NCBI GenBank assembly: GCA_937888365.1
Contig: CALBFA010000043.1
Coordinates: 12,498-76,497, forward strand
DNA: 64,000 nucleotides
Direction of reading: 5' to 3'
Source of the DNA: an uncultured Fidelibacterota bacterium
Lineage (GTDB): Bacteria > Fidelibacterota > UBA8477 > JABMPR01
Both the position numbers and the translations under genes were made by a program. The notes beneath the pieces are model-generated. The model was given only the letters and a program-made list of their open reading frames with translations, did not search any database and was not told where the DNA came from. Of the stretch, positions 1 through 64,000 are shown piece by piece (within the stretch, counting starts at the first letter, position 1; each line of letters starts with the position of its first letter).

Positions 1-1678
1 CTTTAAGGAAAAACTCAATGACAGCGTCCTCATTATTGTCAAAAGATAAAATTTGATAAGCATATTGATGGCCAACACCAACATTTTCTACTGGCTTTGA
101 ATTGATAACAGGAGGGTCGTTTACATATATAAAAAAACTCGTATCGATGCGCGTTCCAAAGCGATAATGTATTTCATGAAAACCAAGTTGCTCTGTTGTA
201 GGTGTCCAAGACAATTCTTTTTGATCCAAAATTTGTGCGCCTTTGGGGTAAGTCAGAAATTGAAGGCCAGCCTCACTGGGTTCGAGAATGTTTTGGGTGG
301 GAAGTCCATGACTAAAGGTTTCACCAACATGCAAAACAAGGTCAGGGATTTTGGTTTCAGTTGGCTTCTTTTCATGCGTTTTACGCTCTAGAACAGGAAC
401 ATCGGGTGAAGGCACTGATAATGTTTCAGCTATTGGTATTGCTTCAATGGGTTTCTCATTTATTGAAACTTCTTCAACGACGTTCTCTTCGGTTTTAGTC
501 TCGAGAGCTTTTGAAGCCGTGGTGTCGGAAGATATGAAATCGTCCTTTTCATCTTCAAAAATATAATGTTGAGTAATTGCGGGATGTAGCCGCATATCTT
601 GAAAATCGTTTTGGACAAGACGTAAATTTTTCCAAGAATCGAAAGTTAGTTCGCCGCTGGTTTGCTCTAAATAAATATTTGATAGATTGAGCTGAATAAA
701 TATTTCAGCTAGCTCGTTTTGATTGTAATCATTTATAAAAATGGCTTTTACAGGAGAAGAGACATTCTTCCAAAGTGAAACGGTTTTTAATTTTTCAGAG
801 AGGGTATAGATATTTCCTAAGTTTGTTCCAGCGAAAAGTGTGAGTCCATTTTCCTCTGAGAAGTGTGTGGCAAAACACGAAAAAATTTCAAAGGAATCAG
901 AGTTCAGCAAATCATAAAAACGAATTTTGTCTAAGGTCTTGACATTGTTTGATGCATAAGCAATAAGCAGGCGATTGCCTTGTTTTTGAACTAATGCGAC
1001 TCTATTAACCATATTTTGCTTATAAGTGATAAGTCTTATAGCTGCTGGATTCTCACTCATTGCTTGCGGCGCTTTGTTCATTTGCCATGAAATATTATCA
1101 ATGTTTCCAAGATTATCAACGCGCCCGATGAGAAGTGATGGCGCTGGAAAACCGGAATAAATTACAATTTCTTGAGTCTGGTCATTATCAATATCTAGAA
1201 TTAGAAGCTCTTTAGGATTAGGAATAGTTTTGCCGGCGATGATATTATTTCTTGAAATTATTTGATTGAAAGTGTTGGTATTCGAATCCCATTCGAATCC
1301 CCAAAGCCATGCGTCGTTACTTTTTGTTGTACCCGAACTTATGTTTTGGCTGATGATAATAATTTCAGGTTTGCCATTTAAATTCAAATCACCCACTTTT
1401 ACGTCAACCCACTTCCTTGACGAAGCGTTTTGATTTTTGCGCCACAGAATAGATTTATTGTTGGTTTCATCATATTCAAAAACAATCACTTCATTACTGT
1501 TTCCAGAGTTCTGTATAGCAACAAAGTTAGGTCTCCCGTTATTATTGAGGTCGCCTAGGGCTTGAATTGAGCTTGCATTAAGTTGAGACTCTTGAGCAAA
1601 GACATTGGATAAAGCTATCAGAAAAAACGAAAACGAGACAAGGCTTTGGAAGCATTTTCGTGATTTTTTCAAGGGCAT
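1..1678 (-). CDS. Secreted FG-GAP/VCBS-like repeat protein, 3' end beyond window (partial)
   Basis: Absent from the ORF track because there is no stop inside the window. I read every minus-frame codon from 1678 down to 2 and found no stop. ATG at 1678 gives MPLKKSRKCFQSLVSFSFFLIALSNVFAQE, which looks like a signal peptide. Alternative in-frame ATGs lie at 1717 and 1756. Repeated GDLNNNGRPNF / GDLNLNGKPEI / LDIDNDQTQEI motifs resemble FG-GAP calcium-binding repeats. Confidence 0.6.
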   Translation of the reverse strand, partial: MPLKKSRKCFQSLVSFSFFLIALSNVFAQESQLNASSIQALGDLNNNGRPNFVAIQNSGNSNEVIVFEYDETNNKSILWRKNQNASSRKWVDVKVGDLNLNGKPEIIIISQNISSGTTKSNDAWLWGFEWDSNTNTFNQIISRNNIIAGKTIPNPKELLILDIDNDQTQEIVIYSGFPAPSLLIGRVDNLGNIDNISWQMNKAPQAMSENPAAIRLITYKQNMVNRVALVQKQGNRLLIAYASNNVKTLDKIRFYDLLNSDSFEIFSCFATHFSEENGLTLFAGTNLGNIYTLSEKLKTVSLWKNVSSPVKAIFINDYNQNELAEIFIQLNLSNIYLEQTSGELTFDSWKNLRLVQNDFQDMRLHPAITQHYIFEDEKDDFISSDTTASKALETKTEENVVEEVSINEKPIEAIPIAETLSVPSPDVPVLERKTHEKKPTETKIPDLVLHVGETFSHGLPTQNILEPSEAGLQFLTYPKGAQILDQKELSWTPTTEQLGFHEIHYRFGTRIDTSFFIYVNDPPVINSKPVENVGVGHQYAYQILSFDNNEDAVIEFFLK

Positions 1679-2194
1679 GCTTAAAGTTGGTTCTTTCAAA
1701 TAGTTGTGATTTTGCATATTCTTTTTCTTTTTCTTTAAAAGTATCGGACATCTCATCGGATTGCAATAGAAATCTAGTGTGATAGGGGGTTTAATGATTT
1801 GGTCCCTAGGACGAATAAAGGATGAAGTTTAAATTGGTTAATTGATTTGATAATTCTAAAAATCACATGGCAATAAAACGGAAACTTTGTTGTGAGTGAT
1901 CAGTAAATATTTTAATGAAAACGTCTAATTGTTGGACAAAACAATTTTATTTAACTTCCCCTATTTTACTTTTTCTAGCGTATGGTTTTGGTTGTTGAAA
2001 GCTTCGTTTTGACTATTTTTGCCGGGGTAAAAACAGGCATGTTTTTTATCCTAACAAAGAGTATTGGGTGATGTAATTATTTAATATAAATAATAGACCA
2101 AACGAAGCCTATCGATTATATTCATTAACATCCCTCAAAACTCATAATTTTCGCTGTCTTTGCGCCCAATGGGACTGAGATGGCGGAGCATTAG

Positions 2195-2809
2195 GTGAAA
2201 ATGAATAAAAACTTATTTATACACCCTCAAACAATAACAAAGAATATGAGGGAGAAGAAAAACAAGCACAAAAGTGCTATTGTTTGGCTCACAGGATTAT
2301 CTGGTTCCGGCAAATCTACTATTGCCTATGCTTTGGAAGCATATTTATTTGGGAAAAATTATCAAAGCGTGGTGTTAGACGGCGATAACGTACGCTTAGG
2401 AATAAATAGTGATTTAAGTTTTACGCAAAAAGACAGAAGCGAAAATATTAGAAGAGTCTCAGAGCTTGCGAAGCTATTTTCTAATTTAGGACACATTGTA
2501 ATTTGCTCATTTGTGTCTCCTTTTCAATTAGATCGAGATAAAGCACGGAAAACGACAAGTTCTGAAACGTATTTTGAAATATATATTAAGTGTTCGATTA
2601 AGACGACAGAATCGAGAGACCCTAAAGGCTTGTATAAAAAGGCTAAAGGAGGGGAAATCGATTCCTTTACGGGCGTCACTTCGCCTTATGAAGAACCCGT
2701 TTCTCCTGATTTAATTGTTGATACTGAACTTAATAATATTGAGGAAAGCGTAATAATGATTATCGAACTTTTAGCAAACAATGGAATAATAAGAGGCAAA
2801 TACGATTAA
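2195..2809 (+). CDS. cysC: Adenylylsulfate (APS) kinase
   Basis: Intact P-loop [12 protein letters not shown], plus [20 protein letters not shown] and DPKGLYKKA motifs typical of CysC. Start is GTG 2195, with alternative ATG 2201. Confidence 0.9.
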
Positions 2810-3728
2810 CATTAGTAAAAAAGAAAATTATCGCTTAAGCAATTTAGACGCATTAGAAGCTGAAAGCATCCACATTATTCGAGAGGTCGCGGCTGAGTTT
2901 GAAAATCCTGTTATGTTGTATTCTATAGGAAAAGATTCATCAGTTATGGTTAGATTGGCTCAAAAAGCATTTTATCCAGGGAAAATCCCTTTTCCGCTGC
3001 TTCATGTTGATTCGAATTGGAAATTTAGAGAAATGATTCAGTTTAGAGACACGTTTTGCCGCAATCAAAATATTGATTTAATTGTGCATAAAAACAAAAC
3101 TGGAATCGAATCCGGAGTGGGTCCTTTCACGCATGGGTCAAAAGTACATACGGATATCATGAAGACACAAGCGCTCCTGCAAGCCCTCAATAAATATAAA
3201 TTTGACGCTGCATTCGGAGGCGCGCGCCGTGATGAAGAAAAATCTCGAGCCAAAGAACGAATATTTAGTTTTCGCGACAAATTCCATCAATGGAACCCAA
3301 AAAATCAACGCCCAGAGTTATGGAGTTTATACAATTCAAAAATAGGGCAAGGCGAAAGTATTCGCGTTTTTCCAATCTCAAATTGGACAGAACTTGATAT
3401 CTGGCAGTATATCCGTAAGGAACAAATTCCAATTGTCCCTCTATATTTTTCAAAAAAGCGTCCAGTTGTAGAAATTGACGGTCAATTAATTTTGGTTGAT
3501 GACGATCGATTCCCCGCATCATTAAAAGAAAATATTTCACTTCGAGATGTGAGGTTTAGAACGCTAGGATGTTATCCTTTAACGGGCGCAATTAAATCGA
3601 CTGCGACAACAATTGAGCAAATAATCGAAGAAATGATGACGGAAACGAAAAGTGAAAGAACGACTCGAGTAATAGATTCTGATCAAGAGGCCTCTATGGA
3701 ACAAAAGAAACGCGAAGGCTATTTCTAA
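2805..3728 (+). CDS. cysD: Sulfate adenylyltransferase subunit 2
   Basis: [32 protein letters not shown] matches the CysD N-terminus almost residue for residue, and the PAPS-reductase-like fold motifs continue downstream. The first ATG (2913) would remove about 30 conserved residues. The open frame 2793-2912 has no ATG, GTG or TTG. ATT 2805 (GAGG 8 nt upstream) or ATT 2811 is the likely start. Confidence 0.88.
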
Positions 3729-3731
3729 CGA

Positions 3732-4856
3732 ATGTCATCTAGACATCAACTCATCTGGTTCTCAGAAATAAAATGGGACTATTTGATGACTCGAAAACAG
3801 CAGATCCTTACGCGCTTTCCACATCGTTGGGACATTTTATTCATCGAACCCTATGGATTAGGAAAAGCACAACACTGGAAATCAGTCAAGCGGGAAAATA
3901 TTACGGTCATCACAATCCCGTTTATGAAAACCATCCCTCATAGTAGATTAGCGAGGGTTCAATCAAATAATTTGGTCCAAATCATGTTTTCATGGTTTAT
4001 CACTATTTATCTTCAGATTGTATTGTTTAAATTGGGGTTCAATAAATCATCACGCCTTATTGGACTCAGCAATGTTTATTGGGGAAAGATAGCGTCAAAA
4101 CTCAAAGCCACACTCCATTTTTACGATGCAAATGACGGCCACTTAGATTTTCCTAATACACCTATTTGGTTGAAGGAATATTTGCATCAATATTTACAAA
4201 AGTCGGAGATTAACTTTTCTGTAAGTCCTGAGATTTCGAAAAAGATTAGCGACTTGGGTGCTCGAAATATTATTAATCTCGGGAACGGGGTCAATTTTCA
4301 TCATTTTAATTCGCCTCAAAACACACCCGAAGAACTTCAAAACATTGAAAAGCCTATTCTAGGATATGCTGGAGCGATGGATTGGCTAGACATAGATTTA
4401 GTTCAGAAAATTTGTATCGCTTTCCCAAACTATGAGATTGTACTTATCGGACCTGAGATTGAAGTGGGTTGGTATAAAAAACAAGTGAACTTTCAGGGAT
4501 TGAAAAATATTCGATATTTAGGAAAAGTTAATTACAGAGATTTACCTGCCTACGTTCAATCATTTAAAGTGGCTTTGATTCCTTTTGTTGTAAACGAACT
4601 CACCAGGCCTTTAAATCCGAACAAATTATACGAGTATAGCGCCGCTGGAAAAGTGGTCGTTTCCATGAATTACTCTTCAACAATTCAGAAGCTGAAAGAT
4701 ATTATTTTTGTCGGAAATACGCACGAGGAGTTTCTTGAGCAAATTGAAATAGCAATCGAAACCCCCAAAAACGAAGTCGGGATTCATTTAGCAAAACAAA
4801 ATAGTTGGGATGATATATCGAGAAAAATGGAAAATTCACTATTGGAAACGATTTGA
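3732..4856 (+). CDS. Glycosyltransferase, GT1-type (TuaH-like)
   Basis: N-terminal W-x-x-L-x-x-R-x-Q motif (WDYLMTRKQQILTRF). C-terminal GT-B half has VLIGP, NIRYLGKVNYRDLPAY and NPNKLYEYSAAGKVVVS. Confidence 0.6.
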   Translation: MSSRHQLIWFSEIKWDYLMTRKQQILTRFPHRWDILFIEPYGLGKAQHWKSVKRENITVITIPFMKTIPHSRLARVQSNNLVQIMFSWFITIYLQIVLFKLGFNKSSRLIGLSNVYWGKIASKLKATLHFYDANDGHLDFPNTPIWLKEYLHQYLQKSEINFSVSPEISKKISDLGARNIINLGNGVNFHHFNSPQNTPEELQNIEKPILGYAGAMDWLDIDLVQKICIAFPNYEIVLIGPEIEVGWYKKQVNFQGLKNIRYLGKVNYRDLPAYVQSFKVALIPFVVNELTRPLNPNKLYEYSAAGKVVVSMNYSSTIQKLKDIIFVGNTHEEFLEQIEIAIETPKNEVGIHLAKQNSWDDISRKMENSLLETI

Positions 4857-5836
4857 TTAAACCAATTTTTTTGCTAGGGTCACATAAATCTGGTACGAGT
4901 TTGCTGAGAGCTCTGTTTGACAACCACTCTCAAGTCTTTTCAATACCAATTGAGACGCATTTTGCTCATTTTTTGGGTTGGTGGACGAGATATCCATTTT
5001 TACGAACAAAAAAGAAAAACTATTCTCTTGAAGAATTTGAAAATAATGCGAGTAAATGGATTCATACTTGTAATACATCCAATGATCCGTATGGAGATAG
5101 TCAAGCAAGCGGATTGTTTGATGAGACTTTGTTTAAAGAAGAAATGGGGAAGCTTAATTCTAATTCCTCGGAGATGACTAAAATTGACCAATATTTCCGC
5201 TCTATCTATTCCGTGATCAACAAAAAAGCTGCTCCCGAAGATTTGCGATTTATTGAAAAAACTGTTGAAAACAGTGAGCATGCAATACGTATCGCTAGCT
5301 TATATCCAGATGCTAAATTCATACATATTTTAAGAAATCCTTATGCTAATTTAGTGACGCTTCGGAGATATCTACAAAAAATGAAAAAAAGCTACCCTCA
5401 TCTTGATTCACTTATAAAATCAATTTATGATAGTTTTTACTTTGCGGATTTTAACAGCACAAATATTGAAAATTATAAAATAATATATTATAAAGATCTT
5501 GTGACAAATCCACAAAAAATCATGAAGGATCTGGCGTTATTTGTCGAGATAGATTTTGAAGAAAACTTACTTACACCGAGCTATTTAGGTTCGTCTTGGG
5601 GTGGAAATTCTGTTTCGGGTAATAAATTTAAAGGTGTTTCATCGGCTCGAATCAATGCCTGGAAAAAAGATATTAACAGTTTAGAAATTGAAGTCGTGAA
5701 TGCTGTCATGGGGGTTGCTATCGAAAGAAATGACTATAAAAAAATTAAAGCAAAAAACAGAATTTTAATACCACAAAAAAGAGAATATTTTAGAGCCTAT
5801 CTAGGAAATAGGATTTTGCTAAAAAGACCATTTTAA
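4853..5836 (+). CDS. Sulfotransferase family protein
   Basis: 5'-PSB-like PAPS loop GSHKSGTSLL and 3'-PB-like ILRNPYANLVTLRRY. TTG start overlaps the upstream stop by 4 nt. Confidence 0.75.
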   Translation: MIKPIFLLGSHKSGTSLLRALFDNHSQVFSIPIETHFAHFLGWWTRYPFLRTKKKNYSLEEFENNASKWIHTCNTSNDPYGDSQASGLFDETLFKEEMGKLNSNSSEMTKIDQYFRSIYSVINKKAAPEDLRFIEKTVENSEHAIRIASLYPDAKFIHILRNPYANLVTLRRYLQKMKKSYPHLDSLIKSIYDSFYFADFNSTNIENYKIIYYKDLVTNPQKIMKDLALFVEIDFEENLLTPSYLGSSWGGNSVSGNKFKGVSSARINAWKKDINSLEIEVVNAVMGVAIERNDYKKIKAKNRILIPQKREYFRAYLGNRILLKRPF

Positions 5837-6979
5837 ATGCACATTTTAATTATTGCATCTTGGTATCCATCACCTCTCTCTTCCTATTCGGGTAATTTTG
5901 TCCAAGAACAGGTGGAGGCACTTTCAAAATCTGGATTAAAAGTTGGCGTTATTTCCTCAGTATTTTCACCCACTATAACGTTTAAAATATTTCAATCAAT
6001 TAGGGATAAGAATTATTTTTTAGCTCAAAAATCTTTTACAAAACGATTTTCATTTCTCCCGAGTAGCACCAATTATTATTGGGTAAACAATGGTTTAGAA
6101 TTATTTAAATCATATTGTGAAACGCAAGGTGTACCCGACGTAATTCATGCTCATTCGGCTCTTTATGGGGGTCGGTTGGCACTAAGCATCAAAAAACAAT
6201 TCAATATCCCTTTTATATTAACGGAGCATTCTTCCTTTCTACTTCAGAAAAAACTTCCTTGGTGGCAATTAAAAATGGCGAGGGCCGTTTATAGAAATTC
6301 CTACTTAAACATTGCTGTAAGTCGATACTTGAAAGAAAAAATTCAGCAAAACTTTAATCTAGATAAAGAAAAATGGCGTGTTTTGCCTAACATGATTAAT
6401 GATTCGTTTTTTGTATCGGAATTACATCAACCGGCCAAAGAAAAATTCATATTTTTAATTATTGGTATGCTCATACATGTCAAAGGACATCATAAGCTTT
6501 TAAAAGCTTTCGCGTTAGTAAGTGAGCAACTCTCGCTAGGAACTAAAATTAGAATTGTAGGTGACGGCCCACAAAAAGAATCTCTGTTGAATTTGGCGAA
6601 AGAATTAGGGATAGAATCACAGATTGAATGGCATGACTCGGTTCCCTCGACTGAAATTGCACATATGATTCAAGATGCTCATGTAATAGTCTCCTCCAGT
6701 GAGGCGGAAACATTTGGGCTCGTCTTAGTCGAAGCTTTGGCTTTAGGTAGACCTGTTGTAGCACTTGATAGTGGAGGACCGAGAGACATTGTCAATGATA
6801 GCGTTGGTTTTTTAATCCCTCAAGGATTTATCGAAGATTTTTCACAAGCACTAGTGAATATTCAGAAAAATTATTCTAACTATTCCCCTGAAAAGCTGAG
6901 ACATTATACTCAAGAGCGATTTCATTCAAGTGTGATTATTAATTCACTTTACTCCGCCTATAAAGAGATTGTTGCATAA
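5837..6979 (+). CDS. Glycosyltransferase family 4
   Basis: Typical GT4 C-terminal motif SSSEAETFGLVLVEALALGRPVVALDSGGPRDIV. The start abuts the upstream stop. Confidence 0.85.
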   Translation: MHILIIASWYPSPLSSYSGNFVQEQVEALSKSGLKVGVISSVFSPTITFKIFQSIRDKNYFLAQKSFTKRFSFLPSSTNYYWVNNGLELFKSYCETQGVPDVIHAHSALYGGRLALSIKKQFNIPFILTEHSSFLLQKKLPWWQLKMARAVYRNSYLNIAVSRYLKEKIQQNFNLDKEKWRVLPNMINDSFFVSELHQPAKEKFIFLIIGMLIHVKGHHKLLKAFALVSEQLSLGTKIRIVGDGPQKESLLNLAKELGIESQIEWHDSVPSTEIAHMIQDAHVIVSSSEAETFGLVLVEALALGRPVVALDSGGPRDIVNDSVGFLIPQGFIEDFSQALVNIQKNYSNYSPEKLRHYTQERFHSSVIINSLYSAYKEIVA

Positions 6980-6981
6980 CA

Positions 6982-8301
6982 ATGACATCTAAAAAACAAC
7001 TTGCATTCAATCTAAGCTCTACCTTTCTGAGACAAGTCGGAATAACAGTATTTCAGTTGGCTTTCACCGTTCTTTTGGCTCGAAATTTGGGCAAAGATAA
7101 CTATGGGGCATATGCTCTCGCTCTAATGCTTCCCCAGTTATTAATGAAAATCCTTAACCTGGGTTTAGGGTCTTCTGTCGTATATTTTCTTGCTCGCAAG
7201 GAACTCTCAATAAAAAATGCTATTTTCAAAGTTGTTCAACTCAGTGCATTTACGACAGTGCTTGCGCTATTGGCAGATGCGATTATTATATTTTTATTTG
7301 GAGACACCTTTTTCCAAAATGTTCCAACCAATGCACTTATTTTAGCTTCCGTTCTTTTCCCCGTTTTGATATTGCAAGAACTCTTACCCAATATTTTTTT
7401 AGGACTTCAAAAATTTTCAACTTATAACGTGAGTTATGTCGTTTTCCCCGTTTTCTCTCTCATTATTGTTTGGTTAATGATTCTGTTTTACAATTTTGAT
7501 GTTACTTGGGCACTCGGAGCTTTTGGGGCAGGTCAGTTTATTTCAATTTTAACGCTATTAATATTACTGAAACGAGAACAATTGCGTGAAATAGATGAGG
7601 TAACCAGTGTTTCATGGTCGCAACTGCTTTCATTTTCGTGGAAAATTCACGCCGCAAATATTGTTGGTTTTCTTAACTATCGAATTGATATTTTTTTGGT
7701 CAATTTTTTGGCGAATACGGCAACGGTAGGGATATATTTTATCGCAGTCCAAATAGCTGAAAAACTTTGGTTGTTGTCCCAAGCCGTAAACACAGCTGTT
7801 TTTCCCCATCTTTCACAGAAATATAAAAGAAGCAAGCTCGATACAAGTGCGACGGAAATTCTAGGTTCAACTACATTTTTATTAACAATATTAGCGTCTA
7901 TAATCTTGACGCTTTGTGCAAATGCCATCATTAAAACGTTTTTTGGGGAGGTATTTATTGAAGCGTCTGTTGTTTTGATATATTTATTACCTGGCATTAT
8001 CGCAACAAGTGTCGGTCGTATTTTATCAAATGATTTTAGTGCAAGAGGCGAGCCTCAACTCAACATCTATGTCGGGCTGTTTACGGTCATTTCAAATGTT
8101 ATAGCAAATTTGTATTTCATTCCCAAAATGGGTGCAAGGGGAGCCGCCTTGGCAACAAGTTTAAGTTACGGCCTTAGCCTAATCATTAAGCTATTCATCT
8201 ATTTTCAATTGGTAAAAGTACCATTTTGGAGAGTTCTATTTCCTGGAAAAGCATTAATTGATATAGGGAAAAGTATCATCGCAAATAGAAAAATAATCTG
8301 A
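6982..8301 (+). CDS. wzx: Oligosaccharide/polysaccharide flippase (Wzx, MOP superfamily)
   Basis: 439 aa and hydrophobic throughout (about 12 TM segments). It sits inside a glycan operon and has the [10 protein letters not shown] late motif typical of Wzx/MurJ-like flippases. Confidence 0.8.
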
Positions 8302-8308
8302 AGATAAT

Positions 8309-10165
8309 ATGAGTATTAGTACCTTTTTAGATCAAGACGAAAAGAAAGATCTGCTTAGATTTATTACAGCAGGTTCGGTAGATGATGGGAAATCAACTTT
8401 AATCGGCCGTTTATTGTATGATAGTAAGCTGTTGTATGAAGATCAGCTTGCCACCCTAGCTCAAGAGAGCAAAAGGCAAGGTTCTGCTGGTGCCGATATT
8501 GATTACGCGTTATTATTAGATGGATTGAAAGCTGAACGAGAGCAAGGAATAACCATCGACGTCGCGTATCGGTATTTTTCCACAAATAAACGAAAATTTA
8601 TTATTGCAGATACGCCTGGTCATGAGCAATACACACGAAACATGGTAACAGGCGCATCCACATCTCAACTTGCAATCGTTTTAATTGATGCCGAAAAAGG
8701 CGTTATTACACAAACCAAGCGGCATACATTTTTGATTGATCTTCTGGGAATAAAACACCTAATAGTGGCAATCAATAAAATGGATCTAGTTAACTATGCC
8801 CAAAATATATTTGATGAAATAGTCGAATCATTTAAATCTTTTTCGGCTAGACTATCAATACCTCATATCGAGTTTGTTCCTCTATCAGCTCTACGGGGAG
8901 ATAATGTCGTGGATGTCTCAGGAAAGATGCCTTGGTATCTTGGGAAAACACTTATGTCCATGCTGGAGACAATCCATATTTCAAATGCTTTTAATATGAT
9001 AGATTTTCGATATCCTGTACAATATGTCTTGCGACCTGATGGAAAATATCGTGGCTTTGCAGGGAGAATTGCTTCTGGAATTATTCGTGTGGGCGATGAG
9101 CTTATCGTGTTGCCATCACATTTAAAAACACGTGTAAAATCCATTAATGTCTCAACGCAAAATCAGAGTTACGCATTTGCTGGTCAATCCGTCAGTTTGG
9201 AACTTGAAGACGAAATTGATATTAGCCGAGGCGATTTACTCGTGCATCCTCAAAACATGCCTAAAACAGGACATACTTTTGATTCAACTTTGGTTTGGAT
9301 GGCTACTTCGCCGTTTGATGCATCAAGAACCTATCTTCTTAAACATACAACGCGTATTGTTAAAGCTCGTTTGAGTGAGATTCGGTATAAAATTGATGTC
9401 AATACCATGCATCGTTCGTCTGTTAAAACCTTGGGAATGAATGATATAGCAAGAGTCGCCGTTACAACACAAGAGGCCTTAAGTTTTGATGCCTATATTA
9501 AAAATAAAGAGACGGGCGCATTTGTCGTTATTGATGAACTGAGTCATGAAACAGTTGCCGTGGGTATGATTTTAGATAGGGTCGCAGAAGATGTTCCTCA
9601 ATCTCAAAAACGAACATTTGAAAGAGTCAATTATTCACAGGATAGTCTAGTGACGACTCAACAACGACTTAATAGCTATCAACAAAAAGCGCTAACATTT
9701 TGGGTCTCTTGCAATCAGCTATCTGAATGTAAAACATTCGCCTATGAGCTCGAAAAACGATTGTTTGAATCCGGAAAACATGTTGTTGTGTTGGATGCAT
9801 CGCTTGTAGGACCACTTCTTCAAGATAAGATTACTCTCATAGACGATTTCCAATACAACGAGTATCTTAAAATATTCGAGTTGGCAAAATTATTAAATGA
9901 CAATGGATTAATTGCCATCGTGAACGTTCCAATCCACAACATTTCACTAAAGCAGGATATTAAAAAAAATATTTACACAAAATCCCTAGTTGAAGTTTTT
10001 TTTGAAGTTTCTCTAAAAAAGAATAATAAGAGCCAATCTGATGCTGATTCTGAGAGTGACAAAGTAGAATCCAGGGAACAAATTTATTGTGTTTCCCAAA
10101 ATAATTGGGAGCAAATAATTACGAGGCTGTCAAAACTAGTGGAACCAGAAATCGACTGTTCGTGA
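8309..10165 (+). CDS. cysN: Sulfate adenylyltransferase subunit 1 (GTPase) fused to a degenerate APS-kinase-like domain
   Basis: GTPase motifs [14 protein letters not shown] and NKMD, then EF-Tu-like beta-barrel domains. The C-terminal ~170 aa align to CysC, but the P-loop reads [11 protein letters not shown]. Confidence 0.9.
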
Positions 10166-10210
10166 AGCGTGTCCAAAAAATTAAAAAAAAGACGCAATAA
10201 AAGGAATAGA

Positions 10211-11221
10211 ATGACGCACTCAACACTTAAAACCCAGAACCCAAATCTTATTTTAGTAATAGGCGGTGCAGGGTACATTGGAAGCCATATTGTGGCTGAT
10301 TTATTGGCTGAGGGTCACGACATTACGGTTTTTGATAACCTTTCGACGGGATTTAAAGAAAATATTCCCCGAGGTGTCAATTTCTACCATGGAGACATCC
10401 TAAATAAAGGCGATTTAAAGGGTGTATTTCAACAACCTTTCGATTGTGTGATGCATTTTGCGGCTCTAAAGGCGGCGGGGGATTCGATGCTAAATCCATC
10501 GAAATATGCGGAGCATAACATTAGCGGATCCATCAATATTCTTGACGCAATGCTCGCGGCAAATGTTAAAAACATAATCTTTTCGTCTTCGGCGGCGGTT
10601 TATGGGGCTCCGGAATATCTGCCTGTTGACGAAAAACATCCGACACATCCCGAAAACTTTTATGGCTATACTAAACTCGCCATAGAAGACATCCTAAATT
10701 GGTATGCGAAGCTTAAAAATATTAATTTTGCGGCGCTTCGTTATTTTAATGCGGCGGGTTATGATGCCTTGGGACGAGTGTCTCAACTCGAACGAAATCC
10801 TGCAAATTTATTACCTATCGTGATGGAAATTGCATCAGGCATGCGTAAAAAAATGCAGATTTTCGGTGATGATTATGACACACACGATGGAACTGGCGTA
10901 CGGGATTACATCCACGTGAACGACTTGGCAACGGCTCATATCAAAGCGATGAATTTTATTATGGAAAACAACCAAAGCTTAACCGTAAATTTAGCGACGG
11001 GTGAAGGATTTTCTGTTTTAGACGTCATCAAAGCGGTGGAGAAAATCACGGGGCAAAAAATAAATTACGAAATTGTAGCACGACGTCTCGGTGATCCAGC
11101 CGAACTAATCGCCCAAGCGTTACGGGCGGACGACATCTTGAAATGGAAGGCGAAACATTCTTCTTTAGAAAATATTTTGGAAACGATGTGGCGTGTGTAT
11201 AGAATACATCGACAGAATTAA
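10211..11221 (+). CDS. galE: UDP-glucose 4-epimerase
   Basis: Rossmann motif VIGGAGYIGSH and YGYTK catalytic motif, with GalE-like length. GTG 10169 would add a poly-Lys/Arg leader, so ATG 10211 is preferred. Confidence 0.85.
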   Translation: MTHSTLKTQNPNLILVIGGAGYIGSHIVADLLAEGHDITVFDNLSTGFKENIPRGVNFYHGDILNKGDLKGVFQQPFDCVMHFAALKAAGDSMLNPSKYAEHNISGSINILDAMLAANVKNIIFSSSAAVYGAPEYLPVDEKHPTHPENFYGYTKLAIEDILNWYAKLKNINFAALRYFNAAGYDALGRVSQLERNPANLLPIVMEIASGMRKKMQIFGDDYDTHDGTGVRDYIHVNDLATAHIKAMNFIMENNQSLTVNLATGEGFSVLDVIKAVEKITGQKINYEIVARRLGDPAELIAQALRADDILKWKAKHSSLENILETMWRVYRIHRQN

Positions 11222-11552
11222 AGTACGCGGAGGATACATAATTACTTTTGCCGATCATCATCCCCGTATAAAAATCGAGAAAAGCGATAAAAAACATGAT
11301 TAAATGCTCATGTGACGATTGTCAAAATTACAACATTTTGCTGGAAAAGACTTTCGAAATCGGGCGTTAATATTAGTATATCTCGGTCTCTAAGGATTGA
11401 TATTTACTAACAAATAAACGCTGAAAAGCATCCATAGAGATACAATAATTTTATCCATCGTGATCCACAATATTGGGACTCACCGTGGCGGAGCCGTGCG
11501 GTGAAGGTTAATTATTAATGAAAAGAAAAAGCACGACCACAAAGGGAAAATT

Positions 11553-11625
11553 GTAAGGTAAGCATCTTGCTTGCGAAAAAAGTCTAACACCAAGCTACAC
11601 AAAGAAGCACTAAGTTTCACAAAGA
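11553..11625 (+). repeat. Module B copy 1 (hairpin gtaaggtaagcatcttgcttgcg plus CACAAAG-rich tail)
   Basis: gtaaggtaagcatcttgcttgcgaaaaaagtctaacaccaagctacacaaagaagcactaagtttcacaaaga. Confidence 0.8.
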
Positions 11626-11760
11626 GGAAATTAAGTAAAGAAAGAACACGTGAAGCGAATGTTTCGCTTTTAACTTGATAAATTCTCTGTGCTCTCTGCG
11701 TAAATCTCCGTTTCCTCTGTGGTTAAAAGAGTCTCATATTATCTCATAGACTAAAATAAC

Positions 11761-11892
11761 GTAGAGCAAAAAACACTCTCCTCCATGCTAAGGAGGAGTA
11801 CCCGCCCGTTTGCGGGGGAGGTGGTAGAAAGTACTGCCTCATAAACAAATCCACTCAATCCTTGAAATCCGTGTCCAATATTTTTTACTTTA
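11761..11892. repeat. Element A copy 1 (~133-nt structured dispersed repeat)
   Basis: gtagagcaaaaaacactctcctcc..aaggaggagtacccgcccgtttgcgggggaggtggtag...atccttgaaatccgtgtcca..ttttttactt. One of five near-identical copies, all in the same orientation. Confidence 0.85.
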
Positions 11893-11951
11893 CCGTTATA
11901 AGAAAACAAAACAGTCCTCAAATGAACACAAATGGTTTAAATGGAAAACTT

Positions 11952-11986
11952 GTCACCTGTCACCCGTCACTCTTCACGCGTCAATT
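11952..11986 (+). repeat. Heptanucleotide array (5 units, GTCACNN type)
   Basis: gtcacct gtcaccc gtcactc ttcacgc gtcaatt. Strict 7-nt register. Confidence 0.8.
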
Positions 11987-12174
11987 CCCTCCGTGGTAAT
12001 TATTTTTAAGACGACACAGGAGATTTTCAACACAATGACAATGCCAAAATTATTTAAACGTCAATCGCATTTTTTTCATAAAAATACTTGTCCTTAACTA
12101 TTTAGCGAATACTTTAACGAATAAATGACGCATCAAAGCGTAAATATGGAAAACGAGAGATAAACTAATAAATT

Positions 12175-12858
12175 ATGAGGGAAAAAATGAAAAAATTATT
12201 GTTACTGATTTTCATGATTGTAGTAGCCCTACCTTTGATGGCTCAAGACGACATGATGATGGAAGATTCTACTGTAATGGAAGAAGTTGTAATGGATTCT
12301 ATGGCAACAGTTGTTGATACTGTCGCTGCAGAGTTAACAGATGTCGCTGAAGAAGCCGTTGCTGCCGTTGAAGAAATGGTCGAAGCACCAAAAGCCGAAG
12401 GCATGAAGGGTATTTTCGTCGCTCCACAATTTAACTATATCCTTTTCAAACCTTTAAATTCGGGTGGTTCAGGAATGAGCTATGGCATATCAGTTGGTAC
12501 ACCTGTTATGTTTGATTTATTCGGAATGAATGCTCATGTTGTTGTGGATTTAGGCATGGTCAGTGAAGGTACAGATGCAGCGGTTGAAGGTTTTGTTGCA
12601 ATGGCAGGTTTTTTGACTAAAGTCGCCAAACTTCCTTTTGGTTGCGTTGTTGTTGACTCAAAATTAGGTTGGGCTGGCGAAGGTTTTGGTGCTAATCTTT
12701 CTGCAAATATTGTTTATCCAGTTGCTGGTATGCCTTTAAAAATTGTTGCTAAAGTCGGTGCTGGTGGTGGTTTAATGGCAGATGATGCAGGTGCATTCAA
12801 CCATGTATTCTTTGGACTTGCTGCTAACTACAGCTTGGATGACTTACTCAACAAATAA
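12175..12858 (+). CDS. Hypothetical secreted protein with Met/Glu/Val-rich N-terminal region
   Basis: Signal peptide MKKLLLLIFMIVVALPLMAQD, then an acidic low-complexity segment and a Gly/Ala/Val-rich C-terminal half with alternating hydrophobicity. Followed by a terminator hairpin. Confidence 0.6.
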   Translation: MREKMKKLLLLIFMIVVALPLMAQDDMMMEDSTVMEEVVMDSMATVVDTVAAELTDVAEEAVAAVEEMVEAPKAEGMKGIFVAPQFNYILFKPLNSGGSGMSYGISVGTPVMFDLFGMNAHVVVDLGMVSEGTDAAVEGFVAMAGFLTKVAKLPFGCVVVDSKLGWAGEGFGANLSANIVYPVAGMPLKIVAKVGAGGGLMADDAGAFNHVFFGLAANYSLDDLLNK

Positions 12859-12880
12859 ACGAGTAAAAATAGTTGATTTT

Positions 12881-12908
12881 AAAAACCCCGGCTTGCTGGG
12901 GTTTTTTG
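12881..12908 (+). terminator. Intrinsic terminator downstream of 12175-12858
   Basis: aaaaaCCCCggcttgctGGGGtttttt: a G/C stem flanked by an A-run and a T-run, 23 nt after the stop codon. Confidence 0.7.
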
Positions 12909-12971
12909 TTTGATGGACGTGATGCCGTTTTGGGCTTCCAGTTCCCCGCAGATTGCGCAGAAAAAAAAATT

Positions 12972-13044
12972 GTAATGTAAGCCTCTTGCTTGCGGAAAAG
13001 TGTAACACCAAGGCACACGAAGAAACACCAAGTTTCACAAAGGG
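12972..13044 (+). repeat. Module B copy 2 (diverged hairpin)
   Basis: gtaatgtaagcctcttgcttgcggaaaagtgtaacaccaaggcacacgaagaaacaccaagtttcacaaaggg. Confidence 0.75.
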
Positions 13045-13120
13045 AAAAAAGTAAAAAGATAGCGAAAAATACAAAAACATCACACAAAGCCACGAAGCCA
13101 CAAAGAAATATTATCTCTCA

Positions 13121-13149
13121 TTCCCCTCCCAGGAGGGGTAGGGGTGGGT
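13121..13149 (+). repeat. Module C copy (CCCCTCC..GGAGGGG palindrome plus AGGGGTGGGT)
   Basis: ttcccctcccaggaggggtaggggtgggt. Confidence 0.8.
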
Positions 13150-13206
13150 CACTCTGATCAGCCAGTGGGCGGAGAAGCATCTCCTCAAGTCTCATAGCAA
13201 AAAATA

Positions 13207-13340
13207 GTAAGGTAAGCATCTTGCTTGCGAAAAAAGTCTACTACCCTTCGACAAGCTCAGTGCAGGCGCAGTCGCACGAAGCCACAAAGAGAAAAAGTCT
13301 ACCACTAAGTTGCACAAAGAAGCACCGAGTTTCACAAAGA
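13207..13340 (+). repeat. Module B copy 3 with an internal insertion of a ttcgacaagctcag module
   Basis: The hairpin is identical to copy 1. The tail is interrupted by ctacccttcgacaagctcagtgcaggcgcagtcgcacgaagccacaaag. Confidence 0.75.
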
Positions 13341-13354
13341 AAAGCATTATTTTA

Positions 13355-13384
13355 TTCCCCTCCAAGGAGGGGTTAGGGGTGGGT
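13355..13384 (+). repeat. Module C copy
   Basis: ttcccctccaaggaggggttaggggtgggt. Confidence 0.8.
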
Positions 13385-13507
13385 AAGAATTACAAATGAT
13401 AAATTACAAATGTATATAACAGCCGTATTTTTCTAAAATCAAATATAATTTTCTCTGCGTTCTCTGTGGTTAAAAGAGTCTCATGTAATCTCATAGACTA
13501 AAATAAC

Positions 13508-13640
13508 GTAGAGCCAAAAACACTCTCCTCCTTGCGAAGGATGAGTACCCGCCAGTTTGCGGGGGAGGTGGTAGAAAAGCACTGCCTTATAAATAAATCC
13601 ACCCAATCCTTGAAATCCGTGTCCACTATTTTTTACTTTT
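13508..13640. repeat. Element A copy 2
   Basis: Same element. Hairpin 1 carries one stem mismatch (aaggaTgag) and a loop change (gcg). Confidence 0.85.
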
Positions 13641-13821
13641 CCGTGACACACCTACTACAATAAGACACACGAGATTCTTCATGGCGTTGGATTATGTCAT
13701 CCTGAGCAGTGGAGTGCAGCGTAACACCCGTCGAAGGATATAGAAAGAAAAAATGAATGATTAATCTTAAATATTTCATGTCCAACACTTCGACAGGCTC
13801 AGCATGACATGAAACGGTTTT

Positions 13822-13870
13822 GTCACTTGTCACCCATAACTCATAACTCGTCACATGTCACTCTTTACTT
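13822..13870 (+). repeat. Heptanucleotide array (7 units)
   Basis: gtcactt gtcaccc ataactc ataactc gtcacat gtcactc tttactt. Lies 109 nt upstream of pal. Confidence 0.85.
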
Positions 13871-13978
13871 TTTTTATTTATAATTTAACATTTAGCATTT
13901 GTAATTTTCAACTATATTACGCCGAACAAAAAGGCGCTAACAAAAATTTACGCCTAAACCCTAAGGAGGGGATAAAAT

Positions 13979-14581
13979 ATGAGAAAGATAACCCTTGTTT
14001 TAATGATGCTGGTGATGGGGAGTGCTGCCCTGTTTTTTATGTCGGGATGTTCCAAAGAGAAGAAACAAGTGCCTGCAAATGACACAACAGTTGTCGAAGA
14101 GACAACCGCTGTTCGAGAACCCGTTAAAGAAACCGCTCCAACCAGCGATATGGTAGCCAAACAAGCAGATGCTGCTGCTGCGGAAAAGGCTAAGGCAAAA
14201 GTCCAAGCCAAAGCTGCAGCTAAAGTGCTACAGGATGAAAAAAATGTTTTTGAATCTGAAAAAATCCATTTTACCTACAACAAATCTGTTTTGGCGCCAT
14301 CTGCTCAAAAAGTATTAGAAAAGAAAGCCGACTGGTTGATTAAACATCCCAGCTATTCAGTACGTATCGAAGGTAATTGCGATGAGCGAGGCAGCAATAA
14401 ATACAACCTTACCCTGGGAGCCGATAGAGCTAGATCTGCTGAGAAATACCTTGTAAATATGGGTATTGCAGCAAACCGTATTTCCACAGTTAGCTACGGC
14501 GAAGAGAAGCCAGCTGATCCGAGCCATAACGAAAAGGCTTGGTCTCAGAATCGGAGAGATGAGTTCAAACTTATCAAGTAG
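13979..14581 (+). CDS. pal: Peptidoglycan-associated lipoprotein (OmpA-family)
   Basis: Lipobox FFMSGC. OmpA-like domain motifs NCDERGSNKYNLTLGADRARSAEKYL and VSYGEEKP. Confidence 0.85.
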   Translation: MRKITLVLMMLVMGSAALFFMSGCSKEKKQVPANDTTVVEETTAVREPVKETAPTSDMVAKQADAAAAEKAKAKVQAKAAAKVLQDEKNVFESEKIHFTYNKSVLAPSAQKVLEKKADWLIKHPSYSVRIEGNCDERGSNKYNLTLGADRARSAEKYLVNMGIAANRISTVSYGEEKPADPSHNEKAWSQNRRDEFKLIK

Positions 14582-14599
14582 TGACTTGCCGACTCTTGG

Positions 14600-14660
14600 C
14601 ATGTTTACGATGTTGAGAGTGAGGTTCAACTACAATTTGGTTGACCCACTCAACACATAA
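14600..14660 (+). pseudogene. Remnant of the 3' end of a paralogue of the 12175-12858 gene
   Basis: The reading frame ends ..RVRFNYNLVDPLNT-stop, against ..GLAANYSLDDLLNK-stop at 12858. aactacaatttggttgacccactcaacacataa matches aactacagcttggatgacttactcaacaaataa at 26 of 33 positions, followed by an identical downstream flank. Confidence 0.45.
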
Positions 14661-14685
14661 ACGAGTAAAAATAGTTGATTTTAAA

Positions 14686-14713
14686 AACCCCGGCTTGCTG
14701 TGGTTTTTTTGTC
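14686..14713 (+). terminator. Duplicated, slightly degenerate copy of the 12881 terminator, downstream of pal
   Basis: aaaaaccccggcttgctgtggttttttt. One stem mismatch relative to the 12881 copy. Confidence 0.55.
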
Positions 14714-14739
14714 TTACGGACGTGATGACGTTTTGGTTG

Positions 14740-14794
14740 AAAAGTGTAACACCAAGGCACACGAAGAAACACCAAGTTTCACAAAGGGAAAAAA
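14740..14794 (+). repeat. Module B copy 4 (tail only)
   Basis: 55 nt identical to 12996-13050. Confidence 0.85.
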
Positions 14795-14952
14795 ATAAAT
14801 CATTCCATCAGACAGCGCAGAATTTCGCAGAAATAATATATAGTTTAGAGCAGCCCATGACTTTAGTCGTGGGGGCAATTTGGAAAAAAACTTTTTTTAT
14901 AATCGTTAATCTCTCAGTAGTAAAATCTTCGGGGTTTCACGAGATCGCAATA

Positions 14953-15007
14953 ACCTACCCCTAACCCCTTCTCCCGACGCGTTGGTCGGGATTTTCAACG
15001 AAAGGGG
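14953..15007 (-). repeat. Module C copy, inverted, with a nested hairpin inserted in its loop
   Basis: acctacccctaaccccttc-tcccgacgcgttggtcggga-ttttcaacgaaagggg. Confidence 0.7.
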
Positions 15008-15024
15008 AACTAACTTTATCTTGT

Positions 15025-15121
15025 GTCGCTCATCACCCGTCACCTGTCACTCAAAACTCATAACTCATAACTTGCACTCGTCACCTGTCACATTTTGTAA
15101 TTTGTAATTCACCACTTTCAC
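15025..15121 (+). repeat. Heptanucleotide array (14 units, one 6-nt unit)
   Basis: gtcgctc atcaccc gtcacct gtcactc aaaactc ataactc ataactt gcactc gtcacct gtcacat tttgtaa tttgtaa ttcacca ctttcac. Ends 12 nt before the dppB-like ATG. Confidence 0.85.
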
Positions 15122-15133
15122 TTACCTTGCCCC

Positions 15134-16057
15134 ATGATTCAATTTATCATTCGCCGCATCCTTGAGCTCATTCCCGTAATTATAGGTATAATTTTACTCA
15201 CATTCATTCTCATGTACATTGTTCCTGGCGATCCCGTATTGAGTATGGTGGGTGAACGTTATGACGAAGCGACTCTAGAAATCCTGCGAGAACAATTCCA
15301 TTTAAATCAATCGCTACCCACTCAATTTTTTCATTATTTGAATGGTTTAATCCATGGTGATTTAGGCATTTCATTTGTGAATCAACAACCCGTTACGAAA
15401 CTCATAATGGAACGTTTCCCCGCAACAATGATTTTAGCACTAGGCGCCATGTTTATCTCCATATTATTAGGACTCTCTGTAGGTGTCATTTCAGCCATCA
15501 AACCCCATAGCATTATAGATCGCGCAGCGATGCTGTTTGCGTTGGCGGGGATATCGATGCCTGTATTCTGGGTGGGATTATTACTCGTGTTGGCAGCTCA
15601 ATCAATGGGTTGGCAATATCTCAGCGGCTATGGTTGTTGGGCCTATTTAGTGTTACCAGCCATCACACTGGGAACACGATCTGCTGCATTTCTCGCACGC
15701 GTTACACGAGCCAATATGCTTGAAGTTCTGAATCAAGATTATATACGAACTGCAAGAGCAAAAGGATTGAGTCAACTTATTGTCATTACAAAGCACGCCC
15801 TTAAAAACACACTTATTCCGATTGTCACCATTATTGGTGTTGATTTTGGTTCGTACTTGTCGGGAGCTGTATTGACAGAATCGATCTTTAATTGGCCGGG
15901 TATTGGTCGGCTAGCATTGAATGCAATTATGCAGCGAGATTTTCCCGTTATTCAAGGAACGGTTCTCGTCACGGCGTTGGTTTTTGTAACATCCAATTTT
16001 ATCGTCGATATTCTTTATGGTTATCTCGATCCGCGGATAAGAATTGAGAAATCATAA
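15134..16057 (+). CDS. ABC transporter permease, peptide/nickel type (DppB/OppB-like)
   Basis: N-terminal FIIRRILELIPVIIGI and EAA-like loop DYIRTARAKGLS, characteristic of the BPD_transp_1 OppB family. Confidence 0.85.
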   Translation: MIQFIIRRILELIPVIIGIILLTFILMYIVPGDPVLSMVGERYDEATLEILREQFHLNQSLPTQFFHYLNGLIHGDLGISFVNQQPVTKLIMERFPATMILALGAMFISILLGLSVGVISAIKPHSIIDRAAMLFALAGISMPVFWVGLLLVLAAQSMGWQYLSGYGCWAYLVLPAITLGTRSAAFLARVTRANMLEVLNQDYIRTARAKGLSQLIVITKHALKNTLIPIVTIIGVDFGSYLSGAVLTESIFNWPGIGRLALNAIMQRDFPVIQGTVLVTALVFVTSNFIVDILYGYLDPRIRIEKS

Positions 16058-16233
16058 ATGATTAATTTTAAAACGATTTCATTGATGGTGCTCGGAAAAG
16101 GAGCAAATAGGAGATCATTATTCCCTTCTTGTTGCCAATCCGGAATTCAATTCCCCTCTGCCCGACCTATGTGTCCGTCGAAGGATAAAGAATGAAAACG
16201 ATGAAAGTTCCATCACAGGAATAAGGAAATAAA

Positions 16234-17103
16234 TTGAGTCGCAAAGAAACCATAAGCGCTGAAACAATTCGCAAATTGAGTCACAATCCGATGGCAATTT
16301 TCGGTTTATTTCTCGTCCTACTTATTATAACAGTGGGGGTTTTTGCCCCCGTTTTTGCGCCGAATAATCCTTACGAGACAAACCTTGATATAAGTCTCCA
16401 AGCACCGTCAATGTCGCACTGGCTCGGCACAGACGAAGAAGGTCGTGATGTTTTATCTCGCATCATTTACGGTGCGAGGATTAGTTTAAAAGTCGGCTTT
16501 TTAGCCAGTACCATCAGCTTAATGATTGGTTCGCTTTTAGGTTTGATTGCCGGTTTTTTGGGTGGATGGCTTGATAAAATCATCATGCGTTTTACGGACG
16601 TTATGTTTGGCTTCCCAGCTCTTCTCTTTATGATTGGTATTACGGCTGCCGTTCCACGGCCTGGTATTGAAATTACAATGATTGCTATTGGCCTTGTCTC
16701 CTGGCCAAGTATGGCAAGAATTATGCGATCGCAAGTGCTAATGATTGCCAATAGAGAATATGTTTTGGCGGCTCAAGCATTGGGTTTTTCCAAAGCACGA
16801 CAAATGTTTCGACACGTTTTGCCCAATAGCCTTGCCCCCGTTATTGTTGCCTTTACAATGAGTATTGCAGGAGCGGTTATGGCAGAGGCATCATTGTCAT
16901 TTATTGGCTTAGGCGCTCAACCTCCAGAGCCCAGTTGGGGTTCTATGATTGCTTTTGGACGCGCACATCTACGAGGTGAATGGTGGATTTCTATTTTTCC
17001 AGGACTCGCAATTGCACTAATGGTTTTAGGGTTCAATCTTTTTGGTGAGGGGCTCCGTGATGCTCTAGATCCAACCATGAATGTTGATAAAAACGAACAA
17101 TAG
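16234..17103 (+). CDS. ABC transporter permease, peptide/nickel type (DppC/OppC-like)
   Basis: HWLGTDEEGRDVLSRIIYGARISL and EYVLAAQALGFS motifs typical of OppC/DppC. TTG start. Confidence 0.85.
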   Translation: MSRKETISAETIRKLSHNPMAIFGLFLVLLIITVGVFAPVFAPNNPYETNLDISLQAPSMSHWLGTDEEGRDVLSRIIYGARISLKVGFLASTISLMIGSLLGLIAGFLGGWLDKIIMRFTDVMFGFPALLFMIGITAAVPRPGIEITMIAIGLVSWPSMARIMRSQVLMIANREYVLAAQALGFSKARQMFRHVLPNSLAPVIVAFTMSIAGAVMAEASLSFIGLGAQPPEPSWGSMIAFGRAHLRGEWWISIFPGLAIALMVLGFNLFGEGLRDALDPTMNVDKNEQ

Positions 17104-17129
17104 CCACCAAGTCGCAAAGAAAAACGATA

Positions 17130-17176
17130 GTAAGGTAAGCATCTTGCTTGCGGTTGAAATAATCTTGTGCAAAGAG
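17130..17176 (+). repeat. Module B copy 5 (hairpin, diverged tail)
   Basis: gtaaggtaagcatcttgcttgcggttgaaataatcttgtgcaaagag, starting 27 nt after the dppC-like stop. Confidence 0.7.
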
Positions 17177-17202
17177 AAAAAAACTACTACGGAGCATGTC
17201 CC

Positions 17203-17230
17203 GTAACCAGTAACACGTGACACGTAACAA
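17203..17230 (-). repeat. Heptanucleotide array, inverted orientation (4 units)
   Basis: gtaacca gtaacac gtgacac gtaacaa. This is the reverse complement of the GT(C/T)ACNN register. Confidence 0.6.
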
Positions 17231-17312
17231 GAAAAAATAAAGACTCACACCCTTCGACAAGCTCAGGACAGGCGCCGTTGCACTAAGCCACAAAGAAAAA
17301 GCTTATTTTTTA

Positions 17313-17341
17313 TTCCCCTCCAAGGAGGGGCAGGGGTGGGT
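17313..17341 (+). repeat. Module C copy
   Basis: ttcccctccaaggaggggcaggggtgggt. Confidence 0.8.
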
Positions 17342-17347
17342 TTCTTT

Positions 17348-17417
17348 GTCACGTGTCACTCATAACTCAAAACCCATCACTCGTCACTCGTCACTTGTCA
17401 CACGTTTCCTGTCACCC
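17348..17417 (+). repeat. Heptanucleotide array (10 units)
   Basis: gtcacgt gtcactc ataactc aaaaccc atcactc gtcactc gtcactt gtcacac gtttcct gtcaccc. Confidence 0.85.
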
Positions 17418-17463
17418 TGAATGAAATGAAGGGTCCCCTCAAGTCTCATAGCAAAAAAATAGT

Positions 17464-17596
17464 GTAGAGCAAAAAACGCTCTCCTCCTTGCTAAGGAGGA
17501 GTACCCGCTAGTTTGCGGGGGAGGTGGTAGATTGCACTATCTCATAAACAAATCCACCCAATCCTTGAAATCCGTGTCCACTATTTTTTACTTTTT
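17464..17596. repeat. Element A copy 3
   Basis: Same element. Differences fall mainly in the hairpin-2 loop (cccgcTAgtttgcggg) and the central spacer. Confidence 0.85.
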
Positions 17597-17723
17597 CGTT
17601 ATAAGAAAACAAAACAGTCCTCAAATGCACACAAATGAACACAAATGGTTTAAATGGAAAGCCTGTCACTTTGCCACCATTTTATGCTTCGACGGACGCT
17701 TGCGCTGCTCAGCCAGACAAATG

Positions 17724-17751
17724 GTGACTTGTCACTCGTTACTTGTCACCC
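17724..17751 (+). repeat. Heptanucleotide array (4 units)
   Basis: gtgactt gtcactc gttactt gtcaccc. Confidence 0.7.
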
Positions 17752-17925
17752 TGCTCAGCCAGTTGGCGGAAAAGAGTCCCATGCAATCTCATAGACGAAA
17801 GTACAGCAAAACGACGCACGAGATTCTTCATTACGCTTTGCTCCATTCAGAATGACAAAACTAACGCAAACCTGTCACCCTGAGCCCGTCGAAGGGTCTC
17901 CTCAAATCTCATAGACTAAAATAGC

Positions 17926-18059
17926 GTAGAGCAAAAAAAACACTCTCCTCCTTGCTAAGGAGGAGTACCCGCCAGTTTGCGGGGGAGGTGGTAGAAAGTA
18001 CTGCCACAAAACAAATCCACCCAATCCTTGAAATCCGTGTCCACTATTTTTTACTTTTT
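17926..18059. repeat. Element A copy 4
   Basis: Same element, close to the consensus. Confidence 0.85.
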
Positions 18060-18136
18060 CGTGACACACGAGATTCTTCATTGCGCTTTGCTTCATTCAG
18101 AATGACAATATCTGGGTTTTTCACGCGTTCGCAAAA

Positions 18137-18164
18137 ACCTACCCCTAACCCCTTCTGGAAGGGG
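18137..18164 (-). repeat. Module C copy, inverted
   Basis: acctacccctaaccccttctggaagggg. Confidence 0.8.
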
Positions 18165-18192
18165 AACTAGCTTTCTCTTGTGCACAACGATA

Positions 18193-18265
18193 GTAAGGTA
18201 AGCATCTTGCTTGCGAAAAAAGTCTACCACCAAGTTCCACGAAGAAGCACCGAGTTCCACAAAGA
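18193..18265 (+). repeat. Module B copy 6
   Basis: gtaaggtaagcatcttgcttgcgaaaaaagtctaccaccaagttccacgaagaagcaccgagttccacaaaga. Confidence 0.8.
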
Positions 18266-18286
18266 AAAACAAAAGCAAAAAATAGC

Positions 18287-18420
18287 GTAGAGCAAAAAAA
18301 CACTCTCCTCCTTGCGAAGGAGGAGTACCCGCCCGTTTGCGGGGGAGGTGGTAGAAAACACTGCCTCATAAACAAATCCACCCAATCCTTGAAATCCGTG
18401 TCCACTATTTTTTACTTTTT
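18287..18420. repeat. Element A copy 5
   Basis: Same element. Hairpin-1 loop is gcg. Confidence 0.85.
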
Positions 18421-18505
18421 CGTGACACGCCTGCTACATAAAGACACACGAGATTCTTCATTACGCTCTGTAGTAAAATCTTCGGGGTTTCACGAGATCG
18501 CAATA

Positions 18506-18535
18506 ACCTACCCCTAACCCCTTCCAAAAGAGGAA
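18506..18535 (-). repeat. Module C copy, inverted, with a degenerate right arm
   Basis: acctacccctaaccccttccaaaagaggaa. Confidence 0.7.
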
Positions 18536-18550
18536 CTAGCTTTCTCTTGT

Positions 18551-18606
18551 GTCACCCATAACTCATAATTCAAAACCCATCACTCTTCACGCGTCACTCG
18601 TCACCG
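18551..18606 (+). repeat. Heptanucleotide array (8 units)
   Basis: gtcaccc ataactc ataattc aaaaccc atcactc ttcacgc gtcactc gtcaccg. Lies 97 nt upstream of mgtE. The unit order parallels the 17348 array. Confidence 0.85.
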
Positions 18607-18702
18607 CCCCCACCCATCAATAAGCGATATGAATAATAAACATTATAATAATTCTTCGCTTCAATTGACTTCATAGACCGAAAAACTAAATTCACTCCTC
18701 AA

Positions 18703-20076
18703 ATGAAAGACACCAGACTCCATATAGACGCAATTAGAAGACTCTTGAGACGACACGCAAAAGGTAATCTCGAGAAAGTATTGACGAAACTTCATCCTGC
18801 TGATATTGCACTGATTTTTAGACATCTCAATGAAGATGAACGCGCGCAGGTCTTTCTAATTATCCCAACTGTTGAGCAAGCAGCCGAAGTCTTATCTGAA
18901 TTAGACGATAGCATTATCGAAGAAATTCTCCCGGATTTACCGATGGAGAAAATTCTTTTATTAATGAAAGAGCTTTCGGCTGATGATGAAGTTGCGATTC
19001 TAAGGTTACTCCCAGAAGAGCTATCGGATAAGATTCTTACCCAACTCAAAGGGAAAGAATCAGAAGAGATGGAAGCCCTCATGGCCTACAAGGAAGATTC
19101 CGCCGGGGCGCTTATGACGACGGAAGTTTTTGCCCTCCATGAAGATTTATCCGTAAAAGACGCCATTTCATCAATTCAAACCCAAGTAAATCAAGAGATG
19201 GTTTTCTATCTTTATGTTATTGATGACCACAGACGCCTCGTAGGTGTCATTTCATTACGCGACCTCATTACATCAAAACCTGGAAACCTCCTGTCCAATA
19301 TTATGACAACGCGTGTCCATTCAGTTGATACGGATATGAATCAAGAAGAAGTGGCACACGTTGTTTCGCGTTACAATATTCTGGCAGTCCCCGTTGTCGA
19401 TGAAGCCCATACACTCCTCGGTATTATTACGGTGGACGACGTTATCGACGTTATTCGAGAAGAAGCCACCGAAGACTTTTTGCAGATGGCCGGTGCGGGT
19501 CGTGATAAAGAGATCATTAGTAAAAACGTTTTTGATAATGTAAAATTACGGATCCCTTGGTTATTTGCATCTTGGATTGGTGGACTACTAGTGGCATCTA
19601 TCATCTCTAAATATGAAACAACTCTTGGGCAAGTTTTAGCCCTTGTGGCATTTTTACCCATTATTACGGGGATGGCTGGAAACGTTGGAACACAGACCTC
19701 AACCATCATTGTACGCGGTATTGCAACGGGTAGAGTCACGCATCAGGATAGTCTGGCGACGGTTTTTAAAGAGTTTCGTGTTGGTATTATTTTAGGTTTA
19801 CTTTATGGCCTTTTACTCGGTGGCGCTGGCTATTTAGTGGGTAGTTTAGAAATTATGGATTTAGGCGTTATGACGCCAGAACAGTTAGGCATTACCGTCG
19901 GCTCAGGCATATTTTCCGCCATGACGATTGCCACAACGATTGGCGCATTTATACCCATTGTTTTGGAAAAGCTCAATCAAGACCCGGCCATTGCAACAGG
20001 TCCTTTCGTCACAACAGCTATCGATATTGCCGGCGTCTTTGTCTATTTTGTTATTGCTAGTTTTTTCATTTTTTAA
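18703..20076 (+). CDS. mgtE: Magnesium transporter
   Basis: MgtE N-domain, CBS pair, and C-terminal TM domain with PIITGMAGNVGTQ and ATGPFVTTAIDI motifs. Confidence 0.9.
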   Translation: MKDTRLHIDAIRRLLRRHAKGNLEKVLTKLHPADIALIFRHLNEDERAQVFLIIPTVEQAAEVLSELDDSIIEEILPDLPMEKILLLMKELSADDEVAILRLLPEELSDKILTQLKGKESEEMEALMAYKEDSAGALMTTEVFALHEDLSVKDAISSIQTQVNQEMVFYLYVIDDHRRLVGVISLRDLITSKPGNLLSNIMTTRVHSVDTDMNQEEVAHVVSRYNILAVPVVDEAHTLLGIITVDDVIDVIREEATEDFLQMAGAGRDKEIISKNVFDNVKLRIPWLFASWIGGLLVASIISKYETTLGQVLALVAFLPIITGMAGNVGTQTSTIIVRGIATGRVTHQDSLATVFKEFRVGIILGLLYGLLLGGAGYLVGSLEIMDLGVMTPEQLGITVGSGIFSAMTIATTIGAFIPIVLEKLNQDPAIATGPFVTTAIDIAGVFVYFVIASFFIF

Positions 20077-20160
20077 AACATCAAAGCGCTATGTTTCCCG
20101 GCATATAATCGCCTCAAATTCGATAATATATTAATGCTAATTCAATAGTCTAAAACGTAA

Positions 20161-21273
20161 ATGCCTGTAACAATCACACTCTTTATTCTCGCCATTGCAA
20201 CATCAACTTATGTTGTATTTATCATTCTTATGTATGATGGCTTGAAGCGCGCAAGAATTGATGCCTCAAATGAGAACGCTTTACCACCAGTTTCCATCAT
20301 CATCGCGGCGAGGAATGAAGAAAGCAACATCTCTCATATTCTAGATGATATCATCAAACAAGATTACCCTAAAAATCTTCTTCATGTCTTTATTGCCAAT
20401 GACCGCTCGACAGATGCAACACCCACGATTCTAAGGAAATATTCTGCCCAATATGACTTCATCCATGACATTCATATTCATCAACACTCCACTGAAATGG
20501 CGGCAAAAAAAAATGCCTTAACACAATGCATCAAACATGTGAAAACCGAGATGATATTGAGTTGTGATGCTGACATTCGTTTGGGACTGAATTGGGTAAA
20601 AGCCATGGTTCAAGGATTCACAGAAAATACAGGTGTCATGACATCCTATTCGAGTGTAACGGGAAATAATTTGTTTGCTAGATACCAGGCCTTGGATTTC
20701 CTCGCCTTACAGGTTTCCAATGGAGCGATGCTTAATCGTGGCTATAATTGGTCTGGAACCGGACAAAATATTGCCTATCGAAAAAGTGCCTTTATCCAAA
20801 TTGACGGCTTCCGTCCAAGCGCTCATAAAGATAATGACGACGATATGTATTTAATCCAAACTATCCCGAAACAAACAGGGAGAGACGCTAAATTCAATTG
20901 GAATCCTGAAGCGATGGTTCAAACGCATCCTACGAGAGATTTCAAATCTTTTATGAATCAACGCATACGTTGGGCGTCAAATAGCAAAGGTTTGGAAAAG
21001 AGCAAACCTTTATTTTTCATCTTTCTTCTGTCCGCCTATCTTACCAATCTTGGCATTCTTATGTCGCTTTTCTTCGCCCCATTTTCACCTGTTCTTTGGA
21101 TCTCGATTTTAGTAAAATTCCTCGGCGAAGGAGCCATCCTTCTCAAAGGAAGTTCCTTAATGAATGAGAGGCGACTCATCATGCTTTTTCCCCTTTGGTT
21201 CATGATACAGCCACTGTACATCAGTTTTATGGGAATCGCTGGACGCATTGGAAAATATTCGTGGAAAGCATAA
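20161..21273 (+). CDS. Membrane-bound glycosyltransferase family 2
   Basis: VSIIIAARNEE, a D-x-D region (SCDAD) and Q-x-x-RW (QRIRWASN), with N- and C-terminal TM segments. Confidence 0.75.
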   Translation: MPVTITLFILAIATSTYVVFIILMYDGLKRARIDASNENALPPVSIIIAARNEESNISHILDDIIKQDYPKNLLHVFIANDRSTDATPTILRKYSAQYDFIHDIHIHQHSTEMAAKKNALTQCIKHVKTEMILSCDADIRLGLNWVKAMVQGFTENTGVMTSYSSVTGNNLFARYQALDFLALQVSNGAMLNRGYNWSGTGQNIAYRKSAFIQIDGFRPSAHKDNDDDMYLIQTIPKQTGRDAKFNWNPEAMVQTHPTRDFKSFMNQRIRWASNSKGLEKSKPLFFIFLLSAYLTNLGILMSLFFAPFSPVLWISILVKFLGEGAILLKGSSLMNERRLIMLFPLWFMIQPLYISFMGIAGRIGKYSWKA

Positions 21274-21274
21274 C

Positions 21275-21973
21275 GTGAGGCAATCTCAACGCAGCGTCAT
21301 CCGCCATGTATTATTGTGGATGACTTTATTTTCAATTGGATGGGGCCAGGAAACAAGGATCCAGAATTTTACAGTGTCTTTTCTCGGATTGCCCGTCATG
21401 AAGCTCGAGCGCATGATTCAAACGGATTCATTGATGACAACAGTCAGCTACGATACAAAACCCTATTCTCGATATCTTGAATCTATCGTGGATGTCGCCA
21501 ATTATTATTGGGTTCAATTTAATAATGACAACTACTCCCCCGTAACATGGGGAAAAAAGACCCACGAATTTTCCTGGGATCAGGAATACCGCGTTACTAC
21601 GGATACGACAGGTCAAATTTTTTACCCCGACTCAAAAACGATTGAATCGTCGAAACCCTATTTCTCTTTGTTTTCAGCGGTTGCTTATGTAGAAGATCTG
21701 AAGCCACAAGAAAAAATCACCATAAACGTACTCATCGAGGGACGATTTTTTAATGTAAGGGTCAGCCCCAAAGAATTTGACAAGGACGCAAGACGATACG
21801 ATGTTGAATTTATGGATTTTGTCGGTACGAATATTTTCGAGAAGACCGATATTTTGCTCACAAAATTATCGAATAATGGGACAATATTATCACTCTGGGT
21901 TCATCCAGAGAAGGGCATTATCAAAACTCAGTTTGGGAAATCCCCCATGTCGGTGGATGTTCGTCGGAATTAA
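21275..21973 (+). CDS. Hypothetical secreted protein (possibly DUF3108-like)
   Basis: GTG 21275 lies directly after the GT2 stop and yields MRQSQRSVIRHVLLWMTLFSIGWGQE, a signal-like N-terminus. No catalytic motif recognised. The ORF track starts it at TTG 21248. Confidence 0.5.
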   Translation: MRQSQRSVIRHVLLWMTLFSIGWGQETRIQNFTVSFLGLPVMKLERMIQTDSLMTTVSYDTKPYSRYLESIVDVANYYWVQFNNDNYSPVTWGKKTHEFSWDQEYRVTTDTTGQIFYPDSKTIESSKPYFSLFSAVAYVEDLKPQEKITINVLIEGRFFNVRVSPKEFDKDARRYDVEFMDFVGTNIFEKTDILLTKLSNNGTILSLWVHPEKGIIKTQFGKSPMSVDVRRN

Positions 21974-22014
21974 TTCACTTTAATTAGTGATAACTTTGAG
22001 TATTATTAGAAGCG

Positions 22015-22395
22015 ATGCGAGAATCCTTTAAAGACTTTATTTCCACTTACACGAAGACATTTATTTTCATCGTGGTTTCGGCTCTCATTATTGGATGCGG
22101 GTTCTATTTCGAGTGGGATAAAGACATCGTTGCCTCCTCCGTTGTTCTCATAGGTATCTTTAGTAATGCCTTCGCAGGTCTCATTTCGTTGATAGCCCTT
22201 GTACCCTTTTTAGGCCCCTTATTAATCAAAGTATTCTCTATCCCATTTTTTTGGCTATTGAATGCGATGGGCTATTTCGTCTCGATATTCTTTGTTAAAC
22301 GAGGGTACTCTAGCCAGGTAATGTCAGGACGCATCTTGACGATAGTCCTTCTTACGGGTGTCGTAATCGGATTTATTTTAGGCCGCATCATTTAA
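22015..22395 (+). CDS. Small integral membrane protein, unknown function
   Basis: 126 aa with 3-4 hydrophobic spans. No motif recognised. Confidence 0.45.
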   Translation: MRESFKDFISTYTKTFIFIVVSALIIGCGFYFEWDKDIVASSVVLIGIFSNAFAGLISLIALVPFLGPLLIKVFSIPFFWLLNAMGYFVSIFFVKRGYSSQVMSGRILTIVLLTGVVIGFILGRII

Positions 22396-22527
22396 AATAG
22401 ACGGACCCAACGCAGTATAAACGAATTCATATTTTACCACTCAATCTTTGAACCAATCCCGATGGCTTTTTTGTTGAGAAGACATTTATTTTCATTAGCT
22501 TAAACCACGCAAGAAGGAAGATAAAGA

Positions 22528-23055
22528 ATGCAGAACCCACTTTTCTCAAGTATTAAAGATAAACTCAATGCAAGACGCAGTAAAACGGAAGTCGCGTTGG
22601 CGAATATCTACATATTTCAAAATTTAACACGCCGCGAACTTAAACTTGTCGGCAGTATGGCGCATGTCCGTCACTATAATTCAGGCGAAAGCGTATTCGA
22701 GCAAGGCGACCCAGGAAGTGGTATGTACATCATTCTCAACGGGAGTGTGGGTGTCTATCAAAACATACCGCATTCAGAGCCACGACGCTTGAATGATTTA
22801 TACAAAGGTGATTTCCTAGGCGAATTAGCGCTTTTAGACGAGGCGCCGCGTTCCGCTAGTATCAAAACAAACGAGAATAGTATTCTCCTCGGCTTCTTTC
22901 GAGCTGATTTAATGAAACTTTTGAATTCGAAACCAGAAACAGGGAATAAAATTATGCTGGCGCTTTCAAAAGTTTTAGCACATCGATTGCGAGAAACCAA
23001 CGATGCATTGAGACTTTGCCAGCTTGAGGCATCCAAAAAAAGTGAAGCACAATAA
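22528..23055 (+). CDS. Stand-alone cyclic-nucleotide-binding domain protein
   Basis: Canonical phosphate-binding cassette FLGELALLDEAPRSASIKT. Only 175 aa, with no effector domain. Confidence 0.8.
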   Translation: MQNPLFSSIKDKLNARRSKTEVALANIYIFQNLTRRELKLVGSMAHVRHYNSGESVFEQGDPGSGMYIILNGSVGVYQNIPHSEPRRLNDLYKGDFLGELALLDEAPRSASIKTNENSILLGFFRADLMKLLNSKPETGNKIMLALSKVLAHRLRETNDALRLCQLEASKKSEAQ

Positions 23056-24179
23056 TGGGCTCTAATGCACCTGTTAGCATAAGCTCTTTTTCCATAAAAG
23101 CGGGTCAGCTTGCCTTATTTAAAGCCTTAGCTTATTTTGGGCTTTTGATTCTATTTTTTTGGAGTGCCTTCCAATTTTTACCGTATTTATACAACGTAAT
23201 TTTTATGGCGGTTGTCGCGTCGCTTCTCGCAAGTATTATTAGTCCAGTTGTCGATAGACTCGAAAGCCGCGGGATAAAAAGAAGTCTGGGAACCCTTATT
23301 GTTTTTGGAAGCTTTTTTCTGGCTTTTGGCTTTTTCCTCGTTGGCATAGTGCCCAATGTTTTGAACGAAGCGACGAAACTCTACGATATATTTCAATCAA
23401 AATCAGGTAGTTCTGAAATTAACGCCCTTATTGATTCTTTAAATGCGTCGATTGGCAAATTCTTCCCTGACGCTAAAATTGATCCTAACATCGTATCAAA
23501 ATTTGCCAGTAGTTTCTTTGGGCAACTCAAAAATATTCTAGCGGGTACCGTGGATGCCATTGCGAAATTTATTTTTACCCTCATCATAACATTGTTTTTT
23601 GTCATTGATGGGGATCGCATTATTAAAAGCACATTGGCGCTGGTACCGAATCAATATTTTGAGATGGCGTTGAATGTGAGCTACAAAATGCAAGTCAATC
23701 TCTCTAATTTTGTGCGTGGTCAAATGATGGCTGCGGGCGCTATCGCACTGGAATCATTAATCGGACTCTATTTTTTAAATATCGTTTTTGATGCCAATAT
23801 TTCGAACCCATTTCTCATTGCAGGAATTGCTGGAATGGCCAATATTATTCCTTATGTCGGCCCTGTAATGGGGATGACGCCTGCTATTATTATTAGTGTC
23901 TATAACAACCTTGGCGACCCAATAGCCGCTGCGAATTATTATTACATCGGTCATATTATTGCCATGTTTATCGGTGTTCAAGTCATCGATAATAATGTCG
24001 TTTCACCGCTTGTCATGTCGTCATCAATGAATATGCATCCCCTTTCTGTGATGTTAGTGATTCTTGTCGGGTCCCAATGGGGCATTTTAGGGATGCTCTT
24101 AGCCGTGCCGACTTGGGGCGTCGTTAAAGTCATCGTCAATGAAGTTTTAGAGGGACTACGACGGCATCATTTCGTCTAA
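23055..24179 (+). CDS. AI-2E family transporter (PerM/UPF0118)
   Basis: About 8 TM segments and the IPYVGPVMG motif typical of the family. ATG overlaps the upstream TAA (TAATG). Confidence 0.8.
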   Translation: MGSNAPVSISSFSIKAGQLALFKALAYFGLLILFFWSAFQFLPYLYNVIFMAVVASLLASIISPVVDRLESRGIKRSLGTLIVFGSFFLAFGFFLVGIVPNVLNEATKLYDIFQSKSGSSEINALIDSLNASIGKFFPDAKIDPNIVSKFASSFFGQLKNILAGTVDAIAKFIFTLIITLFFVIDGDRIIKSTLALVPNQYFEMALNVSYKMQVNLSNFVRGQMMAAGAIALESLIGLYFLNIVFDANISNPFLIAGIAGMANIIPYVGPVMGMTPAIIISVYNNLGDPIAAANYYYIGHIIAMFIGVQVIDNNVVSPLVMSSSMNMHPLSVMLVILVGSQWGILGMLLAVPTWGVVKVIVNEVLEGLRRHHFV

Positions 24180-24254
24180 ATTAGGGACGTATATTTTCAA
24201 TTTTTATTGTATAGATGATGTCGCTTCCATGATGGCTAATTCGTAAATTAAACA

Positions 24255-25514
24255 TTGTCAATTATTCAAAAACTCATTGTCTCAATAACTATAATCGCAT
24301 CATTTATTGTGATGCCTCGTGTCGCAAGTTGGAATGACGCCAGTCGTATGGCGACGATTCAAGCTATTGTCGAAAATCATACATTCGAAATCGATGACTC
24401 AAATTTTTCTGATACCGGCGACAAAGTCTTTATTGACGACCATTTCTTCTCAGATAAACCCGTTTTCCCCTCATTAATGGGAGCTGTCGTTTATTTTCCA
24501 TTATTTCATTTAGGAATAAAATTAGATGATGATTGGAATCTGGCGTATTATTTAATTACGCTATTCACGATAAAAATTTTTTGGATTTGTGGCATCGTTG
24601 CATTTTATTTTTCACTTAAATTTACAGCAATTCATGACAAATATCGTCTATGGCTGACGTGTGCGTTGGCGATTGCATCCTTACATTTTACCTGGTCATC
24701 GACATTTAATAACCATTCATTAGCGGCGTCCTCCTTAAGTATTGGTTTTTATTATTTTCTAAAATCTAAAGGGATTGGAGCAACGAAATCGACGCTTTTT
24801 CTTGCTGGATTGTTCCTTTCAATCGCAGCCGTTTCAGATTTACCCATGGCGGCTTTTTATCTCGTATTTTTAATGGATGTCATTGCGACGTCAACACTTA
24901 GACGAAAAACCCTCTACTATCTTTTGCCGTTACTTCTCACAGCTTTACCAACGCTTTATATAAATAACGCGATTTCGGGTAGTATTTTACCGATGCAACT
25001 CAATAAGCACTTTTTCGAATACCCAGGCTCACCTTGGGGTGATTTAAATGAATTGTCCGGCATTGGCATCAATCGAGGCATATTCTTTTTGAGCTACGCT
25101 TTCCATAGTTTAATAGGCAGCAAAGGTTTTCTCATTTACAATCCCTTCTTATTCATCGCGATTCCCGCCTTGATTCTCGAAATCAAAAGAAAACGAGCCT
25201 ATCATCGCGAAGCCACAATTATCGGAATCACGTCACTCATCATTATCTTTTACTATTTATTATTCACGAATAATTATGGAGGCTGGTCTTACAGTATCCG
25301 CTGGTTTGTACCGCTGCTTCCGTTTTTGTTTTTCTTCATGTATTCTTATTTCACGAAAATCAGCCGAAAAAAAGAGCGATATTTCTACGCCTTTTTCGCT
25401 ATTTCATTGATTATTTCGAGTGTGGGACTTATTAATCCGTGGTCGAATGAAACCTTAAGCGCTTCGCCCTTTATCAGTAATCTGAAAGTACTTGTGATGT
25501 TTTTAAATAATTAA
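24255..25514 (+). CDS. Polytopic membrane protein, GT-C (ArnT/PMT-like) glycosyltransferase candidate
   Basis: More than 10 TM segments. First loop carries WNDASRMATIQAIVENHTFEIDD...DDHFFSDKPVFPS, resembling the acidic first periplasmic loop of GT-C enzymes. TTG start. Confidence 0.5.
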   Translation: MSIIQKLIVSITIIASFIVMPRVASWNDASRMATIQAIVENHTFEIDDSNFSDTGDKVFIDDHFFSDKPVFPSLMGAVVYFPLFHLGIKLDDDWNLAYYLITLFTIKIFWICGIVAFYFSLKFTAIHDKYRLWLTCALAIASLHFTWSSTFNNHSLAASSLSIGFYYFLKSKGIGATKSTLFLAGLFLSIAAVSDLPMAAFYLVFLMDVIATSTLRRKTLYYLLPLLLTALPTLYINNAISGSILPMQLNKHFFEYPGSPWGDLNELSGIGINRGIFFLSYAFHSLIGSKGFLIYNPFLFIAIPALILEIKRKRAYHREATIIGITSLIIIFYYLLFTNNYGGWSYSIRWFVPLLPFLFFFMYSYFTKISRKKERYFYAFFAISLIISSVGLINPWSNETLSASPFISNLKVLVMFLNN

Positions 25515-25560
25515 CCGAGGTATTTACGTGTAATAAGCGTCGCGAACGAGGGACATCAAT

Positions 25561-26643
25561 TCATTCTTTTGAGGTTTTAAAGAATAAAATTGAACCTAGA
25601 AGTAGAAAAAACACGTTTCCAAACCAAACTGAAATAGCGGGATGCATAGATGACGAGTGCCCAACTTTTTGACCACCAATGATCAAAATATAATAGACGA
25701 ACAGGACGACGATGGATTTACCCACCGCCGATGCGAGATTTTCGCGACTTCCTCCAATTGCAAATGATATGCCCAGAAGAAGTGTTATAAATCCTGAAAA
25801 CACGAAGGCAATTTTAAAATGGAAATCAACAATCCATCGATGTGGATTAAGTCCAAGCACTTGCTTCTTTTTAATGAATTCGGTGAGTTGAAAAATATTC
25901 ATTTCATCAGGACGAACTTGTTCCTTAGCAATATCTGCTGGTGTAATGGATAATAATGGTAAGCCAATCTCACTGAGTTGTGAGAAAGAGATATTGCCTT
26001 CACTATTGAATTCTCGAAAAGTCCCTGCTACTGCAGACCATTGTTTAGTTGAGTCAATCCAACTAAGTTTGGGAATATCATATCGCCGCGTGAGATTTTC
26101 GTTGGCAATTGAAAGCAATGCTACGTCGTAGCCATAATTCATTTTTGTATCAAAAACATTCATCAATATTATCCATCCTGATGGATCTTGCCGAACGACC
26201 TCTCGAATTTTTTGAGGCGATCTTCTAGGTTTCAATTGTTCGCGCATAATTGTTTTATTGGCGTGGTTAAAAGGCATCACCACTAAATTTTGAAACCAAA
26301 ATTGGAAAAAGACAATGCAGAGGCCTAAAGCAATTAATCCTCGTGTCATTCGCCAGAGACTTACGCCAGAAGCCCGAAGCGCCGCAATTTCGTAGTGACG
26401 ATTAAGCATTCCGAGGCTAAACACCGTCCCTAAAAGCATGGACATTGGAATGGCGGTGTCGATAAAATAGGGGATATTGTAATAATAATAAATGGCAACG
26501 AGCTCAATCGTAGCGCCAGCGTCGACGAATTTGTCTATATTTTCAACAAAATCGCCTATGGTAAAGAGTCCCACGAGGCTTCCTAAAACTAAAAAGAAGA
26601 CATGTATAAATGTTGTTAAAATATATCGAGTTAATAAACTCAT
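25561..26643 (-). CDS. LPS export ABC permease, LptF/LptG (YjgP/YjgQ) family
   Basis: 360 aa with 3+3 TM segments around a central periplasmic beta-jellyroll-sized insert. LLTRYIL N-terminal motif. Confidence 0.8.
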   Translation of the reverse strand: MSLLTRYILTTFIHVFFLVLGSLVGLFTIGDFVENIDKFVDAGATIELVAIYYYYNIPYFIDTAIPMSMLLGTVFSLGMLNRHYEIAALRASGVSLWRMTRGLIALGLCIVFFQFWFQNLVVMPFNHANKTIMREQLKPRRSPQKIREVVRQDPSGWIILMNVFDTKMNYGYDVALLSIANENLTRRYDIPKLSWIDSTKQWSAVAGTFREFNSEGNISFSQLSEIGLPLLSITPADIAKEQVRPDEMNIFQLTEFIKKKQVLGLNPHRWIVDFHFKIAFVFSGFITLLLGISFAIGGSRENLASAVGKSIVVLFVYYILIIGGQKVGHSSSMHPAISVWFGNVFFLLLGSILFFKTSKE

Positions 26644-27851
26644 TAATTCAATGGCTGAATAAAAATCCGCTCTACGCGTGTGGCCGTTACCGCTGAAACA
26701 TCAAACCGAAATCCATGGGTTTTAACATGTTCATCCTTTATGGGTATGTGTCCCAAGGATGCAATGATAAATCCTGCTAATGTCTCATAATCGCCAGGAG
26801 GAATATCAAGTCCTAATTCATGATTCAATTCATCTACTTCTGCAAGGCCTTGAACCAACCAGCCGCTTTCAATTTCTTGGACAAGAGTACTATCCATATC
26901 AAAAGCATCGGAAAATTCCCCAAAGACTTCTTCCGATAAATCTTCCATCGTAACAATACCATCCGTCCCGCCATATTCATCAACTATTATAGCGAGAGAA
27001 ATATGTTGTTCTTTAAACTCTGAAAGCAATTTAACCGCCGATTTTGTTTCAGGTACGAAATAGGTGGGTCTAAGGATTTCTTGAATGTTTTTGGGTTGTT
27101 TAAAAAGGTCATGCAGAAAAATGACGCCTTTTATATCATCAATCGTTTGGTCATAAACGGGCATTTTAGAAAAACCAAATTCGAGAAATTTACTTTCGGC
27201 TTCCTCAATACTTGCATCTATGGCGATGGCTTTTATGTCGGGACGAGGTGTTAAAATTTCATTGACAACCGTATGACGAAATTGAAAAATCTTTGCGATT
27301 GTCTCCCGTTCGTGTTTCCCAATATCACTTTCTTCATTGGATTGATTGAGTAAAAAATGGAGTTCGTTTCGATCCAGTGTATGATCACTTGAGGTGCTGG
27401 AGACATTGCTTTTTAATATAATTCGTCGGTAAAACTCTAAAAATTTTATAGCCGGATAAAAAAGTAATTCGAAAACGACCATGCTTCGGCCAAAAAAGAG
27501 CATTGCAAAATTAGGAGCTTCTCTAAAAATAGTTTTGGGTAAAATCTCAGCCAAAATCAATATGGAAAACGATACAATAATAAAGACAATCCATTCAGAC
27601 TCTATAATCCGAAGCAAAGCAATTGTGGCAAAAGAGGTCGTTAGAATATTGGCAATATTGATACCGATAAGATTCGTGGAAATATACTTTTCAGAATCAT
27701 TCAATGCTTCAAGTGCTGCCGCCGAGCCTTTTATTTTCTTTTTTTGCCAGACTTCAAGTTGAATTCGACTTGAAGAGAGCAGTGCCATTTCTGCACCGCT
27801 AAAGAAAAAGCTGAGCAATAATCCAAAAACTGCGATAATTATTTCAAGCAT
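26643..27851 (-). CDS. CNNM/DUF21-CBS-CorC_HlyC family protein (hemolysin-type)
   Basis: DUF21 TM region, CBS pair and C-terminal CorC_HlyC domain (GHIPIKDEHV...FRFDV). Stop overlaps the lptF/G-like start by 1 nt. Confidence 0.85.
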   Translation of the reverse strand: MLEIIIAVFGLLLSFFFSGAEMALLSSSRIQLEVWQKKKIKGSAAALEALNDSEKYISTNLIGINIANILTTSFATIALLRIIESEWIVFIIVSFSILILAEILPKTIFREAPNFAMLFFGRSMVVFELLFYPAIKFLEFYRRIILKSNVSSTSSDHTLDRNELHFLLNQSNEESDIGKHERETIAKIFQFRHTVVNEILTPRPDIKAIAIDASIEEAESKFLEFGFSKMPVYDQTIDDIKGVIFLHDLFKQPKNIQEILRPTYFVPETKSAVKLLSEFKEQHISLAIIVDEYGGTDGIVTMEDLSEEVFGEFSDAFDMDSTLVQEIESGWLVQGLAEVDELNHELGLDIPPGDYETLAGFIIASLGHIPIKDEHVKTHGFRFDVSAVTATRVERIFIQPLN

Positions 27852-28030
27852 AAGTTGTTTCGTGTGGAGCGTTAGTTTTCGGGTTCATTTTCTAGGCGAA
27901 AATAAGGTTTAAACGTGGTGCTGCAAGGGGAAAGTCAAAAAACTAGCTTCAGATATTTTTTAAATAACCCGAAACTCACGACTACCATTTACACATTTCT
28001 CAACTAAGTTGACACAGGAAAGGGGCACCA

Positions 28031-29821
28031 ATGTGGTGGGATGACGATTTTGTAATCGACGAAGAAAAAGCCAGAACCTATACATTTCGTGAGATGCTGG
28101 TTCGCGTTATGCCCTACGTTCGTCCCTATTCGAAAACCTTTTTATGGGCCTTGCTTTGGGCACTTATAGGCGTCCTGCTAGTCCTTTTCCAACCCCTCAT
28201 TCTTAAGCAAATCATTGATAAAGATATCCCAAGCGGTGACTTTTCGAAAGTTGCCATTTCTGCCAGTCTTTATTTAGCCGTTATGATTTTTTCCGGCATC
28301 GTCGGATTTTACTCAAATTGGATGGCTCAAAGAGCTGGGATCTATGCAGTCAACGACTTGAAAGTCGCCCTTTTTAATCATACACTAAAATTAGGAATTC
28401 CCTTTTTAGAATCTATCCCAATCGGAAAATTGGTGAGCCGAATAGAGTCGGACCCGCAACGCATTATTGCCGTTACTTCAACAATGGCGCAACGTCTCCT
28501 TATGTCATTCGGTATGATAATCGGTGCTCTCGTCATTTTGGCATCTGTGGATATTCGCTTTTTATTGATTACAATTGTGATTTTCCCAGTCGTCATCGGA
28601 GGCGCTTGGTTCTCATTTAAAATGCTGCGACCTTACTACCGAAAAGACAGGGAAAATTATTCCAAAATGTTGGGCGTCGTCAGCGAGTTTGTGCGCTCTG
28701 CAGGTATTTTACAAATGTTTAATCGCGTCAAATGGGCCATGCAACGCGTTGACGATTCGACGGAGAAATTCAATCGTTTTAGTATTAAGATGAGCTATAT
28801 CAATTACGGTATCTTCAATGGTTTAGGCTTCATGGAAATTTTGGCGACGGTCATTGCCTTAAGTTTTGGCGTTCGCTGGATAGAAGAAGGCAGCATTACC
28901 GTAGGAAGCCTCGTTTTATTTGCCCAATATATCGCACAAATATATTGGCCAATTTTTATGTTTACGGAACAATTGAGCCAATTACAATCGGCTGGTGGTT
29001 CGGCGGATCGAATATTCTCTACGATGGAAACCGAACCGGAAATTCAGTCTCCGCCACATCCAGTCGACATTCCTAAAACCATCGAAAGTATCTCTTTTGA
29101 GAATGTTTGTTTTGAATATGAAGCCAATAAGCCTATTCTAAAAAATATTTCATTTCATGTGGATGGAGGTCAACAAGTCGCGTTTGTTGGGCCAACTGGT
29201 GGTGGAAAGTCTACGATTATTACCCTTTTATGTCGTTTTCGCGATCCACAAGAAGGTCGAATTTGCATCAATGGAATCGATATCAAAGAATTTGATTTAA
29301 ATGAATATCGAAAATGGTTTGGGCTTGTATTGCAGGACTTGTTTTTATTTCCTGCACCTATCTATGAAAATCTGAGAGCCTTTCGAGAAGAAATAAACGA
29401 AGAAAAATGGACGGAATCCGCTAGGCAAACAGGCATCCATGAAACCATTTTATCCAAAGATGCAGCCTATGAAACGATTTTAGATGAAGGTGGCGAGGGT
29501 TTTTCTTACGGACAGAGACAGCTTTTAGCATTTGCCCGCGCCTTGAGTGTGAGTCCAAAAATATTGGTGCTTGATGAAGCAACCTCGTCTGTTGATCCCG
29601 GCACGGAGCAACGCATCCAAAAAACATTAACAACCCTTATAACGGGGCGTACGAGTTTCATAGTAGCACATCGACTCAGTACAATTCAAAAAGTTAATCA
29701 AATATTTTTTATTCAATCAGGTGCAATTATGGAAAATGGAGACCATCAATCACTTATGTCTAAAAAAGGCTCCTACTACCATCTTGTCACACACGGCGAG
29801 CAGCGCGGAGAGACTATTTAA
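28031..29821 (+). CDS. ABC exporter half-transporter (TMD-NBD) with degenerate signature motif
   Basis: Walker A GPTGGGKST, Walker B ILVLDEATS, H-loop AHRLST. The signature is FSYGQ instead of LSGGQ. Confidence 0.85.
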   Translation: MWWDDDFVIDEEKARTYTFREMLVRVMPYVRPYSKTFLWALLWALIGVLLVLFQPLILKQIIDKDIPSGDFSKVAISASLYLAVMIFSGIVGFYSNWMAQRAGIYAVNDLKVALFNHTLKLGIPFLESIPIGKLVSRIESDPQRIIAVTSTMAQRLLMSFGMIIGALVILASVDIRFLLITIVIFPVVIGGAWFSFKMLRPYYRKDRENYSKMLGVVSEFVRSAGILQMFNRVKWAMQRVDDSTEKFNRFSIKMSYINYGIFNGLGFMEILATVIALSFGVRWIEEGSITVGSLVLFAQYIAQIYWPIFMFTEQLSQLQSAGGSADRIFSTMETEPEIQSPPHPVDIPKTIESISFENVCFEYEANKPILKNISFHVDGGQQVAFVGPTGGGKSTIITLLCRFRDPQEGRICINGIDIKEFDLNEYRKWFGLVLQDLFLFPAPIYENLRAFREEINEEKWTESARQTGIHETILSKDAAYETILDEGGEGFSYGQRQLLAFARALSVSPKILVLDEATSSVDPGTEQRIQKTLTTLITGRTSFIVAHRLSTIQKVNQIFFIQSGAIMENGDHQSLMSKKGSYYHLVTHGEQRGETI

Positions 29822-31536
29822 TGGCGGTATTTTCGGCTGGTAAACATGTACTCGCATGGTTCAAACCCTATTGGCTAAGGCGCTGGAGAGGCATATCCCT
29901 CGTCATCCTCTTGACCATTTTAAGCATCGCTATGAGTACGGCCTACCCGCTATTATTTAAGTACGTTATTGATTCTATCATCGCTGGCGAGGCAACAAGT
30001 ACGAGCCAAAAATTTATCTGGATGATTTTAGGCGTTGGAATTGCCCGCACATTTACACGCTGGCTTTTACCCTCGACACGCTATGTTATGAATCTTACCT
30101 TAGGGAAAGATATAAAATTATTTCACTTTGATTCGGTTCTAAAAAAGAAACCAACATTTTTTAATAAATTTCGGTCTGGCGATTTAATAACACGTTTTTC
30201 CGATGATATTGATGGCGATTTAAAACTCTCTTGGTTTGCAAATTCTGGTATTATGCGTCCCATCGAAGCAGGCTTTACGCTTCTCTTCTCCATCGCTGTT
30301 ATGATGACGCTACATTGGAAGCTAACGCTTATAGCCGTCTCGCCATTACCTCTCATTATTTGGATAATGAGCAAAACAGAATCAATCCAACATAAAGCCT
30401 ATTTGCAGAGGCAAGAAAGCACCAGTCAAACCAACAATATTTTAGAATCAGCGTTTTCAAGTTTAAGAATCGTTATTGGCTACGCGATGGAATCCGCACA
30501 GGGGAATTTGTTTAAATCGAATATTGAAGATCGGAAATCGGCAGAAGAGCGTGTTGTTTTTGTCCGGTCACTTTTAGAGAGCGTCGGAAGTTTGGTCAAT
30601 CAAATTGGCCTCGTTATTATCCTTTTTCTCGGTGGTTTCTATGTCGTAAATAATATTATCAGTATGGGCGACTTTTATGCATTTATTGCATATATGTCAG
30701 GAATTACCGAGCCGATTTGGACCATTTCATGGTTTTTCGTTTCCATCAATGTTGCAAAAGTTTCAGTGAATCGCTTGGAAGAAATTGAACAGGGTGAAAA
30801 CAGAGACGTCAAAACGTCAACTATCGATAGCGAAGTTGAGAGCCTGGAAACAAAAAATCTTACATATAAATTTCCAGATGAAGACGATGATGTCATTCGT
30901 GACATATCTTTTTCAGTCCGCCGAGGCGAAAAAATTGGAATAGTCGGGGAAGTTGGCTCAGGCAAAACCATTTTACTGCAACTTATTTCAGGATGGCTGA
31001 CACCTGATTCTGGCTCGGTTAATATAAATAATCACTCGCTACACACGCTCAATGATGAAAGTAAAGCGAGCATTATTGGCTATGTCCCCCAAGAGATTCA
31101 ATTGTTTTCGGGCTCTTTGATTGAGAATATTCACATGGGACGTCTTACTGATTTTGAGATCGATGACATTAAAAAAGCCTCCGTTATTGGCGATGAATTA
31201 TCCAATGATAAAATCGTTGAACAAGGGGGCATTGGTTTAAGCGGCGGTCAACGCGCACGCGCAGCCATCGCACGCGCTATTTATGCAAAGCCACCGATTC
31301 TTATTCTTGATGATGTCACCTCAGCGCTGGATTTGAATACGGAAAAACAATTTTGGAAAGCGCTGAAACGTTTTAATCCAGAGGCCATGTACCTTGTCGC
31401 AACGCATCGCGAAGCAACGGCTGAGGTCATGGATCGTGTTATTTGGATTGAAAAAGGTGAAATTTATAAAGTTGGAACCCATCATGATTTAATAAAAGAA
31501 TACGAATTCTATCGAGACTTGTTCGCGAAGGAATAA
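29821..31536 (+). CDS. ABC exporter half-transporter (TMD-NBD) lacking the catalytic Glu
   Basis: Walker A GEVGSGKT and signature LSGGQRA. Walker B is ILILDDVTS, with Asp in place of the catalytic Glu. ATG overlaps the upstream TAA. Confidence 0.85.
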   Translation: MAVFSAGKHVLAWFKPYWLRRWRGISLVILLTILSIAMSTAYPLLFKYVIDSIIAGEATSTSQKFIWMILGVGIARTFTRWLLPSTRYVMNLTLGKDIKLFHFDSVLKKKPTFFNKFRSGDLITRFSDDIDGDLKLSWFANSGIMRPIEAGFTLLFSIAVMMTLHWKLTLIAVSPLPLIIWIMSKTESIQHKAYLQRQESTSQTNNILESAFSSLRIVIGYAMESAQGNLFKSNIEDRKSAEERVVFVRSLLESVGSLVNQIGLVIILFLGGFYVVNNIISMGDFYAFIAYMSGITEPIWTISWFFVSINVAKVSVNRLEEIEQGENRDVKTSTIDSEVESLETKNLTYKFPDEDDDVIRDISFSVRRGEKIGIVGEVGSGKTILLQLISGWLTPDSGSVNINNHSLHTLNDESKASIIGYVPQEIQLFSGSLIENIHMGRLTDFEIDDIKKASVIGDELSNDKIVEQGGIGLSGGQRARAAIARAIYAKPPILILDDVTSALDLNTEKQFWKALKRFNPEAMYLVATHREATAEVMDRVIWIEKGEIYKVGTHHDLIKEYEFYRDLFAKE

Positions 31537-31581
31537 CGTGATAGATATGAATTATTTACTTCAACATATAAGGAAAATAAC

Positions 31582-32484
31582 ATGACAGATATAAAGTGGA
31601 CAACAAACGACATCCCAGATCAAAAAGGACGAGTCGCAATTATAACAGGCTCCAATAGCGGCATTGGTTTTGAGACGGCTCTCGCGTTGGCCGAAAAAAA
31701 TGCCGAAGTCATTTTAGCGGTTCGAAATCAGGCAAAAGGTGACGCGGCAATGGACAAGATTCGCACATTATTTCCGAATGCCCACGTGGTGGTCAAACGC
31801 TTGGATGTTGCCAATTTGGCATCGGTGAAAGACTTTGCTGACAGTTTCAAATCAGAATTTAGTCGTCTTGATCTACTCATTAATAATGCGGGAATTATGG
31901 TCCCTCCTTATGGCAAAACCGTCGATGGCTTTGAATTGCAATTTGGCACAAATCACTTGGGGCATTTCGCCCTTACATCCCACCTTTTTGATGTCTTAAA
32001 ATCGACGCTCAAAAGTCGAATTGTCAATGTGAGCAGCAACGCGCATAAAATGGGAAATCTTAACGTTGAGGACTTAAGTTGGGAAAAAAGACGCTATTTT
32101 AACTGGAAAGCTTACGGCGACAGTAAAATTGCGAATCTCTATTTTACATTCGAGTTGATGCGTAAAATTCAAGATAAAAATCTCGATATGATAGCGACGT
32201 CAGCCCATCCAGGCTTAACGGATACGGAATTAGCCAAATCGGCAGTGAGCCGTTTATTTAATAAATTAATGGCTCAAAAAGGTGCCATGGGCGCATTACC
32301 AACATTAAGGGCTGCGACAGGTTCAGCCACTAAAAATGGTCAATATTTTGGACCGTCTGGCTTAGGCGAATGGAAGGGTTATCCCGTCCTCGTTTCGCCT
32401 AGCAATCGTGCTCAGGATACAGAAATAGCGAGAAAATTATGGGCAATTTCGGAATCCATGACAGGATTGAAATTCGAGATTTAA
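31582..32484 (+). CDS. Short-chain dehydrogenase/reductase (SDR)
   Basis: TGSNSGIGFETA cofactor motif, NNAG, and catalytic YGDSK. Confidence 0.85.
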   Translation: MTDIKWTTNDIPDQKGRVAIITGSNSGIGFETALALAEKNAEVILAVRNQAKGDAAMDKIRTLFPNAHVVVKRLDVANLASVKDFADSFKSEFSRLDLLINNAGIMVPPYGKTVDGFELQFGTNHLGHFALTSHLFDVLKSTLKSRIVNVSSNAHKMGNLNVEDLSWEKRRYFNWKAYGDSKIANLYFTFELMRKIQDKNLDMIATSAHPGLTDTELAKSAVSRLFNKLMAQKGAMGALPTLRAATGSATKNGQYFGPSGLGEWKGYPVLVSPSNRAQDTEIARKLWAISESMTGLKFEI

Positions 32485-32523
32485 ACCACTTATATAATTT
32501 TGGCTGACATATTTAGGAAATTG

Positions 32524-34275
32524 TCAAATGTCCAGAACAAGGGAGAACACAGCGTCTCGTGACGTCTGTATCGTTGGCACGTAAGTCTTGTAAAATCCAA
32601 CTCTACTACTGAGTGATAAGCCGGAAACCAGTTGATATTGAATTAAAATTTGCCCCCTCCAACCATCGCCTGAAAACATTAATAAACGTACGGGCAATCC
32701 AACTTCTGGAGCTGTCCCGTAAAGCTTAACGTCTTTATCGGCGACAAAACGCCAAATATCGAGGGATATTTTATGACTCTTTTGTTGATGTTCAAATCGT
32801 GTATTCAACGCCCAGGAAAAGATGTTTTCTTGGTTCGCAAGTTTAAAGTGCCACTTCAATCGTCTTTTTATTTTATTGAATATTAGCCATTGAAAATCGA
32901 AGTCATGTCGCATTGCAGAATATATTGACAAGGTCTGTTCTGAATTATTGAATCTCAATATTTCAATAGATTTTTGGCGATAACGGATGTCAAAACTACG
33001 AGAATCCCATTTTTTATAAAGAGACAGAGTGAAACCTTCTCTTACAAATGTATCGTTAAATTCAGGAACTTTTGAATCTAATCTTACGGTGTAGGATGTG
33101 AGAAATGACGCATTAAACGGGGTTTTCATTTTTAACGCAATACCGACATCTGATCCATCATATCCTTCTTTTCCTGCGTACCTCAGGACCGTTCCGTTTC
33201 CCGTATTCATTTGGATGGCAATATCGACTGCTTCGGCCTTGAGTCGCAATGATATGTTTCCAGCCAAACGTCCTATTTGCGTCGCCATTAATGAGGATTG
33301 AAATGTGGCAAATTTACTTTTGACGAGACTCTTCATCTCAAAACCGCTTTCAAAATGATGATTCACGACGCTTGTTTTCCCCATCATTGAAAACCGAAAT
33401 AACGCCCCCTCGATGTTAATCGCCGCGAAAGAAAAAGGCGTATCTCGTTTTTGAAGCAGCGTTTTTGGCGAGTGGATACCATCCAAATCGGGGAAAAATT
33501 GTCCCTCCTTCATGCGGCCTTTTTCAGGTACGTAACCCACTGCAAAGATAACGCTTCTTCCGCGGCGGTTTTTACGCATTCCGACACCATTGAGATAAGC
33601 TGTTTCACTGGTGCTCAGGAAGGGCTGTACTTTATAAGGCGACATGCGCACCATTGAAGAGGGTGAGTTCGCAGGGAACCCAAACGCTGAAGCCATCAAA
33701 AAAGAGTTGGATTGATTAAGCTTAATACCACCCAAAACGATATCGATATTTTCATAAACATGAGACTTTGAAAATGTGAACACAGAGTGGTCAAATGGCG
33801 TTGTTTCATAGAGATCCATATCCGAAACGGCTCCAATTTGCCACAGCTCATTTCCCATTGTAACTTTGGATTGAATCGCAAAATCATCAGTACCTTTGAA
33901 ACGATTACTCCATCGGAGACGCGAGGGGATATTTCTGAAAACAATGGTATTCTGAAGGAGAAATTCGTCGATAGGATTGTCGATTTTATCATCAATAAAA
34001 TGTTGCCACTGCCTTTCATTCCTAAACGTTGCAATACTATCAAGGTGATTCAATGTCTCATCGCTTAAATCCAAATGTTCGAGTTGGAAGGGCGTATCCG
34101 TGTAGAGGACATAGGGATTTTCAATCTCATTCCGATATATTTCGTAAAGATTGGAGAGCATTTCAGGAGAAAGGGATTGGGCAAAAAGATGTCCGCAAAG
34201 CTCGAAGAAGAAAAAAACATATAAAATGAGTCGCGTGCTCGTGAGTTCAATTTTTAATGGTAAATCTTTTTGCAT
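32524..34275 (-). CDS. Hypothetical exported protein, putative outer-membrane beta-barrel
   Basis: Hydrophobic N-terminal segment ILYVFFFFELCGHLFAQ. The C-terminal two-thirds shows alternating hydrophobic/polar beta-strand patterning. No motif recognised. Confidence 0.5.
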   Translation of the reverse strand: MQKDLPLKIELTSTRLILYVFFFFELCGHLFAQSLSPEMLSNLYEIYRNEIENPYVLYTDTPFQLEHLDLSDETLNHLDSIATFRNERQWQHFIDDKIDNPIDEFLLQNTIVFRNIPSRLRWSNRFKGTDDFAIQSKVTMGNELWQIGAVSDMDLYETTPFDHSVFTFSKSHVYENIDIVLGGIKLNQSNSFLMASAFGFPANSPSSMVRMSPYKVQPFLSTSETAYLNGVGMRKNRRGRSVIFAVGYVPEKGRMKEGQFFPDLDGIHSPKTLLQKRDTPFSFAAINIEGALFRFSMMGKTSVVNHHFESGFEMKSLVKSKFATFQSSLMATQIGRLAGNISLRLKAEAVDIAIQMNTGNGTVLRYAGKEGYDGSDVGIALKMKTPFNASFLTSYTVRLDSKVPEFNDTFVREGFTLSLYKKWDSRSFDIRYRQKSIEILRFNNSEQTLSIYSAMRHDFDFQWLIFNKIKRRLKWHFKLANQENIFSWALNTRFEHQQKSHKISLDIWRFVADKDVKLYGTAPEVGLPVRLLMFSGDGWRGQILIQYQLVSGLSLSSRVGFYKTYVPTIQTSRDAVFSLVLDI

Positions 34276-34305
34276 TTGCTTAATCGAATAGCATCACGGA
34301 AATCA

Positions 34306-35094
34306 TTATTCCATGCTCAATTTTACACTCACACCGATGGACCCTGGAAGTTGTGGATGCCATTGATATCCCCATAAAAATTCTTGGTTTTTAATCGCCA
34401 CTAAAAATCCAAGATGATACGTTGATGGAAACGTTTGTTTCCCAAGGTAAATAGATATGAATTGATTGGGCATGAGTTTGATAGAGACTTGGCCGTTTAG
34501 GGGAAATCCTGCCGTTTTAGTTGCTCCAAAATTTATCTCTAAATTTCGATTCGACCAGCTTAAGGACGTCTCAAGCGATTCATCCAAACGACCCATTTGT
34601 TGTTGAGATTGAAAGATATGTCGAAATACACTCCCTAATTTCCAATGGTCAGAGACGTTGACAAAAAGTCCTAAATTAGCAGCAAAATCCCACTGCGGTG
34701 TAAAACCAATGACCTTTGCTTTAGCCATCACCAAACCTACGCCACCATAAACATTCGACATTATGTTTTTGGGGACATTGAGTACAAAATATTGAGCATT
34801 AAAAAGTGAATCCTGTAAAAAATAAATATCACACACCATATTATAGTTGAGGGCTTGAAATGTAGAATGAAGGTTCGCTGTCTGGACAAATCCCAGGCCA
34901 AATAAATTTTGATATCCCGCTGCAAGTGCGAGAGTAGAATCTCTTGATAATGCCGGATTCCCGCTCCCATCACCATTCGCATTCCATAAAGTTCCTGATG
35001 CAATAAGTGTCGTGGACGTTAATCCATACGGCAATTGAGCATTTACATTCAGGCAAAAAATGGATAAAATCCAAAGACGCTTTAAATAATCCAT
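34306..35094 (-). CDS. Hypothetical exported protein, small beta-barrel candidate
   Basis: Signal peptide LWILSIFCLNVNAQ, a GNPA motif near the N-terminus, and beta-strand patterning. Lies 31 nt upstream of 32524-34275 on the same strand. Confidence 0.5.
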   Translation of the reverse strand: MDYLKRLWILSIFCLNVNAQLPYGLTSTTLIASGTLWNANGDGSGNPALSRDSTLALAAGYQNLFGLGFVQTANLHSTFQALNYNMVCDIYFLQDSLFNAQYFVLNVPKNIMSNVYGGVGLVMAKAKVIGFTPQWDFAANLGLFVNVSDHWKLGSVFRHIFQSQQQMGRLDESLETSLSWSNRNLEINFGATKTAGFPLNGQVSIKLMPNQFISIYLGKQTFPSTYHLGFLVAIKNQEFLWGYQWHPQLPGSIGVSVKLSME

Positions 35095-35195
35095 AAATGT
35101 GTGTCTCCTTTACGAGCAAGGCAAAATTAAGAGACAGAACTGCAATTACAAGAATATTAATTTTTTAATGGAAAGTTTGCCGAGGACTAAAATAC

Positions 35196-35222
35196 AAAAA
35201 GCCACTATTACCGTGGCTTTTT
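35196..35222. terminator. Bidirectional intrinsic terminator after the Spy-like gene
   Basis: aaaaaGCCACtattaccGTGGCttttt. Lies between the stop at 35247 (minus strand) and the start of the next minus-strand gene at 35094. Confidence 0.65.
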
Positions 35223-35246
35223 GCGAGGAGAGAGAGTTAAATCTTT

Positions 35247-35795
35247 TTACCAACGACCCCCTTGGCCGCCCATTGATCCATTCATAGGACCTCCCATTCC
35301 GTGATTCGGTCTATTTGCACGTCCTCTACCGGAACCGTTACGCATGCCGAAGTTAGGCACATGCTCGTCAAATAATACTTTTTGCGCTTCGGTTAAAAGT
35401 GCCCTCATGGCTTCGTGTTGTTGTAGATGCATTTGTGCAAGGGCAGCACCTTGTTCAATGATGAGATTTTCCTTTGCTATGATGTCTTCCCTGGCACCAC
35501 CATTATTAATAAGAATGGTAATTTCAGCGCGGAGAATTCGGATCTCTTTCATGGCATCCATATTTTGGCGCATGTGAAGAGCCCGTAATGCTTCCATTTG
35601 TTGCTGCTGCTCTATCGTTAGATCCAACATATCGCCCCAATCATTAAATCGTTGATTGGACATCATGCTGGGGTCCGATTGTGCAAAAATCATTGTCGAA
35701 AAAAATATCATGATGGCTGTAATTTTGAATGCTTTCATTTGAAGCTCCTTAGGTTTTTTATAAGTTTTGTGTTGTGTGTCTGTTTTCATGTTCAT
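35247..35795 (-). CDS. Spy/CpxP/ZraP-family periplasmic protein (LTxxQ) with Gly/Met-rich tail
   Basis: Two LTxxQ motifs (LTIEQ, LTEAQ), a signal-like segment AFKITAIMIFFSTMIFAQ, and the C-terminal tail GMGGPMNGSMGGQGG. Confidence 0.65.
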   Translation of the reverse strand: MNMKTDTQHKTYKKPKELQMKAFKITAIMIFFSTMIFAQSDPSMMSNQRFNDWGDMLDLTIEQQQQMEALRALHMRQNMDAMKEIRILRAEITILINNGGAREDIIAKENLIIEQGAALAQMHLQQHEAMRALLTEAQKVLFDEHVPNFGMRNGSGRGRANRPNHGMGGPMNGSMGGQGGRW

Positions 35796-36076
35796 TGTCC
35801 TTTATAATGATATCATCCAATGCGTGTGCCAAAATCATTAAATCATAAAAAAAGTAGCATAACATACTAATAATAAAAGGTATATGGTCTGATGTCTCTT
35901 GTAAATACACAAAAGATACACTATAATTTTCGACAGATTTGTCGAATTAATCCGACAATCATGAAGCATTTCAACCAATCTACAACTCAATAAAAGCTGA
36001 TTATTTAATTTTTATTATGAGCTAAGAGGCCTAACTTTCGCTAGTATAAATCCAACATAAATTTAATATCAGCGAT

Positions 36077-37063
36077 ATGCTCATTACCAATATTAAAAAT
36101 CTCATATTTTCACTCGGAATTATTATTTTTTCAGGAACCTTAGGATTCGTAATTATTGATAATGTACATTGGTTTGATGCACTTTACATGACACTTATTA
36201 CCGTGACCACAGTTGGTTTTAGTGAAGCCTGGGAGCTTTCGACAGGCGCTCGTTTATGGGCAATGTTTATCATGTTTGCCGGTATTGGCGTATTTTTTCT
36301 CATCGTGGGACAAATTTCTCGCCAAGCGGTTGATTTTAAAAAGATTAGGAGAAAACGTATGGATCGCTCTATACTACAATTACAAAATCATTTTATTCTC
36401 TGTGGATATGGGCGTATGGGTCGCGCAGTCGTTTCGGAATTACAAGCATCCAACGAGCCCTTTGTAATCATCGAAGCCAATGCAGAACGCATCGAAGATA
36501 TTGCCGAAAATCATTTGATTCATATTCATGGTGATGCGACCAGCGAAGAAATATTAACAAGGGCGGGGATTGACAAGGCAAAAGCAATCGTTTCTGTTTT
36601 AGCCCAAGACCCGGATAATCTATTTTTAATCGTGACGGCTCGCTCCATGAGCAAGACGATTCCGATTTTGACTCGCGCTAATATTATGGAATCGATTCCA
36701 AAATTTAAAAATGCTGGTGCCACTCAAGTACTCAATCCCTACGAATCAGCAGGCCATAAAATGGCAAGAATGGCCATGAAGCCAGAAGTTGTTGAATTCC
36801 TTGAAATCGTGACGAGGCGCTCAAATCTAGACTTATTATTTGAAGCCATTAAAGTAGGGGAAGGGTCGTCTATTTTAGGGAAAACGATTCAAGAGATTAA
36901 TGTAGGTCGAACATTTGACATCATTATTACTGCAATTGAAAAACCCAATGGCGCTGCTTATTTTAACCCAAAAGCCGAATATATTTTTGCAGCCGGTGAT
37001 AAAATTATAGCTCTTGGACAAGAGCAATCGCTGAAAAAATTTGAAAAACTAAGTCATAAATAA
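36077..37063 (+). CDS. 2-TM cation channel with RCK/TrkA-N and TrkA-C domains
   Basis: Pore helix plus filter TVTTVGFSE. RCK Rossmann motif ILCGYGRMGRAV. Confidence 0.8.
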   Translation: MLITNIKNLIFSLGIIIFSGTLGFVIIDNVHWFDALYMTLITVTTVGFSEAWELSTGARLWAMFIMFAGIGVFFLIVGQISRQAVDFKKIRRKRMDRSILQLQNHFILCGYGRMGRAVVSELQASNEPFVIIEANAERIEDIAENHLIHIHGDATSEEILTRAGIDKAKAIVSVLAQDPDNLFLIVTARSMSKTIPILTRANIMESIPKFKNAGATQVLNPYESAGHKMARMAMKPEVVEFLEIVTRRSNLDLLFEAIKVGEGSSILGKTIQEINVGRTFDIIITAIEKPNGAAYFNPKAEYIFAAGDKIIALGQEQSLKKFEKLSHK

Positions 37064-37084
37064 TATTGAAAGAAAAGGAATAAA

Positions 37085-38185
37085 ATGGCACTTCGTTGTG
37101 GAATTGTCGGTTTACCTAATATTGGAAAATCCACGGTTTTTAATGCGTTAACAGCAGCAGATATCCCTGCAGAAAATTATCCGTTTTGTACGATTGAACC
37201 CAATGTTGGAATCGTGGCTGTTCCCGATGGGAGACTGGATATTTTAACTGAAATCTATAAGCCTAAAAAAACGACGCCAGCTATTGTCGAATTTGTTGAT
37301 ATTGCAGGCCTCGTCAGAGGCGCAAGTAAGGGAGAGGGTTTAGGGAATCAATTTTTGTCTCATATTCGTGATGTGACGGCTATTATTCATGTTGTACGTT
37401 GTTTTGTCGATGAAAATGTCACCCATGTGGAGGGCTCTATAAGTCCGATTCGAGATGTCGAAACCATCGAGTCTGAGCTTATGATAAAAGATTTGGATTC
37501 GGTTGAAAAGCAGCTACACAAGACATTAAAAAAATCACGCTCTGGCGATAAAGATGCTAAAATCGAGGCGGCACTCCTTGAAAAAATAAAGAACCATCTT
37601 GATAACTTAGAGCCCGTTCGAAGTCTCGAATTGACAAAAGAAGAAAAAGAAATGGCAAAGCAATTCTTCCTTCTAACGATGAAACCTGTTCTCTACGTTG
37701 CCAATATTGATGAGGACGAAATTTTATCAGGTGAAATGGGAGCGTTTTCCAAGGCGCTCTTTCATTATGCCGAAAAAACAAATGCCAAAGCCATCAAACT
37801 TTGCGGAAAACTTGAACATGAGATTTCGACGCTTGAAGCGGAAGAAAAGATAGAATTTCTCCAAGAATATAAGCTTACGGAACCCGGTTTAGATAAGCTT
37901 ATTCATGGTGCTTACGCAATGTTGAATCTCCAATCATTTTATACGGCTGGCGATGATGAGGTTCGGGCATGGACCATTAAAAAAGGGTTTAAAGCACCTC
38001 AGGCTGCGGGTGAAATCCATACCGATTTTGAACGTGGATTTATCAAAGCTGCCATATTCAAATATGACGACATTGTTCAGTATCGATCGGAAAAAATATT
38101 GAAAGAAAAGGGGCTCATTTCTTTACAAGGTAAAGAATATGTCATGGAGGAAAATGACTGTGTCTTTTTCCATTTCAATGTGTAA
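37085..38185 (+). CDS. ychF: Redox-regulated ATPase YchF (Obg-family)
   Basis: GIVGLPNIGKST, DIAGLV, and C-terminal TGS-like RAWTIKKG...DFERGFI. Confidence 0.92.
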   Translation: MALRCGIVGLPNIGKSTVFNALTAADIPAENYPFCTIEPNVGIVAVPDGRLDILTEIYKPKKTTPAIVEFVDIAGLVRGASKGEGLGNQFLSHIRDVTAIIHVVRCFVDENVTHVEGSISPIRDVETIESELMIKDLDSVEKQLHKTLKKSRSGDKDAKIEAALLEKIKNHLDNLEPVRSLELTKEEKEMAKQFFLLTMKPVLYVANIDEDEILSGEMGAFSKALFHYAEKTNAKAIKLCGKLEHEISTLEAEEKIEFLQEYKLTEPGLDKLIHGAYAMLNLQSFYTAGDDEVRAWTIKKGFKAPQAAGEIHTDFERGFIKAAIFKYDDIVQYRSEKILKEKGLISLQGKEYVMEENDCVFFHFNV

Positions 38186-38230
38186 CACAGATAATGATGC
38201 TGATGAAAAAATCAAAAGAAAGAAATTAAA

Positions 38231-38671
38231 ATGAACGATTTAACCCTAATAAAAGGTTTAGAAACTGACGTTGAACCGTGTGTTCAAATGAATCCCGAAG
38301 TGTTTCATATATTTTTAGATGATCGCCGTCGGGACGCTATTAAACATGCTTTGGAGACAGGATCTTTTCTCGTTGCATTGATAGATGGCAAACGAGCTGG
38401 CTATGCGATATGGGAGCCGGATTGGTTCGACTCGACTTTTTTAAAACTCGTTGTCGTCGAAAAAGAGTTTCGTCGCAAGGGCATTGCCTCTAAACTTATC
38501 CTAGAGCTGGCAAATCATCATTGCCCCACAGGACGACTTTTTAGTTCGACAGAAGCGGATAATGAGCCGTCTATTGCCATGCATAAGGGAATCGGTTTTG
38601 TTGACAGCGGTTGGATCGATCATTTACCTCAACCCCATAAAGAGATATTTTTATTTAAAAACACGAAATAA
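38231..38671 (+). CDS. GNAT family N-acetyltransferase
   Basis: Acetyl-CoA motif A EFRRKGIASKLI. Confidence 0.7.
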   Translation: MNDLTLIKGLETDVEPCVQMNPEVFHIFLDDRRRDAIKHALETGSFLVALIDGKRAGYAIWEPDWFDSTFLKLVVVEKEFRRKGIASKLILELANHHCPTGRLFSSTEADNEPSIAMHKGIGFVDSGWIDHLPQPHKEIFLFKNTK

Positions 38672-38790
38672 TTTATTCATCAATTCTCAAGCTAAAACTC
38701 AATATTATACCCAAATGATTTCCCTAAACTTACCGAGGGATTGATGATGACAGTTGACTTAACCTTCGATTGGGTTTCATTAATTAGCCT

Positions 38791-40683
38791 ATGATACGCC
38801 TTGAAAATATTGTAAAAACATATCCCGATAAAACGCTTTTTGACGGCGCGACACTATCGTTAACCCGACAAATGCGCGTGGGTCTTGTTGGGGCAAATGG
38901 ATCAGGGAAAACCACCTTACTCCAGCTTATTAACGGCCTTGATACGCCTGATTCCGGTAATGTCGTTCAAGAAAAAAATATCCGCTTGGGATACCTTCCT
39001 CAAGAACTTGTTGAAATGACAAATCGAAGCATTTTGGATGAAACCATTTTAGCATTTCCCCGAATCGTCGAAATCGAAGGGGAAATTGAGAAACTAAACG
39101 ACCAAATAACAAGTTCCTCCACGCCAGACTTATTGAAAAAATTGGGAAATTTACAACATCAATATGAAGAGCTTGAAGGTTGGCGCGTTCGAGATAGAGC
39201 CAAGAAAATTTTGAGTGGACTCGGCTTTAAACCTCATCAAGTCACTCAATCCGTCCATACCTTAAGTGGTGGATGGAAAATGCGAGTTGCCCTTGCTAAA
39301 ATTTTACTCGTTGAGCCAGATGTCTTATGTTTAGACGAACCTACAAATCATCTCGATTTAGATGCAACGATTTGGTTAGAGAACTTTCTTAATGAGTGGA
39401 AAGGTGCCTTAGTATTAATAAGCCATGATCGATATTTTTTGAATAAGATTGTGAATCATATTGTTGATATTCATCATCGGAAACTTTTCCTTTTTCCAGG
39501 GGATCATGAGCATTTTTTAGGGGAGAGGGTTTTGCTACGAGAACAGCAAGCAGCATCCTATAAAAATCAACAAAAGAAAATCAAGGAGACGGAAACATTT
39601 ATTGATCGATTTCGCTATAAAAATACAAAATCGACCCAAGTACAAAGTCGTATAAAAATGCTCGATAAAATGGAGAAGATTGATACTCCTGAGCACCTAG
39701 CAAAGGGGATGAGCTTAAATATTCCGCAACCGACACGCGCTCCAAATGAAATTGTAGTATTGAAAAAAGCATCGAAATATTACGATGAGACGAAGGTATA
39801 TGAATCGTTGGATTTGACAATTCTACGTAATCAAAAGATTTGTCTGGTGGGTCCAAACGGCGCAGGAAAATCCACGCTAATTAAAATAATTGCAGGTGTC
39901 GAGGACTTGACCTCAGGTCTTTTAAAAATTGGAACAGGTGTTGATATTAACTATTTCGCTCAGCATCAACTCGAAATGCTCGATCCTAAGAAAACCATTT
40001 ATGAAACTATTTTTGCGACGGCTACGGATTGGACGATGACACAAATTCGATCCTATCTCGGTGGATTTCTCTTCTCTGGTGATACAGTCGATAAACCTGT
40101 TTCGGTTTTATCGGGTGGGGAAAAAGTTCGATTAGCCCTTGCTAAAATGATGGTGCATCCAGCGCATCTCTTGCTTTTAGACGAACCAACAAACCATTTG
40201 GATATGGAAAGTCGCAACCAAGTTGAAGACACACTCAAAAATTATGACGGCACACTTTTGCTCATTTCCCATGACCGACATTTACTCAATACGGTTTCGA
40301 ACATGACCCTTGAAATCACGGCTGGAGGCATCAAAGAGTATGCAGGGAATTATGACTATTATTTATGGAAAAAAAGTCAAGACCTTGAGCCATCAATGGA
40401 AAATAAGCAAGAAAACACGTCAATAAACCAAGAAAAAGAACAACGGAAATTTGACTATAAAGAGAAAAAACAATTTACAAATCGCCTCAATAAGATTGAA
40501 AAAATAATGCACAACCTGGAAGTTGAGTTAGAGTTAAAAACTGCGTTGGAAGCCAATCCACCGAATTCCAGCGACTATATCGAGATTCAAAAAGTCATTG
40601 AAGAAAAGGACTTATTAGAGCATCAAATTCTTGAGCTTTTAGAAGAGCAAGAGTCCCTTTTGAAAAATCTCAGTAAAGAATAG
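38791..40683 (+). CDS. ABC-F family ATPase (two NBDs, no TMD)
   Basis: Two Walker A motifs (GANGSGKTT, GPNGAGKST), two LSGG signatures, an inter-domain linker and a coiled-coil C-terminal extension. Confidence 0.9.
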   Translation: MIRLENIVKTYPDKTLFDGATLSLTRQMRVGLVGANGSGKTTLLQLINGLDTPDSGNVVQEKNIRLGYLPQELVEMTNRSILDETILAFPRIVEIEGEIEKLNDQITSSSTPDLLKKLGNLQHQYEELEGWRVRDRAKKILSGLGFKPHQVTQSVHTLSGGWKMRVALAKILLVEPDVLCLDEPTNHLDLDATIWLENFLNEWKGALVLISHDRYFLNKIVNHIVDIHHRKLFLFPGDHEHFLGERVLLREQQAASYKNQQKKIKETETFIDRFRYKNTKSTQVQSRIKMLDKMEKIDTPEHLAKGMSLNIPQPTRAPNEIVVLKKASKYYDETKVYESLDLTILRNQKICLVGPNGAGKSTLIKIIAGVEDLTSGLLKIGTGVDINYFAQHQLEMLDPKKTIYETIFATATDWTMTQIRSYLGGFLFSGDTVDKPVSVLSGGEKVRLALAKMMVHPAHLLLLDEPTNHLDMESRNQVEDTLKNYDGTLLLISHDRHLLNTVSNMTLEITAGGIKEYAGNYDYYLWKKSQDLEPSMENKQENTSINQEKEQRKFDYKEKKQFTNRLNKIEKIMHNLEVELELKTALEANPPNSSDYIEIQKVIEEKDLLEHQILELLEEQESLLKNLSKE

Positions 40684-40689
40684 CCTATT

Positions 40690-41703
40690 TTGAAAATGAA
40701 TTTACAGTATTTAAAATCATATTTTATCATTAAGCATAGGGCGGCTTGGTATTCATTTATTTTGACAGGATTGAGCCTAAGTTTGATTCATATTTTTGGC
40801 CCCACGAATCCAGTCCTGCTAATCTTCGATCGGATTTTACCCGGCGCTGGTTGGCTTGAAATTGCGATGCTAACACTTTATGCGCTTGTGGTGACGGATA
40901 ATATTATTGATCCCTCTAAAACAATTCTATGGCGCAAGCGAATTTGGCTTTTTTTCTCAATCGTTTTTTTTACACAGCTTCTACTGGGACTCATTGGCTA
41001 TAAAATATTTTTAATGACGGGGAAACTACATTTTCCAATTCCAGCACTCATATTTGCCGGTCCTTTGTATCGAGGTGAAGGCGTTTTTATGCCGATATTA
41101 TTTTTTACAACGATTGCATTGATTGGCCCTGCGTGGTGTAGCTACATTTGCTATTTCGGCGCCTGGGATAATAAAGTGGCGTTAGGTAAGAGGAAAGCGA
41201 CGACTTTACCTGCATGGAGACAACCTCTTCGCATTGTACTATCAATAGTGATTTTTGGTGGCGCCTATGTGATGCGATTGCTGGACGTTCCTGTTACAGC
41301 AGCGATCATTGTCGCTGTCAGTTTTGCACTTATTGGTGTTGGAATTATTCTGTATTTTTCCAGAAAAACGGGTATGTTGGTTCATTGTGTGACCTATTGT
41401 CCCATTGGTTTAGCATCTGTTTATTTCGGACGGCTTAATCCATTTCGTGTTAAAATTAATACCGATTGTATAGACTGCATGAAATGCACAACGAGCTGTC
41501 GTTACGATTCACTTTCTAAGGATGATGTTATTAAAAGAACTCCGACAATTTCCTGCACCTTGTGTGGTGACTGCATGGCTGTCTGCCCCGTTGATGCGTT
41601 GGAATATCGATTTTTTAAAATGAAACCCGAAAATGCTCGAAAACTTTTCTTCGTATTAACAATTTCCCTCCATGCAATCGTACTGGGTTTTGCACGGATT
41701 TAA
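40690..41703 (+). CDS. Membrane 4Fe-4S ferredoxin-type protein (NapH/MauN-like)
   Basis: TM segments with the CSYIC motif, then two C-x2-C-x2-C-x3-C clusters (CIDCMKCTTSC, CTLCGDCMAVCP). Confidence 0.7.
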   Translation: MKMNLQYLKSYFIIKHRAAWYSFILTGLSLSLIHIFGPTNPVLLIFDRILPGAGWLEIAMLTLYALVVTDNIIDPSKTILWRKRIWLFFSIVFFTQLLLGLIGYKIFLMTGKLHFPIPALIFAGPLYRGEGVFMPILFFTTIALIGPAWCSYICYFGAWDNKVALGKRKATTLPAWRQPLRIVLSIVIFGGAYVMRLLDVPVTAAIIVAVSFALIGVGIILYFSRKTGMLVHCVTYCPIGLASVYFGRLNPFRVKINTDCIDCMKCTTSCRYDSLSKDDVIKRTPTISCTLCGDCMAVCPVDALEYRFFKMKPENARKLFFVLTISLHAIVLGFARI

Positions 41704-41956
41704 TCGGTTTACTTCTTTAATTATTTATGTAAGTCAAACGGCTTGGATCGCTTAATTTGATGCGCAAACCATGAAGGATTTTATTTTATCCAAAAAAGTG
41801 ACTATATTTGATTGATATACCTTATACCAGAATGATATGAAGCATCAAAATACTTCACAATTAAAATTCATCATATCCTCCTATTATTACCTAACTTATG
41901 CAATTAGTATCATAATGGTATATCTATTGCGAAAACCTTGGCGCGAGGAGAAAGCA

Positions 41957-44611
41957 ATGAATAAAAAATTCAAAAATCTAAATTCCCTATACTTTATATT
42001 TTCAATAATTATTGCTATGAATACAGTGGGGTTTGCAGAAAATAAAATTGTACACACAAACAAAATTGACAAGCATAATATTTCAATTGATGGCATAATC
42101 GATGAAAAAATTTGGTCAGATCAAATTTTTCAAGGCGAATTTATCCAGCATGAACCTGTTGAAGGAGCCAAACCAAGTGAAAATACCGAGTTCGCCATTT
42201 TATATGATAATTTCAATATATATGTTGCCATAAAAGCGTACGCGAGTCAACCCGAGAGAATCAAAGCCATTCTAAGCCGTCGAGATATAGAAACGCCTTC
42301 GGATTGGGTTTCCATCTCGTTTGATAGCTATAATGATAACCGAACAGCGTTCGAGTTTTGGCTTAATCCCATCAGCGTCCACGGCGATTTAAGGTGGTTT
42401 GACGATGAAACGCCCGACCTAACCTGGGACGCTATTTGGGAAGGGAAAGCAACGAAAACCGAGGAAGGTTGGACGGCTGAATTTAAAATTCCATTTCGAG
42501 AGCTTCGTTTTTCGTCAGATGACATTCAGAATTGGGGTATTCAAATTCATAGACGGATTGCTGAAACCAATGAGGAACTCTATTGGACAGATTGGTCACG
42601 AAACGAAAGTGGGTATGTAAGACATTTTGCTGATTTAAAAGGCATCAAAAATATACCGAAACAAACGCGATTAAGTTTAACACCTTATTTGATTAGCAAG
42701 TACACCCACGATGTAAATCTTATTAATCCAGTGCACACGGATAACTTTGACCTCGCTCATAACATCGGTTTAGACGTAAAATACGGGGTGTCAAATAATT
42801 TGACACTCGATCTAACACTTAACCCCGACTTTGGTCAAATTGAAGCCGATCCGGCAGAATTAAATCTATCAGGATTTGAGTCGTATTTCTCTGAACGACG
42901 TCCCTTTTTTATTGAGGGCGGAAATATCTATAATTTCTCGTTAGGTGTTGGTGATGACAATATCAATACTTTATTCTATACTAGGCGCATCGGTCGTCGT
43001 CCTCATGATGCCGTTTATCCAGACTCGGGATATGCAACGAATCCTTCATCGACGTCAATCTTAGGTGCGGGAAAGTTGAGCGGGAAAACAAATAATGGAT
43101 GGTCAATCGGGATATTAAATGCGCTGACAGATCAAGAAACAAGTGTCATTGACTACGAAAATGATGAATCGGAAATCATTGTCGTGGAACCCATGACGAA
43201 CTATTTCGTATCACGTCTCCAAAAGGATTTTAATCAAGGGAAATCAACAATGGGTGGGATTTTTACCTCTACGAATCGACGACTAAAGAATACGGGAATG
43301 GATTGGCTCCTCCATGATGCCTATTCTGCTGGACTTGATTTTAGTCATCTATTTCTTGATGATAGCTGGATTGCACAAGGAACCGTTTCAGCTTCCAATA
43401 ATCTTGGATCAAAAGATGCATTGATGAATCTCCAAACGCAATATACCCATGGTTTTCAAAGGGTTGGAGCAGACCATCTATCGGTTGATTCTACCGCGAC
43501 ACATTTAATTGGTTTTGCAGGAAGTTTTGGTCTATTCAAAGTAAAATCGGACAATAATTGGCGCTCAGGTTTGGGTGGATGGACATCGACGCCGAGCTTT
43601 GACCCCAACGAAATTGGTTATCATGGTCGCGTTGATAATAAGGTTGTCTTCCTATGGTCAGGATTTAATGAAAATACACCTGGGAAATGGTATCAAAGCT
43701 ACAATTTCAATCAAAGTGTTTTCGTTTCAAATACCTATGGTGGTGAAATATCAGGGCTGGGAGGCGATTTTAATTTCAATGTGACGACAAAAAAATATTG
43801 GTCATTGGGAGCTGGTATTAGTGGGAATGGAAGCGCTCAGCATTTAACAGCGTTAAGAGGCGGTCCTTCCGTTTTAGATAACCCTAAGTTGAATGGTTGG
43901 ATTTGGATTGGCTCCGATTATCGTAAAAGTTTAAACTTTGGGTTGAATGTTTGGGCAGGAGGGAAAACAGACGGGGTTTATTGGAGCGGCGAAAGTTTCA
44001 GCGTGAGCTATAGACCCAACGATTATTTCTCTTTAACGTCCAGTACCAACTATAATCAAAATCATGACACATGGAATTCATGGCCCGATTATGAACCCTA
44101 TTCTCATCCTGATAGCGGTGAGGATGTCTATTTAATGGCGACAATGGATCAATATACACTTTCATCAACGATACGATTAGATTTAACACTCACATCAGAT
44201 TTAAGTATTCAATACTATGGCGCTCCATTCATCACAACAGGAAAGTATTATGGTTTTATGAAACTCATTGATACACAAGCTAAAGTATTTGATGATAGAT
44301 TTTATTGGTATTCAGATGAAGAATCGGCGTATAATGCAGAAAATGAGGAGTGGGAGATTGATGATAATAACGACGGAATCACCGATTATTACGTTCCTCA
44401 TTTTGATTTCAATTACAAAGTTTTCAATTCTAATTTTGTCGTTCGTTATGAATTTAAACCGGGTTCATCCATTTATCTTGTTTGGTCGAGAGGTCAGGAA
44501 GATTTCGTAAACGATGGGACATTTAAGCCACTCAGTAATTTGAATAATTTACTCGATGTTGATCCGCAAGATGTATTCCTTATAAAAGTGAGCACTCTGC
44601 TGAATCTATAA
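41957..44611 (+). CDS. Large secreted protein, CBM9-like N-domain / DUF5916-like
   Basis: ATG 41957 gives the signal peptide MNKKFKNLNSLYFIFSIIIAMNTVGFA. IDGIIDEKIWSD is typical of CBM9-like domains, followed by a long beta-rich C-terminal region. The ORF track start 41837 is probably too far upstream. Confidence 0.6.
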   Translation: MNKKFKNLNSLYFIFSIIIAMNTVGFAENKIVHTNKIDKHNISIDGIIDEKIWSDQIFQGEFIQHEPVEGAKPSENTEFAILYDNFNIYVAIKAYASQPERIKAILSRRDIETPSDWVSISFDSYNDNRTAFEFWLNPISVHGDLRWFDDETPDLTWDAIWEGKATKTEEGWTAEFKIPFRELRFSSDDIQNWGIQIHRRIAETNEELYWTDWSRNESGYVRHFADLKGIKNIPKQTRLSLTPYLISKYTHDVNLINPVHTDNFDLAHNIGLDVKYGVSNNLTLDLTLNPDFGQIEADPAELNLSGFESYFSERRPFFIEGGNIYNFSLGVGDDNINTLFYTRRIGRRPHDAVYPDSGYATNPSSTSILGAGKLSGKTNNGWSIGILNALTDQETSVIDYENDESEIIVVEPMTNYFVSRLQKDFNQGKSTMGGIFTSTNRRLKNTGMDWLLHDAYSAGLDFSHLFLDDSWIAQGTVSASNNLGSKDALMNLQTQYTHGFQRVGADHLSVDSTATHLIGFAGSFGLFKVKSDNNWRSGLGGWTSTPSFDPNEIGYHGRVDNKVVFLWSGFNENTPGKWYQSYNFNQSVFVSNTYGGEISGLGGDFNFNVTTKKYWSLGAGISGNGSAQHLTALRGGPSVLDNPKLNGWIWIGSDYRKSLNFGLNVWAGGKTDGVYWSGESFSVSYRPNDYFSLTSSTNYNQNHDTWNSWPDYEPYSHPDSGEDVYLMATMDQYTLSSTIRLDLTLTSDLSIQYYGAPFITTGKYYGFMKLIDTQAKVFDDRFYWYSDEESAYNAENEEWEIDDNNDGITDYYVPHFDFNYKVFNSNFVVRYEFKPGSSIYLVWSRGQEDFVNDGTFKPLSNLNNLLDVDPQDVFLIKVSTLLNL

Positions 44612-44630
44612 AGCTGAAATTTGACAACAT

Positions 44631-44670
44631 AAAAAACCCTTGTAAACCATTCGGTTTACAAGGGTTTTTA
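44631..44670. terminator. Bidirectional intrinsic terminator between convergent genes
   Basis: aaaaaaCCCTTGTAAACCattcGGTTTACAAGGGttttta: a perfect 12-bp stem with a 4-nt loop, an A-run on the left and a T-run on the right. Confidence 0.85.
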
Positions 44671-44686
44671 TGTTCCGTAATATATC

Positions 44687-46618
44687 TTAGAATAAATATA
44701 TAGACGAACTCAGCATAAACTGTATGCCTCGGAAGCTATCTGATAAGTTTCCAACTGACGCGAGGTCAACATAAAAATCATAATTTTTAAATTGAAGGCC
44801 AAATCCACCTCTGAATTGAACAGAGCCAAAGTAATTCGAGAATCCAGTGCTGATACGGACGGATGAAATAGGATAAAAATGAGCCATTAATAAGGTTCTC
44901 ATTCCCTTCTCAGTATTAAATCCTTCGCTAAAACCTGTTTCAATTTCTCCTTGTAATAAAACGTATTGAAGCGGTTGAAATGTTGCAGCGATGAAAAGAG
45001 TTGTTGGAATTCCGACGGATATGGATGTATCAGGATTAACGACTTCTTCATTTGAAAAGAATAAATAATCCAGCGCATCAAGACCTTCAGCACCGTTGTC
45101 GCTTGAGGATGTCATTGAATCCACCGCTACAGAAACATTCTCAAATTTAGAATCGGCGGAAAATTTCATGACTTTAGCGTGCTCAAATGTAAGCGTGCTG
45201 AAGAGATTTTTAAGGGCGACATTCACATCCAATTCCAGACCGAGGAGAGGATAAAAGTCATATCCAGCACCTAAATCAACGGTAAAACCAGTATTGGATG
45301 TCAAGTTTTGCATATCAAGCTTATCCATCTGAGGGTCGGCCAATTGACCAAAATTTGGATCCGTTACAATCGCTGTTGCAGCGGCTGAAACGCTAAGAGA
45401 ATCCATGGAAGATTCTAGTACAAAATGATCTGTTTTATAATGCGCGTATCCAACTCCTTTTATAATCCCAGCACTTGCTCCAGCCCGAAGATTACCGTAT
45501 TTTGTTTCAACTTCTTGACCATAAGAAGCACCAACGCGTATGTAATTGAGTATTTCTGCACTTTGATCAAAACTAACAGGGTTTTCAAATGTTAGTCCTG
45601 AAAAAGGTAATGCAAGGAGATCTCCCGGAAGGCTTAAACTGACATCAACATGCGCTGATACATCAACACCAATAGCACCAAATTGTAAACCTATAAGTGT
45701 CGGTAAATCGATATTATTACGAAATTTAATTGTTTTGCCAGTAAATTCGTCTATGAGTGATGCCTTTTCGGCATCATCTAAAAAACCATTATCATCATTT
45801 AGAAACTTAACAATAATCCCTTGATTAATGACATTATTTGAAGCCGTTATATCCACACTTGGTAAACCAAATGTAAAATATGTTTCTCGTTTATGTGCTA
45901 AATTAGAAGGATTATTTTGATACGACGAAAAGGTTCGCAAAAAGCGTTGTTTAATGGTGAACGATGTTGAATTAAGACGTTCGTAATCAACATCGCTTTC
46001 GCTTGAGACATCAATACCGCTTATTGATTCAAAATCTTCGCTGGTAGAATCGCTTGCAAAGGCATAAGACGAAGAGTCAGTAAAGGTATACACGGTTCCT
46101 GATGAATCCGTCCAAGCAAGTCCAGAATCAGGCATCATGACGGCAAAAGAATCGACTTCGCTCGGCGCATCTGATATAACACTCAATGTTTGAGTTACAC
46201 CGTCTAAAATTGTATCAACCAAAGAACCAAGAATCGTTATTGTATTTTCCATCATAAAAGATTGGATTATTTCCTGAGTCTCAGGGTTATAAAGGGTTAA
46301 TGCTTCCTCTTCATTGTACGGTACAAAAATCACATAGCTTGCTTCAGCATTTTTTGCTTTTTCTATAAAACAATCAATGTTATCACAACCTTCGGAGTCT
46401 TGGTTTAAAGTGGATGCATTGGCAAATGAAAATCCGACAAGTTGGGCGAGTTCCGTTTGTAAAAAGAGGTCATTATCCCAATGTAACTCACCGTCTTCCA
46501 ACTCTGTCAGAATTGCTATTGACCAACTATCGTTTTGTAGCGAAAGACCCTCGTCTTGCGCCATCAAGGAGAGATTAAAAAGAACGAATGTGAATATAAT
46601 TAAAAAGTAGCGTCTCAT
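44687..46618 (-). CDS. Hypothetical exported protein, C-terminal beta-barrel candidate
   Basis: Signal peptide MRRYFLIIFTFVLFNLSLMAQ and a Ser/Asp-rich middle. The C-terminal half has beta-strand patterning and a terminal aromatic (..SSSIYLF). Start overlaps the upstream gene by 4 nt. Confidence 0.55.
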   Translation of the reverse strand: MRRYFLIIFTFVLFNLSLMAQDEGLSLQNDSWSIAILTELEDGELHWDNDLFLQTELAQLVGFSFANASTLNQDSEGCDNIDCFIEKAKNAEASYVIFVPYNEEEALTLYNPETQEIIQSFMMENTITILGSLVDTILDGVTQTLSVISDAPSEVDSFAVMMPDSGLAWTDSSGTVYTFTDSSSYAFASDSTSEDFESISGIDVSSESDVDYERLNSTSFTIKQRFLRTFSSYQNNPSNLAHKRETYFTFGLPSVDITASNNVINQGIIVKFLNDDNGFLDDAEKASLIDEFTGKTIKFRNNIDLPTLIGLQFGAIGVDVSAHVDVSLSLPGDLLALPFSGLTFENPVSFDQSAEILNYIRVGASYGQEVETKYGNLRAGASAGIIKGVGYAHYKTDHFVLESSMDSLSVSAAATAIVTDPNFGQLADPQMDKLDMQNLTSNTGFTVDLGAGYDFYPLLGLELDVNVALKNLFSTLTFEHAKVMKFSADSKFENVSVAVDSMTSSSDNGAEGLDALDYLFFSNEEVVNPDTSISVGIPTTLFIAATFQPLQYVLLQGEIETGFSEGFNTEKGMRTLLMAHFYPISSVRISTGFSNYFGSVQFRGGFGLQFKNYDFYVDLASVGNLSDSFRGIQFMLSSSIYLF

Positions 46619-49539
46619 TTTGAATCTCCTTCTACAAGAACTTCAAGTATGGCCGAAGCAGAAAGGGACAAGGAGTCCACATTAGTGAACCGACTCGGGA
46701 TAAATCCACCTGATCCATCGGGGATGCCCTTCATGAAAATTTGTGGTATGATAAATGGCTCCGTTCTAAGATACGTTAAATCCGCTTCATCCAATAAAAC
46801 GCTTGTATCAAAAGGGCCAGGCGTAAGCTCAAGAACCGCTAACGTGTCACCGAGTTCAGGATGTTCGACGAGTTGAGTGGAGTCATTGCTTAGGAGGAGA
46901 ACAACATCAGCTCCGAAAGAAAAATCGTTAACACCCCGTAGAAATAAGGTAAGAGATTGCATCTCTGGCGGTATTTCACTATCACTCATGCTAACTTTCG
47001 CAACGTCCATAGACATTTCAACGGGTTCATTCATTAAAAATACGAGAGGTGCTTCCACCGTGAGAGATCCTGAAACAAATTGATCACTGCGAATAAGACC
47101 TTCCGACGCGCCATCGCCTACACGTGTTGTACCAAAGGCAAGAATTTTAGTCGGATAAATGTTGATGAGTGAAGCGGCGTTGGGAATATGAACGATTGCG
47201 CTATCACCAATATTCCAATTTGAAACGCTGCTGCGCATCGTGTCACCTATATCGTTATAAGAGACAAGGGTTAAGTCGAGAAAAACAGGGATTTCAATTC
47301 CCATATCAAAATTAATAGCGATATTCACTTTTGCAAATTTGAGACCCTCTAACATATCTGGAAATGCAGGGATATCATTTTCGAGGCTATCGATAGCGAC
47401 TTCAATGGGTGAAATAATACCACGAATTTCTTCGAATGCTAAATCACGAATCACAACATCTACAAGAATCGAGTCGCCAAACACAAGGGTCATTTCTTCG
47501 TCACTGGGAATAGAAATGACGGACTGAGTATGAATCATCTGATTGTTACCGTCCAATAAAAGCGTAACACCAGTAAGGGGAATCGTTGTTATTTGATCGT
47601 CTGTTGTATTTTGTATAAGGATTGACTCCGAAAGGGGACTGCCATTTTGATAAAATTCGTTAATTATAAAATCTGTTGTCGCGAGAGCGCCAATTTTATT
47701 TTTAATCGTGAGTTCAATTTCACCCGATGAAAAAACAGCAGAATGAAGTTCGTGATCACTTTCTAAATCAATTTCTGATGAATCGACCATGGCCTCCTGA
47801 GTGAAATAGCCCGTAATGCTAGAGAATGTCATTTCGGAGACTTCAATATCGACTTGAATATCACCTAGTAAATTATAAGAACCTTGTTCGTCGCCTTGTG
47901 TCGTGACATCGGCGCGATAATTAAGCGTTTGGTTCTGGCGAGGCATACGTAGTGTAAAGCCATCCAATTGAATAGGAATAACCGTTTCACCTGGACCAAG
48001 TTGTGTCGGTAGAATACGTAAAGTATCGCCATTGCCATCAAATAATTCGCTTATTATAAGGGTTAAATCCGAGGCGCCGCTCCCCGTTAAATTGATATCA
48101 TTTTGAACCACTACATTAACAGAACCCGTTGAAATACTGGCTTCTAAAAGTTCTGAATCAGATCCTGCGTCAATCGTCCCTGAGAAATACATGTTTTGGG
48201 ATTCGATAATACCAGAAATATTTGAGAATTTAATTTGATCTTCTGTATTTAATCCGAATAGATCAATCGTTACGACGACTGAATCGGTTTCTGAAAGTGT
48301 AATATAATTAGGGTCCGTATCTTCCGTTACAACTGTGTAGGAATATAAAACTTCTTGCGTATTGATGTCCATTACCATTGTATAATTTGCAATATCATTA
48401 TGCGAAAATGCTAGGTCATTTGGAAGAAGGGGAATCACTTGTGTAAATGCGACATCATCAGGGTCAAGAAGAGATGTAATCGTAATAGTAAGCTCAGAGG
48501 CCACCGACATGGCATTATTGATATTTATATCCAATGAACCTTCCTTAATTCCAGCTTCTTCAATTTTATTCGCTGAATCGTCTAGCAAAATACTACCATT
48601 CTCTTCAACTATTTGTGATGGCACTTTCGCGTCGGCTGTTGAAACGACTAAATCATTTGCTCCAATGCCAATTGTAAAAGATGAATTTCTTACGTCTTCA
48701 CTCATTACAACAGTACCGCCTTGTGTACCTTCGGAATGACCTGTAATTTTTACGAGAATGTTGCCAGGCAATGTCTTACCTGCTAATTCCATTGTTTTGG
48801 AACTACTCATGCCAGGAAGTATTATTTCATTCCAGACAAGCGTTGTCCCTGGAATATCGACTCCAAAGGTATCCTGTAAGATAATCGTTACGGGACTGCC
48901 TAATGTCATGACCATATCATTATTAATTGAAATATCGAAGCCACCCGATGTAAACGTAGCGGATTCAAAATCATCAAAATTAAAATGGCGAACAATTGGC
49001 TCAATATCGAATGCGGGTATCTCAAAAGGAGTGTCATCTGGAACGGTTTCGACGGATGTAAAAAGTTCACGAAGTGTAATGGGGTCGGTATTTGAAGGAG
49101 GAATAGAGTCTAATTCTATCGGTCCCATTAATGTGGAAATATGCTTTTGAATGGGATCGACGCCAATGTCTGAAAATGTTACGTTTTCGTTCATGGTAGA
49201 ACCTTGAATCGAAACATCGTCAATTGTTTGACTCATATCCATTGCCATAGCATCTATGGATAGATATTCGCCAACGGAAATCGTATCGATATCAATTGTG
49301 TCCGCTGTAAAAACATATAATAAGGCATCATCAGATAGTGGATTGCCATTTTCGTCCGTTGCTTGACCGTTTAAATCTTGATCAGCGAGTGCTTCAGAGA
49401 GCATGACAGTTTTTTTTATTAATGGAATTTCAATGGTTGTTGTCCATGATGGAACTTTGGGTTCAATCTTCCTCAATTCGCAAGCCGAAAGGGCAAGGAG
49501 AGATATTGTGCTTATAAATAACAGTTTTTTAAATTTCAT
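46615..49539 (-). CDS. 974-aa lipoprotein built from about five tandem ~135-aa repeats, unknown function
   Basis: Lipobox LLALSAC. A recurring signature (acidic-x-h-x-x-A-x-h-x-x-G-x-h-x-h-x-h-x-N) occurs near aa 197, 333, 469, 604 and 735. Confidence 0.6.
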   Translation of the reverse strand: MKFKKLLFISTISLLALSACELRKIEPKVPSWTTTIEIPLIKKTVMLSEALADQDLNGQATDENGNPLSDDALLYVFTADTIDIDTISVGEYLSIDAMAMDMSQTIDDVSIQGSTMNENVTFSDIGVDPIQKHISTLMGPIELDSIPPSNTDPITLRELFTSVETVPDDTPFEIPAFDIEPIVRHFNFDDFESATFTSGGFDISINNDMVMTLGSPVTIILQDTFGVDIPGTTLVWNEIILPGMSSSKTMELAGKTLPGNILVKITGHSEGTQGGTVVMSEDVRNSSFTIGIGANDLVVSTADAKVPSQIVEENGSILLDDSANKIEEAGIKEGSLDININNAMSVASELTITITSLLDPDDVAFTQVIPLLPNDLAFSHNDIANYTMVMDINTQEVLYSYTVVTEDTDPNYITLSETDSVVVTIDLFGLNTEDQIKFSNISGIIESQNMYFSGTIDAGSDSELLEASISTGSVNVVVQNDINLTGSGASDLTLIISELFDGNGDTLRILPTQLGPGETVIPIQLDGFTLRMPRQNQTLNYRADVTTQGDEQGSYNLLGDIQVDIEVSEMTFSSITGYFTQEAMVDSSEIDLESDHELHSAVFSSGEIELTIKNKIGALATTDFIINEFYQNGSPLSESILIQNTTDDQITTIPLTGVTLLLDGNNQMIHTQSVISIPSDEEMTLVFGDSILVDVVIRDLAFEEIRGIISPIEVAIDSLENDIPAFPDMLEGLKFAKVNIAINFDMGIEIPVFLDLTLVSYNDIGDTMRSSVSNWNIGDSAIVHIPNAASLINIYPTKILAFGTTRVGDGASEGLIRSDQFVSGSLTVEAPLVFLMNEPVEMSMDVAKVSMSDSEIPPEMQSLTLFLRGVNDFSFGADVVLLLSNDSTQLVEHPELGDTLAVLELTPGPFDTSVLLDEADLTYLRTEPFIIPQIFMKGIPDGSGGFIPSRFTNVDSLSLSASAILEVLVEGDSK

Positions 49540-49729
49540 TAGGTCTCCGTTTTATATGTGTTTTCCATGGCGCTAAAGTAAACGGCACTTCCTTGTGAGC
49601 CATGTTTTATATCAAGACAAAAAGTAACAATAATATACAAGGAAAATATTGATGCGGAATGGGATCCTTTTTGTTGAATTTTTGACTTTGCTCCATACAT
49701 TCGCTGCAAATATATTAGAAGGAATCCAA

Positions 49730-51106
49730 ATGAAATACCCCCCCGAACCATTTAAAATAAAGACCGTAGAACACATCGCTCGTACCACCGACGCTGAGCG
49801 CCAACAATACATAAAAAATGCGGGATACAATGTTTTTAGTATACCGGCTGAAAAAATTTACATCGATTTATTAACGGATTCAGGAACGTCCGCTATGAGC
49901 GATAAGCAATGGGCTGGCATGATGAATGGTGATGAATCCTACGCAGGAAGTCGTAATTATTTTCATTTTGAAGCAACGATCAAGAAAATATTCGGTTTTA
50001 AACATATTATTCCAACACATCAAGGTCGTGTTGCAGAGAATTTACTTTTCTCGACGATTATAAAACCTGGATATGTGATTCCCAATAATAATCATTTTGA
50101 CACAACGCGGGCGAATATTGAATACAATGGCGGTATCGCGAAGGATTTGGTCAATGATGCGGCAAAAGACACCAATCTAATATTGCCCTTTAAAGGCAAT
50201 ATCGACATACAAAAATTGGAAAGTCTCATTCAAACTGTCGGCCCTGAAAACGTACCGATTGGTATGATTACTATCACCAATAATTCTGGCGGCGGTCAAC
50301 CTGTTTCAATGGAAAATATTCGCGCTACTTCTAAAATGCTTCATAAATACGACATCCCATTTTTTATTGATGCATGTCGATTCGCTGAAAATGCGTGGTT
50401 TATTAAGCAGCGTGAAGGCGGATATGCCGAGAAGCCTATTTTAGAAATTGCGCAAGAAATGTTCTCGTATGCTGACGGCTGTACCATGAGTGCCAAAAAA
50501 GACGGCCTCGTAAACATGGGTGGATTTATGGCCTTAAACGATGACGAACTCGCTCAAAAAGTGACGAATCGACTCATTCTAATTGAAGGATTTCCCACTT
50601 ATGGTGGATTATCGGGTCGTGATTTAGAAGCCATTTCCATAGGTTTAAATGAAGTCTTAGATGAAACGTATCTCGCCTATCGCGTCGGACAAGTCGAGCA
50701 ATTAGGCGAAAAGTTGGCAGCAGCTGGTGTACCCTTCCTTAAACCTACAGGTGGACATGCTGTCTATTTAGATGCGAAAAATTTTCTCCCGCACATCCCT
50801 CAATCAGAATTCCCCGGCATCGCATTAACGGTTGAGCTATACACCCATGCTGGGATTCGAGCCGTTGAGATTGGAAGTCTCATGTTTGCGCAGAAAGACA
50901 TCAAAACGGGGGAAACTATTTTTCCTGATTTAGAACTTGTCCGCTTGGCTATTCCACGACGCGTTTATACCAATAGTCAAATGGATTTTGTCGCTGAAAA
51001 CATTATCGAAATTTTCGAACGTCGTAATGACATCAAAGGGTTTGAAATTGTCAAAGAAGCGCCTGTTTTACGACATTTTACGGCTGAGCTCAAGCCACTA
51101 GCATAA
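49730..51106 (+). CDS. tnaA: Beta-eliminating lyase: tryptophanase-like (tyrosine phenol-lyase not excluded)
   Basis: MKYPPEPFKIKTVE N-terminus, DLLTDSGT, PLP-lysine region SAKKDGLVNMGG, EGFPTYGGLSGRD and VLRHFTAELKPL. ATG 49730 is preferred over the track start 49649. Confidence 0.8.
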   Translation: MKYPPEPFKIKTVEHIARTTDAERQQYIKNAGYNVFSIPAEKIYIDLLTDSGTSAMSDKQWAGMMNGDESYAGSRNYFHFEATIKKIFGFKHIIPTHQGRVAENLLFSTIIKPGYVIPNNNHFDTTRANIEYNGGIAKDLVNDAAKDTNLILPFKGNIDIQKLESLIQTVGPENVPIGMITITNNSGGGQPVSMENIRATSKMLHKYDIPFFIDACRFAENAWFIKQREGGYAEKPILEIAQEMFSYADGCTMSAKKDGLVNMGGFMALNDDELAQKVTNRLILIEGFPTYGGLSGRDLEAISIGLNEVLDETYLAYRVGQVEQLGEKLAAAGVPFLKPTGGHAVYLDAKNFLPHIPQSEFPGIALTVELYTHAGIRAVEIGSLMFAQKDIKTGETIFPDLELVRLAIPRRVYTNSQMDFVAENIIEIFERRNDIKGFEIVKEAPVLRHFTAELKPLA

Positions 51107-51165
51107 GATGATTCTTTTCCTTCGAGATTTTTCTCTGTGGAAATAAAAAGTGGATTTGCACTATT

Positions 51166-51627
51166 TTGCATAGAAAAATTGACATGAAATATCGTTTAGA
51201 ATTAAAACCTCTCGATTTATCCCTACTGAACAAATTGGAGGAAATGGTTTTTGGAGAATCTCGCGTTAATGGAGAGAAGCTGGCTCTTATTGCCCGGAAA
51301 TCGTTTCTTTTTCTGATTGTTTATGATGGGAATCGCCCTATCGGATTTAAACTTGGATATTACATTCGAGATATACAAAAATTCTTTTCTTGGCTAGGCG
51401 GTGTTGATCGCCAATATCGCGGACAGGGAATCGCTACGAACCTGATTGAAATACAAGAAAAGTGGTGCCAAGAAAAAGGATACAAGACAGTGTATTTTAC
51501 AAGTTTTGAACGATTCCCTGAGATGATTTCCTTAGGGCAAAAACAGGGTTATGGCTGCGTTAAATCGGCGCTAGATGATGGCGAAATGAAATATTGGTTC
51601 GAAAAGATTTTGCCTGAAAATGACTAA
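51166..51627 (+). CDS. GNAT family N-acetyltransferase
   Basis: Motif A RQYRGQGIATNLI. Start is TTG 51166 or ATG 51184. Confidence 0.7.
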   Translation: MHRKIDMKYRLELKPLDLSLLNKLEEMVFGESRVNGEKLALIARKSFLFLIVYDGNRPIGFKLGYYIRDIQKFFSWLGGVDRQYRGQGIATNLIEIQEKWCQEKGYKTVYFTSFERFPEMISLGQKQGYGCVKSALDDGEMKYWFEKILPEND

Positions 51628-51714
51628 CGGTGAAACCCATTGATGTTAAAAAAGCTTTCGTCCTGACACGAGAAAAACAATGATAATAAGCCCTCTACGA
51701 TTAGATTCGACGAA

Positions 51715-52617
51715 ATGATGACAGGAGCAAAAATGAAAATCGTTACGCACATAATAATCTTGACCCTATTTTCGCTATCTCTGCTGATGGGACAAAGTGA
51801 AAAAGTCATCGATTTGGAGGAAGTGCATTTCAAAACGGTCACACAACCCTCCGATCCTTTAAGCGATCCCCTGGAGTCTGAAATTAATTCATCGAAACGA
51901 TCGATTCATTATTTAGAGGCTGAATTGGCTCAGCAAAGAAGTCGTCTTCAGGAATTAGATGCTTTAAAGACATCACGCCCTCTTTCAGATAAAGATAGTA
52001 AACGCGTTGCAAATTTGGAAAATAAGGTAGATGAGCTTAATGCCACGATAAATACGCTTAACGAACTTCTCGTCAAGATGTCGGAAAAAGCGACTCAAAA
52101 ACCAACGCCTTCCATATCAAAAAAAGAGATTCAAGAAAATGAATTTCGTCAATTAATTGTTGAAGATAGTTTGCAGCAAATTCGACTTCGTGAACGCCAG
52201 CGACAGATTCGCCATCAACTCGAAACCGTTTCTTTAGAAATCAACGAAATTGCCCAACAAGCAAAAGACCCTGATTCTAAAAAATCCCTTATTAAAAAAT
52301 TAAAGGCGGAACGAGGTTTGGATGTGAAAGATGCAGAACCAGAGCCTCTCAATAGAACGGTTTTAAAAGAAATATCTCGAGCCGAAATTGATGTAGCATC
52401 CATCACCTATGTGCGTGATGGCTTTTCTCTCGACAAAGCGCGTCTGATGGTTTTGGAATCTCTTGACGATGATGATGTTATACGATACTATCAAACCTTG
52501 GAAGACAAAGATCGGTATCGTTTATATGACTTAATGGATAGGCTCCAATACGAAAATAAACTTCCCGTTCGTCAAGCCCGAAAAACAGCGATATACTTTT
52601 TTCTCTACACAGAATGA
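51715..52617 (+). CDS. Secreted coiled-coil protein, unknown function
   Basis: Signal-like MKIVTHIIILTLFSLSLLMGQ, followed by long heptad-like charged stretches. Confidence 0.5.
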   Translation: MMTGAKMKIVTHIIILTLFSLSLLMGQSEKVIDLEEVHFKTVTQPSDPLSDPLESEINSSKRSIHYLEAELAQQRSRLQELDALKTSRPLSDKDSKRVANLENKVDELNATINTLNELLVKMSEKATQKPTPSISKKEIQENEFRQLIVEDSLQQIRLRERQRQIRHQLETVSLEINEIAQQAKDPDSKKSLIKKLKAERGLDVKDAEPEPLNRTVLKEISRAEIDVASITYVRDGFSLDKARLMVLESLDDDDVIRYYQTLEDKDRYRLYDLMDRLQYENKLPVRQARKTAIYFFLYTE

Positions 52618-53531
52618 TTCGATATTTTTGTCTTTTAGCTGTCGTTTTCGTACTAAGTGATTGTTCGCTTTCAAAGGGTGTCCTTTATGATGACGGCGAT
52701 TTAAAAACTGTTTCATTCACAAAGAAAATCGCTTCAAAAAAACTAGCTCATAATGGATATTACAAAGTCGTTGAAAATAAAAATGGCCAAATTCTTTCCG
52801 TAAAAGAGTATGACGCGAAGAATCGTGTTCGAAGCCGTACGACGCAAAAATGGAAAAAAGAAGCGTTGACATCGCGAAGAATTGAGTCCTTTTTTTTAAC
52901 AGGCGGTAAGCAAGCTATCAAAATTTCGCGGTTTAAATACGGCGGCAAAAAAACAAGCGAAACACAAATCTGGTATAATAGAAATGGTTCATTCGAATCA
53001 CGAGACGAGCTGGAATTTGATGGAGACGGACGTGAAATTGTAAAGGAAACGTTCACGATTGGCAGAGTATTGACATCGTCTAAAGAAATATTCTATGATT
53101 ATGAAGGCCGATTGGATAAAGAAAAGCGATATTATTTTAACAAAGATGGCGATGTTTTAGACTATTGGACAACTATTTATGACAATCGTGAGCACATTAT
53201 AAATGAAGAACATTATCTCCCGAATGGAACTCTCGTCGCTTTTTACCGATATACTTATAATCCTACCAACGATTATAAAGAGATGGAAGAAGTCCTTGAT
53301 GTTGAATTGAATCGTTTCATTATTCGATATTTTAATAGTCAAGGGAGTGTCCTTAAGGAAGAAATTCGTAATCGCCAAATGCAATTAAAAAAGAAATACG
53401 AATTCGAATATAATGACGAAGGCGATCTCGTATTGGAAAAGTCATTTGATGCTGCTGGAAAATTAGTCAGTAAGCGTAAACCTAAAAATGAACTTAATTT
53501 TCGTGGACTTCATCTTGTTCGCAAATATTAA
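52614..53531 (+). CDS. Lipoprotein with YD/RHS-like repeats
   Basis: Lipobox VFVLSDC. Repeats include FYDYEGRLDKEKRYYFNKDGDVL and YEFEYNDEGDLVLEKSFDAAGKL. Overlaps the upstream gene by 4 nt. Confidence 0.55.
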   Translation: MIRYFCLLAVVFVLSDCSLSKGVLYDDGDLKTVSFTKKIASKKLAHNGYYKVVENKNGQILSVKEYDAKNRVRSRTTQKWKKEALTSRRIESFFLTGGKQAIKISRFKYGGKKTSETQIWYNRNGSFESRDELEFDGDGREIVKETFTIGRVLTSSKEIFYDYEGRLDKEKRYYFNKDGDVLDYWTTIYDNREHIINEEHYLPNGTLVAFYRYTYNPTNDYKEMEEVLDVELNRFIIRYFNSQGSVLKEEIRNRQMQLKKKYEFEYNDEGDLVLEKSFDAAGKLVSKRKPKNELNFRGLHLVRKY

Positions 53532-53593
53532 AATTTATGCTTTCTAAATAGTATTCAATACTGATTGATACAGATGAAAATGGGAACCCGATA

Positions 53594-54295
53594 GTGTCAT
53601 CGCAAAAATCATCCGCCAAGAAAAAAAGGCAGCAAGGTTTAATGTTGTTTTTGATTCGCCATTTGGGCAAATGGTTTGCAAAGGGACTGTATTTCTCCTT
53701 AAAACTCGAACGCATTGGTTTTGAACAAATTGACAATCATTTGGACAAGAATCAACCCGTAATAATTGCAGTTTGGCATGGCGATATGCTTATGCCGTGG
53801 GTTGAAATTGGTCCTTATAAACCAGCTGCCATTGTAAGCTTGCATAGTGATGGCGATTTTGCGTCCACGATGCTCGTGGCATTAGGGTTTTCAACATTTC
53901 GAGGTTCTAGCAATAAAGGAGGACGAGAAGCATTTTCTAAAATGATGCGTCACGTCAAAAAAATGGAACGCCCCATTGCAGCTTTTGCTGTGGATGGACC
54001 AAAAGGTCCAAGGCGGGTCATGAAACCTGGCATTTTAAGCGCAGCAAGATTGATGAAAGGTGTTATCATACCTGTCACATTTAGTGCGGAGAAAATATGG
54101 AGAGCATCGCGTTCTTGGGATAAATTTGTTGTCCCTAAACCGTTTAGCCGTGCAAAAATAGTGTTTGGCGAGGCTAGTAGCATACCCGAAAACATGTCGG
54201 TTGAGGAGCAGGAAAAATTTCTGTTATCCATTTCAAATAAGTTTGCTAAAGAGCAGTTGGAATTGGAACACGAGATGGGTCACACTTTTTCATAA
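53594..54295 (+). CDS. DUF374 lysophospholipid-acyltransferase-like protein
   Basis: VWHGDML, SLHSDGDFAS..LGFSTFRGSSNKGG and FAVDGPKGPRR are characteristic of DUF374. It has the typical position directly upstream of lpxK. Confidence 0.8.
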   Translation: MSSQKSSAKKKRQQGLMLFLIRHLGKWFAKGLYFSLKLERIGFEQIDNHLDKNQPVIIAVWHGDMLMPWVEIGPYKPAAIVSLHSDGDFASTMLVALGFSTFRGSSNKGGREAFSKMMRHVKKMERPIAAFAVDGPKGPRRVMKPGILSAARLMKGVIIPVTFSAEKIWRASRSWDKFVVPKPFSRAKIVFGEASSIPENMSVEEQEKFLLSISNKFAKEQLELEHEMGHTFS

Positions 54296-54298
54296 GAG

Positions 54299-55276
54299 AT
54301 GAAATCGCTTTCACTCATAATACGAATCCCGACTTCCTTCCTTTTTCTAGGTCTCGTCTTATTACGAAATTATTTTTATAAGAAGGGCCTTTTCAAAACG
54401 CATTCTGTTTCAGTCCCCGTTATAAGTGTTGGCAATATTTCTGTTGGCGGGACAGGAAAAACCCTCGTTGTAGAAGCCCTCGCGAATTGGTTGCAATCTC
54501 AAGGAAAAATCCCTGCAATTTTATCCCGGGGATATGGTCGGATTTCAAAAGGATACATTTTAGTAAGCCAAGGGATGGGGCCCTTGGTAAGCCAAGAAAT
54601 TTCTGGCGATGAGCCATTTTTACTTGCCCTGAATTTGAAGGGCATCGCAATTGCCGTCTGTGAGAACCGCGTTGTAGGGGCTTCTCAACTCATTGATGAC
54701 ACGAAATGCGACGTTATCTTACTTGATGATGGCTTTCAGCACCGCCGAATTTATCGAAATATTGATATCGCCATCCGAAATAGCGATTCAAAAATGCAAC
54801 ACTTATTACCATGGGGGACATTACGAGAGCCACTCGATTCTTTAAAAAGAGCGGATATTGTTTTTTATATAAAATCAAAGCCTGAATGGATTCGAGACGA
54901 ATTCTATTTAGAATTAAAATACTCTTCAGAACTCATTCAATTTGAAACGGAAATAATTGATGTGCAATCTCTTAAGGGGAAAAATATTGTCGCATTTTGT
55001 GGCATTGGTAAGCCTCACTATTTTTATAAGGCTCTGAAAGATTTAAAGATTCAAGTAAATCATGAGATGACATTTCGAGACCATCAGCAATATGGGAACG
55101 AAGCGTTGGAAACGATTGCTTCTCTTTCTAGCGATATAATAATTACAACACAGAAAGATTTTATTAAGCTCCCATCATCTTTTGTACAAAAGAATACTGT
55201 TTATTATTTAAGAGTAAATGTCGTTTTAAGTGAGAAAAATAAAATATTGTTAAATTCGGTTATTAGTGACGCTTAA
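54299..55276 (+). CDS. lpxK: Tetraacyldisaccharide 4'-kinase
   Basis: VISVGNISVGGTGKT P-loop, SRGYGR, and LLDDGFQH. Confidence 0.85.
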   Translation: MKSLSLIIRIPTSFLFLGLVLLRNYFYKKGLFKTHSVSVPVISVGNISVGGTGKTLVVEALANWLQSQGKIPAILSRGYGRISKGYILVSQGMGPLVSQEISGDEPFLLALNLKGIAIAVCENRVVGASQLIDDTKCDVILLDDGFQHRRIYRNIDIAIRNSDSKMQHLLPWGTLREPLDSLKRADIVFYIKSKPEWIRDEFYLELKYSSELIQFETEIIDVQSLKGKNIVAFCGIGKPHYFYKALKDLKIQVNHEMTFRDHQQYGNEALETIASLSSDIIITTQKDFIKLPSSFVQKNTVYYLRVNVVLSEKNKILLNSVISDA

Positions 55277-55314
55277 AGGATTTACGGCTTCTTTAGTATA
55301 TAAAGATGGCGTGA

Positions 55315-55947
55315 TTAGGGCTTTAATAAAAGGACCCCAAAACTTTTTAATTCTTTTTCGAGTATTTTTGGAGACACATTACCTAAAAGTATTGCGAGAT
55401 GTCTTTTAAATTTTTCGCTATGATTTTTGACACCTACATGCGCCAACTCATGCAAAATAACGTAATCCATCAAGCGCACGGGTAATCGCGCTAGATGAAT
55501 ATTGAGATTTATATTATTCGCCGCTGAGCAAGAACCCCAACGCGTTTTCTGTCTCCGGATGCTGACTTTTTTATACGTAATATTATGAAAATCTGCTAGA
55601 ATCTCGAGACGGTTTTTAATTCTGTCTTTTGCAACAGCCTCGATTGGAAGGGGGAATTGTGTATTAAGTTTTTCATACCTATTTTCCAACTCCTGGGCAT
55701 TTTGTTGCTGAGTTAATATCCATTGAGTGTGAGTTTGTACAAAATCGATGGCTCTTTTCAAAGAGATAGAGCGTGGCTTTGTTACGATGACACCTTCAAA
55801 GGCTTTTACTTGAATACGGAGGGATTTGGCTCTAGGAATTGTTTTTATGTGGACATTCCCTATGCCCTCAATCGTTTTGCAAGCCCATTGATTTTTAACT
55901 TTTTTTATAGGATTATGACGAAACTTCTGGAAAATATTGTCAAGCAT
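55315..55947 (-). CDS. YgjP-like (DUF45/M48-type) metal-dependent hydrolase
   Basis: RWGSCS motif and HELAH zinc motif (ILHELAHVGVKNHS). Confidence 0.75.
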   Translation of the reverse strand: MLDNIFQKFRHNPIKKVKNQWACKTIEGIGNVHIKTIPRAKSLRIQVKAFEGVIVTKPRSISLKRAIDFVQTHTQWILTQQQNAQELENRYEKLNTQFPLPIEAVAKDRIKNRLEILADFHNITYKKVSIRRQKTRWGSCSAANNINLNIHLARLPVRLMDYVILHELAHVGVKNHSEKFKRHLAILLGNVSPKILEKELKSFGVLLLKP

Positions 55948-55984
55948 TGTGCTTGCTACGAAGGCGTTTGAGTATCGACGTTAT

Positions 55985-56878
55985 TTAGAGCCAATAAATT
56001 TCAACACCCTCTTTAATGCATGTTACGTCGATGGGCGTTGAGCCTAAGAGTTCGCCATCAGGTGTGAGAATTTTTTGAGGTTGAGTTGAAACTTTTATAT
56101 TTTTGGCTTGAAACGTTTCAACTTCATCCATGTGAATATGCTCACCAGTTATAATTTTTGGGAAGCTCGTCAAGAGTCTAAAACGGCTGGCAGGATTTAA
56201 TAGTGTGATGTCAAGGAGCCCATCATCTGTTTTAGCATTCGGCGCCATTAAAAAATCAGCTGTGTATCGCGTATTTGATATCTCGATAAAAATATTTTTC
56301 CGATTATATATTTGGCCATCTATTTCGATCGTTACATCGAAGGGCTTTAAAAATATCATCTGCCATAGGACACCAAGGGTATAGGAAAAATTGCCAAATA
56401 TCTTTAATCCCTTAGCCGTCACACCGACATCTGCAACGAAACCGAGTCCCAGAATATTGAGAAAATAATACGTTTCCCCGTCCATTACGTAGCTGCCAAC
56501 ATCAATCTTACGTGTTTTTTTGGCTTTAATAATATCCAGTGCTTTTTTCCAATTACTTTTCAATAAATTCATGTCGCGGACAAAAGCGTTTCCGGTTCCA
56601 ACTGGCAAAACGCCAATGGGAATTCGTTTGGCGGAGGTGTTCGCATAATAGCCATTGATGACTTCGTATAAAGTCCCATCACCTCCAGCGGCGATAATGC
56701 CCTCATATTTGGAAAAATCAGCTTCAGCAACATAGGTCGTCGCTTCTCCTGCCTTGTGTGTTTCCATGAGTTCGACATCCAATTGAATTTCTTCGAGATA
56801 AGCCATCACTTGGGGCAGCTTCTTTCCAGCAGCGCCGTGACCCGCCCAAGGATTGTAAATGAGAAGATGTTTTTTCAT
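55985..56878 (-). CDS. Diacylglycerol-kinase-family lipid kinase (YegS/BmrU-like)
   Basis: IYNPWAGHG N-terminus, GGDGT motif, and PVGTGNAF. Confidence 0.85.
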   Translation of the reverse strand: MKKHLLIYNPWAGHGAAGKKLPQVMAYLEEIQLDVELMETHKAGEATTYVAEADFSKYEGIIAAGGDGTLYEVINGYYANTSAKRIPIGVLPVGTGNAFVRDMNLLKSNWKKALDIIKAKKTRKIDVGSYVMDGETYYFLNILGLGFVADVGVTAKGLKIFGNFSYTLGVLWQMIFLKPFDVTIEIDGQIYNRKNIFIEISNTRYTADFLMAPNAKTDDGLLDITLLNPASRFRLLTSFPKIITGEHIHMDEVETFQAKNIKVSTQPQKILTPDGELLGSTPIDVTCIKEGVEIYWL

Positions 56879-56881
56879 GAT

Positions 56882-59275
56882 TTAAGCCTCCGCTTTTATT
56901 TCCGAAACGATGTTCTTTGGTGTGATTGAAGCCGTCACAACTTTATCTTCCAAAGCGATATCACATACTTCACTAATTTCTTCGATAAAATGAAACGTTA
57001 AGGTTTTTTTGACATTGTCAGGGATTTCTTCTAAATCTCTTTCGTTTCGTTTCGGTAGGATAATGGTCGTAAGTCCGGCTCGACTCGCCGCCATGACTTT
57101 TTCGCGAACACCTCCAATAGGTAAAACAGCACCACGAAGTGTTATTTCCCCTGTCATCCCAAGATAAGGCTTCATGATTCGCCCCGTTAAAAGAGAAATA
57201 AGAGCCGTAAACAAAGTGATTCCAGCTGAGGGTCCATCCTTTGGAATGCCACCGGCGGGGATGTGAATATGAACATCAATCTTTTTATGAAAGTCAGGTT
57301 TCAAGCCAAATTTACTATAATTACTTCTAATATAGGTAAAGGCAGCTTGTGCTGATTCCTTCATGACATCACCCAACTTACCCGTAAGTTTTAACGCACC
57401 CGACCCTGGCATTTTCATGGTTTCTATAAAGAGGATATCACCACCCACCGCTGTGTATGCGAGTCCAACAGCGATGCCGGGTTGCGTCATTCGTGTTGCA
57501 ATTTCACTATAGCGTTTTTGGGGCCCAAGATATTTTGCAATACTCCCTTTCGTGATGCGACGTTGTTTCTCGTTCCCTTCAGCGCGTTCTCGAGCGACTT
57601 TACGACATACATTTGCGACTTCACGCTCTAAATTTCTTACACCTGCTTCACGCGAATAATGATTGATTATTTCCGAGAGCGCCGTGTCCATAAAGGTGAT
57701 ATTTTCATTACTCAAGCCATGCTCTTTGATTTGTTTCGGTACTAAATACGTCTTGGCGATTTGAATTTTTTCCTCTTCAATGTAGCCAGGGAATTCGATC
57801 ATTTCCATACGGTCTCTTAATGGGCCAGGAATTGGATCGAGCCAGTTTGCCGTGGCGATAAACATGACTTTCGACAAGTCAAAATCGACTTCAAGATAAT
57901 GGTCATTGAAAGAGTGGTTTTGTTCGGGGTCGAGGACTTCCAGCAATGCCGAGGATGGATCGCCACGAAAATCAGTTCCGAGTTTATCGACCTCATCCAA
58001 CATAAAGACGGGATTTCTCGTTTTACCTTTTTTTAGATTCTGAATAATACGCCCAGGTAGGGCACCAATATAGGTTCGGCGATGTCCCCGAATTTCAGCT
58101 TCATCTCGAACGCCCCCGAGAGACATGCGAATAAATTCACGCCCCAGCGCTTTTGCAATACTGTTTCCCATTGATGTTTTTCCCGTTCCTGGAGGGCCGG
58201 TAAAACAAAGAATCGGTCCTTTCATCGGTGCATCAGGGTCTTGTTCTGTCTTTAATTTGCGGACGGCTAAAAATTCAAGAATTCTATTTTTGACACGCTT
58301 TAGACCATAATGGTCACTATCTAAAATGTCCAAAGCTTTTTGAATATCGACTTGGTCAACCGATTCTTTTTTCCAGGGCAAATCAACAAGCCAATCTAAA
58401 TATGTACGTGCAACATTATATTCAGGAGACGAAGGGGGAATGCGTTCGAGGCGACTTAATTCCTTCCGAGCGACCTTGAGAGCGTCTTCTGGCATTTCGG
58501 CTTTTGTGATTTTTTCTTCTAAATCTTTGTGCTCAACGGATTGGTCATCTTCACCGAGTTCTTTTCGGATGGCTTTGAGCTGCTCTCTTAGAAAATATTC
58601 GCGTTGATTTTTCGAAATTTCGTCTTGGACTTCGCTTTGAATTTTTTCACCCACTTGTTGACGTTGCGTTTCGCGATTAACCATTTTAATGGCGGTTTGG
58701 ATTCGTAACTCCACATTGAGCTCTTCCAGAATCTCTTGTTGCTCTTTGTTAGGTAATTGAAGCATGGAGATAATCCGATCGACGAGTCGGCCAGGATGTG
58801 AGATATTAGAAAGAAGCGATAGGTGTTCTTGAGCGATATAATCCGCTGCTTCTGCGAGTTCTGCGAATTGAGTGCGAAGATGTTTTACCAAGGCATCAAT
58901 TTCTAAACTTGGTGTATATTCCTCTTGAAGGGCATAAATTACACCACGAAAGTAGGGATCTGTTTGTGTCAATTTATCAATTCGAATCCGTTCTCCACCT
59001 TGAACAATAGCACTTTGACTACCATCGGGCATATCTAAAATCTTTTTAATTTCCGCCGTTGTACCCATCGTAAATAAATCGTCAGTGCCTGGTTTTTCGA
59101 CAGCGGCATCACGTTGTGCGACGACAATAATTATTTTTTTCCCCGTTGGTAAATCTTTTAATAGTGAGAGTGAGCTTTCACGTCCGATATAAAGAGGTAT
59201 AACTTGTTGGGGGAATAATACCGTGTTGCGTAAAGGCATCACAGGTAAAGAATGTGTAAATTCAAGAATAGCCAT
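56882..59275 (-). CDS. lon: ATP-dependent Lon protease (endopeptidase La)
   Basis: LON N-domain, AAA+ GPPGTGKTS, and protease motif PKDGPSAGIT. 797 aa. Confidence 0.95.
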   Translation of the reverse strand: MAILEFTHSLPVMPLRNTVLFPQQVIPLYIGRESSLSLLKDLPTGKKIIIVVAQRDAAVEKPGTDDLFTMGTTAEIKKILDMPDGSQSAIVQGGERIRIDKLTQTDPYFRGVIYALQEEYTPSLEIDALVKHLRTQFAELAEAADYIAQEHLSLLSNISHPGRLVDRIISMLQLPNKEQQEILEELNVELRIQTAIKMVNRETQRQQVGEKIQSEVQDEISKNQREYFLREQLKAIRKELGEDDQSVEHKDLEEKITKAEMPEDALKVARKELSRLERIPPSSPEYNVARTYLDWLVDLPWKKESVDQVDIQKALDILDSDHYGLKRVKNRILEFLAVRKLKTEQDPDAPMKGPILCFTGPPGTGKTSMGNSIAKALGREFIRMSLGGVRDEAEIRGHRRTYIGALPGRIIQNLKKGKTRNPVFMLDEVDKLGTDFRGDPSSALLEVLDPEQNHSFNDHYLEVDFDLSKVMFIATANWLDPIPGPLRDRMEMIEFPGYIEEEKIQIAKTYLVPKQIKEHGLSNENITFMDTALSEIINHYSREAGVRNLEREVANVCRKVARERAEGNEKQRRITKGSIAKYLGPQKRYSEIATRMTQPGIAVGLAYTAVGGDILFIETMKMPGSGALKLTGKLGDVMKESAQAAFTYIRSNYSKFGLKPDFHKKIDVHIHIPAGGIPKDGPSAGITLFTALISLLTGRIMKPYLGMTGEITLRGAVLPIGGVREKVMAASRAGLTTIILPKRNERDLEEIPDNVKKTLTFHFIEEISEVCDIALEDKVVTASITPKNIVSEIKAEA

Positions 59276-59284
59276 AAAAATCCT

Positions 59285-60325
59285 TTATTCTTTTAGTGTG
59301 ACGGCAATTTCAAATTCATCATTGTCGTCATTACTATCATTATCATCATCTTCAGAAATTTGCATTTCATAAATTTTACTAAAATATTTGTAAACTTTTA
59401 AAACTCTTAGGGTCACTAATTTATCGCCCTTTTTGTCGCGTCTTGCGATAGCAGGCCATAAACCATTTGCTAGTTGCAGGGGTTCTATCCAATTGATAAG
59501 CTTTTTAGAATAGCGATTCCAAGGCTGATTCAAACGCATGAGTATTTCAAGAACTCGAAGTGTACCTCCGTGAAGCGGCCCAAGTCCTTGATAGCCCGTA
59601 CTTAAATTATCCCACGCTTGGATGCTTTTTAATAGAGGACTCGCATCGGTTGCCACAAGATTATCACATACTAATCGTAATGCTTTTTGGACCCCCTCAC
59701 GCTTATGATAGTGGGGAATCATACTAAGTACATCCAAAGCAAACAATGAGGTCCAGATGCAAAATTCATAGCCCTTCCCAAGTTGTTCTTCGTCAATCCA
59801 GCCACCGTTTGGCTTTTGTGCTCTAAATAGATATTGATATGCCTTGGAAGCCATGGGGTTATCGTTTAGGCCATAAATTGTTAAGACATGAAGCGCATGG
59901 ATATGATGAAGTAACGTTCCTGGGAATCGGCCTTCAGAATTCATCTGCTTCATGATATTAACAAGACTTGCTTGAATCTTTTCCTGTTTAACCGTCGCAC
60001 CAAAATTATGTAACTCATCTAATACTTCAACCTGACGAGCAAATGTTAAGATATGAATTTGATCCTCATTCAAACCGTCCACCGGAAACGAAACAGGCCA
60101 AAACCCTTTCGCGTTCTGTTGACTAAAAAGAGACTTTCGCTCTCCGTAATTTCGTAAGTTTTTTTTGGCGATGGCATAGCGTTCTGAATCCGTTTCGTTG
60201 ATAACATCTCGAAACAAGTAATAGCGAATGATAGGACTTCCAGCACTCGCCAGTATTTCAACAGGGTCTTTTTTTAGTCTTGATATCCAGTGTGCAAATT
60301 CGGGGTTATTTTCTTTCCAATTCAT
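59285..60325 (-). CDS. Hypothetical protein with prenyltransferase/terpene-cyclase-like alpha-alpha toroid repeats and a poly-acidic tail
   Basis: Recurrent Q/N-x-x-x-G-x-W/F motifs (QNAKGFWPV, MNSEGRFPG, QKPNGGWID, LANGLWPA). Tail is SEDDDNDSNDDNDEFE. Stop lies 9 nt upstream of the lon start. Confidence 0.5.
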   Translation of the reverse strand: MNWKENNPEFAHWISRLKKDPVEILASAGSPIIRYYLFRDVINETDSERYAIAKKNLRNYGERKSLFSQQNAKGFWPVSFPVDGLNEDQIHILTFARQVEVLDELHNFGATVKQEKIQASLVNIMKQMNSEGRFPGTLLHHIHALHVLTIYGLNDNPMASKAYQYLFRAQKPNGGWIDEEQLGKGYEFCIWTSLFALDVLSMIPHYHKREGVQKALRLVCDNLVATDASPLLKSIQAWDNLSTGYQGLGPLHGGTLRVLEILMRLNQPWNRYSKKLINWIEPLQLANGLWPAIARRDKKGDKLVTLRVLKVYKYFSKIYEMQISEDDDNDSNDDNDEFEIAVTLKE

Positions 60326-60808
60326 ACCTTAAGTTAACTGAATAAATATCGTATCAAAACATGAAATGACAGCATCTAAAGTTATCTATACTGTATTAAA
60401 TTGCAGAATCTCTCTCGCTATGACTGAATTATAGACCTCTAAGACAGGAAGTGAAGTGTTTCATTCGATATGAAGGCATCATTCATAGAGTAAAGAGTGA
60501 TAAACGAGGTTTAATACGTAATAATCAATAGAAACAAAAATAACTTTCGTGTAAAACGGAATATTTAAACCTTTAAACATGTTTCCTGTTCATGTGTGGA
60601 TACTTATGAGTTGATATCATTATTTTTTGCTAATAACAAGCAGTAAAATCAATAAAAACAAATATGTTACCGTGTCAAAAGGCTTGAATACATCTTGACT
60701 TTTCTAATGACAATGAGAAATTAAGCAAAGCATGAAAAGAAAAGGGCATACTTTTATTATTAGAACTAAAAAACATCCTCTTCCATACGATTTGTTAAGG
60801 AATTAGAT

Positions 60809-63256
60809 ATTTCAAAGGCGATTATTTTTTGTTTTTTTCTGTTACCAATTCTCCTATTGGGCGATAGTAATTTAGAAAACAAAATTGTATATCGGGTCGC
60901 CATTGATAAAGAATATGAACCGTATGAATTTGTAAATGATGAGAATAAGGCAGATGGATTTACACCTGCTTTACTCAAAGAAATCGGAAAATCAGCTGAT
61001 GTTACCTTTGAATTTATTCCATTGACTTGGGGTCATGCACTCGAATCCCTCGAAAATGGAGATGTGGATTTAATCAATATGATTTACTCTTCTGAAAGAG
61101 AGCAAAATTATGCTTTTTCCTTGCCCCATAGTCAAATAAACCAAGCTCTTTTTAACACCGATAAATCTAAAGAGATTATCAATCTTGCATCTTTAAAAGA
61201 TTATACCGTTGGATTCCAAGAATATGACATCTCACTTTCTTATTTTAAAAATAGAGATGATTTTGTAAAAAAAATATTCCATTCAAAATTAGACGGCCTA
61301 TTGAATTTAAATTTGGGAGAACTTGATGCTTTTGTGTGTGCTCAACAAGCGGGGATTAACTTAATTACGAAATATAATTTATCAAATTTGCATTTGGCTG
61401 TTGGGGGACTTTTCCCTGAAAAATTTGCATTTGCCACTCGTAAAAATAATAAAGAACTCATAGATTTGCTCAATACTCATTTAGGAATAATCTCTAATTC
61501 AGGCGAGCTTAAAGTCTTAACTGAGAGATGGCTTTCAAGAAGCTTGCATACGAAAACATGGATCGAAAAAAACCAATCTCTCGTTTTGAGAACGACGGGA
61601 TTAATGGTTTTAATTCTGATGGGTCTTATTTATTGGAATTACGCCTTACGACTTCGTGTTGATATCAAAACAAAATCACTCCAAGAAAGTGAAATGAGCT
61701 TGCGTAAATCTCAAGAAATGGCTCTTATTGGGAGTTGGGACTTAGACATCGCTTCGGGGCACTTGTTTTGGTCTGATGAAGTGTATCGATTATTTGGTTT
61801 TGTACCACATGAAATTAATCCCACTTATGAATTATTTCTTGAAAGAATCCATCGAGACGATTTGGAAAGAGTACGAAATGTTTTTTCCAACTCAATTTCA
61901 GAAGGTAAAGAAACGTGCGAGATTGAATTTCGAATTCGGAAAAATGGGACGAAAGACATCAGACATATTTATGAAAAATGTGAAAATATTAAAGATCCTT
62001 CAGGAAAAATTGTGAAATCTGTTGGAATGATACATGATATTACCGACAGGAAACAGGCCGAACAGAATATCATCATGCAAAATGAAAAGCTAGTTCTAGC
62101 AAAACAAAAAGCAGAAGAAAGCGACCTACTAAAAACAGAGTTTATTCGAAATATGTCTCATGAAATTAGAACACCCATGAATGGTATCATCGGATTTTCA
62201 AAAATACTTGAGACACCAAATCTTACACCAGAAAAGCAAAAAATTTATGTGAATATTATTCAAAACAGTGGATTTCAATTAATGCGTATCATCGATGATT
62301 TGTTAGAAATATCAGAATTAGAAACCAAACAAGTCAGAACAATTGAAAAATCCATTTGTTTAAATGATATTCTAATGGAATTATTCTCCATTTTTGATGT
62401 AAAAGCAAAACACAATAAAATTCATTTGTATTTAGAAACCAGCCTTCAAAATGAGGATAGTTATTGTAGTACTGATGTAGCAAAGCTCAATAAGGTATTA
62501 AGCAATTTACTGGAAAATGCAGTGAAATATACAAAAGAAGGTTATGTTGAATTCGGATATATTGTAAAAGAGGCTCTAGAACCCCCTTTAATCGAATTCT
62601 ATGTAAAAGATACAGGTATTGGAATTAAACCCGAAAACCAAGAAATGATATTTGAGCGCTTTTCACAAGAAGAAAAAAGTTTGTCTGAGAGTGTAGGCGG
62701 TCTTGGTTTAGGACTATCGATAGCAAAAGAAAACGCCCAACTCTTAGGTGGAGATGTTAGACTTGAATCAGAAAAAAATAAGGGCTCAACGTTTTACGTA
62801 ACGATTCCTTTTAAAAAAAGTAAAAAGGAAACAGAAGACGGTATTGCGCCTTATAAACATCACAATGCAAAAAAATCGAATGACACGTCTACGGTTCTAT
62901 TAGTCGAAGATGAAGAAGTAAATTCGTTATATCTCTCGATTTTACTCGAAAATGCGACCCCCTCACTCAATATATTGCATGCAAAAAATGGAAAAGAAGC
63001 GGTGGAAATGTGTCAGTCAAATCCTTCCATTGAAATTGTTTTTATGGACTTGAAAACCCCCATATTAAATGGCTATGAATCAACAAAAATGATTAAAAAA
63101 TTTCGCCCTGAATTGCCCGTTATAGCTCAAACGGCTTATTCATCCAAAAGCGACAAAGAAAAAGCATTTTCATTTGGATGTGATGATTTTATTTCCAAGC
63201 CCATAAGCCAAAATACGATTCAAACGATATTAAATAATTATTTGATTCAAGACTAA
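60809..63256 (+). CDS. Hybrid sensor histidine kinase (periplasmic SBP_bac_3-like domain, TM, PAS, HisKA, HATPase, REC)
   Basis: H-box SHEIRTPMNGI, N/G boxes (NLLENAVKYT, DTGIGI, GGLGLGLSI), REC domain (LLVEDEE..FMDLKTP), and PAS (EFRIRKNGTKD). The start is set at ATT 60809 so that the signal/TM segment SKAIIFCFFLLPILLL is included. The first canonical start is TTG 60857. Confidence 0.85.
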   Translation: MSKAIIFCFFLLPILLLGDSNLENKIVYRVAIDKEYEPYEFVNDENKADGFTPALLKEIGKSADVTFEFIPLTWGHALESLENGDVDLINMIYSSEREQNYAFSLPHSQINQALFNTDKSKEIINLASLKDYTVGFQEYDISLSYFKNRDDFVKKIFHSKLDGLLNLNLGELDAFVCAQQAGINLITKYNLSNLHLAVGGLFPEKFAFATRKNNKELIDLLNTHLGIISNSGELKVLTERWLSRSLHTKTWIEKNQSLVLRTTGLMVLILMGLIYWNYALRLRVDIKTKSLQESEMSLRKSQEMALIGSWDLDIASGHLFWSDEVYRLFGFVPHEINPTYELFLERIHRDDLERVRNVFSNSISEGKETCEIEFRIRKNGTKDIRHIYEKCENIKDPSGKIVKSVGMIHDITDRKQAEQNIIMQNEKLVLAKQKAEESDLLKTEFIRNMSHEIRTPMNGIIGFSKILETPNLTPEKQKIYVNIIQNSGFQLMRIIDDLLEISELETKQVRTIEKSICLNDILMELFSIFDVKAKHNKIHLYLETSLQNEDSYCSTDVAKLNKVLSNLLENAVKYTKEGYVEFGYIVKEALEPPLIEFYVKDTGIGIKPENQEMIFERFSQEEKSLSESVGGLGLGLSIAKENAQLLGGDVRLESEKNKGSTFYVTIPFKKSKKETEDGIAPYKHHNAKKSNDTSTVLLVEDEEVNSLYLSILLENATPSLNILHAKNGKEAVEMCQSNPSIEIVFMDLKTPILNGYESTKMIKKFRPELPVIAQTAYSSKSDKEKAFSFGCDDFISKPISQNTIQTILNNYLIQD

Positions 63257-63308
63257 CTCTCAACGATAGTTTAATACTCAGCTCATCTAAAAACGTTAAT
63301 TTCTAGAG

Positions 63309-64000
63309 TTACTTCAATAATAAAATTTTCTGAGTCTGGACGTGATCATTGCTTGTCATCCTGACAAAATAAACACCTGCTGCATAATGTTGTGCATTAA
63401 AGATAACATCGTGAGGACCGCCTGGAAAATCCCCATCCACGAGTGTTTGATGCACCCGCCCTTTAATATCTAAAATATCGAGTTTTACGCTTGTTGCTTT
63501 ATTTAATGAAAAGCTAATATGTGTACTGGGATTGAAGGGGTTAGGATAGACTGGATTTAAAGTATAATCTTCTGGATAAATTGGGAAAGTATGAATATCT
63601 AAGCTTGTATCGAGTTGCAAATAGGTCAGTACTGCAAATGTAAAGGCATTTCGTTCATCAATATTATAGATGGTCTCAAACGGAAAACCTAGCGTTACGA
63701 CTTGACCTGTCTGAGTTCCGCCATCAAATATACCCGTAAAACCTAAAGCCGCGATTTGCCCATTCGTATAATTTAAAAGCGAGGAAGACCCGCCGTTGGT
63801 AAGATAAGAGTCAGGATAATCTTCTTCGTAAACACCATAGTCACCATTGTCAAAATGAAAAATCATATTCGCGAAGGCAGTCCCTGAAACACCACTTGCT
63901 GCATAACTTTGAGCATCGTCATTGTTGAGCTTGAGTTTCAAGAAATTAGATGAAAATGCTTTATCAGATGCACTCCCGCGATAGTCTAAATCCCATGCGA
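63309..64000 (-). CDS. Secreted protein with T9SS-type C-terminal sorting domain, N-terminus beyond window (partial)
   Basis: C-terminal YPNPFNPSTHISFSL...GVYFVRM...KILLLK is a classic T9SS CTD. The frame stays open from 63941 to 64000 (AWDLDYRGSASDKAFSSNF), so the real start is outside the window. Confidence 0.7.
   Translation of the reverse strand, partial: AWDLDYRGSASDKAFSSNFLKLKLNNDDAQSYAASGVSGTAFANMIFHFDNGDYGVYEEDYPDSYLTNGGSSSLLNYTNGQIAALGFTGIFDGGTQTGQVVTLGFPFETIYNIDERNAFTFAVLTYLQLDTSLDIHTFPIYPEDYTLNPVYPNPFNPSTHISFSLNKATSVKLDILDIKGRVHQTLVDGDFPGGPHDVIFNAQHYAAGVYFVRMTSNDHVQTQKILLLK

Follow-up and report, generated by a model that had tools for sequence, protein, structure and literature searches.

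The nodPQ genes of rhizobia are homologous to cysDNC, and NodPQ/NodH is a precedent for the type of locus described here, as are the Bacteroides BT_0411-BT_0416 cluster, the sulfated capsule cluster of Cobetia marina and the synechan cluster. NodH belongs to the sulfotransferase family PF13469 (PMC11625862). In Bacteroides thetaiotaomicron, BT_0411-BT_0416 combine a PAPS cluster with a cholesterol sulfotransferase, and the acceptor of BT_0416 is a sterol (PMC9417993). For the capsule cluster of C. marina KMM 1449 the sulfated product has been chemically proven (PMC11766843), and in the xss (synechan) cluster of Synechocystis sulfation has been assigned to the lipid-linked repeat unit, ahead of flipping (PMC8205485).

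Here we describe an eight-gene operon of an uncultured Marinimicrobia (Fidelibacterota) bacterium, at positions 2195-11221 (+) of the window, i.e. the 64-kb stretch of DNA that was analysed, by which PAPS is made and most likely used on a sugar chain before export. We consider it probable that this single operon links its own supply of PAPS to the building of a sulfated lipid-linked oligosaccharide.

Gene content and organisation of the operon

The ORF listing and the Pfam/NCBIfam scans gave eight co-directional genes, in the order cysC, cysD, TuaH-like GT-B glycosyltransferase (GT), Sulfotransfer_3 sulfotransferase (ST), GT4, Wzx-type flippase, cysN and galE:

2195..2809, + strand: cysC, APS kinase (APS to PAPS); TIGR00455 242.6 bits (cutoff 138.7), PF01583 207 bits
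2805..3728, + strand: cysD, ATP sulfurylase small subunit, from its probable start; TIGR02039 456.6 bits (cutoff 396.6)
3732..4856, + strand: glycosyltransferase, GT-B fold, TuaH-like C-terminal half; PF13692 36.1 bits, PF00534 27.1 bits
4853..5836, + strand: PAPS-dependent sulfotransferase, 327 aa; PF13469 81.8 bits, PF00685 42.6 bits
5837..6979, + strand: GT4-family retaining glycosyltransferase; PF00534 123 bits, PF13439 70 bits
6982..8301, + strand: Wzx-type (MOP superfamily) flippase, predicted for lipid-linked oligosaccharide; PF01943 54.1 bits, PF03023 56.5 bits, PF13440 50 bits
8309..10165, + strand: cysN, ATP sulfurylase GTPase subunit, 618 aa; NF003478 634 bits (cutoff 590), TIGR02034 583.6 bits
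9641..10162, + strand: putative APS-kinase-like pseudo-domain at the C-terminus of CysN, residues ~445-618; PF01583 37.9 bits, profile positions 2-115 of 152
10169..11221, + strand: galE, UDP-glucose 4-epimerase; TIGR01179 371 bits (cutoff 262.3), PF01370 187 bits

The profile searches bore out all eight gene identities of the original prediction, made from the sequence alone. It had counted nine plus-strand genes while naming eight; the common strand and the tight packing held, the count did not. Given a cysD start at ATT 2805 and a GTG start for galE, the intergenic spacing across the operon is -5 to +7 nt. The cysC/cysD junction is -5 only with this cysD start and becomes a 103-nt gap if ATG 2913 is used, and it is followed by cysD/GT (+3), GT/ST (-4), ST/GT4 (0), GT4/Wzx (+2), Wzx/cysN (+7) and cysN/galE, which is +3 if galE starts at GTG 10169 and +45 if it starts at ATG 10211. 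From the cysD stop to the cysN start there are 4580 nt, in agreement with the predicted 4.6 kb. The last gene of the operon is galE; 3' of it lie about 950 nt of non-coding, repeat-rich DNA, and the first ORF of at least 80 aa beyond galE starts at 12175. Promoter and terminator scans gave counts equal to the shuffled expectation, and it is therefore only from the spacing that we infer co-transcription of the eight genes.

As predicted, no PAPS/APS reductase (cysH) or sulfite reductase was found nearby, either within the window or in those parts of the 84-kb contig that were retrieved. The original prediction had also missed genes for initiation, Wzy and export, and this was confirmed across the window: it has no initiating phosphoglycosyltransferase, no Wzy, no chain-length regulator and neither an exporter nor a ligase, so that a complete pathway cannot be drawn up from it. 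A sulfate symporter is also absent from the window and no cysQ adjoins the operon.

PAPS supply, sulfotransferase and glycan assembly

CysC (204 aa from GTG 2195 or 202 aa from ATG 2201) has intact Walker and FVSP motifs, and the PP-loop of CysD and the GTPase motifs of CysN (G1, G3 DTPGH and G4 NKMD) are intact as well. The cysD frame has no canonical start codon, with no ATG, GTG or TTG between 2793 and 2913. Its first ATG is at 2913, and a start there would cost ~36 conserved residues and let the TIGR02039 match begin at profile position 24. The in-frame sequence upstream of this ATG encodes the conserved N-terminus, and with it the window CysD is 76% identical over 300 aa to the CysD of two other loci (L165 and L167). 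Translation of cysD probably begins at ATT 2805 (or 2811), in an overlap with the stop of cysC, and a Shine-Dalgarno-like AAGAGG is located 8 nt upstream of ATT 2805. Because a canonical start codon is missing, the expression level of cysD is uncertain. In an alignment with the window CysC and bona fide CysNC proteins, Walker A in the tail of CysN is replaced by CNQLSECKT, another motif now reads LDAS and FISP has changed to VPIH; judged from these motifs, the APS-kinase-like tail is catalytically dead. Neither this domain nor the unusual cysD start had been noticed in the original prediction.

The ST starts with a TTG within a 4-nt overlap with the stop of the preceding GT. Both predicted motifs, GSHKSGTSLL and RNPYANLVTLRR, were found in the protein, and in a 29-sequence family alignment the columns of the 5'-PSB loop (GSHKSGTS) and of the 3'-PB motif (RNPYANLVTLRR) show no variation. 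All significant PDB fold matches of the AF2 model (pLDDT 91, pTM 0.90) were PAPS-dependent sulfotransferases, the best being CurM/OLS ST, TPST1/2, Stf1/Stf9 and HS 3-OST, all with probability 1.00. Since the 4853-5836 protein has both the motifs and the fold, the objection that it might lack PAPS-binding residues falls away. The match to the model of NoeE, which is related to NodH, was weak (22.8 bits, cutoff 500). Scans of the ST for a TM-like segment or a signal peptide found none, and the protein is predicted to be cytoplasmic.

The GT upstream of the ST had been called GT1-type, which holds for the Pfam family Glycos_transf_1 (GT-B/GT4-like fold) but not for CAZy GT1. Its score with the TuaH model NF047676 (86 bits) is far under the cutoff of 550, and the N-terminal 165 residues had no family match in the Pfam/NCBIfam scans. 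The GT4 carries an EX7E-type motif (E-TFGLVLV-E) and GalE the motifs GGAGYIGSH and catalytic YGYTK. The flippase has 11 TM-like segments; a MurJ orthologue was ruled out (TIGR01695 40.5, cutoff 235).

A conserved cassette and the separation of cysD from cysN

We surveyed 141 non-redundant loci with ST homologues, 85 of them flanked by 8 kb or more of sequence, and in these well-flanked loci GT-B transferases (67/85) and a Wzx-like flippase (59/85) were found. The order GT-ST-GT4-Wzx is kept in L005 (49/44/37/46% identity, the first figure being the GT) and in L087, where the 78 aa of the GT that are present are 63% identical. The shorter order ST-GT4-Wzx is kept in L001/L085 (53/42/58%, the last figure being the flippase), L097, L062 and L073, and a GT4 homologue has the same position in L001, L005, L087, L097, L062 and L073. 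In L001 and L005 the module is nested in larger glycan loci with GT2, GT1, YfhO and epimerase genes. A contiguous cysC-cysD-cysN adjoins the ST in five loci (L032, L073, L119, L122 and L129); glycan loci with PAPS synthesis and a sulfotransferase are both published (PMC11766843) and recurrent in public genomes. Among the five, L073 is an unsplit counterpart of the window operon, with the order cysQ-DUF2061-cysC-cysD-cysN-x-ST-GT4-Wzx in a capsule-type locus. The closest relatives of the window CysD (76% identity) and CysN are not in assimilation operons but in cysQ-sulfate symporter-cysC-cysD-cysN-sulfotransferase operons without reductases.

The separation of cysD from cysN, to which the original prediction drew attention, is real and rare, since the two genes are contiguous in every other locus examined. 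The split was seen in the present population only, in two independent assemblies. A contig from a second sample (L004) has the same order with 99.975% identity over 15.8 kb (4 SNPs, zero frameshifts), and in a third assembly (L169) the cysC/cysD junction has the identical sequence, which excludes that the arrangement is an assembly artefact. The split is best read as a rearrangement that would have placed the conserved four-gene glycan cassette inside an ancestral cysC-cysD-cysN unit, and it implies no change of mechanism.

Proposed pathway, alternatives and known systems

In the pathway that we propose, CysD and CysN would convert sulfate to APS as a GTP-driven ATP sulfurylase, and APS would be converted to PAPS by the free-standing CysC, the kinase-like tail of CysN probably being dead. 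GalE would provide a UDP-galacto-configured sugar. On a lipid carrier primed by an initiating transferase encoded elsewhere, the glycan would be extended on the cytoplasmic face by the TuaH-like GT and the GT4, and the soluble ST would move sulfate from PAPS onto a hydroxyl of the lipid-linked intermediate. Wzx would then flip the sulfated unit to the periplasmic face, and polymerisation or ligation to the final acceptor would involve genes outside the window. We infer that the acceptor is the lipid-linked intermediate, that it is sulfated before it is flipped, and what then becomes of the glycan. The predicted function, PAPS for sulfation of a Wzx-flipped glycan, is supported, though not proven, by the motifs and fold of the ST, the GT and Wzx context, the relatives of the cys genes and the absence of nearby reductases.

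PAPS may also be used for assimilation with cysH elsewhere, as the inspected part of the genome is 84 kb. If the cys genes were ordinary sulfate activation for Cys/Met synthesis, with cysH/sir elsewhere, the cassette would have landed between cysD and cysN and the ST would tap a general PAPS pool, in which case a "dedicated factory" overstates the link. The cys genes do not differ sharply from the cassette genes in GC or GC3, and cysDNC operons without an adjoining cysH are common; E. coli, for one, has cysDNC and cysJIH in different operons. The same separation is described for Vibrio (PMC6113621). We nevertheless regard this explanation as unlikely, because the nearest cysD/cysN relatives are consistently in ST-linked, reductase-free PAPS operons, elsewhere in the ST family cysC-cysD-cysN has been brought into glycan loci, and start/stop overlaps join cys and cassette genes in one translational unit. 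A separate cysC is also retained, although many bacteria assimilate sulfate without PAPS, by the APS reductase route.

Somewhat less probable still is that the GT/Wzx glycan is unsulfated and the ST acts on another acceptor, for instance a tyrosine of a protein, a nucleotide sugar, or a small molecule of lipid or sterol-like nature. RaxST is a sulfotransferase with a peptide acceptor, and the solved structures nearest to the window ST act on polyketide or peptide acceptors (the acyl-chain hydroxyl for CurM/OLS ST, tyrosine for TPST1/2). Many homologues carry the JGI label protein-tyrosine sulfotransferase, and the nearest cysD/cysN relatives pair with a different ST and no glycan genes, like the Bacteroides sterol-sulfotransferase cluster (PMC9417993). 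The STs of such BT_0416-like operons are, however, just 20-24% identical to the window ST (a figure for L165-L167, not for BT_0416 itself), and the glycolipid sulfotransferase NodH shares the Pfam family PF13469 of the window ST (PMC11625862). The ST gene overlaps the GT gene before it and directly adjoins the GT4 gene behind it, an order kept across distant genomes, and the flippase recurs in the family loci. We give very little credence to a decaying locus that no longer makes PAPS, with the cysD start lost, the CysN kinase domain dead and the ATP-sulfurylase genes split. No ATG, GTG or TTG precedes the conserved CysD N-terminus and the C-terminal domain of CysN has lost its catalytic motifs, but none of the eight reading frames is broken or shortened, the CysD PP-loop, the CysN GTPase motifs and the CysC kinase motifs are preserved, and the separate cysC makes up for the dead domain. 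The AAGAGG ahead of ATT 2805, a cysC/cysD junction identical in three assemblies and the lack of frameshifts between samples also argue against decay.

As a proposed private PAPS supply for a sulfated lipid-linked glycan, the operon resembles rhizobial NodP/NodQ and NodH, a dedicated second CysD/CysN(C)-type PAPS system linked to a PF13469-type ST for a lipid-linked oligosaccharide. In rhizobia, however, nodP and nodQ lie next to each other, NodQ is a functional CysN-CysC fusion, and the acceptor of NodH is a secreted lipochitooligosaccharide instead of the proposed Wzx-flipped unit. BT_0411-BT_0416 is likewise a reductase-free operon with PAPS-synthesis genes followed by an ST, the layout found around the nearest CysD and CysN relatives, but GT and Wzx genes are absent from it and its cysD and cysN lie side by side; the window, for its part, has neither the symporter nor the adjacent cysQ of this layout. 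The C. marina polysaccharide locus also has its own PAPS operon (cysNC, cysD, cysQ and sulfate permease) and an ST; in contrast to the compact 8-gene Wzx-type operon of the window, it is an ABC-transporter (kps) pathway of ~70 genes in a gammaproteobacterium, with adjacent cysD and cysN and a bifunctional CysNC. The Synechocystis xss cluster is of the Wzx/Wzy type with embedded sulfotransferases, but unlike the window it has no PAPS-synthesis genes and has eight GTs, Wzy and PCP. A tblastn search with the window ST against PLSDB plasmids (E <= 1e-3) gave no Synechocystis record, in a collection that may not include the xss-bearing pSYSM.

L073 (OW818646.1, a metagenome-derived chromosome), an uncharacterised locus for which our literature search found no publication, shares with the window a galE-like epimerase, cysC, cysD, cysN, an ST (40% identity), GT4 and Wzx, arranged in nearly the same order, and has a cysQ-like gene. 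It differs by its contiguous cysD and cysN, by a CysN of 419 aa without the kinase-like tail and by its much larger size, which takes in another ST, further GTs and a NusG/UpxY-like regulator. Taken together, a glycan locus with PAPS synthesis and a sulfotransferase is an already known concept, and the unusual point of the present operon is its gene order only, with cysD and cysN apart.

Gene content and order of the operon

ORF listing combined with Pfam and NCBIfam scans gave eight co-directional genes at 2195-11221, which bore out the gene names of the original prediction but not its count of nine.

Genes of the operon, in window coordinates, with scores against the model cutoffs
2195-2809, + strand: cysC (TIGR00455, 242.6 bits vs. 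cutoff 138.7; P-loop, DGD and FxSP intact)
end at 3728, + strand: cysD (TIGR02039, 456.6 bits vs. cutoff 396.6; PP-loop, SxGKDS, present as SIGKDSS)
3732-4856, + strand: GT-B glycosyltransferase, C-terminal half TuaH-like
4853-5836, + strand: Sulfotransfer_3/Sulfotransfer_1 protein, here ST (PF13469, 81.8 bits vs. cutoff 27)
5837-6979, + strand: GT4 glycosyltransferase
6982-8301, + strand: MOP/Wzx flippase (PF01943, PF13440 and PF03023 each above cutoff; 11 TM-like segments)
8309-10165, + strand: cysN (NF003478, 634 bits vs. cutoff 590)
10169-11221, + strand: galE (TIGR01179, 371 bits vs. cutoff 262.3; GGAGYIG for GxxGxxG and YGYTK for YxxxK)

From cysD onwards the junctions measure +3 (cysD/GT), -4 (GT/ST), 0 (ST/GT4), +2 (GT4/Wzx), +7 (Wzx/cysN) and +3 nt (cysN/galE). 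The start of cysN lies 4580 nt from the stop of cysD within this one tightly packed gene string, in agreement with the 4.6 kb first estimated. The G1, G3 and G4 motifs of an EF-Tu-like GTPase were found in CysN ([14 protein letters not shown] and NKMD), and the catalytic motifs are intact in CysC, CysD, CysN, ST, GT4 and GalE. For the flippase, the NCBIfam WZX_like model scored 21 against a subfamily cutoff of 300. L004, a contig assembled from another sample, matches the window at 99.975% identity across 15.8 kb and keeps the gene order, and a third assembly (L169) has an identical cysC/cysD junction; contigs of this population are present in JGI 3300074305 and 3300028502 and in NCBI GCA_041294365.1; since the arrangement is reproduced in L004 and, at that junction, in L169, it is not a chimera. 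The operon is slightly AT-richer (GC 0.33-0.38) than the window (mean 0.40), and its base composition has no marked break between the cys genes and the cassette formed by the TuaH-like GT, ST, GT4 and Wzx genes. In a promoter/terminator consensus scan the counts equalled the shuffled expectation, and transcript boundaries are therefore not informed by it.

The cysD ORF is listed from ATG 2913, and CysD models then start only at profile position 24-47. Codons for the conserved CysD N-terminus (…[24 protein letters not shown]) precede this ATG in the same frame, and the 23-31 N-terminal profile positions are covered only with a start at ATT 2805 or 2811. The upstream frame is open only from 2793 and holds no ATG, GTG or TTG up to the conserved N-terminus, and the extended protein is 76% identical over 300 residues to CysD of L165 and L167, two loci of the nearest CysD/CysN relatives. 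ATT 2805 lies 8 nt past an AAGAGG and overlaps the cysC stop TAA (2807-2809). ATT 2805 is the likeliest start and ATT 2811 the second choice; translation from ATT 2805 would make cysC and cysD overlap by 5 nt. Fusion of CysC and CysD through a programmed frameshift was considered and rejected, as no slippery sequence is present and a Shine-Dalgarno-like motif with a well-spaced ATT is simpler. In this stretch (2793-2915) gene callers shorten CysD to 271 or 260 aa, and the junction is identical in three assemblies; for want of a canonical start, gene calls systematically miss about 36 residues of CysD, which annotators should be aware of.

CysN reaches 618 aa through an added C-terminal APS-kinase-like domain (9641-10162), which gave only a partial Pfam match (37.9 bits). 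In an alignment with the window CysC and bona fide CysNC proteins, this tail has CNQLSECKT where Walker A would be GLSGSGKS, LDAS in place of LDGD and VPIH in place of FISP. With Walker A, DGD and FISP all replaced, the protein does not qualify as a NodQ-type bifunctional CysN-CysC, and these substitutions argue for a catalytically dead domain, which would account for the operon having a cysC of its own. The whole protein lies narrowly above the NF004035 cutoff for bifunctional CysNC (718.8 vs. 715). Automated pipelines therefore probably mislabel it as bifunctional CysN/CysC despite the vanished kinase motifs, a second point where annotation calls for caution. As a secondary and doubtful reading, the dead tail and the ATT-started cysD might be regulatory devices that tune PAPS flux.

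The closest CysN relatives, in L165 (10001-12187), L166 (10001-12406) and L167 (10001-11875), are 728, 801 and 624 aa long. Each aligns twice to the window CysN (residues 1-357 and 106-425), which indicates that part of the GTPase/domain II region has been duplicated within the protein; this is seen in three different samples.

The sulfotransferase and the conserved cassette

Both motifs originally quoted for ST are present in the ORF 4853-5836, and both PAPS-binding motifs, whose loss had been named as evidence against the prediction, are kept. An alignment of 29 homologues showed three motifs to be invariant or nearly so, namely H11-K12-S13-G14-T15 of the 5'-phosphosulfate loop, R161-N162-P163-Y164 of the 3'-phosphate motif and E34-x-H36; K12-S13-G14-T15 and R161-N162-P163-Y164 were invariant. 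An ST profile searched against solved structures matched the CurM and OLS sulfotransferase domains and TPST1/2, and the E-x-H motif aligned with E-L-H of the CurM ST. The AlphaFold (AF2) model is confident (pLDDT 91, pTM 0.90), and all 34 of its Foldseek matches at E <= 1e-3 were PAPS-dependent sulfotransferases (CurM ST, OLS ST, TPST, Stf1, Stf9, HS 3-OST, NDST and SULTs), led by CurM ST and TPST. The N-terminus opens directly into strand beta-1 with no hydrophobic segment, and ST is therefore predicted to be cytoplasmic.

A search of a large protein collection gave 166 ST homologues at E <= 1e-3, of which the best 120 were at most 52% identical except for the window's own protein. No characterised member of the subfamily was found among these best 120 of 166, the structure-profile matches or the plasmid-collection matches; in the latter, tblastn gave weak hits to Burkholderia, Chondrinema and Parasedimentitalea, with 24% identity among the matches listed.

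To place the operon in context, 160 loci with ST homologues were fetched from GTDB species genomes and JGI metagenomes, and the eight window proteins were mapped onto them by tblastn and an iterated profile search of all ORFs. After removal of duplicates and the window's own contigs, the survey set comprised 141 loci. Of the 85 loci flanked by 8 kb or more, 59 carry a Wzx-like flippase and 67 carry GT-B transferases. Where at least 2.6 kb lay downstream (94 loci), the flippase followed ST immediately in 20 and came after ST and a GT in 6. The full order TuaH-like GT, ST, GT4, Wzx is kept in L005, a MAG locus labelled Lentisphaeria (49/44/37/46% identity), and is also present in L087, while L001/L085 keep ST-GT4-Wzx (53/42/58% identity). 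In L001 and L005 these modules lie inside larger glycan loci with GT2, GT1, YfhO and epimerase genes and without cys genes. Contiguous cysC-cysD-cysN, always in that order, occurred in 5 of the 141 loci (L032, L073, L119, L122 and L129). One of them, L073 (3168-20633), runs NusG/UpxY-like, epimerase, cysQ-like, DUF2061, cysC, cysD, cysN, one ORF, ST, GT4 and Wzx, followed by further GTs (the locus has several GT4s) and a second ST; this capsule-type locus looks like a full counterpart of the window operon in which cysD and cysN have stayed together, and it seems not to have been described.

Two side observations concern L005, the closest relative that carries the cassette. A PF00884 sulfatase-family protein (13525-14820) is encoded directly after its Wzx gene and ahead of a YfhO-like membrane protein, an odd presence in a putative sulfated-glycan synthesis locus. 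Furthermore, a Lon homologue (P0253) is named 'Lentisphaeria bacterium' in one source and 'Candidatus Neomarinimicrobiota' in another, and because of this conflict the label of L005 may be unreliable.

The split of cysD and cysN was seen only in the window's population, among the 141 ST-seeded loci and three CysN-seeded loci. The nearest CysN relatives (P0122-P0124) all lie in operons of sulfate symporter, cysC, cysD, cysN and sulfotransferase, headed by a cysQ-like gene except in L165, and the sulfotransferases of these operons are 20-24% identical to ST. No remnants of the symporter or of the 366-aa sulfotransferase of such operons were found in the window. Most simply, a conserved glycan cassette would have ended up within a sulfotransferase-dedicated cysC-cysD-cysN unit; base composition marks no boundaries that would tell the direction of the rearrangement. 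As for mechanism, the split has no evident consequence and is a curiosity of gene order.

Genomic surroundings and the proposed pathway

The window has 53 ORFs of 100 aa or more, of which Pfam scans covered 52 (all except 63309-63941), and the fetched contig flanks were also considered. Neither PAPS/APS reductase nor sulfite reductase was detected in them, as had been claimed for the neighbourhood, and no sulfate transporter was found there. The same scans gave no initiating phosphoglycosyltransferase, Wzy, PCP or OPX, in line with the earlier view that the pathway is incomplete as seen in the operon; the missing genes may be encoded elsewhere in the genome. The window encodes LptF/G and LpxK, which indicates a diderm host, and a Lon protease 75-76% identical to proteins of Candidatus Marinimicrobia/Neomarinimicrobiota MAGs. 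T9SS-type and TonB-type proteins are encoded in the window flanks. From these markers the host is assigned to the Marinimicrobia (Fidelibacterota).

Other features of the region were noted. An ORF 13 kb from the operon (24255-25514, +) encodes 419 aa with at least 7 TM-like segments. A lax Pfam scan (E <= 1) of this and other orphan ORFs for a hidden Wzy or GT-C gave nothing; conceivably the protein is a membrane glycosyltransferase or polymerase that escapes recognition, though nothing supports this. An Inositol_P gene (possibly CysQ-like), 7.7 kb upstream and outside the window, was compared, over its 131 available residues, with the cysQ-like genes of L166 and L167; no similarity was detected, and we do not claim it as part of the system. 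Divergent to cysC, a 1084-aa secreted protein (1-1678, -, running on upstream in L003/L168) carries an N-terminal signal peptide and FG-GAP, He_PIG, Big_9 and cadherin-like repeats. The 515-nt leader between its gene and cysC has no recognisable RNA element: Rfam gave nothing in 1600-2300 at E <= 1, nor across the window at gathering thresholds, and folding was unexceptional (z = -1.8). No tRNAs were found in the window. Downstream of the operon, long non-coding stretches (11300-12100, 12800-13900, 14600-15100 and 17200-18600) consist of mosaic intergenic repeats with modules of 46-182 nt at 60-98% identity and no Rfam match, some copies terminating in a hairpin and T-run (e.g. 12826-12907 and 14628-14709).

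In the proposed pathway, CysD-CysN would make APS, from which CysC would make PAPS, while GalE would supply a galacto-configured UDP-sugar. A lipid-linked primer, made by an initiating enzyme with an unlinked gene, would be extended by the two GTs; the cytoplasmic ST would sulfate the lipid-linked intermediate and Wzx would flip it, leaving polymerisation or ligation of the flipped unit to unlinked genes. We consider it likely that the operon serves such PAPS-supplied sulfation of a Wzx-flipped lipid-linked glycan, based on the intact catalytic motifs, the operon-like packing, the conserved cassette and the lack of reduction genes nearby. Context and structure support the function first put forward.

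Three other explanations were weighed. The cys genes may serve general assimilation, the glycan genes being an incidental insertion; the sulfotransferase-linked operons of the nearest CysN relatives speak against this, and we regard it as unlikely. ST might instead act on a non-glycan acceptor, in favour of which CurM ST and TPST lead its structural matches; its position among glycosyltransferase and flippase genes and the recurrence of that cassette in other loci speak against it, and we hold it to be improbable. A decaying locus would be in keeping with the degenerate CysN tail, yet the motifs of CysC, CysD and the CysN GTPase are intact, and we hold decay to be very improbable.

Significance and relation to known systems

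Glycans that carry sulfate are resistant to degradation and bind metals, and they influence both biofilms and marine organic matter; to our knowledge, confirmed bacterial producers are few. Marinimicrobia are an abundant marine and lake lineage that is almost entirely uncultured. The window locus and the roughly 140 surveyed loci, which span MAGs of Marinimicrobia, Calditrichia, Bacteroidota, Chloroflexota, Cyanobacteria, Bacillota and Asgard archaea, suggest that Wzx-type glycan assembly widely involves one ST family, and a minority of these loci have their own PAPS supply. Tentatively, and with considerable doubt, a short sulfated oligosaccharide might adorn the surface of Marinimicrobia, or a glycan that they secrete or link to protein, and be made by a minimal module of two GTs, one ST and Wzx with its own PAPS. 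If so, bacteria beyond cyanobacteria would be direct water-column producers of sulfated glycans, which one source still calls a cyanobacterial speciality (PMC8205485). With eight genes, the operon is compact enough for tractable reconstitution. In a literature search judged on titles and abstracts, no report on sulfotransferases or sulfated glycans in Marinimicrobia was found.

Systems of this kind have been described before and occur repeatedly in public genomes; the gene order of this new member is unusual. The rhizobial nodPQ genes are homologous to cysDNC, and mycobacterial CysDNC/Stf0 and Xanthomonas RaxPQ/RaxST follow a matching logic. The window operon shares its logic with NodPQ/NodH, so that the parallel first drawn to NodPQ-NodH and CysDNC-Stf0 is upheld, and NodH is likewise a PF13469 enzyme (PMC11625862). 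The operons of the nearest CysN relatives have the published layout of Bacteroides BT_0411-BT_0416, with cysQ-like, sulfate symporter, cysC, cysD, cysN and sulfotransferase genes (PMC9417993). Sulfotransferases also occur within the Wzx/Wzy clusters for synechan (PMC8205485) and of Actinoplanes wps-1 (PMC13390465); a tblastn of ST against the plasmid collection, which may not include pSYSM, gave no Synechocystis record that would link it to synechan. Among glycan loci, the closest match is the sulfated capsule cluster of Cobetia marina, with cysNC, cysD, cysQ, sulfate permease and sulfotransferase genes (PMC11766843). Particular to the window operon are its compact eight-gene form, the cysD/cysN split, the apparently dead CysN kinase tail, the probable ATT start of cysD and the host lineage.

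Follow-up and report, generated by a model that had tools for sequence, protein, structure and literature searches.

The window, a 64,000-nt stretch of DNA from an uncultured Fidelibacterota bacterium, contains at positions 11222 to 18702 four embedded genes, which encode a 227-aa protein of unknown function, an OmpA/Pal-like protein, and OppB-like and OppC-like permeases; the preliminary description had counted five. This region consists of 3081 nt of coding sequence and 4400 nt of non-coding DNA in five spacers of 953, 1120, 552, 176, and 1599 nt, exactly as first given. The rest of the window is indeed densely coding: the median gap between genes there is 52 nt, and the ORF-poor positions 1 to 2194 are the interior of a 1084-aa gene on the minus strand. 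Repeats detected by self-BLAST (E<1e-3) cover 3055 nt of the region, compared with 559 nt of the remaining 56.5 kb, where they represent a pair of ABC-F ATPase domains and a single terminator palindrome. A period-7 detector finds 116 positive positions within the spacers and 8 outside, and there are 19 terminator-like hairpins, against 7.5 +/- 3.1 expected from shuffles. In agreement with the preliminary description, the window has no recognisable transposase or integrase, although five of its proteins lack a Pfam match; nor does the 84-kb contig encode a Y1/HUH transposase or other recombinase.

Composite repeat of the spacers

The spacers are built as arrays of a single composite repeat of ~350 to 450 nt, in which the B hairpin is followed in turn by a reverse H hairpin, 10-nt decamers, the C palindrome, Y/TG blocks, and inverted C (Cr) with a nested hairpin. 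H hairpins in either orientation, heptad microsatellites, and the 150-nt element A are optional inserts, and some hairpins are nested within the loops of others. All repeat pairs are direct except C/Cr and forward/reverse H, and long collinear blocks recur from spacer to spacer (e.g., 13186-13644 and 17108-17599). The modules had been described as recurring in varying order and orientation; in fact, their order is conserved, nearly all of them keep one orientation, and they travel as a collinear composite, not independently. They do not make up the spacers "almost entirely" either. The module library and heptads account for 2551 of the 4400 nt (58%) and self-BLAST for 69%, with unique sequence found at 11222-11545, in the proximal promoter regions, and in most of 16058-16233. 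The features of the region are as follows.

11547-11642 (+): module B copy 1 (hairpin GTAAGCA-TCT-TGCTTGC and A-run), then CACnAAG decamers
11686-11758 (+): TG block (ttctctg..ctctgtggttaaaagagtctcat) and "ctcatagac" linker
11753-11900 (+): element A copy 1
11897-11990 (+): D extension of element A, then GTCACNN heptad array
12826-12933 (+): source copy of the local gene-end duplication, the 3' end of the 227-aa gene and its intrinsic terminator (12881-12906)
12966-13105 (+): module B copy 2 and decamers
13116-13149 (+): module C copy 1 (TTCCCCTCC-loop-GGAGGGG, G-rich tail AGGGGTGGGT)
13200-13346 (+): composite B copy 3, reverse H (ACCCTTCGACAAGCTCAG, degenerate stem), then decamers
13350-13411 (+): module C copy 2, then AATTACA heptads
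13413-13505 (+): Y block (acagccgtatttttctaaaatcaa), TG block, and linker, collinear with the L278 and L281 arrays
13500-13648 (+): element A copy 2
13696-13739 (+): intact H, long form GTC ATCCT GAGC[21-nt insert]GTCGA AGGAT
13782-13911 (+): degenerate reverse H (TTCGACAGGCTCA), then GTCACNN / CATAACT heptad array
14628-14736 (+): 89% identical duplicate of the last ~11 codons of the 227-aa gene and the terminator, after the Pal-like gene
14739-14799 (+): decamer block, 98% identical to 12995-13055
14913-15025 (+): preCr and Cr (inverted C), hairpin TCCCGACGCGTTGGTCGGGA nested in the loop; 88% identical to L273
15033-15109 (+): heptad arrays, stopping ~25 nt short of the oppB start codon
16058-16233 (+): 176-nt oppB/oppC insertion, with the 5' half of C and the 3' half of H (ccgtcgaaggat)
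17123-17343 (+): composite B copy 4, GTAACNN heptads, reverse H (17248-17276), and C copy 3
17346-17434 (+): GTCACNN heptads running directly into an intact H with AT-shifted loop (17411-17434)
17456-17660 (+): element A copy 3 (17456-17603) and D extension
17688-17803 (+): degenerate reverse H with nested insert, heptads, W block, and linker
17823-17856 (-): intact H, GTC ATTCT ... AGAAT, the "cacgagattcttcatt" module of the preliminary description
17874-17897 (+): intact canonical H, GTC ACCCT GAGCCCGTCGA AGGGT
17919-18066 (+): element A copy 4
18073-18106 (-): intact H hairpin
18137-18268 (+): Cr (inverted C), B copy 5, then decamers
18280-18427 (+): element A copy 5 (96.6% identity with copy 4)
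18466-18607 (+): preCr, Cr, and a heptad array stopping ~95 nt before the mgtE start

The duplicate of the 227-aa gene end and terminator downstream of the Pal-like gene is a relic of segmental duplication. The oppB and oppC genes abut or overlap in relatives (they abut in three). The W block and linker are also present in L278, and TG-like copies in Acidobacteriaceae L041.

The five copies of element A are 89 to 97% identical, compared with only 60 to 85% for the neighboring modules. Its minus strand contains three hairpins, seen in copy 1, the last with a terminator-like CTCCTCC..GGAGGAG stem and a T-run; the 9-bp GC-rich hairpin and T-run are kept in all five copies. Substitutions spare the first two hairpins, and where copy 3 differs in the third, pairing is maintained via G-U. 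There is no target duplication around the element, and its terminal inverted repeat is weak and driven by A/T runs. With C-rich, anti-Shine-Dalgarno-like stretches (CCACCUCC and CUCCUCCUU), these features would fit a family of minus-strand small RNA genes of ~140 nt with their own intrinsic terminator, the remaining mosaic being mere neighborhood. We regard this as unlikely: no promoter-like site is found upstream on the minus strand, folding z-scores are merely -1.5 to -2.1, Rfam contains no match, and five near-identical copies allow no real covariation. Element A is also missing from the L278 and L281 arrays and from every collection scanned, and is lineage-specific.

H and C hairpin families

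The "gtcaYcctgagc...gtcgaaggRt" and "cacgagattcttcatt" modules represent a single hairpin superfamily, H, in which GTC is followed by a 5-bp covarying stem whose loop, GAGC-NN-GTCGA, is conserved. Among the 54 copies whose stems the search did not fix, 31 have perfect 5-bp stems (2.1 expected) of 15 distinct kinds, and GTC precedes 27 of these 31. The covariation score, 0.374, compares with 0.203 +/- 0.022 for shuffles and is reached by 0 of 500 of them. At a stem pair free of search constraints, 290 of 304 copies are Watson-Crick, with 13 T.G wobbles and 1 C.A mismatch; this excess of T.G over C.A identifies the GTCA strand as the folding strand. H forms its hairpin as a single strand, in which the stem covaries and the loop is conserved.

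At least 120 genome stretches, belonging to about 18 phyla and including the isolates Pedobacter, Bifidobacterium, Aquimarina, and Acidobacteriaceae KBS 146, contain H (~8 expected by chance, calculated), as do at least 120 viral stretches, with flanks unrelated between stretches. Such retention of the loop, along with the covarying stems and the tolerance of T.G but not C.A, might indicate host-selected RNA or DNA signals, acting as 3'-end stabilisers, insulators, or nucleoid-protein sites and read by a universal host factor that recognizes the loop, rather than mobile DNA. The composite is also co-directional with the upstream gene throughout the window, L278, and L281, and the 10-nt decamer period matches the DNA helical repeat. 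Nevertheless, a host signal appears quite unlikely, as the orientation of H itself is unbiased with respect to the flanking genes (44/34 and 48/40; 166 co-directional cases) and H, although mainly intergenic, is sometimes found inside ORFs, e.g., in L074, where it lies in frame within the linker of a ribonucleotide reductase. Further, H copy number is very uneven among related genomes, the closest relatives having zero copies in 63 kb, and the nesting and tandem reiteration resemble insertion products.

Module C is found outside this lineage in 11 viral stretches (12 matches), nearly all of which include the 5' half of C that was not part of the search. Inverted C doublets are seen at 3 of the 11 viral loci, and the loop of one viral C contains a nested H hairpin. 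Heptad arrays from other phyla lie near H in 12 of 53 cases, versus 2.5 expected at random. Rfam and full-text literature searches by sequence return no name for H or C, consistent with the earlier failure to name a described family; both belong to unnamed families spread over many lineages. The resemblance to the short repeats that spawn junk ORFs in the FCB group stands as to the kind of repeat, but not as to its range, which extends far beyond that group.

Assembly integrity and dispersal

The region is genuine sequence, and the misassembly that the preliminary description wished to see checked is excluded, because the independent ENA assembly L002 (99.98% identity over 14,039 nt, zero gaps or indels) and a third assembly, L013, match it without gaps. 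The three independent assemblies agree base for base; they show zero array indels, and the population is clonal. An artefact or chimera, which might be suspected from the several contigs of other assemblies that end inside 18226-18470 and from scaffold L004, which fuses A copy 5 to A copy 3, is therefore extremely improbable. We view an integron-like cassette array with attC repeats in the same light. Its genes would be co-oriented with structured repeats between them, as they are here, but the window lacks an integrase, neither strand of the region contains RYYYAAC...GTTRRRY core pairs, and the embedded genes are housekeeping ones with orthologues in relatives.

The composite is found at two further loci, where its module order is conserved, with modules 87 to 95% identical to those of the window and unrelated flanking genes.

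L278, 13859-14937: composite array after a DAGK/YegS-like gene, with tandem 370-nt units
L281, 5610-6124: composite array after acetyl-CoA synthetase

Both contigs share samples with the window (JGI 3300074305, ERR2206756, ERZ23486372, and ERZ12837xx) and have similar GC content, and they lie at a similar distance from the Marinimicrobia relative L010, to which their COX proteins are 65 to 90% identical, compared with 76.5 to 78% for OppB/C of the window. They probably come from the same genome, whose host is a Marinimicrobia-related bacterium. Because the composite adjoins unrelated genes on these contigs, its repeats are dispersed, not confined to one locus, and the core of the preliminary description, a non-coding mosaic of dispersed modules without a transposase of its own, is supported by these loci and by the wide spread of H and C.

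A purely local origin would have one ancestral spacer duplicated and decayed in place through slippage, unequal crossing-over, and segmental duplication, with no mobility and no dispersed family. The collinear spacer blocks and the duplicated gene end fit such a history, as do the absence of the modules from the other ~77 kb of the contig, a second repeat island there with a different vocabulary, and the closest pair of A copies being neighbors. However, A copy 2 is nearer to copies 4 and 5 than the adjoining copy 3 is, H and C have unrelated flanks in many phyla and viral contigs, and L278 and L281 contradict local origin alone, their flanking genes ruling out mis-binned duplicates of the locus. 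Local duplication has contributed to the arrays but is not sufficient to account for them, and as a sole explanation it is improbable.

Proposed growth of the arrays and related systems

The region is probably a cluster of BIME-like mosaic arrays, i.e., non-autonomous, non-coding repeats between four intact housekeeping genes, that grew in two steps, as proposed for Escherichia coli REP/BIME. In the first, a trans-acting, structure-specific single-strand DNA enzyme encoded elsewhere, for which an HUH/Y1 transposase (RAYT/IS200 type) is the likeliest candidate, would insert or recombine hairpin units, leaving no terminal inverted repeats or target duplications. In the second, slippage and unequal recombination would amplify them locally into tandem composites and heptad or decamer runs, at times carrying gene ends along; the gene-end-plus-terminator duplicate and the tandem units of L278 are signs of such amplification. 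We infer mobility rather than observe it, because no pair of filled and empty sites was found. Against the BIME-like reading stand the clonal population with its invariant arrays, the contig's lack of a transposase, and the absence of any protein family recurring beside H at 120 unrelated loci; the sole RAYT homologue in the 2.5 Mb examined, in L074, is flanked by different hairpins.

The closest known analogue is REP/BIME with RAYT (TnpA-REP) of Enterobacteria, Pseudomonas, Xanthomonas, and Coxiella (PMC3333891, PMC2817692, PMC3116915), including the REP/BIME model and Y1 elements without TIR or TSD (PMC3333891). Shared features are short extragenic hairpins with a conserved 5' GTxx motif, strand-specific hairpin formation, mosaics of hairpins and linker motifs occurring as singles, inverted doublets, and tandem arrays, the lack of terminal inverted repeats and target duplications, and the proposed growth by transposition or recombination followed by local amplification. 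The RAYT-associated Coxiella REP GTAGGTTGGGCTGAGCTTGCGAAGCCCAAC (GTAG-G-TTGGGCT-GAGCTTGCGA-AGCCCAA) has an H-like build and nearly the loop of H (PMC2817692, Table 1). However, the 5' motif of H is GTC(A) rather than the REP-defining GT[AG]G; H conserves its loop, not its stem, across about 18 phyla, whereas REPs are lineage-specific. No RAYT is found in the contig or beside H elsewhere, and the composite is longer and takes in a 150-nt element as well as heptad and decamer microsatellites.

Elhai et al. (2008, Genome Res 18:1484; cited in PMC3116915) reportedly found small dispersed repeats (SDR) embedded in heptameric tandem repeats (STRR) in Nostoc and other cyanobacteria. By description, these share the 20- to 30-nt intergenic repeats, 7-nt tandem arrays, mutual nesting, and lack of an encoded transposase, but are set apart by phylum and sequence, and here a larger collinear composite travels. 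Pneumococcal BOX (boxA-boxB-boxC) and Neisseria Correia elements are modular, MITE-like repeats (PMC3184786). They are intergenic, 100 to 200 nt long, multi-copy, foldable, and able to carry terminators or promoters, with a size similar to that of element A and the C...Cr unit; in contrast, neither terminal inverted repeats nor target-site duplications are clear at element A, and the inverted C/Cr pairs enclose variable content.

The arrays appear to interrupt the oppB-oppC operon and to sit at synteny breakpoints. They probably insulate transcription or stabilise 3' ends, and element A would present a terminator-like hairpin to antisense transcription.

The repeat region and its composite unit

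The region at 11222-18702 consists of five spacers (4400 nt in total) and four intact embedded genes on the + strand (3081 nt in total), flanked by genes for a CysN/C fusion, a GalE-like epimerase and MgtE.

Spacers and embedded genes
11222-12174, spacer
12175-12858, +, 227-aa signal-peptide protein without a Pfam match
12859-13978, spacer
14582-15133, spacer
16058-16233, spacer between oppB and oppC (176 nt)
17104-18702, spacer
other embedded genes, +: OmpA/Pal-like lipoprotein, OppB-like permease, OppC-like permease

The spacer coordinates and the coding sum of the preliminary description hold; it counted five embedded genes where there are four. The rest of the window is dense in genes, as had been stated, with a median gap of 52 nt outside the region, and the ORF-poor first 2.2 kb are the interior of a 1084-aa minus-strand gene. 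Self-BLAST finds 3055 nt of repeats in the region versus 559 nt elsewhere in the window, the latter comprising the two ATPase halves of an ABC-F protein and one terminator palindrome. Period-7 positions number 116 inside and 8 outside, and the region has 19 terminator-like hairpins versus 7.5 +/- 3.1 in shuffles. At 44626-44674, a 49-nt near-perfect palindrome separates the convergent genes 41837-44611 (+) and 44687-46618 (-); unrelated to the modules, it probably terminates transcription in both directions.

Mis-assembly, which had been named as a possible source of the pattern, is excluded by the concordance of independent assemblies across the region. The 84-kb contig Ga0633373_0000087 of JGI 3300074305 includes the window, an independent ENA assembly matches it over 14,039 nt (99.98%, gapless), and a further assembly differs from it by a single SNP in 20,816 nt. 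Contigs of other assemblies end within 18226-18470, where the repeats would produce such breaks. The assemblies are 1 to 3 SNPs apart and display no strain-level array polymorphism.

Mapping the module library back onto the region gives a composite with the order B, optional reverse H, decamers, C, Y and TG blocks, linker, and Cr.

Modules of the composite
B, hairpin GTAAGCA-TCT-TGCTTGC, then an A-run
decamers, CACnAAG
C, palindrome TTCCCCTCC-loop-GGAGGGG, then tail TTAGGGGTGGGT
linker, 'ctcatagac'
Cr, inverted C, with hairpin TCCCGACGCGTTGGTCGGGA sometimes nested inside the loop

Optional inserts are element A, its D or reverse-H 3' extensions, forward H, and heptad arrays (GTCACNN, CATAACT, AATTACA), which end 25 to 185 nt ahead of the next start codon. 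The modules had been said to recur in different orders and orientations; their order is in fact consistent, and all copies are direct save C/Cr and forward/reverse H. The spacers had also been described as built almost entirely of modules, whereas the library and heptads explain 58% of the spacer bases and self-BLAST 69%.

Related genomes, from which the modules that are insertions were to be recognized, allow a comparison at the oppB-oppC junction only. There, the two genes abut or overlap in three relatives, and the spacer in the window contains the 5' half of C and the 3' half of H. Around the arrays, synteny is lacking with the nearest relatives, which are only 79% identical in OppB and do not have the modules. 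The stretch 14628-14736 is an 89% copy of the last codons of the 227-aa gene and its terminator (12826-12933); thus, segmental duplication has also acted in the region. In the protein itself, the signal peptide is accompanied by an acidic stretch rich in Met, Val and Glu, and the C-terminal half is Gly-rich; a relic of the 3' end of a paralogue occupies 14628-14660. Directly upstream of the arrays (window 8309-11221 and L012, a stretch upstream on the same contig) is a sulfate-activation/sulfotransferase/glycosyltransferase polysaccharide cluster that encodes PAPS reductase, APS kinase, CysNC, Sulfotransfer_1, GT4, flippase and GalE.

Element A (~150 nt) is present in five copies, which are 89 to 97% identical, versus 60 to 85% for the neighboring modules.

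Copies of element A (start)
A1, 11753
A2, 13500
A3, 17456
A4, 17919
A5, 18280

The closest pair is the adjacent A4/A5, but A2, three genes away, resembles A4 and A5 more closely than A3 does. On the minus strand, each copy can be read as three hairpins, the third being CTCCTCCTTnGCAAGGAGGAG followed by a T-run; its folding z-scores are modest. No target duplications or flanking direct repeats are seen at A, and its inverted ends amount to A-run/T-run pairing. A MITE is therefore rejected, as A has neither terminal inverted repeats beyond this pairing nor a target duplication, and no parent IS was found. A CRISPR array is likewise rejected: the copies of A are 1748, 3955, 463 and 361 nt apart, the spacing of the other modules follows no regular pattern, and the would-be spacers are repeats or genes. 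Rfam holds nothing resembling A, and translations of its frames have no protein database matches. Two different conserved blocks of A have no matches in the GTDB species genomes, JGI metagenome contigs or IMG/VR, so A is either restricted to this lineage or carried by a lineage absent from these collections.

The composite on other contigs

The preliminary description had allowed that the modules might be confined to this locus. They are not: a scan with module B gives two true matches, on separate contigs of one ENA assembly (stretches L278 and L281), and each carries the composite.

Arrays on other contigs
L278, 1100 nt, after a DAGK/YegS-like gene, read in the direction of that gene
L281, 550-760 nt, after an acetyl-CoA synthetase gene, read in the direction of that gene

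The order in both is that of the window (B, reverse H, decamers, C, Y, TG, Cr with nested hairpin), in three to four tandem units of ~370 nt each and with 87 to 95% module identity to the window. The flanking genes show no kinship with those of the window. Both contigs also occur in JGI 3300074305, ERR2206756, ERZ23486372 and the ERZ12837xx series, precisely the samples that contain the species of the window. Their COX proteins are 65 to 90% identical to those of a Marinimicrobia relative, as compared to 76.5 to 78% for OppB/C of the window. The shared samples and the similar distance to the relative suggest that these contigs are probably further parts of the same genome. In ~120 kb of this probable genome there are thus three array loci.

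Other repeats and mobile elements are found on the same contigs. About 7 kb ahead of window position 1 (L012 1-545), a DUF58 gene is preceded by a second repeat-rich intergenic stretch. This one consists of at least 4 copies of another unit, ~100 nt in length, has the hairpins GAGCTC-TGTA-GGAGC and GCTCC-AGA-GGAGC, and contains none of the modules of the window. Within L278 15794-21118, a tyrosine recombinase (Phage_int_SAM_4 plus Phage_integrase) is encoded 830 nt from the array, with small + strand ORFs downstream and a GC-rich 190-nt element in two copies (16965-17154 and 20899-21088; 99.5% identical) that start with GTTAGCGCCGCC, end with GCGGTGCGTTAG and have no Rfam match. This layout is loosely integron-like. 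For the window, an integron attC or CALIN is rejected, as no pairs of the complementary cores RYYYAAC and GTTRRRY, which bound the imperfect hairpin of an attC, are found at a spacing of 45 to 160 nt on either strand of 11222-18702. An IS256-family transposase (Transposase_mut) is encoded at the end of the contig bearing the acetyl-CoA synthetase array (L282 13552-14685), indicating that the probable same genome has classical IS elements.

The H hairpin and module C in other bacteria and in viral contigs

In the window, five H hairpins are intact and at least five more are degenerate; every one is intergenic and within the region. Two motifs listed separately in the preliminary description, gtca(t/c)cctgagc... 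and cacgagATTCTtcattgcgct...AGAATgaca, are genuine but belong to one hairpin, the latter being read from the opposite strand and having an AT-shifted loop. The pattern GTCAYCCTGAGC-N(0-30)-GTCGAAGGRT, run against the GTDB species genomes and IMG/VR, matches at least 120 stretches in each, with ~8 expected by chance in the former (equiprobable bases); isolate genomes are included. The matches listed come from Nitrospirota, Verrucomicrobiota, Bacteroidota, Ignavibacteriota, Zixibacteria, Acidobacteriota, Eremiobacterota/Vulcanimicrobiota, Chloroflexota, Bacillota, Actinomycetota, Patescibacteria, Pseudomonadota, Planctomycetota, Spirochaetota, Fibrobacterota, Gemmatimonadota, Desulfobacterota and others. 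The flanks show no kinship among the loci. H is 24 to 52 nt long, with a stem of 5 bp (up to 8 bp), and the center of its loop tolerates nested GC-rich hairpins as long as 30 nt.

A query of these loci with just the loop yields H copies whose stems it leaves unconstrained. A perfect 5-bp stem is formed in 31 of 54 such copies (2.1 expected), with 15 distinct stems, and GTC precedes 27 of the 31. Stem covariation is 0.374, versus 0.203 +/- 0.022 for shuffles, none of 500 of which reached the observed value, and 0.11 to 0.16 for slid controls. The single stem pair left free by the pattern is Watson-Crick in 290 of 304 copies; the exceptions are 13 T.G and one C.A, which identifies the GTCA strand as the one that folds. 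GTC precedes 119 of 142 loop matches, mostly as GTCA or GTCG, rather than GTAG or GTGG.

Crude ORF calling places 157 of the 199 copies in genomes between genes, with no orientation bias relative to co-directional neighboring genes (44/34 and 48/40). In L074, an Acidobacteriales MAG locus, H at 4820-4855 is in frame within the C-terminal linker of a 1099-aa ribonucleotide reductase (peptide ...AVILSESAAESKDP...). No gene is recurrently linked to H among 120 loci, the largest protein cluster covering 7. In unrelated genomes, 12 of 53 period-7 arrays have an H no more than 100 nt away, versus 2.5 at random; for other non-coding periods, the control gives 2 of 31. In this link to heptads, H is reminiscent of the small dispersed repeats reportedly described in Nostoc by Elhai in 2008 (cited in PMC3116915). 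Tandem composite units, each with H, are found in Turneriella (L091 6437-7137), a Bacteroidales-like MAG (L111 5328-5962) and a viral contig (L183), with periods of 74 and 127 nt in these lineages, and one 14-kb viral stretch has 13 copies of H.

The 3' half of C gives 12 matches in 11 viral stretches. Nearly all 12 have the TTCCCCTCC-loop directly upstream, though it was absent from the query. In these viral loci, one H-type hairpin is nested inside the loop, and inverted doublets occur at three. A TG-like block is found twice in one Acidobacteriaceae locus.

Relation to REP/BIME elements and significance

The preliminary description could name no described family for the modules, and neither Rfam nor a literature search by sequence strings, which returned primers and chance matches only, gives them a name. 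In the window, no Rfam family reaches its gathering score, and the lone match with E<1 is CRISPR-DR10 (22.6 bits), over module C; no family is found over H in H-rich loci or over the L278 array. Whole spacers have no BLAST matches in plasmids and phages, as the modules are too short for the method. Spurious ORFs spanning B, C and H, searched in joined form, retrieve nothing at E<=1 among 5.8 billion proteins, where matches this short cannot attain significance.

REP/BIME elements are 5' GTxx hairpins with linkers, inverted pairs and tandem clusters, lack terminal inverted repeats and target duplications, and show single-strand specificity (PMC3333891). The arrays described here share this architecture (PMC3333891). 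C/Cr and forward/reverse H alternate among linker blocks in a fixed order, and L278 has tandem 370-nt units; the correspondence with the E. coli BIMEs is one of architecture and need not reflect homology. Like REPs, H is a short extragenic imperfect palindrome of the 20- to 40-nt class, and a RAYT-associated REP of Coxiella has nearly its loop and build (PMC2817692, Table 1). REPs commonly exceed 100 copies per genome and form inverted doublets; inverted pairs of H and of C/Cr are likewise observed. However, in REPs a GT[AG]G tetranucleotide is conserved on the 5' side of the hairpin foot (PMC3333891, PMC2817692), whereas H is preceded by GTC (GTCA/GTCG), and in H the loop is the conserved part, across phyla. 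REPs also go with a cognate RAYT gene, for a Y1 transposase, which they typically flank; no Y1 transposase or RAYT is encoded in the 84-kb contig or in L278/L281. A tblastn probe with E. coli RayT yields one real match in 2.5 Mb of H-containing loci, a Y1_Tnp/RAYT homologue in L074 (3765-4253; Y1_Tnp E=2.5e-7), ~600 nt downstream of H. Its flanking hairpins, GGCACGG..CCGTGCC and GGGGC..GCCCC, are unlike H and form a REPtron-like unit. Membership in REP/BIME is not established because of the GTC(A) motif, the cross-phylum loop, the lack of Y1 in the contig, the lack of a protein recurring beside H, and the different hairpins around the L074 RAYT.

A cluster of BIME-like mosaic repeat arrays in this Marinimicrobia-related bacterium is well supported as real and reproducible, and two of its hairpin families are very widely distributed and apparently unnamed. 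In the REP/BIME growth model, transposition or recombination comes first and local amplification second (PMC3333891). Similarly, the arrays here arose through spread of the composite unit plus local amplification, the spread probably being driven by a trans-acting, hairpin-specific single-strand enzyme. The arrays might also have a regulatory role.

On a bolder reading, which we regard as rather unlikely, H may be an undescribed pan-bacterial element, found in ~18 phyla, isolates and viral contigs. It is made up of GTC, a 5-bp stem that covaries freely and a conserved 11- to 12-nt loop, GAGC-NN(N)-GTCGA; it accepts nested GC-rich hairpins at its apex, folds on one strand and is associated in position with heptad microsatellites. 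On this reading, it would be the recognition site of one conserved protein and, with C, would seed BIME-like mosaics well outside the Proteobacteria. The partner would be a hairpin-specific transposase or recombinase shared across phyla, or else a nucleic-acid-binding factor that is universal.

The usual picture of Marinimicrobia is one of streamlining, with little space between genes (PMC6798728). A lineage in which kilobase mosaics are tolerated among essential genes and within an operon offers a natural case for studying how repeats of a selfish or structural kind invade compact genomes. Such repeats are also a nuisance: short-read assemblies break at them, with contigs ending inside, and spurious ORFs are seeded. 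The H signature and the C family provide annotators with concrete masking targets, and H is a defined single-stranded DNA or RNA substrate for fishing out the protein that recognizes it. Should that protein be a Y1/HUH enzyme, the reach of the REP/RAYT idea would grow from a few lineages of Proteobacteria to a large part of the bacterial domain.

Follow-up and report, generated by a model that had tools for sequence, protein, structure and literature searches.

A repeat island between plus-strand genes

The large open reading frames (ORFs) at 2195-25514 of the window (the whole 64,000-nt stretch analyzed here, part of an 84-kb contig of a bacterium of the FCB group, most similar to Marinimicrobia) are all on the plus strand, so that the statement of the first-pass annotation that all neighboring genes have this orientation holds for the large ORFs, but not for a 73-aa minus-strand ORF (13633-13854) of the public annotation, which adjoins copy 2 of element A, consists of repeat modules and has no Pfam match. 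Between these genes lies a 7-kb repeat island with unusually long intergenic regions (Table 1). It holds all repeat families of the window, namely, the A, B, C, D7, E and F modules and runs of heptamers; the B module is a hairpin with a 10-nt periodic CACNAAG. All 36 repeat pairs detected in the island by self-BLAST are direct, and the island families are absent from the other ~57 kb of the window and from the remaining 20 kb of the source contig. The sole repeat of the window outside the island is a palindrome at 44626-44674. Element A is one of at least 8 co-oriented families confined to the island, a setting that the first-pass annotation had missed. The module order is polar and recurring (gene, terminator, B, (E/F), pre-A, A, post-A, (C/D7), heptamers, next gene), and the same order recurs at L017, the one copy of A outside.

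The five copies of element A that had been reported, in the same orientation, were all recovered where they had been placed; they are intergenic, on the plus strand, within 6.7 kb of the contig and 280-340 nt or more from genes. The invariant 21-mer AATCCTTGAAATCCGTGTCCA and a 30-mer across hairpin 2 each have exactly 5 matches with at most 3 mismatches, compared to 0.01 and 0.00, respectively, expected in shuffles. The conserved unit, at ~145 nt, is slightly longer than the ~133 nt originally assigned to the same sites, and the ~90% identity estimated by eye is borne out by pairwise values of 88.4-95.2%, with copy 5 being the nearest to all the others (92-95%). Copy 3 is the break point of several metagenome assemblies, and a 64-aa minus-strand ORF (P0121) has been called across copy 4 in one public assembly.

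Table 1. Features of the repeat island and of element A (positions in the window)
Feature	Position	Strand	Description
Repeat island	11540-18604	+	7 kb, intergenic regions of plus-strand genes
Element A copy 1	11753-11897	+	nhmmer E=2.7e-49; CM 175.6 bits; hairpin 1 11778-11798 (one A.A mismatch); hairpin 2 11801-11816; 3' domain 11847-11877
Element A copy 2	13500-13645	+	nhmmer, CM; hairpin 1 13525-13545 (one C.T mismatch); hairpin 2 13548-13563; 3' domain 13595-13625
Element A copy 3	17456-17599	+	nhmmer, CM; hairpin 1 17481-17501; hairpin 2 17504-17519; 3' domain 17550-17580
Element A copy 4	17918-18062	+	nhmmer, CM; hairpin 1 17945-17965; hairpin 2 17968-17983; 3' domain 18013-18043
Element A copy 5	18279-18423	+	nhmmer, CM; left flank is B module tail, unlike other copies
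Terminator-like unit, representative	18292-18325	-	hairpin 1 CTCCTCCTT-cgc-AAGGAGGAG 18305-18325, then AGTG and T-run 18304-18292
Terminator-like unit, other four copies	11766-11798, 13513-13545, 17469-17501, 17931-17965	-	
Hairpin 2, representative	18328-18343		CCCGC-ccgttt-GCGGG
Hairpin 3, representative	18345-18367	+ only	GAGGUGGU/ACUGCCUC, two G.U pairs
3' domain, representative	18374-18404		AAATCCACCCAATCCTTGAAATCCGTGTCCA, most conserved part, unstructured
Paralogous site without ~123-nt A core	17790-17815	+	aligned to copy 4, copy 3 and L017

Structure and variation of element A

The two hairpins recognized in the first pass are present in each of the five copies: hairpin 1 has a 9-bp stem and a 3-nt loop, and hairpin 2, with 5 bp and a 6-nt loop, is invariant among the window copies. 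Single stem mismatches indeed occur only in copies 1 and 2, one each, both in hairpin 1. In L017, hairpin 2 reads CCCGC/GTGGG, which gives a G.U pair on the plus strand and A.C on the minus strand. Hairpin 3 competes with a GGUGG/CCACC helix, and is 95.8% paired on the plus strand compared to 70.8% on the minus strand. The 3' domain contains three AATCC repeats (GGATT on the minus strand) spaced ~10 nt apart. In a consensus terminator scan, the minus-strand hairpin with its T-run scored as terminator-like in five of the five window copies, and the region 11200-18800 contains 19 terminator-like sites, against 7.7 +/- 2.8 in shuffles. The term “canonical” that had been applied to this terminator is nevertheless too generous because the T-run (5-8 T) begins 4 nt past the stem (AGTG or AGCG). 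The weakly inverted ends noted previously, AAAATAGYG and CRCTATTTT, form a real but weak, A/T-rich 9-nt terminal inverted repeat, perfect in copy 3 only and absent from L017.

As had been suggested, the differences between copies are clustered. Of the 20 spacer columns (78-97 of the alignment), 14 vary, compared to 3 of the 31 in the 3' domain (Fisher p = 1e-5), a strongly uneven pattern that points to constraint on the hairpins as well as on the 3' domain. Most of the variable sites are C/T; all six copies, L017 included, have an unchanged GGGGGAGGTGGTAG (minus strand, CUACCACCUCCCCC). No compensatory double change was found in any pair on either strand, and pairing among the copies is no better than in shuffles. 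The G.U pairs give mixed votes on the strand: the same helices are 91.9% paired on the plus and 87.6% on the minus strand, and those of an alternative structure 90.3% and 93.0%, respectively. Compared to shuffles, the minus-strand folds show a modest gain in stability (z = -2.1, -1.4, -4.2), and the plus strand folds equally well (z = -2.4, -2.5, -3.0).

Shuffled flanks and distribution

The ends of the A core are sharp and common to the copies, after AAAATAG and before GACAC or TATAAG, with the A-run sitting in the flank, outside the 123-nt core defined by an indel. At the paralogous site without the core, the left flank (GAAAGTACAGCAAAAC) directly abuts the right-flank C module (GACGCACGAGATTC). 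The left flank is common to copies 1 and 2, but on the right, copy 1 goes with copy 3 and copy 2 with copy 5; the core identities disagree with this sharing (89% between copies 1 and 3, 92.5% between copies 1 and 5). In addition, there is a visible segmental duplication: a segment comprising the last 33 nt of a 227-aa ORF and its terminator (12826-12933) recurs, with 89% identity, at 14628-14736, after an OmpA-like gene.

Beyond the five copies, a count that for this organism covers one 84-kb contig, only one further copy (L017) was detected among 241 million metagenome contigs, 185,579 genomes and 1.8 billion protein representatives, and there was none in the 185,579 species genomes. L017 adjoins an unrelated gene, which implies some dispersal beyond pure local duplication. 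Six independent metagenome assemblies of the locus, 99.94-100% identical, show no insertion polymorphism, and in the nearest relatives (79% OppC identity) the loci are compact: A is missing, and DppB lies next to DppC. An exact 20-mer of the 3' domain is common to palindromic intergenic elements of unrelated phyla, and the domain corresponds to one arm of palindromes that other bacteria carry in multiple copies. Comparison with Rfam gave no match even at E<=5, and no transposase, integrase or reverse transcriptase domains are among the Pfam matches for the contig genes.

Interpretation of element A

The reading that we favor, with a confidence somewhat short of even, is that element A is an extragenic mosaic repeat that spread by local duplication and recombination, and whose hairpin and T-run would stop antisense transcription. 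The copies would have arisen mainly via local duplication, and recombination between short A-rich stretches of homology, such as AAAATAG, would then have reshuffled the pairings of left and right flanks; independent cut-and-paste insertions are unnecessary to account for such a pattern. In favor of this reading are the confinement and direct orientation of the repeat pairs, the polar module order, the reticulate flanks, the segmental duplication, the paralogous site without the core, the lack of target-site duplications and of mobility domains among the Pfam matches, the terminator-like unit in all window copies, the uneven variation, the compact loci of the nearest relatives and the SPRITE precedent. 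The 4-nt gap between stem and T-run, the location of the A-run in the flank rather than in the core and the dispersal implied by L017 speak against it, and the sharp common ends of the core would also suit a discrete mobile unit.

Such a unit could be a MITE/SPRITE-like non-autonomous element, mobilized in trans and inserted repeatedly, with nesting, into a permissive repeat-rich region. The discrete core with differing flank types, the paralogous site lacking it, the copy at another locus and the resemblance of the 3' domain to one arm of palindromic multi-copy elements elsewhere all fit this possibility, as do the small size (<200 nt), the high degree of structure and the A/T inverted termini; SPRITE, too, has no detectable target-site duplications and clusters with other repeats. 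Strict MITEs (Correia/NEMIS, RUP, ERIC; PMC10969869) are likewise similar to A in size, lack of coding capacity, strong secondary structure and intergenic location, but differ from it in several respects: no target-site duplication was found at any A boundary, the 9-nt terminal repeat is short and imperfect, the flanks are mutually related and mosaically shared rather than unique, and all copies have a single orientation, with five clustered inside 6.7 kb. Given also the lack of presence/absence polymorphism, the absence of a transposase within 84 kb and the rarity of A in the databases, the MITE origin mentioned in the first pass gained no support, and we consider it quite improbable. An extremely unlikely scenario, that A is recognized as folded single-stranded DNA, either as an attC-like site of a cassette array (integron or CALIN-type) or as an IS200/IS605-type end (PATE), would account for ~145-nt structured, co-oriented, ~90% identical repeats that separate small gene units, for the reshuffled flanks, for the (A)ATAG or ATTG that precedes A as well as B modules, and for the start of hairpin 1 ~25 nt from the left end. 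However, A contains no RYYYAAC/GTTRRRY core sites, does not form one long, imperfect hairpin with extrahelical bases and has no hairpin near its right end; no integrase, TnpA or TnpB is encoded within 84 kb, and the “cassettes” would include a two-gene ABC permease operon and mgtE, each with its own signals.

Two further explanations place the function of A in RNA. Each copy could be an independently transcribed minus-strand RNA of ~110-130 nt that would start near GGACACGG and carry a Rho-independent terminator, a single-stranded conserved 5' seed (GGACACGGAUUUCAAGGAUUGGGUGGAUUUG) and C/U-rich anti-Shine-Dalgarno-like stretches (CCACCUCCCCC, CUCCUCCUU). The layout of all six copies is suggestive, in that an unstructured conserved 5' domain is followed by a variable middle part and then by conserved hairpins and the T-run at the 3' end, and so are the tandem, multicopy arrangement, the somewhat greater stability of minus-strand folds compared to shuffles and the invariance of GGGGGAGGTGGTAG. 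Multicopy sibling small RNAs with CU-rich motifs are a known kind: Listeria LhrC1-5 similarly comprise about five tandem or dispersed ~110-nt copies with a Rho-independent terminator and C/U-rich motifs that can base-pair with ribosome-binding sites, but have regulated promoters of their own, and their transcripts and targets have been demonstrated (PMC4132741), whereas any transcripts and targets of A are hypothetical and no promoter is conserved. Upstream of the copies on the minus strand, no sigma-70-like promoter is predicted, and two unrelated flank types begin beyond ~22 nt past the conserved 5' domain. Furthermore, L017 loses the GGUGG/CCACC helix of the minus-strand fold on that strand but retains it, through G.U pairs, on the plus strand, which folds as well overall; all six copies are antisense to their neighbors with the surrounding modules repeated alongside, which is unexpected for free-standing genes; and an anti-Shine-Dalgarno seed would have few targets because most genes here are without a strong Shine-Dalgarno sequence. 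With neither compensatory changes nor an Rfam relative to back it, the small RNA label of the first pass appears unlikely to be correct. On the opposite strand, A could be a cis-acting element co-transcribed with the plus-strand genes, as REP and BOX elements are, and serve as a UTR stabilizer, processing site, Rho-loading site or Shine-Dalgarno-sequestering hairpin. The co-orientation of all modules with the genes is compatible with this, G.U pairing preserves hairpin 3 and the GGUGG/CCACC helix on the plus strand wherever they vary (7 one-sided changes), and the plus-strand 3' domain is C-rich, G-poor and unstructured, resembling a Rho-loading (rut) site; the 17104-18702 spacer shows a C>G skew of +0.185 compared to -0.048 in genes. 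We nonetheless regard this explanation as very unlikely. Copies 1 and 2 are downstream of plus-strand terminator-like hairpins (11650-11667, 12881-12906) and copy 2 precedes the best promoter-like site (13855-13884) of the gene that follows, so that both may lie outside any mRNA, and copies 3, 4 and 5 are stacked in one spacer, so that at most one can be gene-adjacent. A C-to-T bias on the plus strand could explain the G.U pattern just as well, the variable sites being mostly C/T, and the P0 and mini-hairpin positions favor the minus strand.

Comparison with known repeat clusters

By analogy, the closest counterparts of the A cluster appear to be the pneumococcal SPRITE/BOX/RUP repeat clusters and BIMEs. 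SPRITE has AAAA/TTTT ends and a terminator-like duplex with a U tract, occurs in ~30 copies without detectable target-site duplications (PMC3049150), and is bunched with BOX and RUP, a documented precedent (PMC3049150, PMC10969869). Both SPRITE and A are non-coding elements of <200 nt with AAAA/TTTT-type termini only, a stem followed by a U-rich tract resembling a terminator, low copy number, no demonstrable target-site duplication and a tendency to bunch with other small repeat families. The two, which come from different phyla and are likened here by description, differ in that the A stem has 9 bp compared to 18 bp in SPRITE, and A adds two hairpins and a 31-nt invariant unstructured domain. 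Whereas SPRITE is close to the 3' ends of convergent genes, the putative A terminator reads antisense to both neighbors, and 5 of the 6 known copies are in one island in one orientation, away from genes. BIMEs of enterobacteria are interspersed mosaics of REP units, palindromes of 20-40 nt, usually with >100 per genome, linked to RAYT transposases and alternating in orientation (PMC2817692, PMC3733652). BIMEs and A are both intergenic mosaics in which several short conserved hairpin motifs occur in variable combinations, but A is a 145-nt unit with all modules direct, no accompanying RAYT was detected, and the GTAG tag varies (GTAT in L017). The roles proposed for BIMEs, terminator, mRNA stabilizer or protein-binding site, are of the type that we propose for A.

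Under the favored mosaic-repeat reading, A would act at the level of DNA/RNA hairpins: a short A/T duplex at its ends would close off three stem-loops, and the strongest of these, followed by the T-run, would halt RNA polymerase entering on the minus strand. Element A would then be an insulator against antisense transcription, a role that is speculative because no minus-strand gene here needs terminating. The invariant unstructured 3' domain, with its three GGATT, is most simply viewed as a putative protein-recognition array. Of the co-oriented modules that make up this composite mosaic in one stretch of DNA of an uncultured lake bacterium, element A is the best conserved.

Element A and its variation

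The two-hairpin repeat A, described in the first-pass annotation as five same-orientation copies of roughly 90 percent identity, is genuine: all five copies lie on the + strand, with measured pairwise identities of 88.4-95.2%. Its limits come from reading 11500-18700 and then aligning the copies with their flanks, which gave a conserved unit of ~145 nt; the positions reported earlier stood, and the ends proved too narrow by a few bases. Two invariant sub-motifs of A match five times each in the 64-kb window at up to 3 mismatches, against 0.01 and 0.00 matches expected from shuffles. The 9-bp hairpin 1, CTCCTCCTT-(gct/gcg)-AAGGAGGAG, and the 5-bp hairpin 2, CCCGC-nnGTTT-GCGGG, are indeed found in 5/5 copies, with a single hairpin 1 mismatch in each of copies 1 and 2, and a + strand A-run of 5-8 directly precedes hairpin 1 in all five; the overall fold is a three-way branched structure. 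Differences between copies cluster, as previously observed, in the central spacer (14 of 20 columns variable) versus 3 of 31 columns in the 3' domain AAATCCACCCAATCCTTGAAATCCGTGTCCA (Fisher p = 1e-5), which contains three GGATT repeats ~10 nt apart; within A, GAGGTGGTAG has 0/10 variable columns. The weakly inverted ends are present as a 9-nt pair, AAAATAGYG/CRCTATTTT, that is perfect only in copy 3 (1/6 sequences) and absent in L017, a sixth copy located on a metagenome contig.

On the minus strand, each copy reads as a stem-loop, AGYG and a T-run, and a consensus scan flagged 5/5 copies as terminator-like, although the earlier term "canonical" is too strong. The stem of hairpin 1 comprises 9 bp, including 5 G-C pairs, with a 3-nt loop, and the U run of 5-8 starts after a 4-nt spacer, AGUG or AGCG; because the T-run lies four bases beyond the stem, the unit is terminator-like but short of the textbook form. 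The claim that it ends no known gene holds, with no credible minus-strand gene within 2195-25514, where the called minus-strand ORFs are all made from the repeats themselves.

Table. Coordinates of element A, other repeat modules and elements sharing its 20-mer (L numbers denote retrieved sequences)
Feature	Position	Strand	Basis, source or remark
A copy 1	11753-11897	+	reading and alignment with flanks
A copy 2	13500-13645	+	reading and alignment with flanks
A copy 3	17456-17599	+	reading and alignment with flanks
A copy 4	17918-18062	+	reading and alignment with flanks
A copy 5	18279-18423	+	reading and alignment with flanks
Site without A core	17790-17815		left flank abuts C module directly
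B module	11547-11640, 12966-13055, 13201-13245, 13292-13346, 14739-14799, 17115-17152, 18190-18282		
E module (TTATTCCCCTCCAAGGAGGGGCAGGGGTGGGT)	17307-17343; further at 13091-13149, 13333-13384		
7-nt tandem repeat runs (GTCACNN, ATAACTC)	11950-11985, 13821-13875, 15017-15100, 17347-17415, 17720-17750, 18545-18604		
Palindromic element	L002:3459-3628		Anaerolineae MAG
Palindromic elements	L010:230-340; L011:201-306; L016:1572-1720		three contigs, one high-GC assembly
Palindromic elements	L012:6706-6822 (same locus as L014); L009:7910-8000; L013:2256-2471		
Solo arm	L003:3709-3750		Flavobacterium MAG

A polar array of direct repeats and a proposed mosaic

The reading we favor, to which we give a little less than an even chance, is that A represents the most conserved module of a locally amplified extragenic mosaic reshuffled by recombination. 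Self-BLAST of the window yielded 37 repeat pairs, 36 of them inside the island 11540-18604, where 36/36 are direct. The island includes at least 8 families, among them A, the modules B, C, D7, E and F, and runs of GTCACNN/ATAACTC heptamers, and these repeats occupy intergenic regions of 550-1600 nt between + strand genes, namely, those for a 227-aa secreted protein, an OmpA-like lipoprotein, dppB, dppC and mgtE.

The modules follow a polar order, that is, gene, terminator, B, (E/F), pre-A, A, post-A, (C/D7), heptamers and the next gene, and the L017 copy is flanked by the identical order. The B module, always the first one 3' of a gene, combines a hairpin of 7 bp, GTAAGCATCTTGCTTGC, in which a G.T wobble occurs on the + strand alone, with a following set of four CACNAAG heptamers of 10-nt period; A and B both start after (A)ATAG or ATTG. 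The heptamer runs, mostly located 30-190 nt upstream of + strand gene starts, are reminiscent of heptad operator arrays or cyanobacterial STRR repeats. The E module at 17307-17343 showed a sub-threshold Rfam match to CRISPR-DR10 (22.6 bits, E=0.18), with no array, and this match is probably due to chance.

The affinities of the flanks are reticulate. Copies 1 and 2 have a common left flank, whereas the right flank is common to copies 1 and 3 and, in another version, to copies 2 and 5, with the left side of copy 5 being a B tail; the identities of the cores do not mirror flank type. The direct junction of the left flank with C at the site without the core delimits a ~123-nt core as a discrete indel unit and assigns the A-run to the flank. 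Duplication of a segment can be seen directly: the final 33 nt of the 227-aa ORF together with its strong + strand terminator (12826-12933) are repeated, at 89% identity, at 14628-14736, directly after the OmpA-like gene, suggesting that genes in the island were replaced in the manner of cassettes or that segments of it were duplicated. The dppB-dppC gap of 176 nt (16058-16233) contains repeat-like sequence (GTCGAAGGAT), compared with relatives at 79% identity, in which the two genes either overlap or have 2 nt between them.

Under the mosaic reading, local amplification would have built up the array, and recombination at A-rich stretches of short homology would have reshuffled it. The hairpin with its T-run would be predicted to stop transcription entering on the minus strand, and the invariant 3' domain, with its three GGATT repeats, looks like a putative recognition array.

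Source contig, assemblies and relatives

The window belongs to an 84,189-bp contig of JGI metagenome 3300074305 on which genes of the T9SS Por_Secre_tail and SusC-like TonB receptor types are found; among named sequences, those most similar to its OppC-like permease belong to MAGs of Marinimicrobia and Fidelibacterota and do not exceed 79% identity. The host is accordingly placed among uncultured bacteria of the FCB group, and strong Shine-Dalgarno sequences are missing from most of its genes. Lakes in which this population is abundant gave the samples underlying 3300074305, ERZ1283782, ERZ890879 and ERZ23486372/508. Upstream of the island, at 2201-11221, there is a gene cluster that looks like a sulfated-polysaccharide pathway (APS kinase, PAPS-reductase-like CysD, CysN/CysC fusion, sulfotransferase, three glycosyltransferases, flippase and epimerase). 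The sole repeat pair outside the island, and the only inverted repeat from self-BLAST, is a 49-nt near-perfect palindrome (88%) at 44626-44674, between the convergent genes 41837-44611 (+) and 44687-46618 (-), which is probably a bidirectional terminator.

The locus was recovered in six other assemblies (five, then one more), 99.94-100% identical and with the same five A copies, so that an assembly artefact is ruled out by independent assemblies with the same arrangement, and there is no population variation to exploit. Three of the six terminate in copy 3 or immediately ahead of it, and a fourth ~190 nt upstream. Syntenic comparison was uninformative for the same-species samples (99.94-100%), and the next relatives, at 79% amino-acid identity, have another gene order. 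In one public scaffold (L031:1-155), copy 5 with its right flank is joined straight to the dppB upstream region, the junction being the 59-nt D7 repeat (14913-14971 = 18466-18524, 98%); either the scaffold is an assembly chimera, or it comes from a genuine recombinant in which dppBC is deleted or duplicated.

Rarity of element A and recurrence of its 3' motif

A search of 185,579 species genomes with an exact 19-mer gave 7 matches (~4 expected, by our own calculation), none of them a full A: five were chance matches in coding sequence, and two were palindromic or a solo arm. Of the matches to a 20-mer among 241 million metagenome contigs, one is a true A copy (L017), seven are palindromic elements and one is a chance match in coding sequence. 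L017 shares 82-85% identity with the copies of the window and is located, on the 19-kb contig ERZ890510 NODE-1080, 190 nt downstream of an unrelated beta-barrel-like gene, whose protein was absent from the database searched and had no orthologue in the DNA compared. Viral contigs gave only chance matches to a 17-mer, and no A was found in the 20 kb of the source contig outside the window or in the loci of the two 79%-identity relatives (BLAST, nhmmer, covariance model). No called ORF among 5.8 billion proteins matched the six-frame translation of A, and when the copy 5 ORF was searched with HMMER against 1.8 billion representatives, nothing was recovered but the ORF called over copy 4 at this locus. 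No new members emerged from a covariance model built on the six copies; its weak matches (18-27 bits) to palindromic elements are due to the shared 20-mer. Comparison with Rfam gave nothing at gathering score in the window and nothing over A at E<=5 in 11200-18800, and literature searches by sequence string produced only primer coincidences.

The exact 20-mer AATCCTTGAAATCCGTGTCC of the 3' domain recurs in 90-110-nt palindromic GGACACGGAT intergenic elements from unrelated sources, mostly high-GC hosts. Their arms consist of CACGGAT(T) repeated directly three times at a period of ~10 nt, in many cases between an A-run and a T-run, and A has just one such arm; the palindromic elements matched no Rfam family and show no evident target-site duplication (TSD). 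Common descent, a binding protein used by both or the end of a mobile element may each account for the shared 20-mer. We regard as unlikely the proposal that the copies of A are sibling minus-strand regulatory RNAs, or that the GGATT-repeat domain is an array for a DNA- or RNA-binding protein, with the 5' module (GGACACGGATTTCAAGGATT...) common to the palindromic elements. In either version, the sharing would extend to Chloroflexota, Bacteroidota and high-GC unknowns, and would hint at a recognition motif, or an end of a mobile element, that is widespread but undescribed; a 20-30-nt cross-phylum motif would merit its own study.

RNA, mobile DNA or extragenic mosaic

That the copies encode sibling sRNAs on the minus strand, as initially suggested, is doubtful. 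The layout of that strand would suit an sRNA, the 5' domain being conserved and unstructured, the middle variable, and the hairpins, with their T-run, again conserved, and this architectural part of the proposal survives; the other evidence gives it no backing. A consensus scan found no conserved minus-strand promoter near any copy, and the minus-strand upstream flanks are of two unrelated types past ~22 nt. The predicted folds modestly beat shuffles on both strands (z = -1.4 to -4.2 minus, -2.4 to -3.0 plus), the percentage paired in the six sequences is no better than in column shuffles, and there are no compensatory substitutions on either strand, a comparison of low power with 6 sequences at 82-95% identity. 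One-sided changes cast mixed votes on the strand. In hairpin 2, the + strand-only hairpin 3 and the GGUGG/CCACC helix, + strand pairing is kept via G.U at 7/7 variable positions, while the terminal stem and a mini-hairpin favor the minus strand. This + strand pattern would fit a sense-strand cis-acting RNA, which we nevertheless consider very unlikely; C/T differences on the + strand make up most of the variable sites, and a mutational bias could therefore account for the G.U pattern. A minus-strand RNA, if real, would be ~110-130 nt long, starting near GGACACGG and ending at the T-run, and would be the first sibling-sRNA family proposed for the lineage.

The other origin raised at first, a MITE, fares worse, and a strict MITE or SPRITE-like mobile element seems distinctly improbable. 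A scan of 60 x 60 offsets (3,600 combinations) in 6 copies detected no TSD, the only match being 2 nt that belong to conserved sequence. The terminal inverted repeat is short, imperfect and A/T-rich; the flanks are mosaically related rather than unique; five copies in a single orientation lie within 6.7 kb, and the contig's remaining 77 kb is free of them; six assemblies agree in occupancy, with no presence/absence polymorphism; and the Pfam matches of the contig genes include no transposase, integrase, RAYT or reverse-transcriptase domain. The outside copy L017 and the one core-less paralogous site temper the verdict on dispersal. For the mosaic reading, the best-documented objects of this kind are the SPRITE/BOX/RUP clusters of S. 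pneumoniae. SPRITE is bounded by AAAA/TTTT, forms a terminator-like duplex with a U tract, numbers ~30 copies and lacks any detectable TSD (PMC3049150), and bunches with other repeats in BOX/RUP clusters (PMC3049150; PMC10969869). A shares its size class (<200 nt), AAAA/TTTT termini, terminator-like duplex with U tract and repeat clustering, a likeness in kind, by description, that implies no sequence homology; SPRITE is enriched at the 3' ends of convergent genes, an enrichment not seen for A. The resemblance to enterobacterial BIMEs is looser than that to SPRITE/BOX/RUP. REP/BIME are 20-40-nt GTAG- or CGTC-tagged palindromes in alternating orientation, with high copy number and a RAYT, unlike the 145-nt A unit, with all modules direct and no Y1 transposase in 84 kb; the GTAG at the left end of A is not kept in L017. 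Single-stranded DNA sites of the attC or IS200/IS605 kind are extremely improbable: integron attC/CALIN sites have R''(RYYYAAC)...R'(GTTRRRY) cores, a single imperfect hairpin with extrahelical bases and IntI nearby, in contrast to the ends of A, which have no such core sites, its branched fold, and a contig with no integrase.

Several further identities were considered and dropped: tRNA or tmRNA; a riboswitch or M-box upstream of mgtE (no Rfam match); type I toxin-antitoxin (only a 10-aa frame-unstable ORF); and CsrA sponge, DnaA, IHF or sigma-54 sites (poor matches by eye).

Implications

Element A is a real repeat and a new family within the known small structured extragenic repeats. Repeat islands of this kind interrupt short-read assemblies and produce spurious ORF calls. 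The host belongs to an uncultured lineage of the FCB group, with otherwise compact genomes; if A is, as we tentatively favor, a module of a recombining mosaic, this locus would be a clean case, outside the well-studied Firmicutes and Proteobacteria, of small structured repeats piling up in a permissive region, and would indicate that such repeats can reshuffle gene-flanking sequence through recombination.
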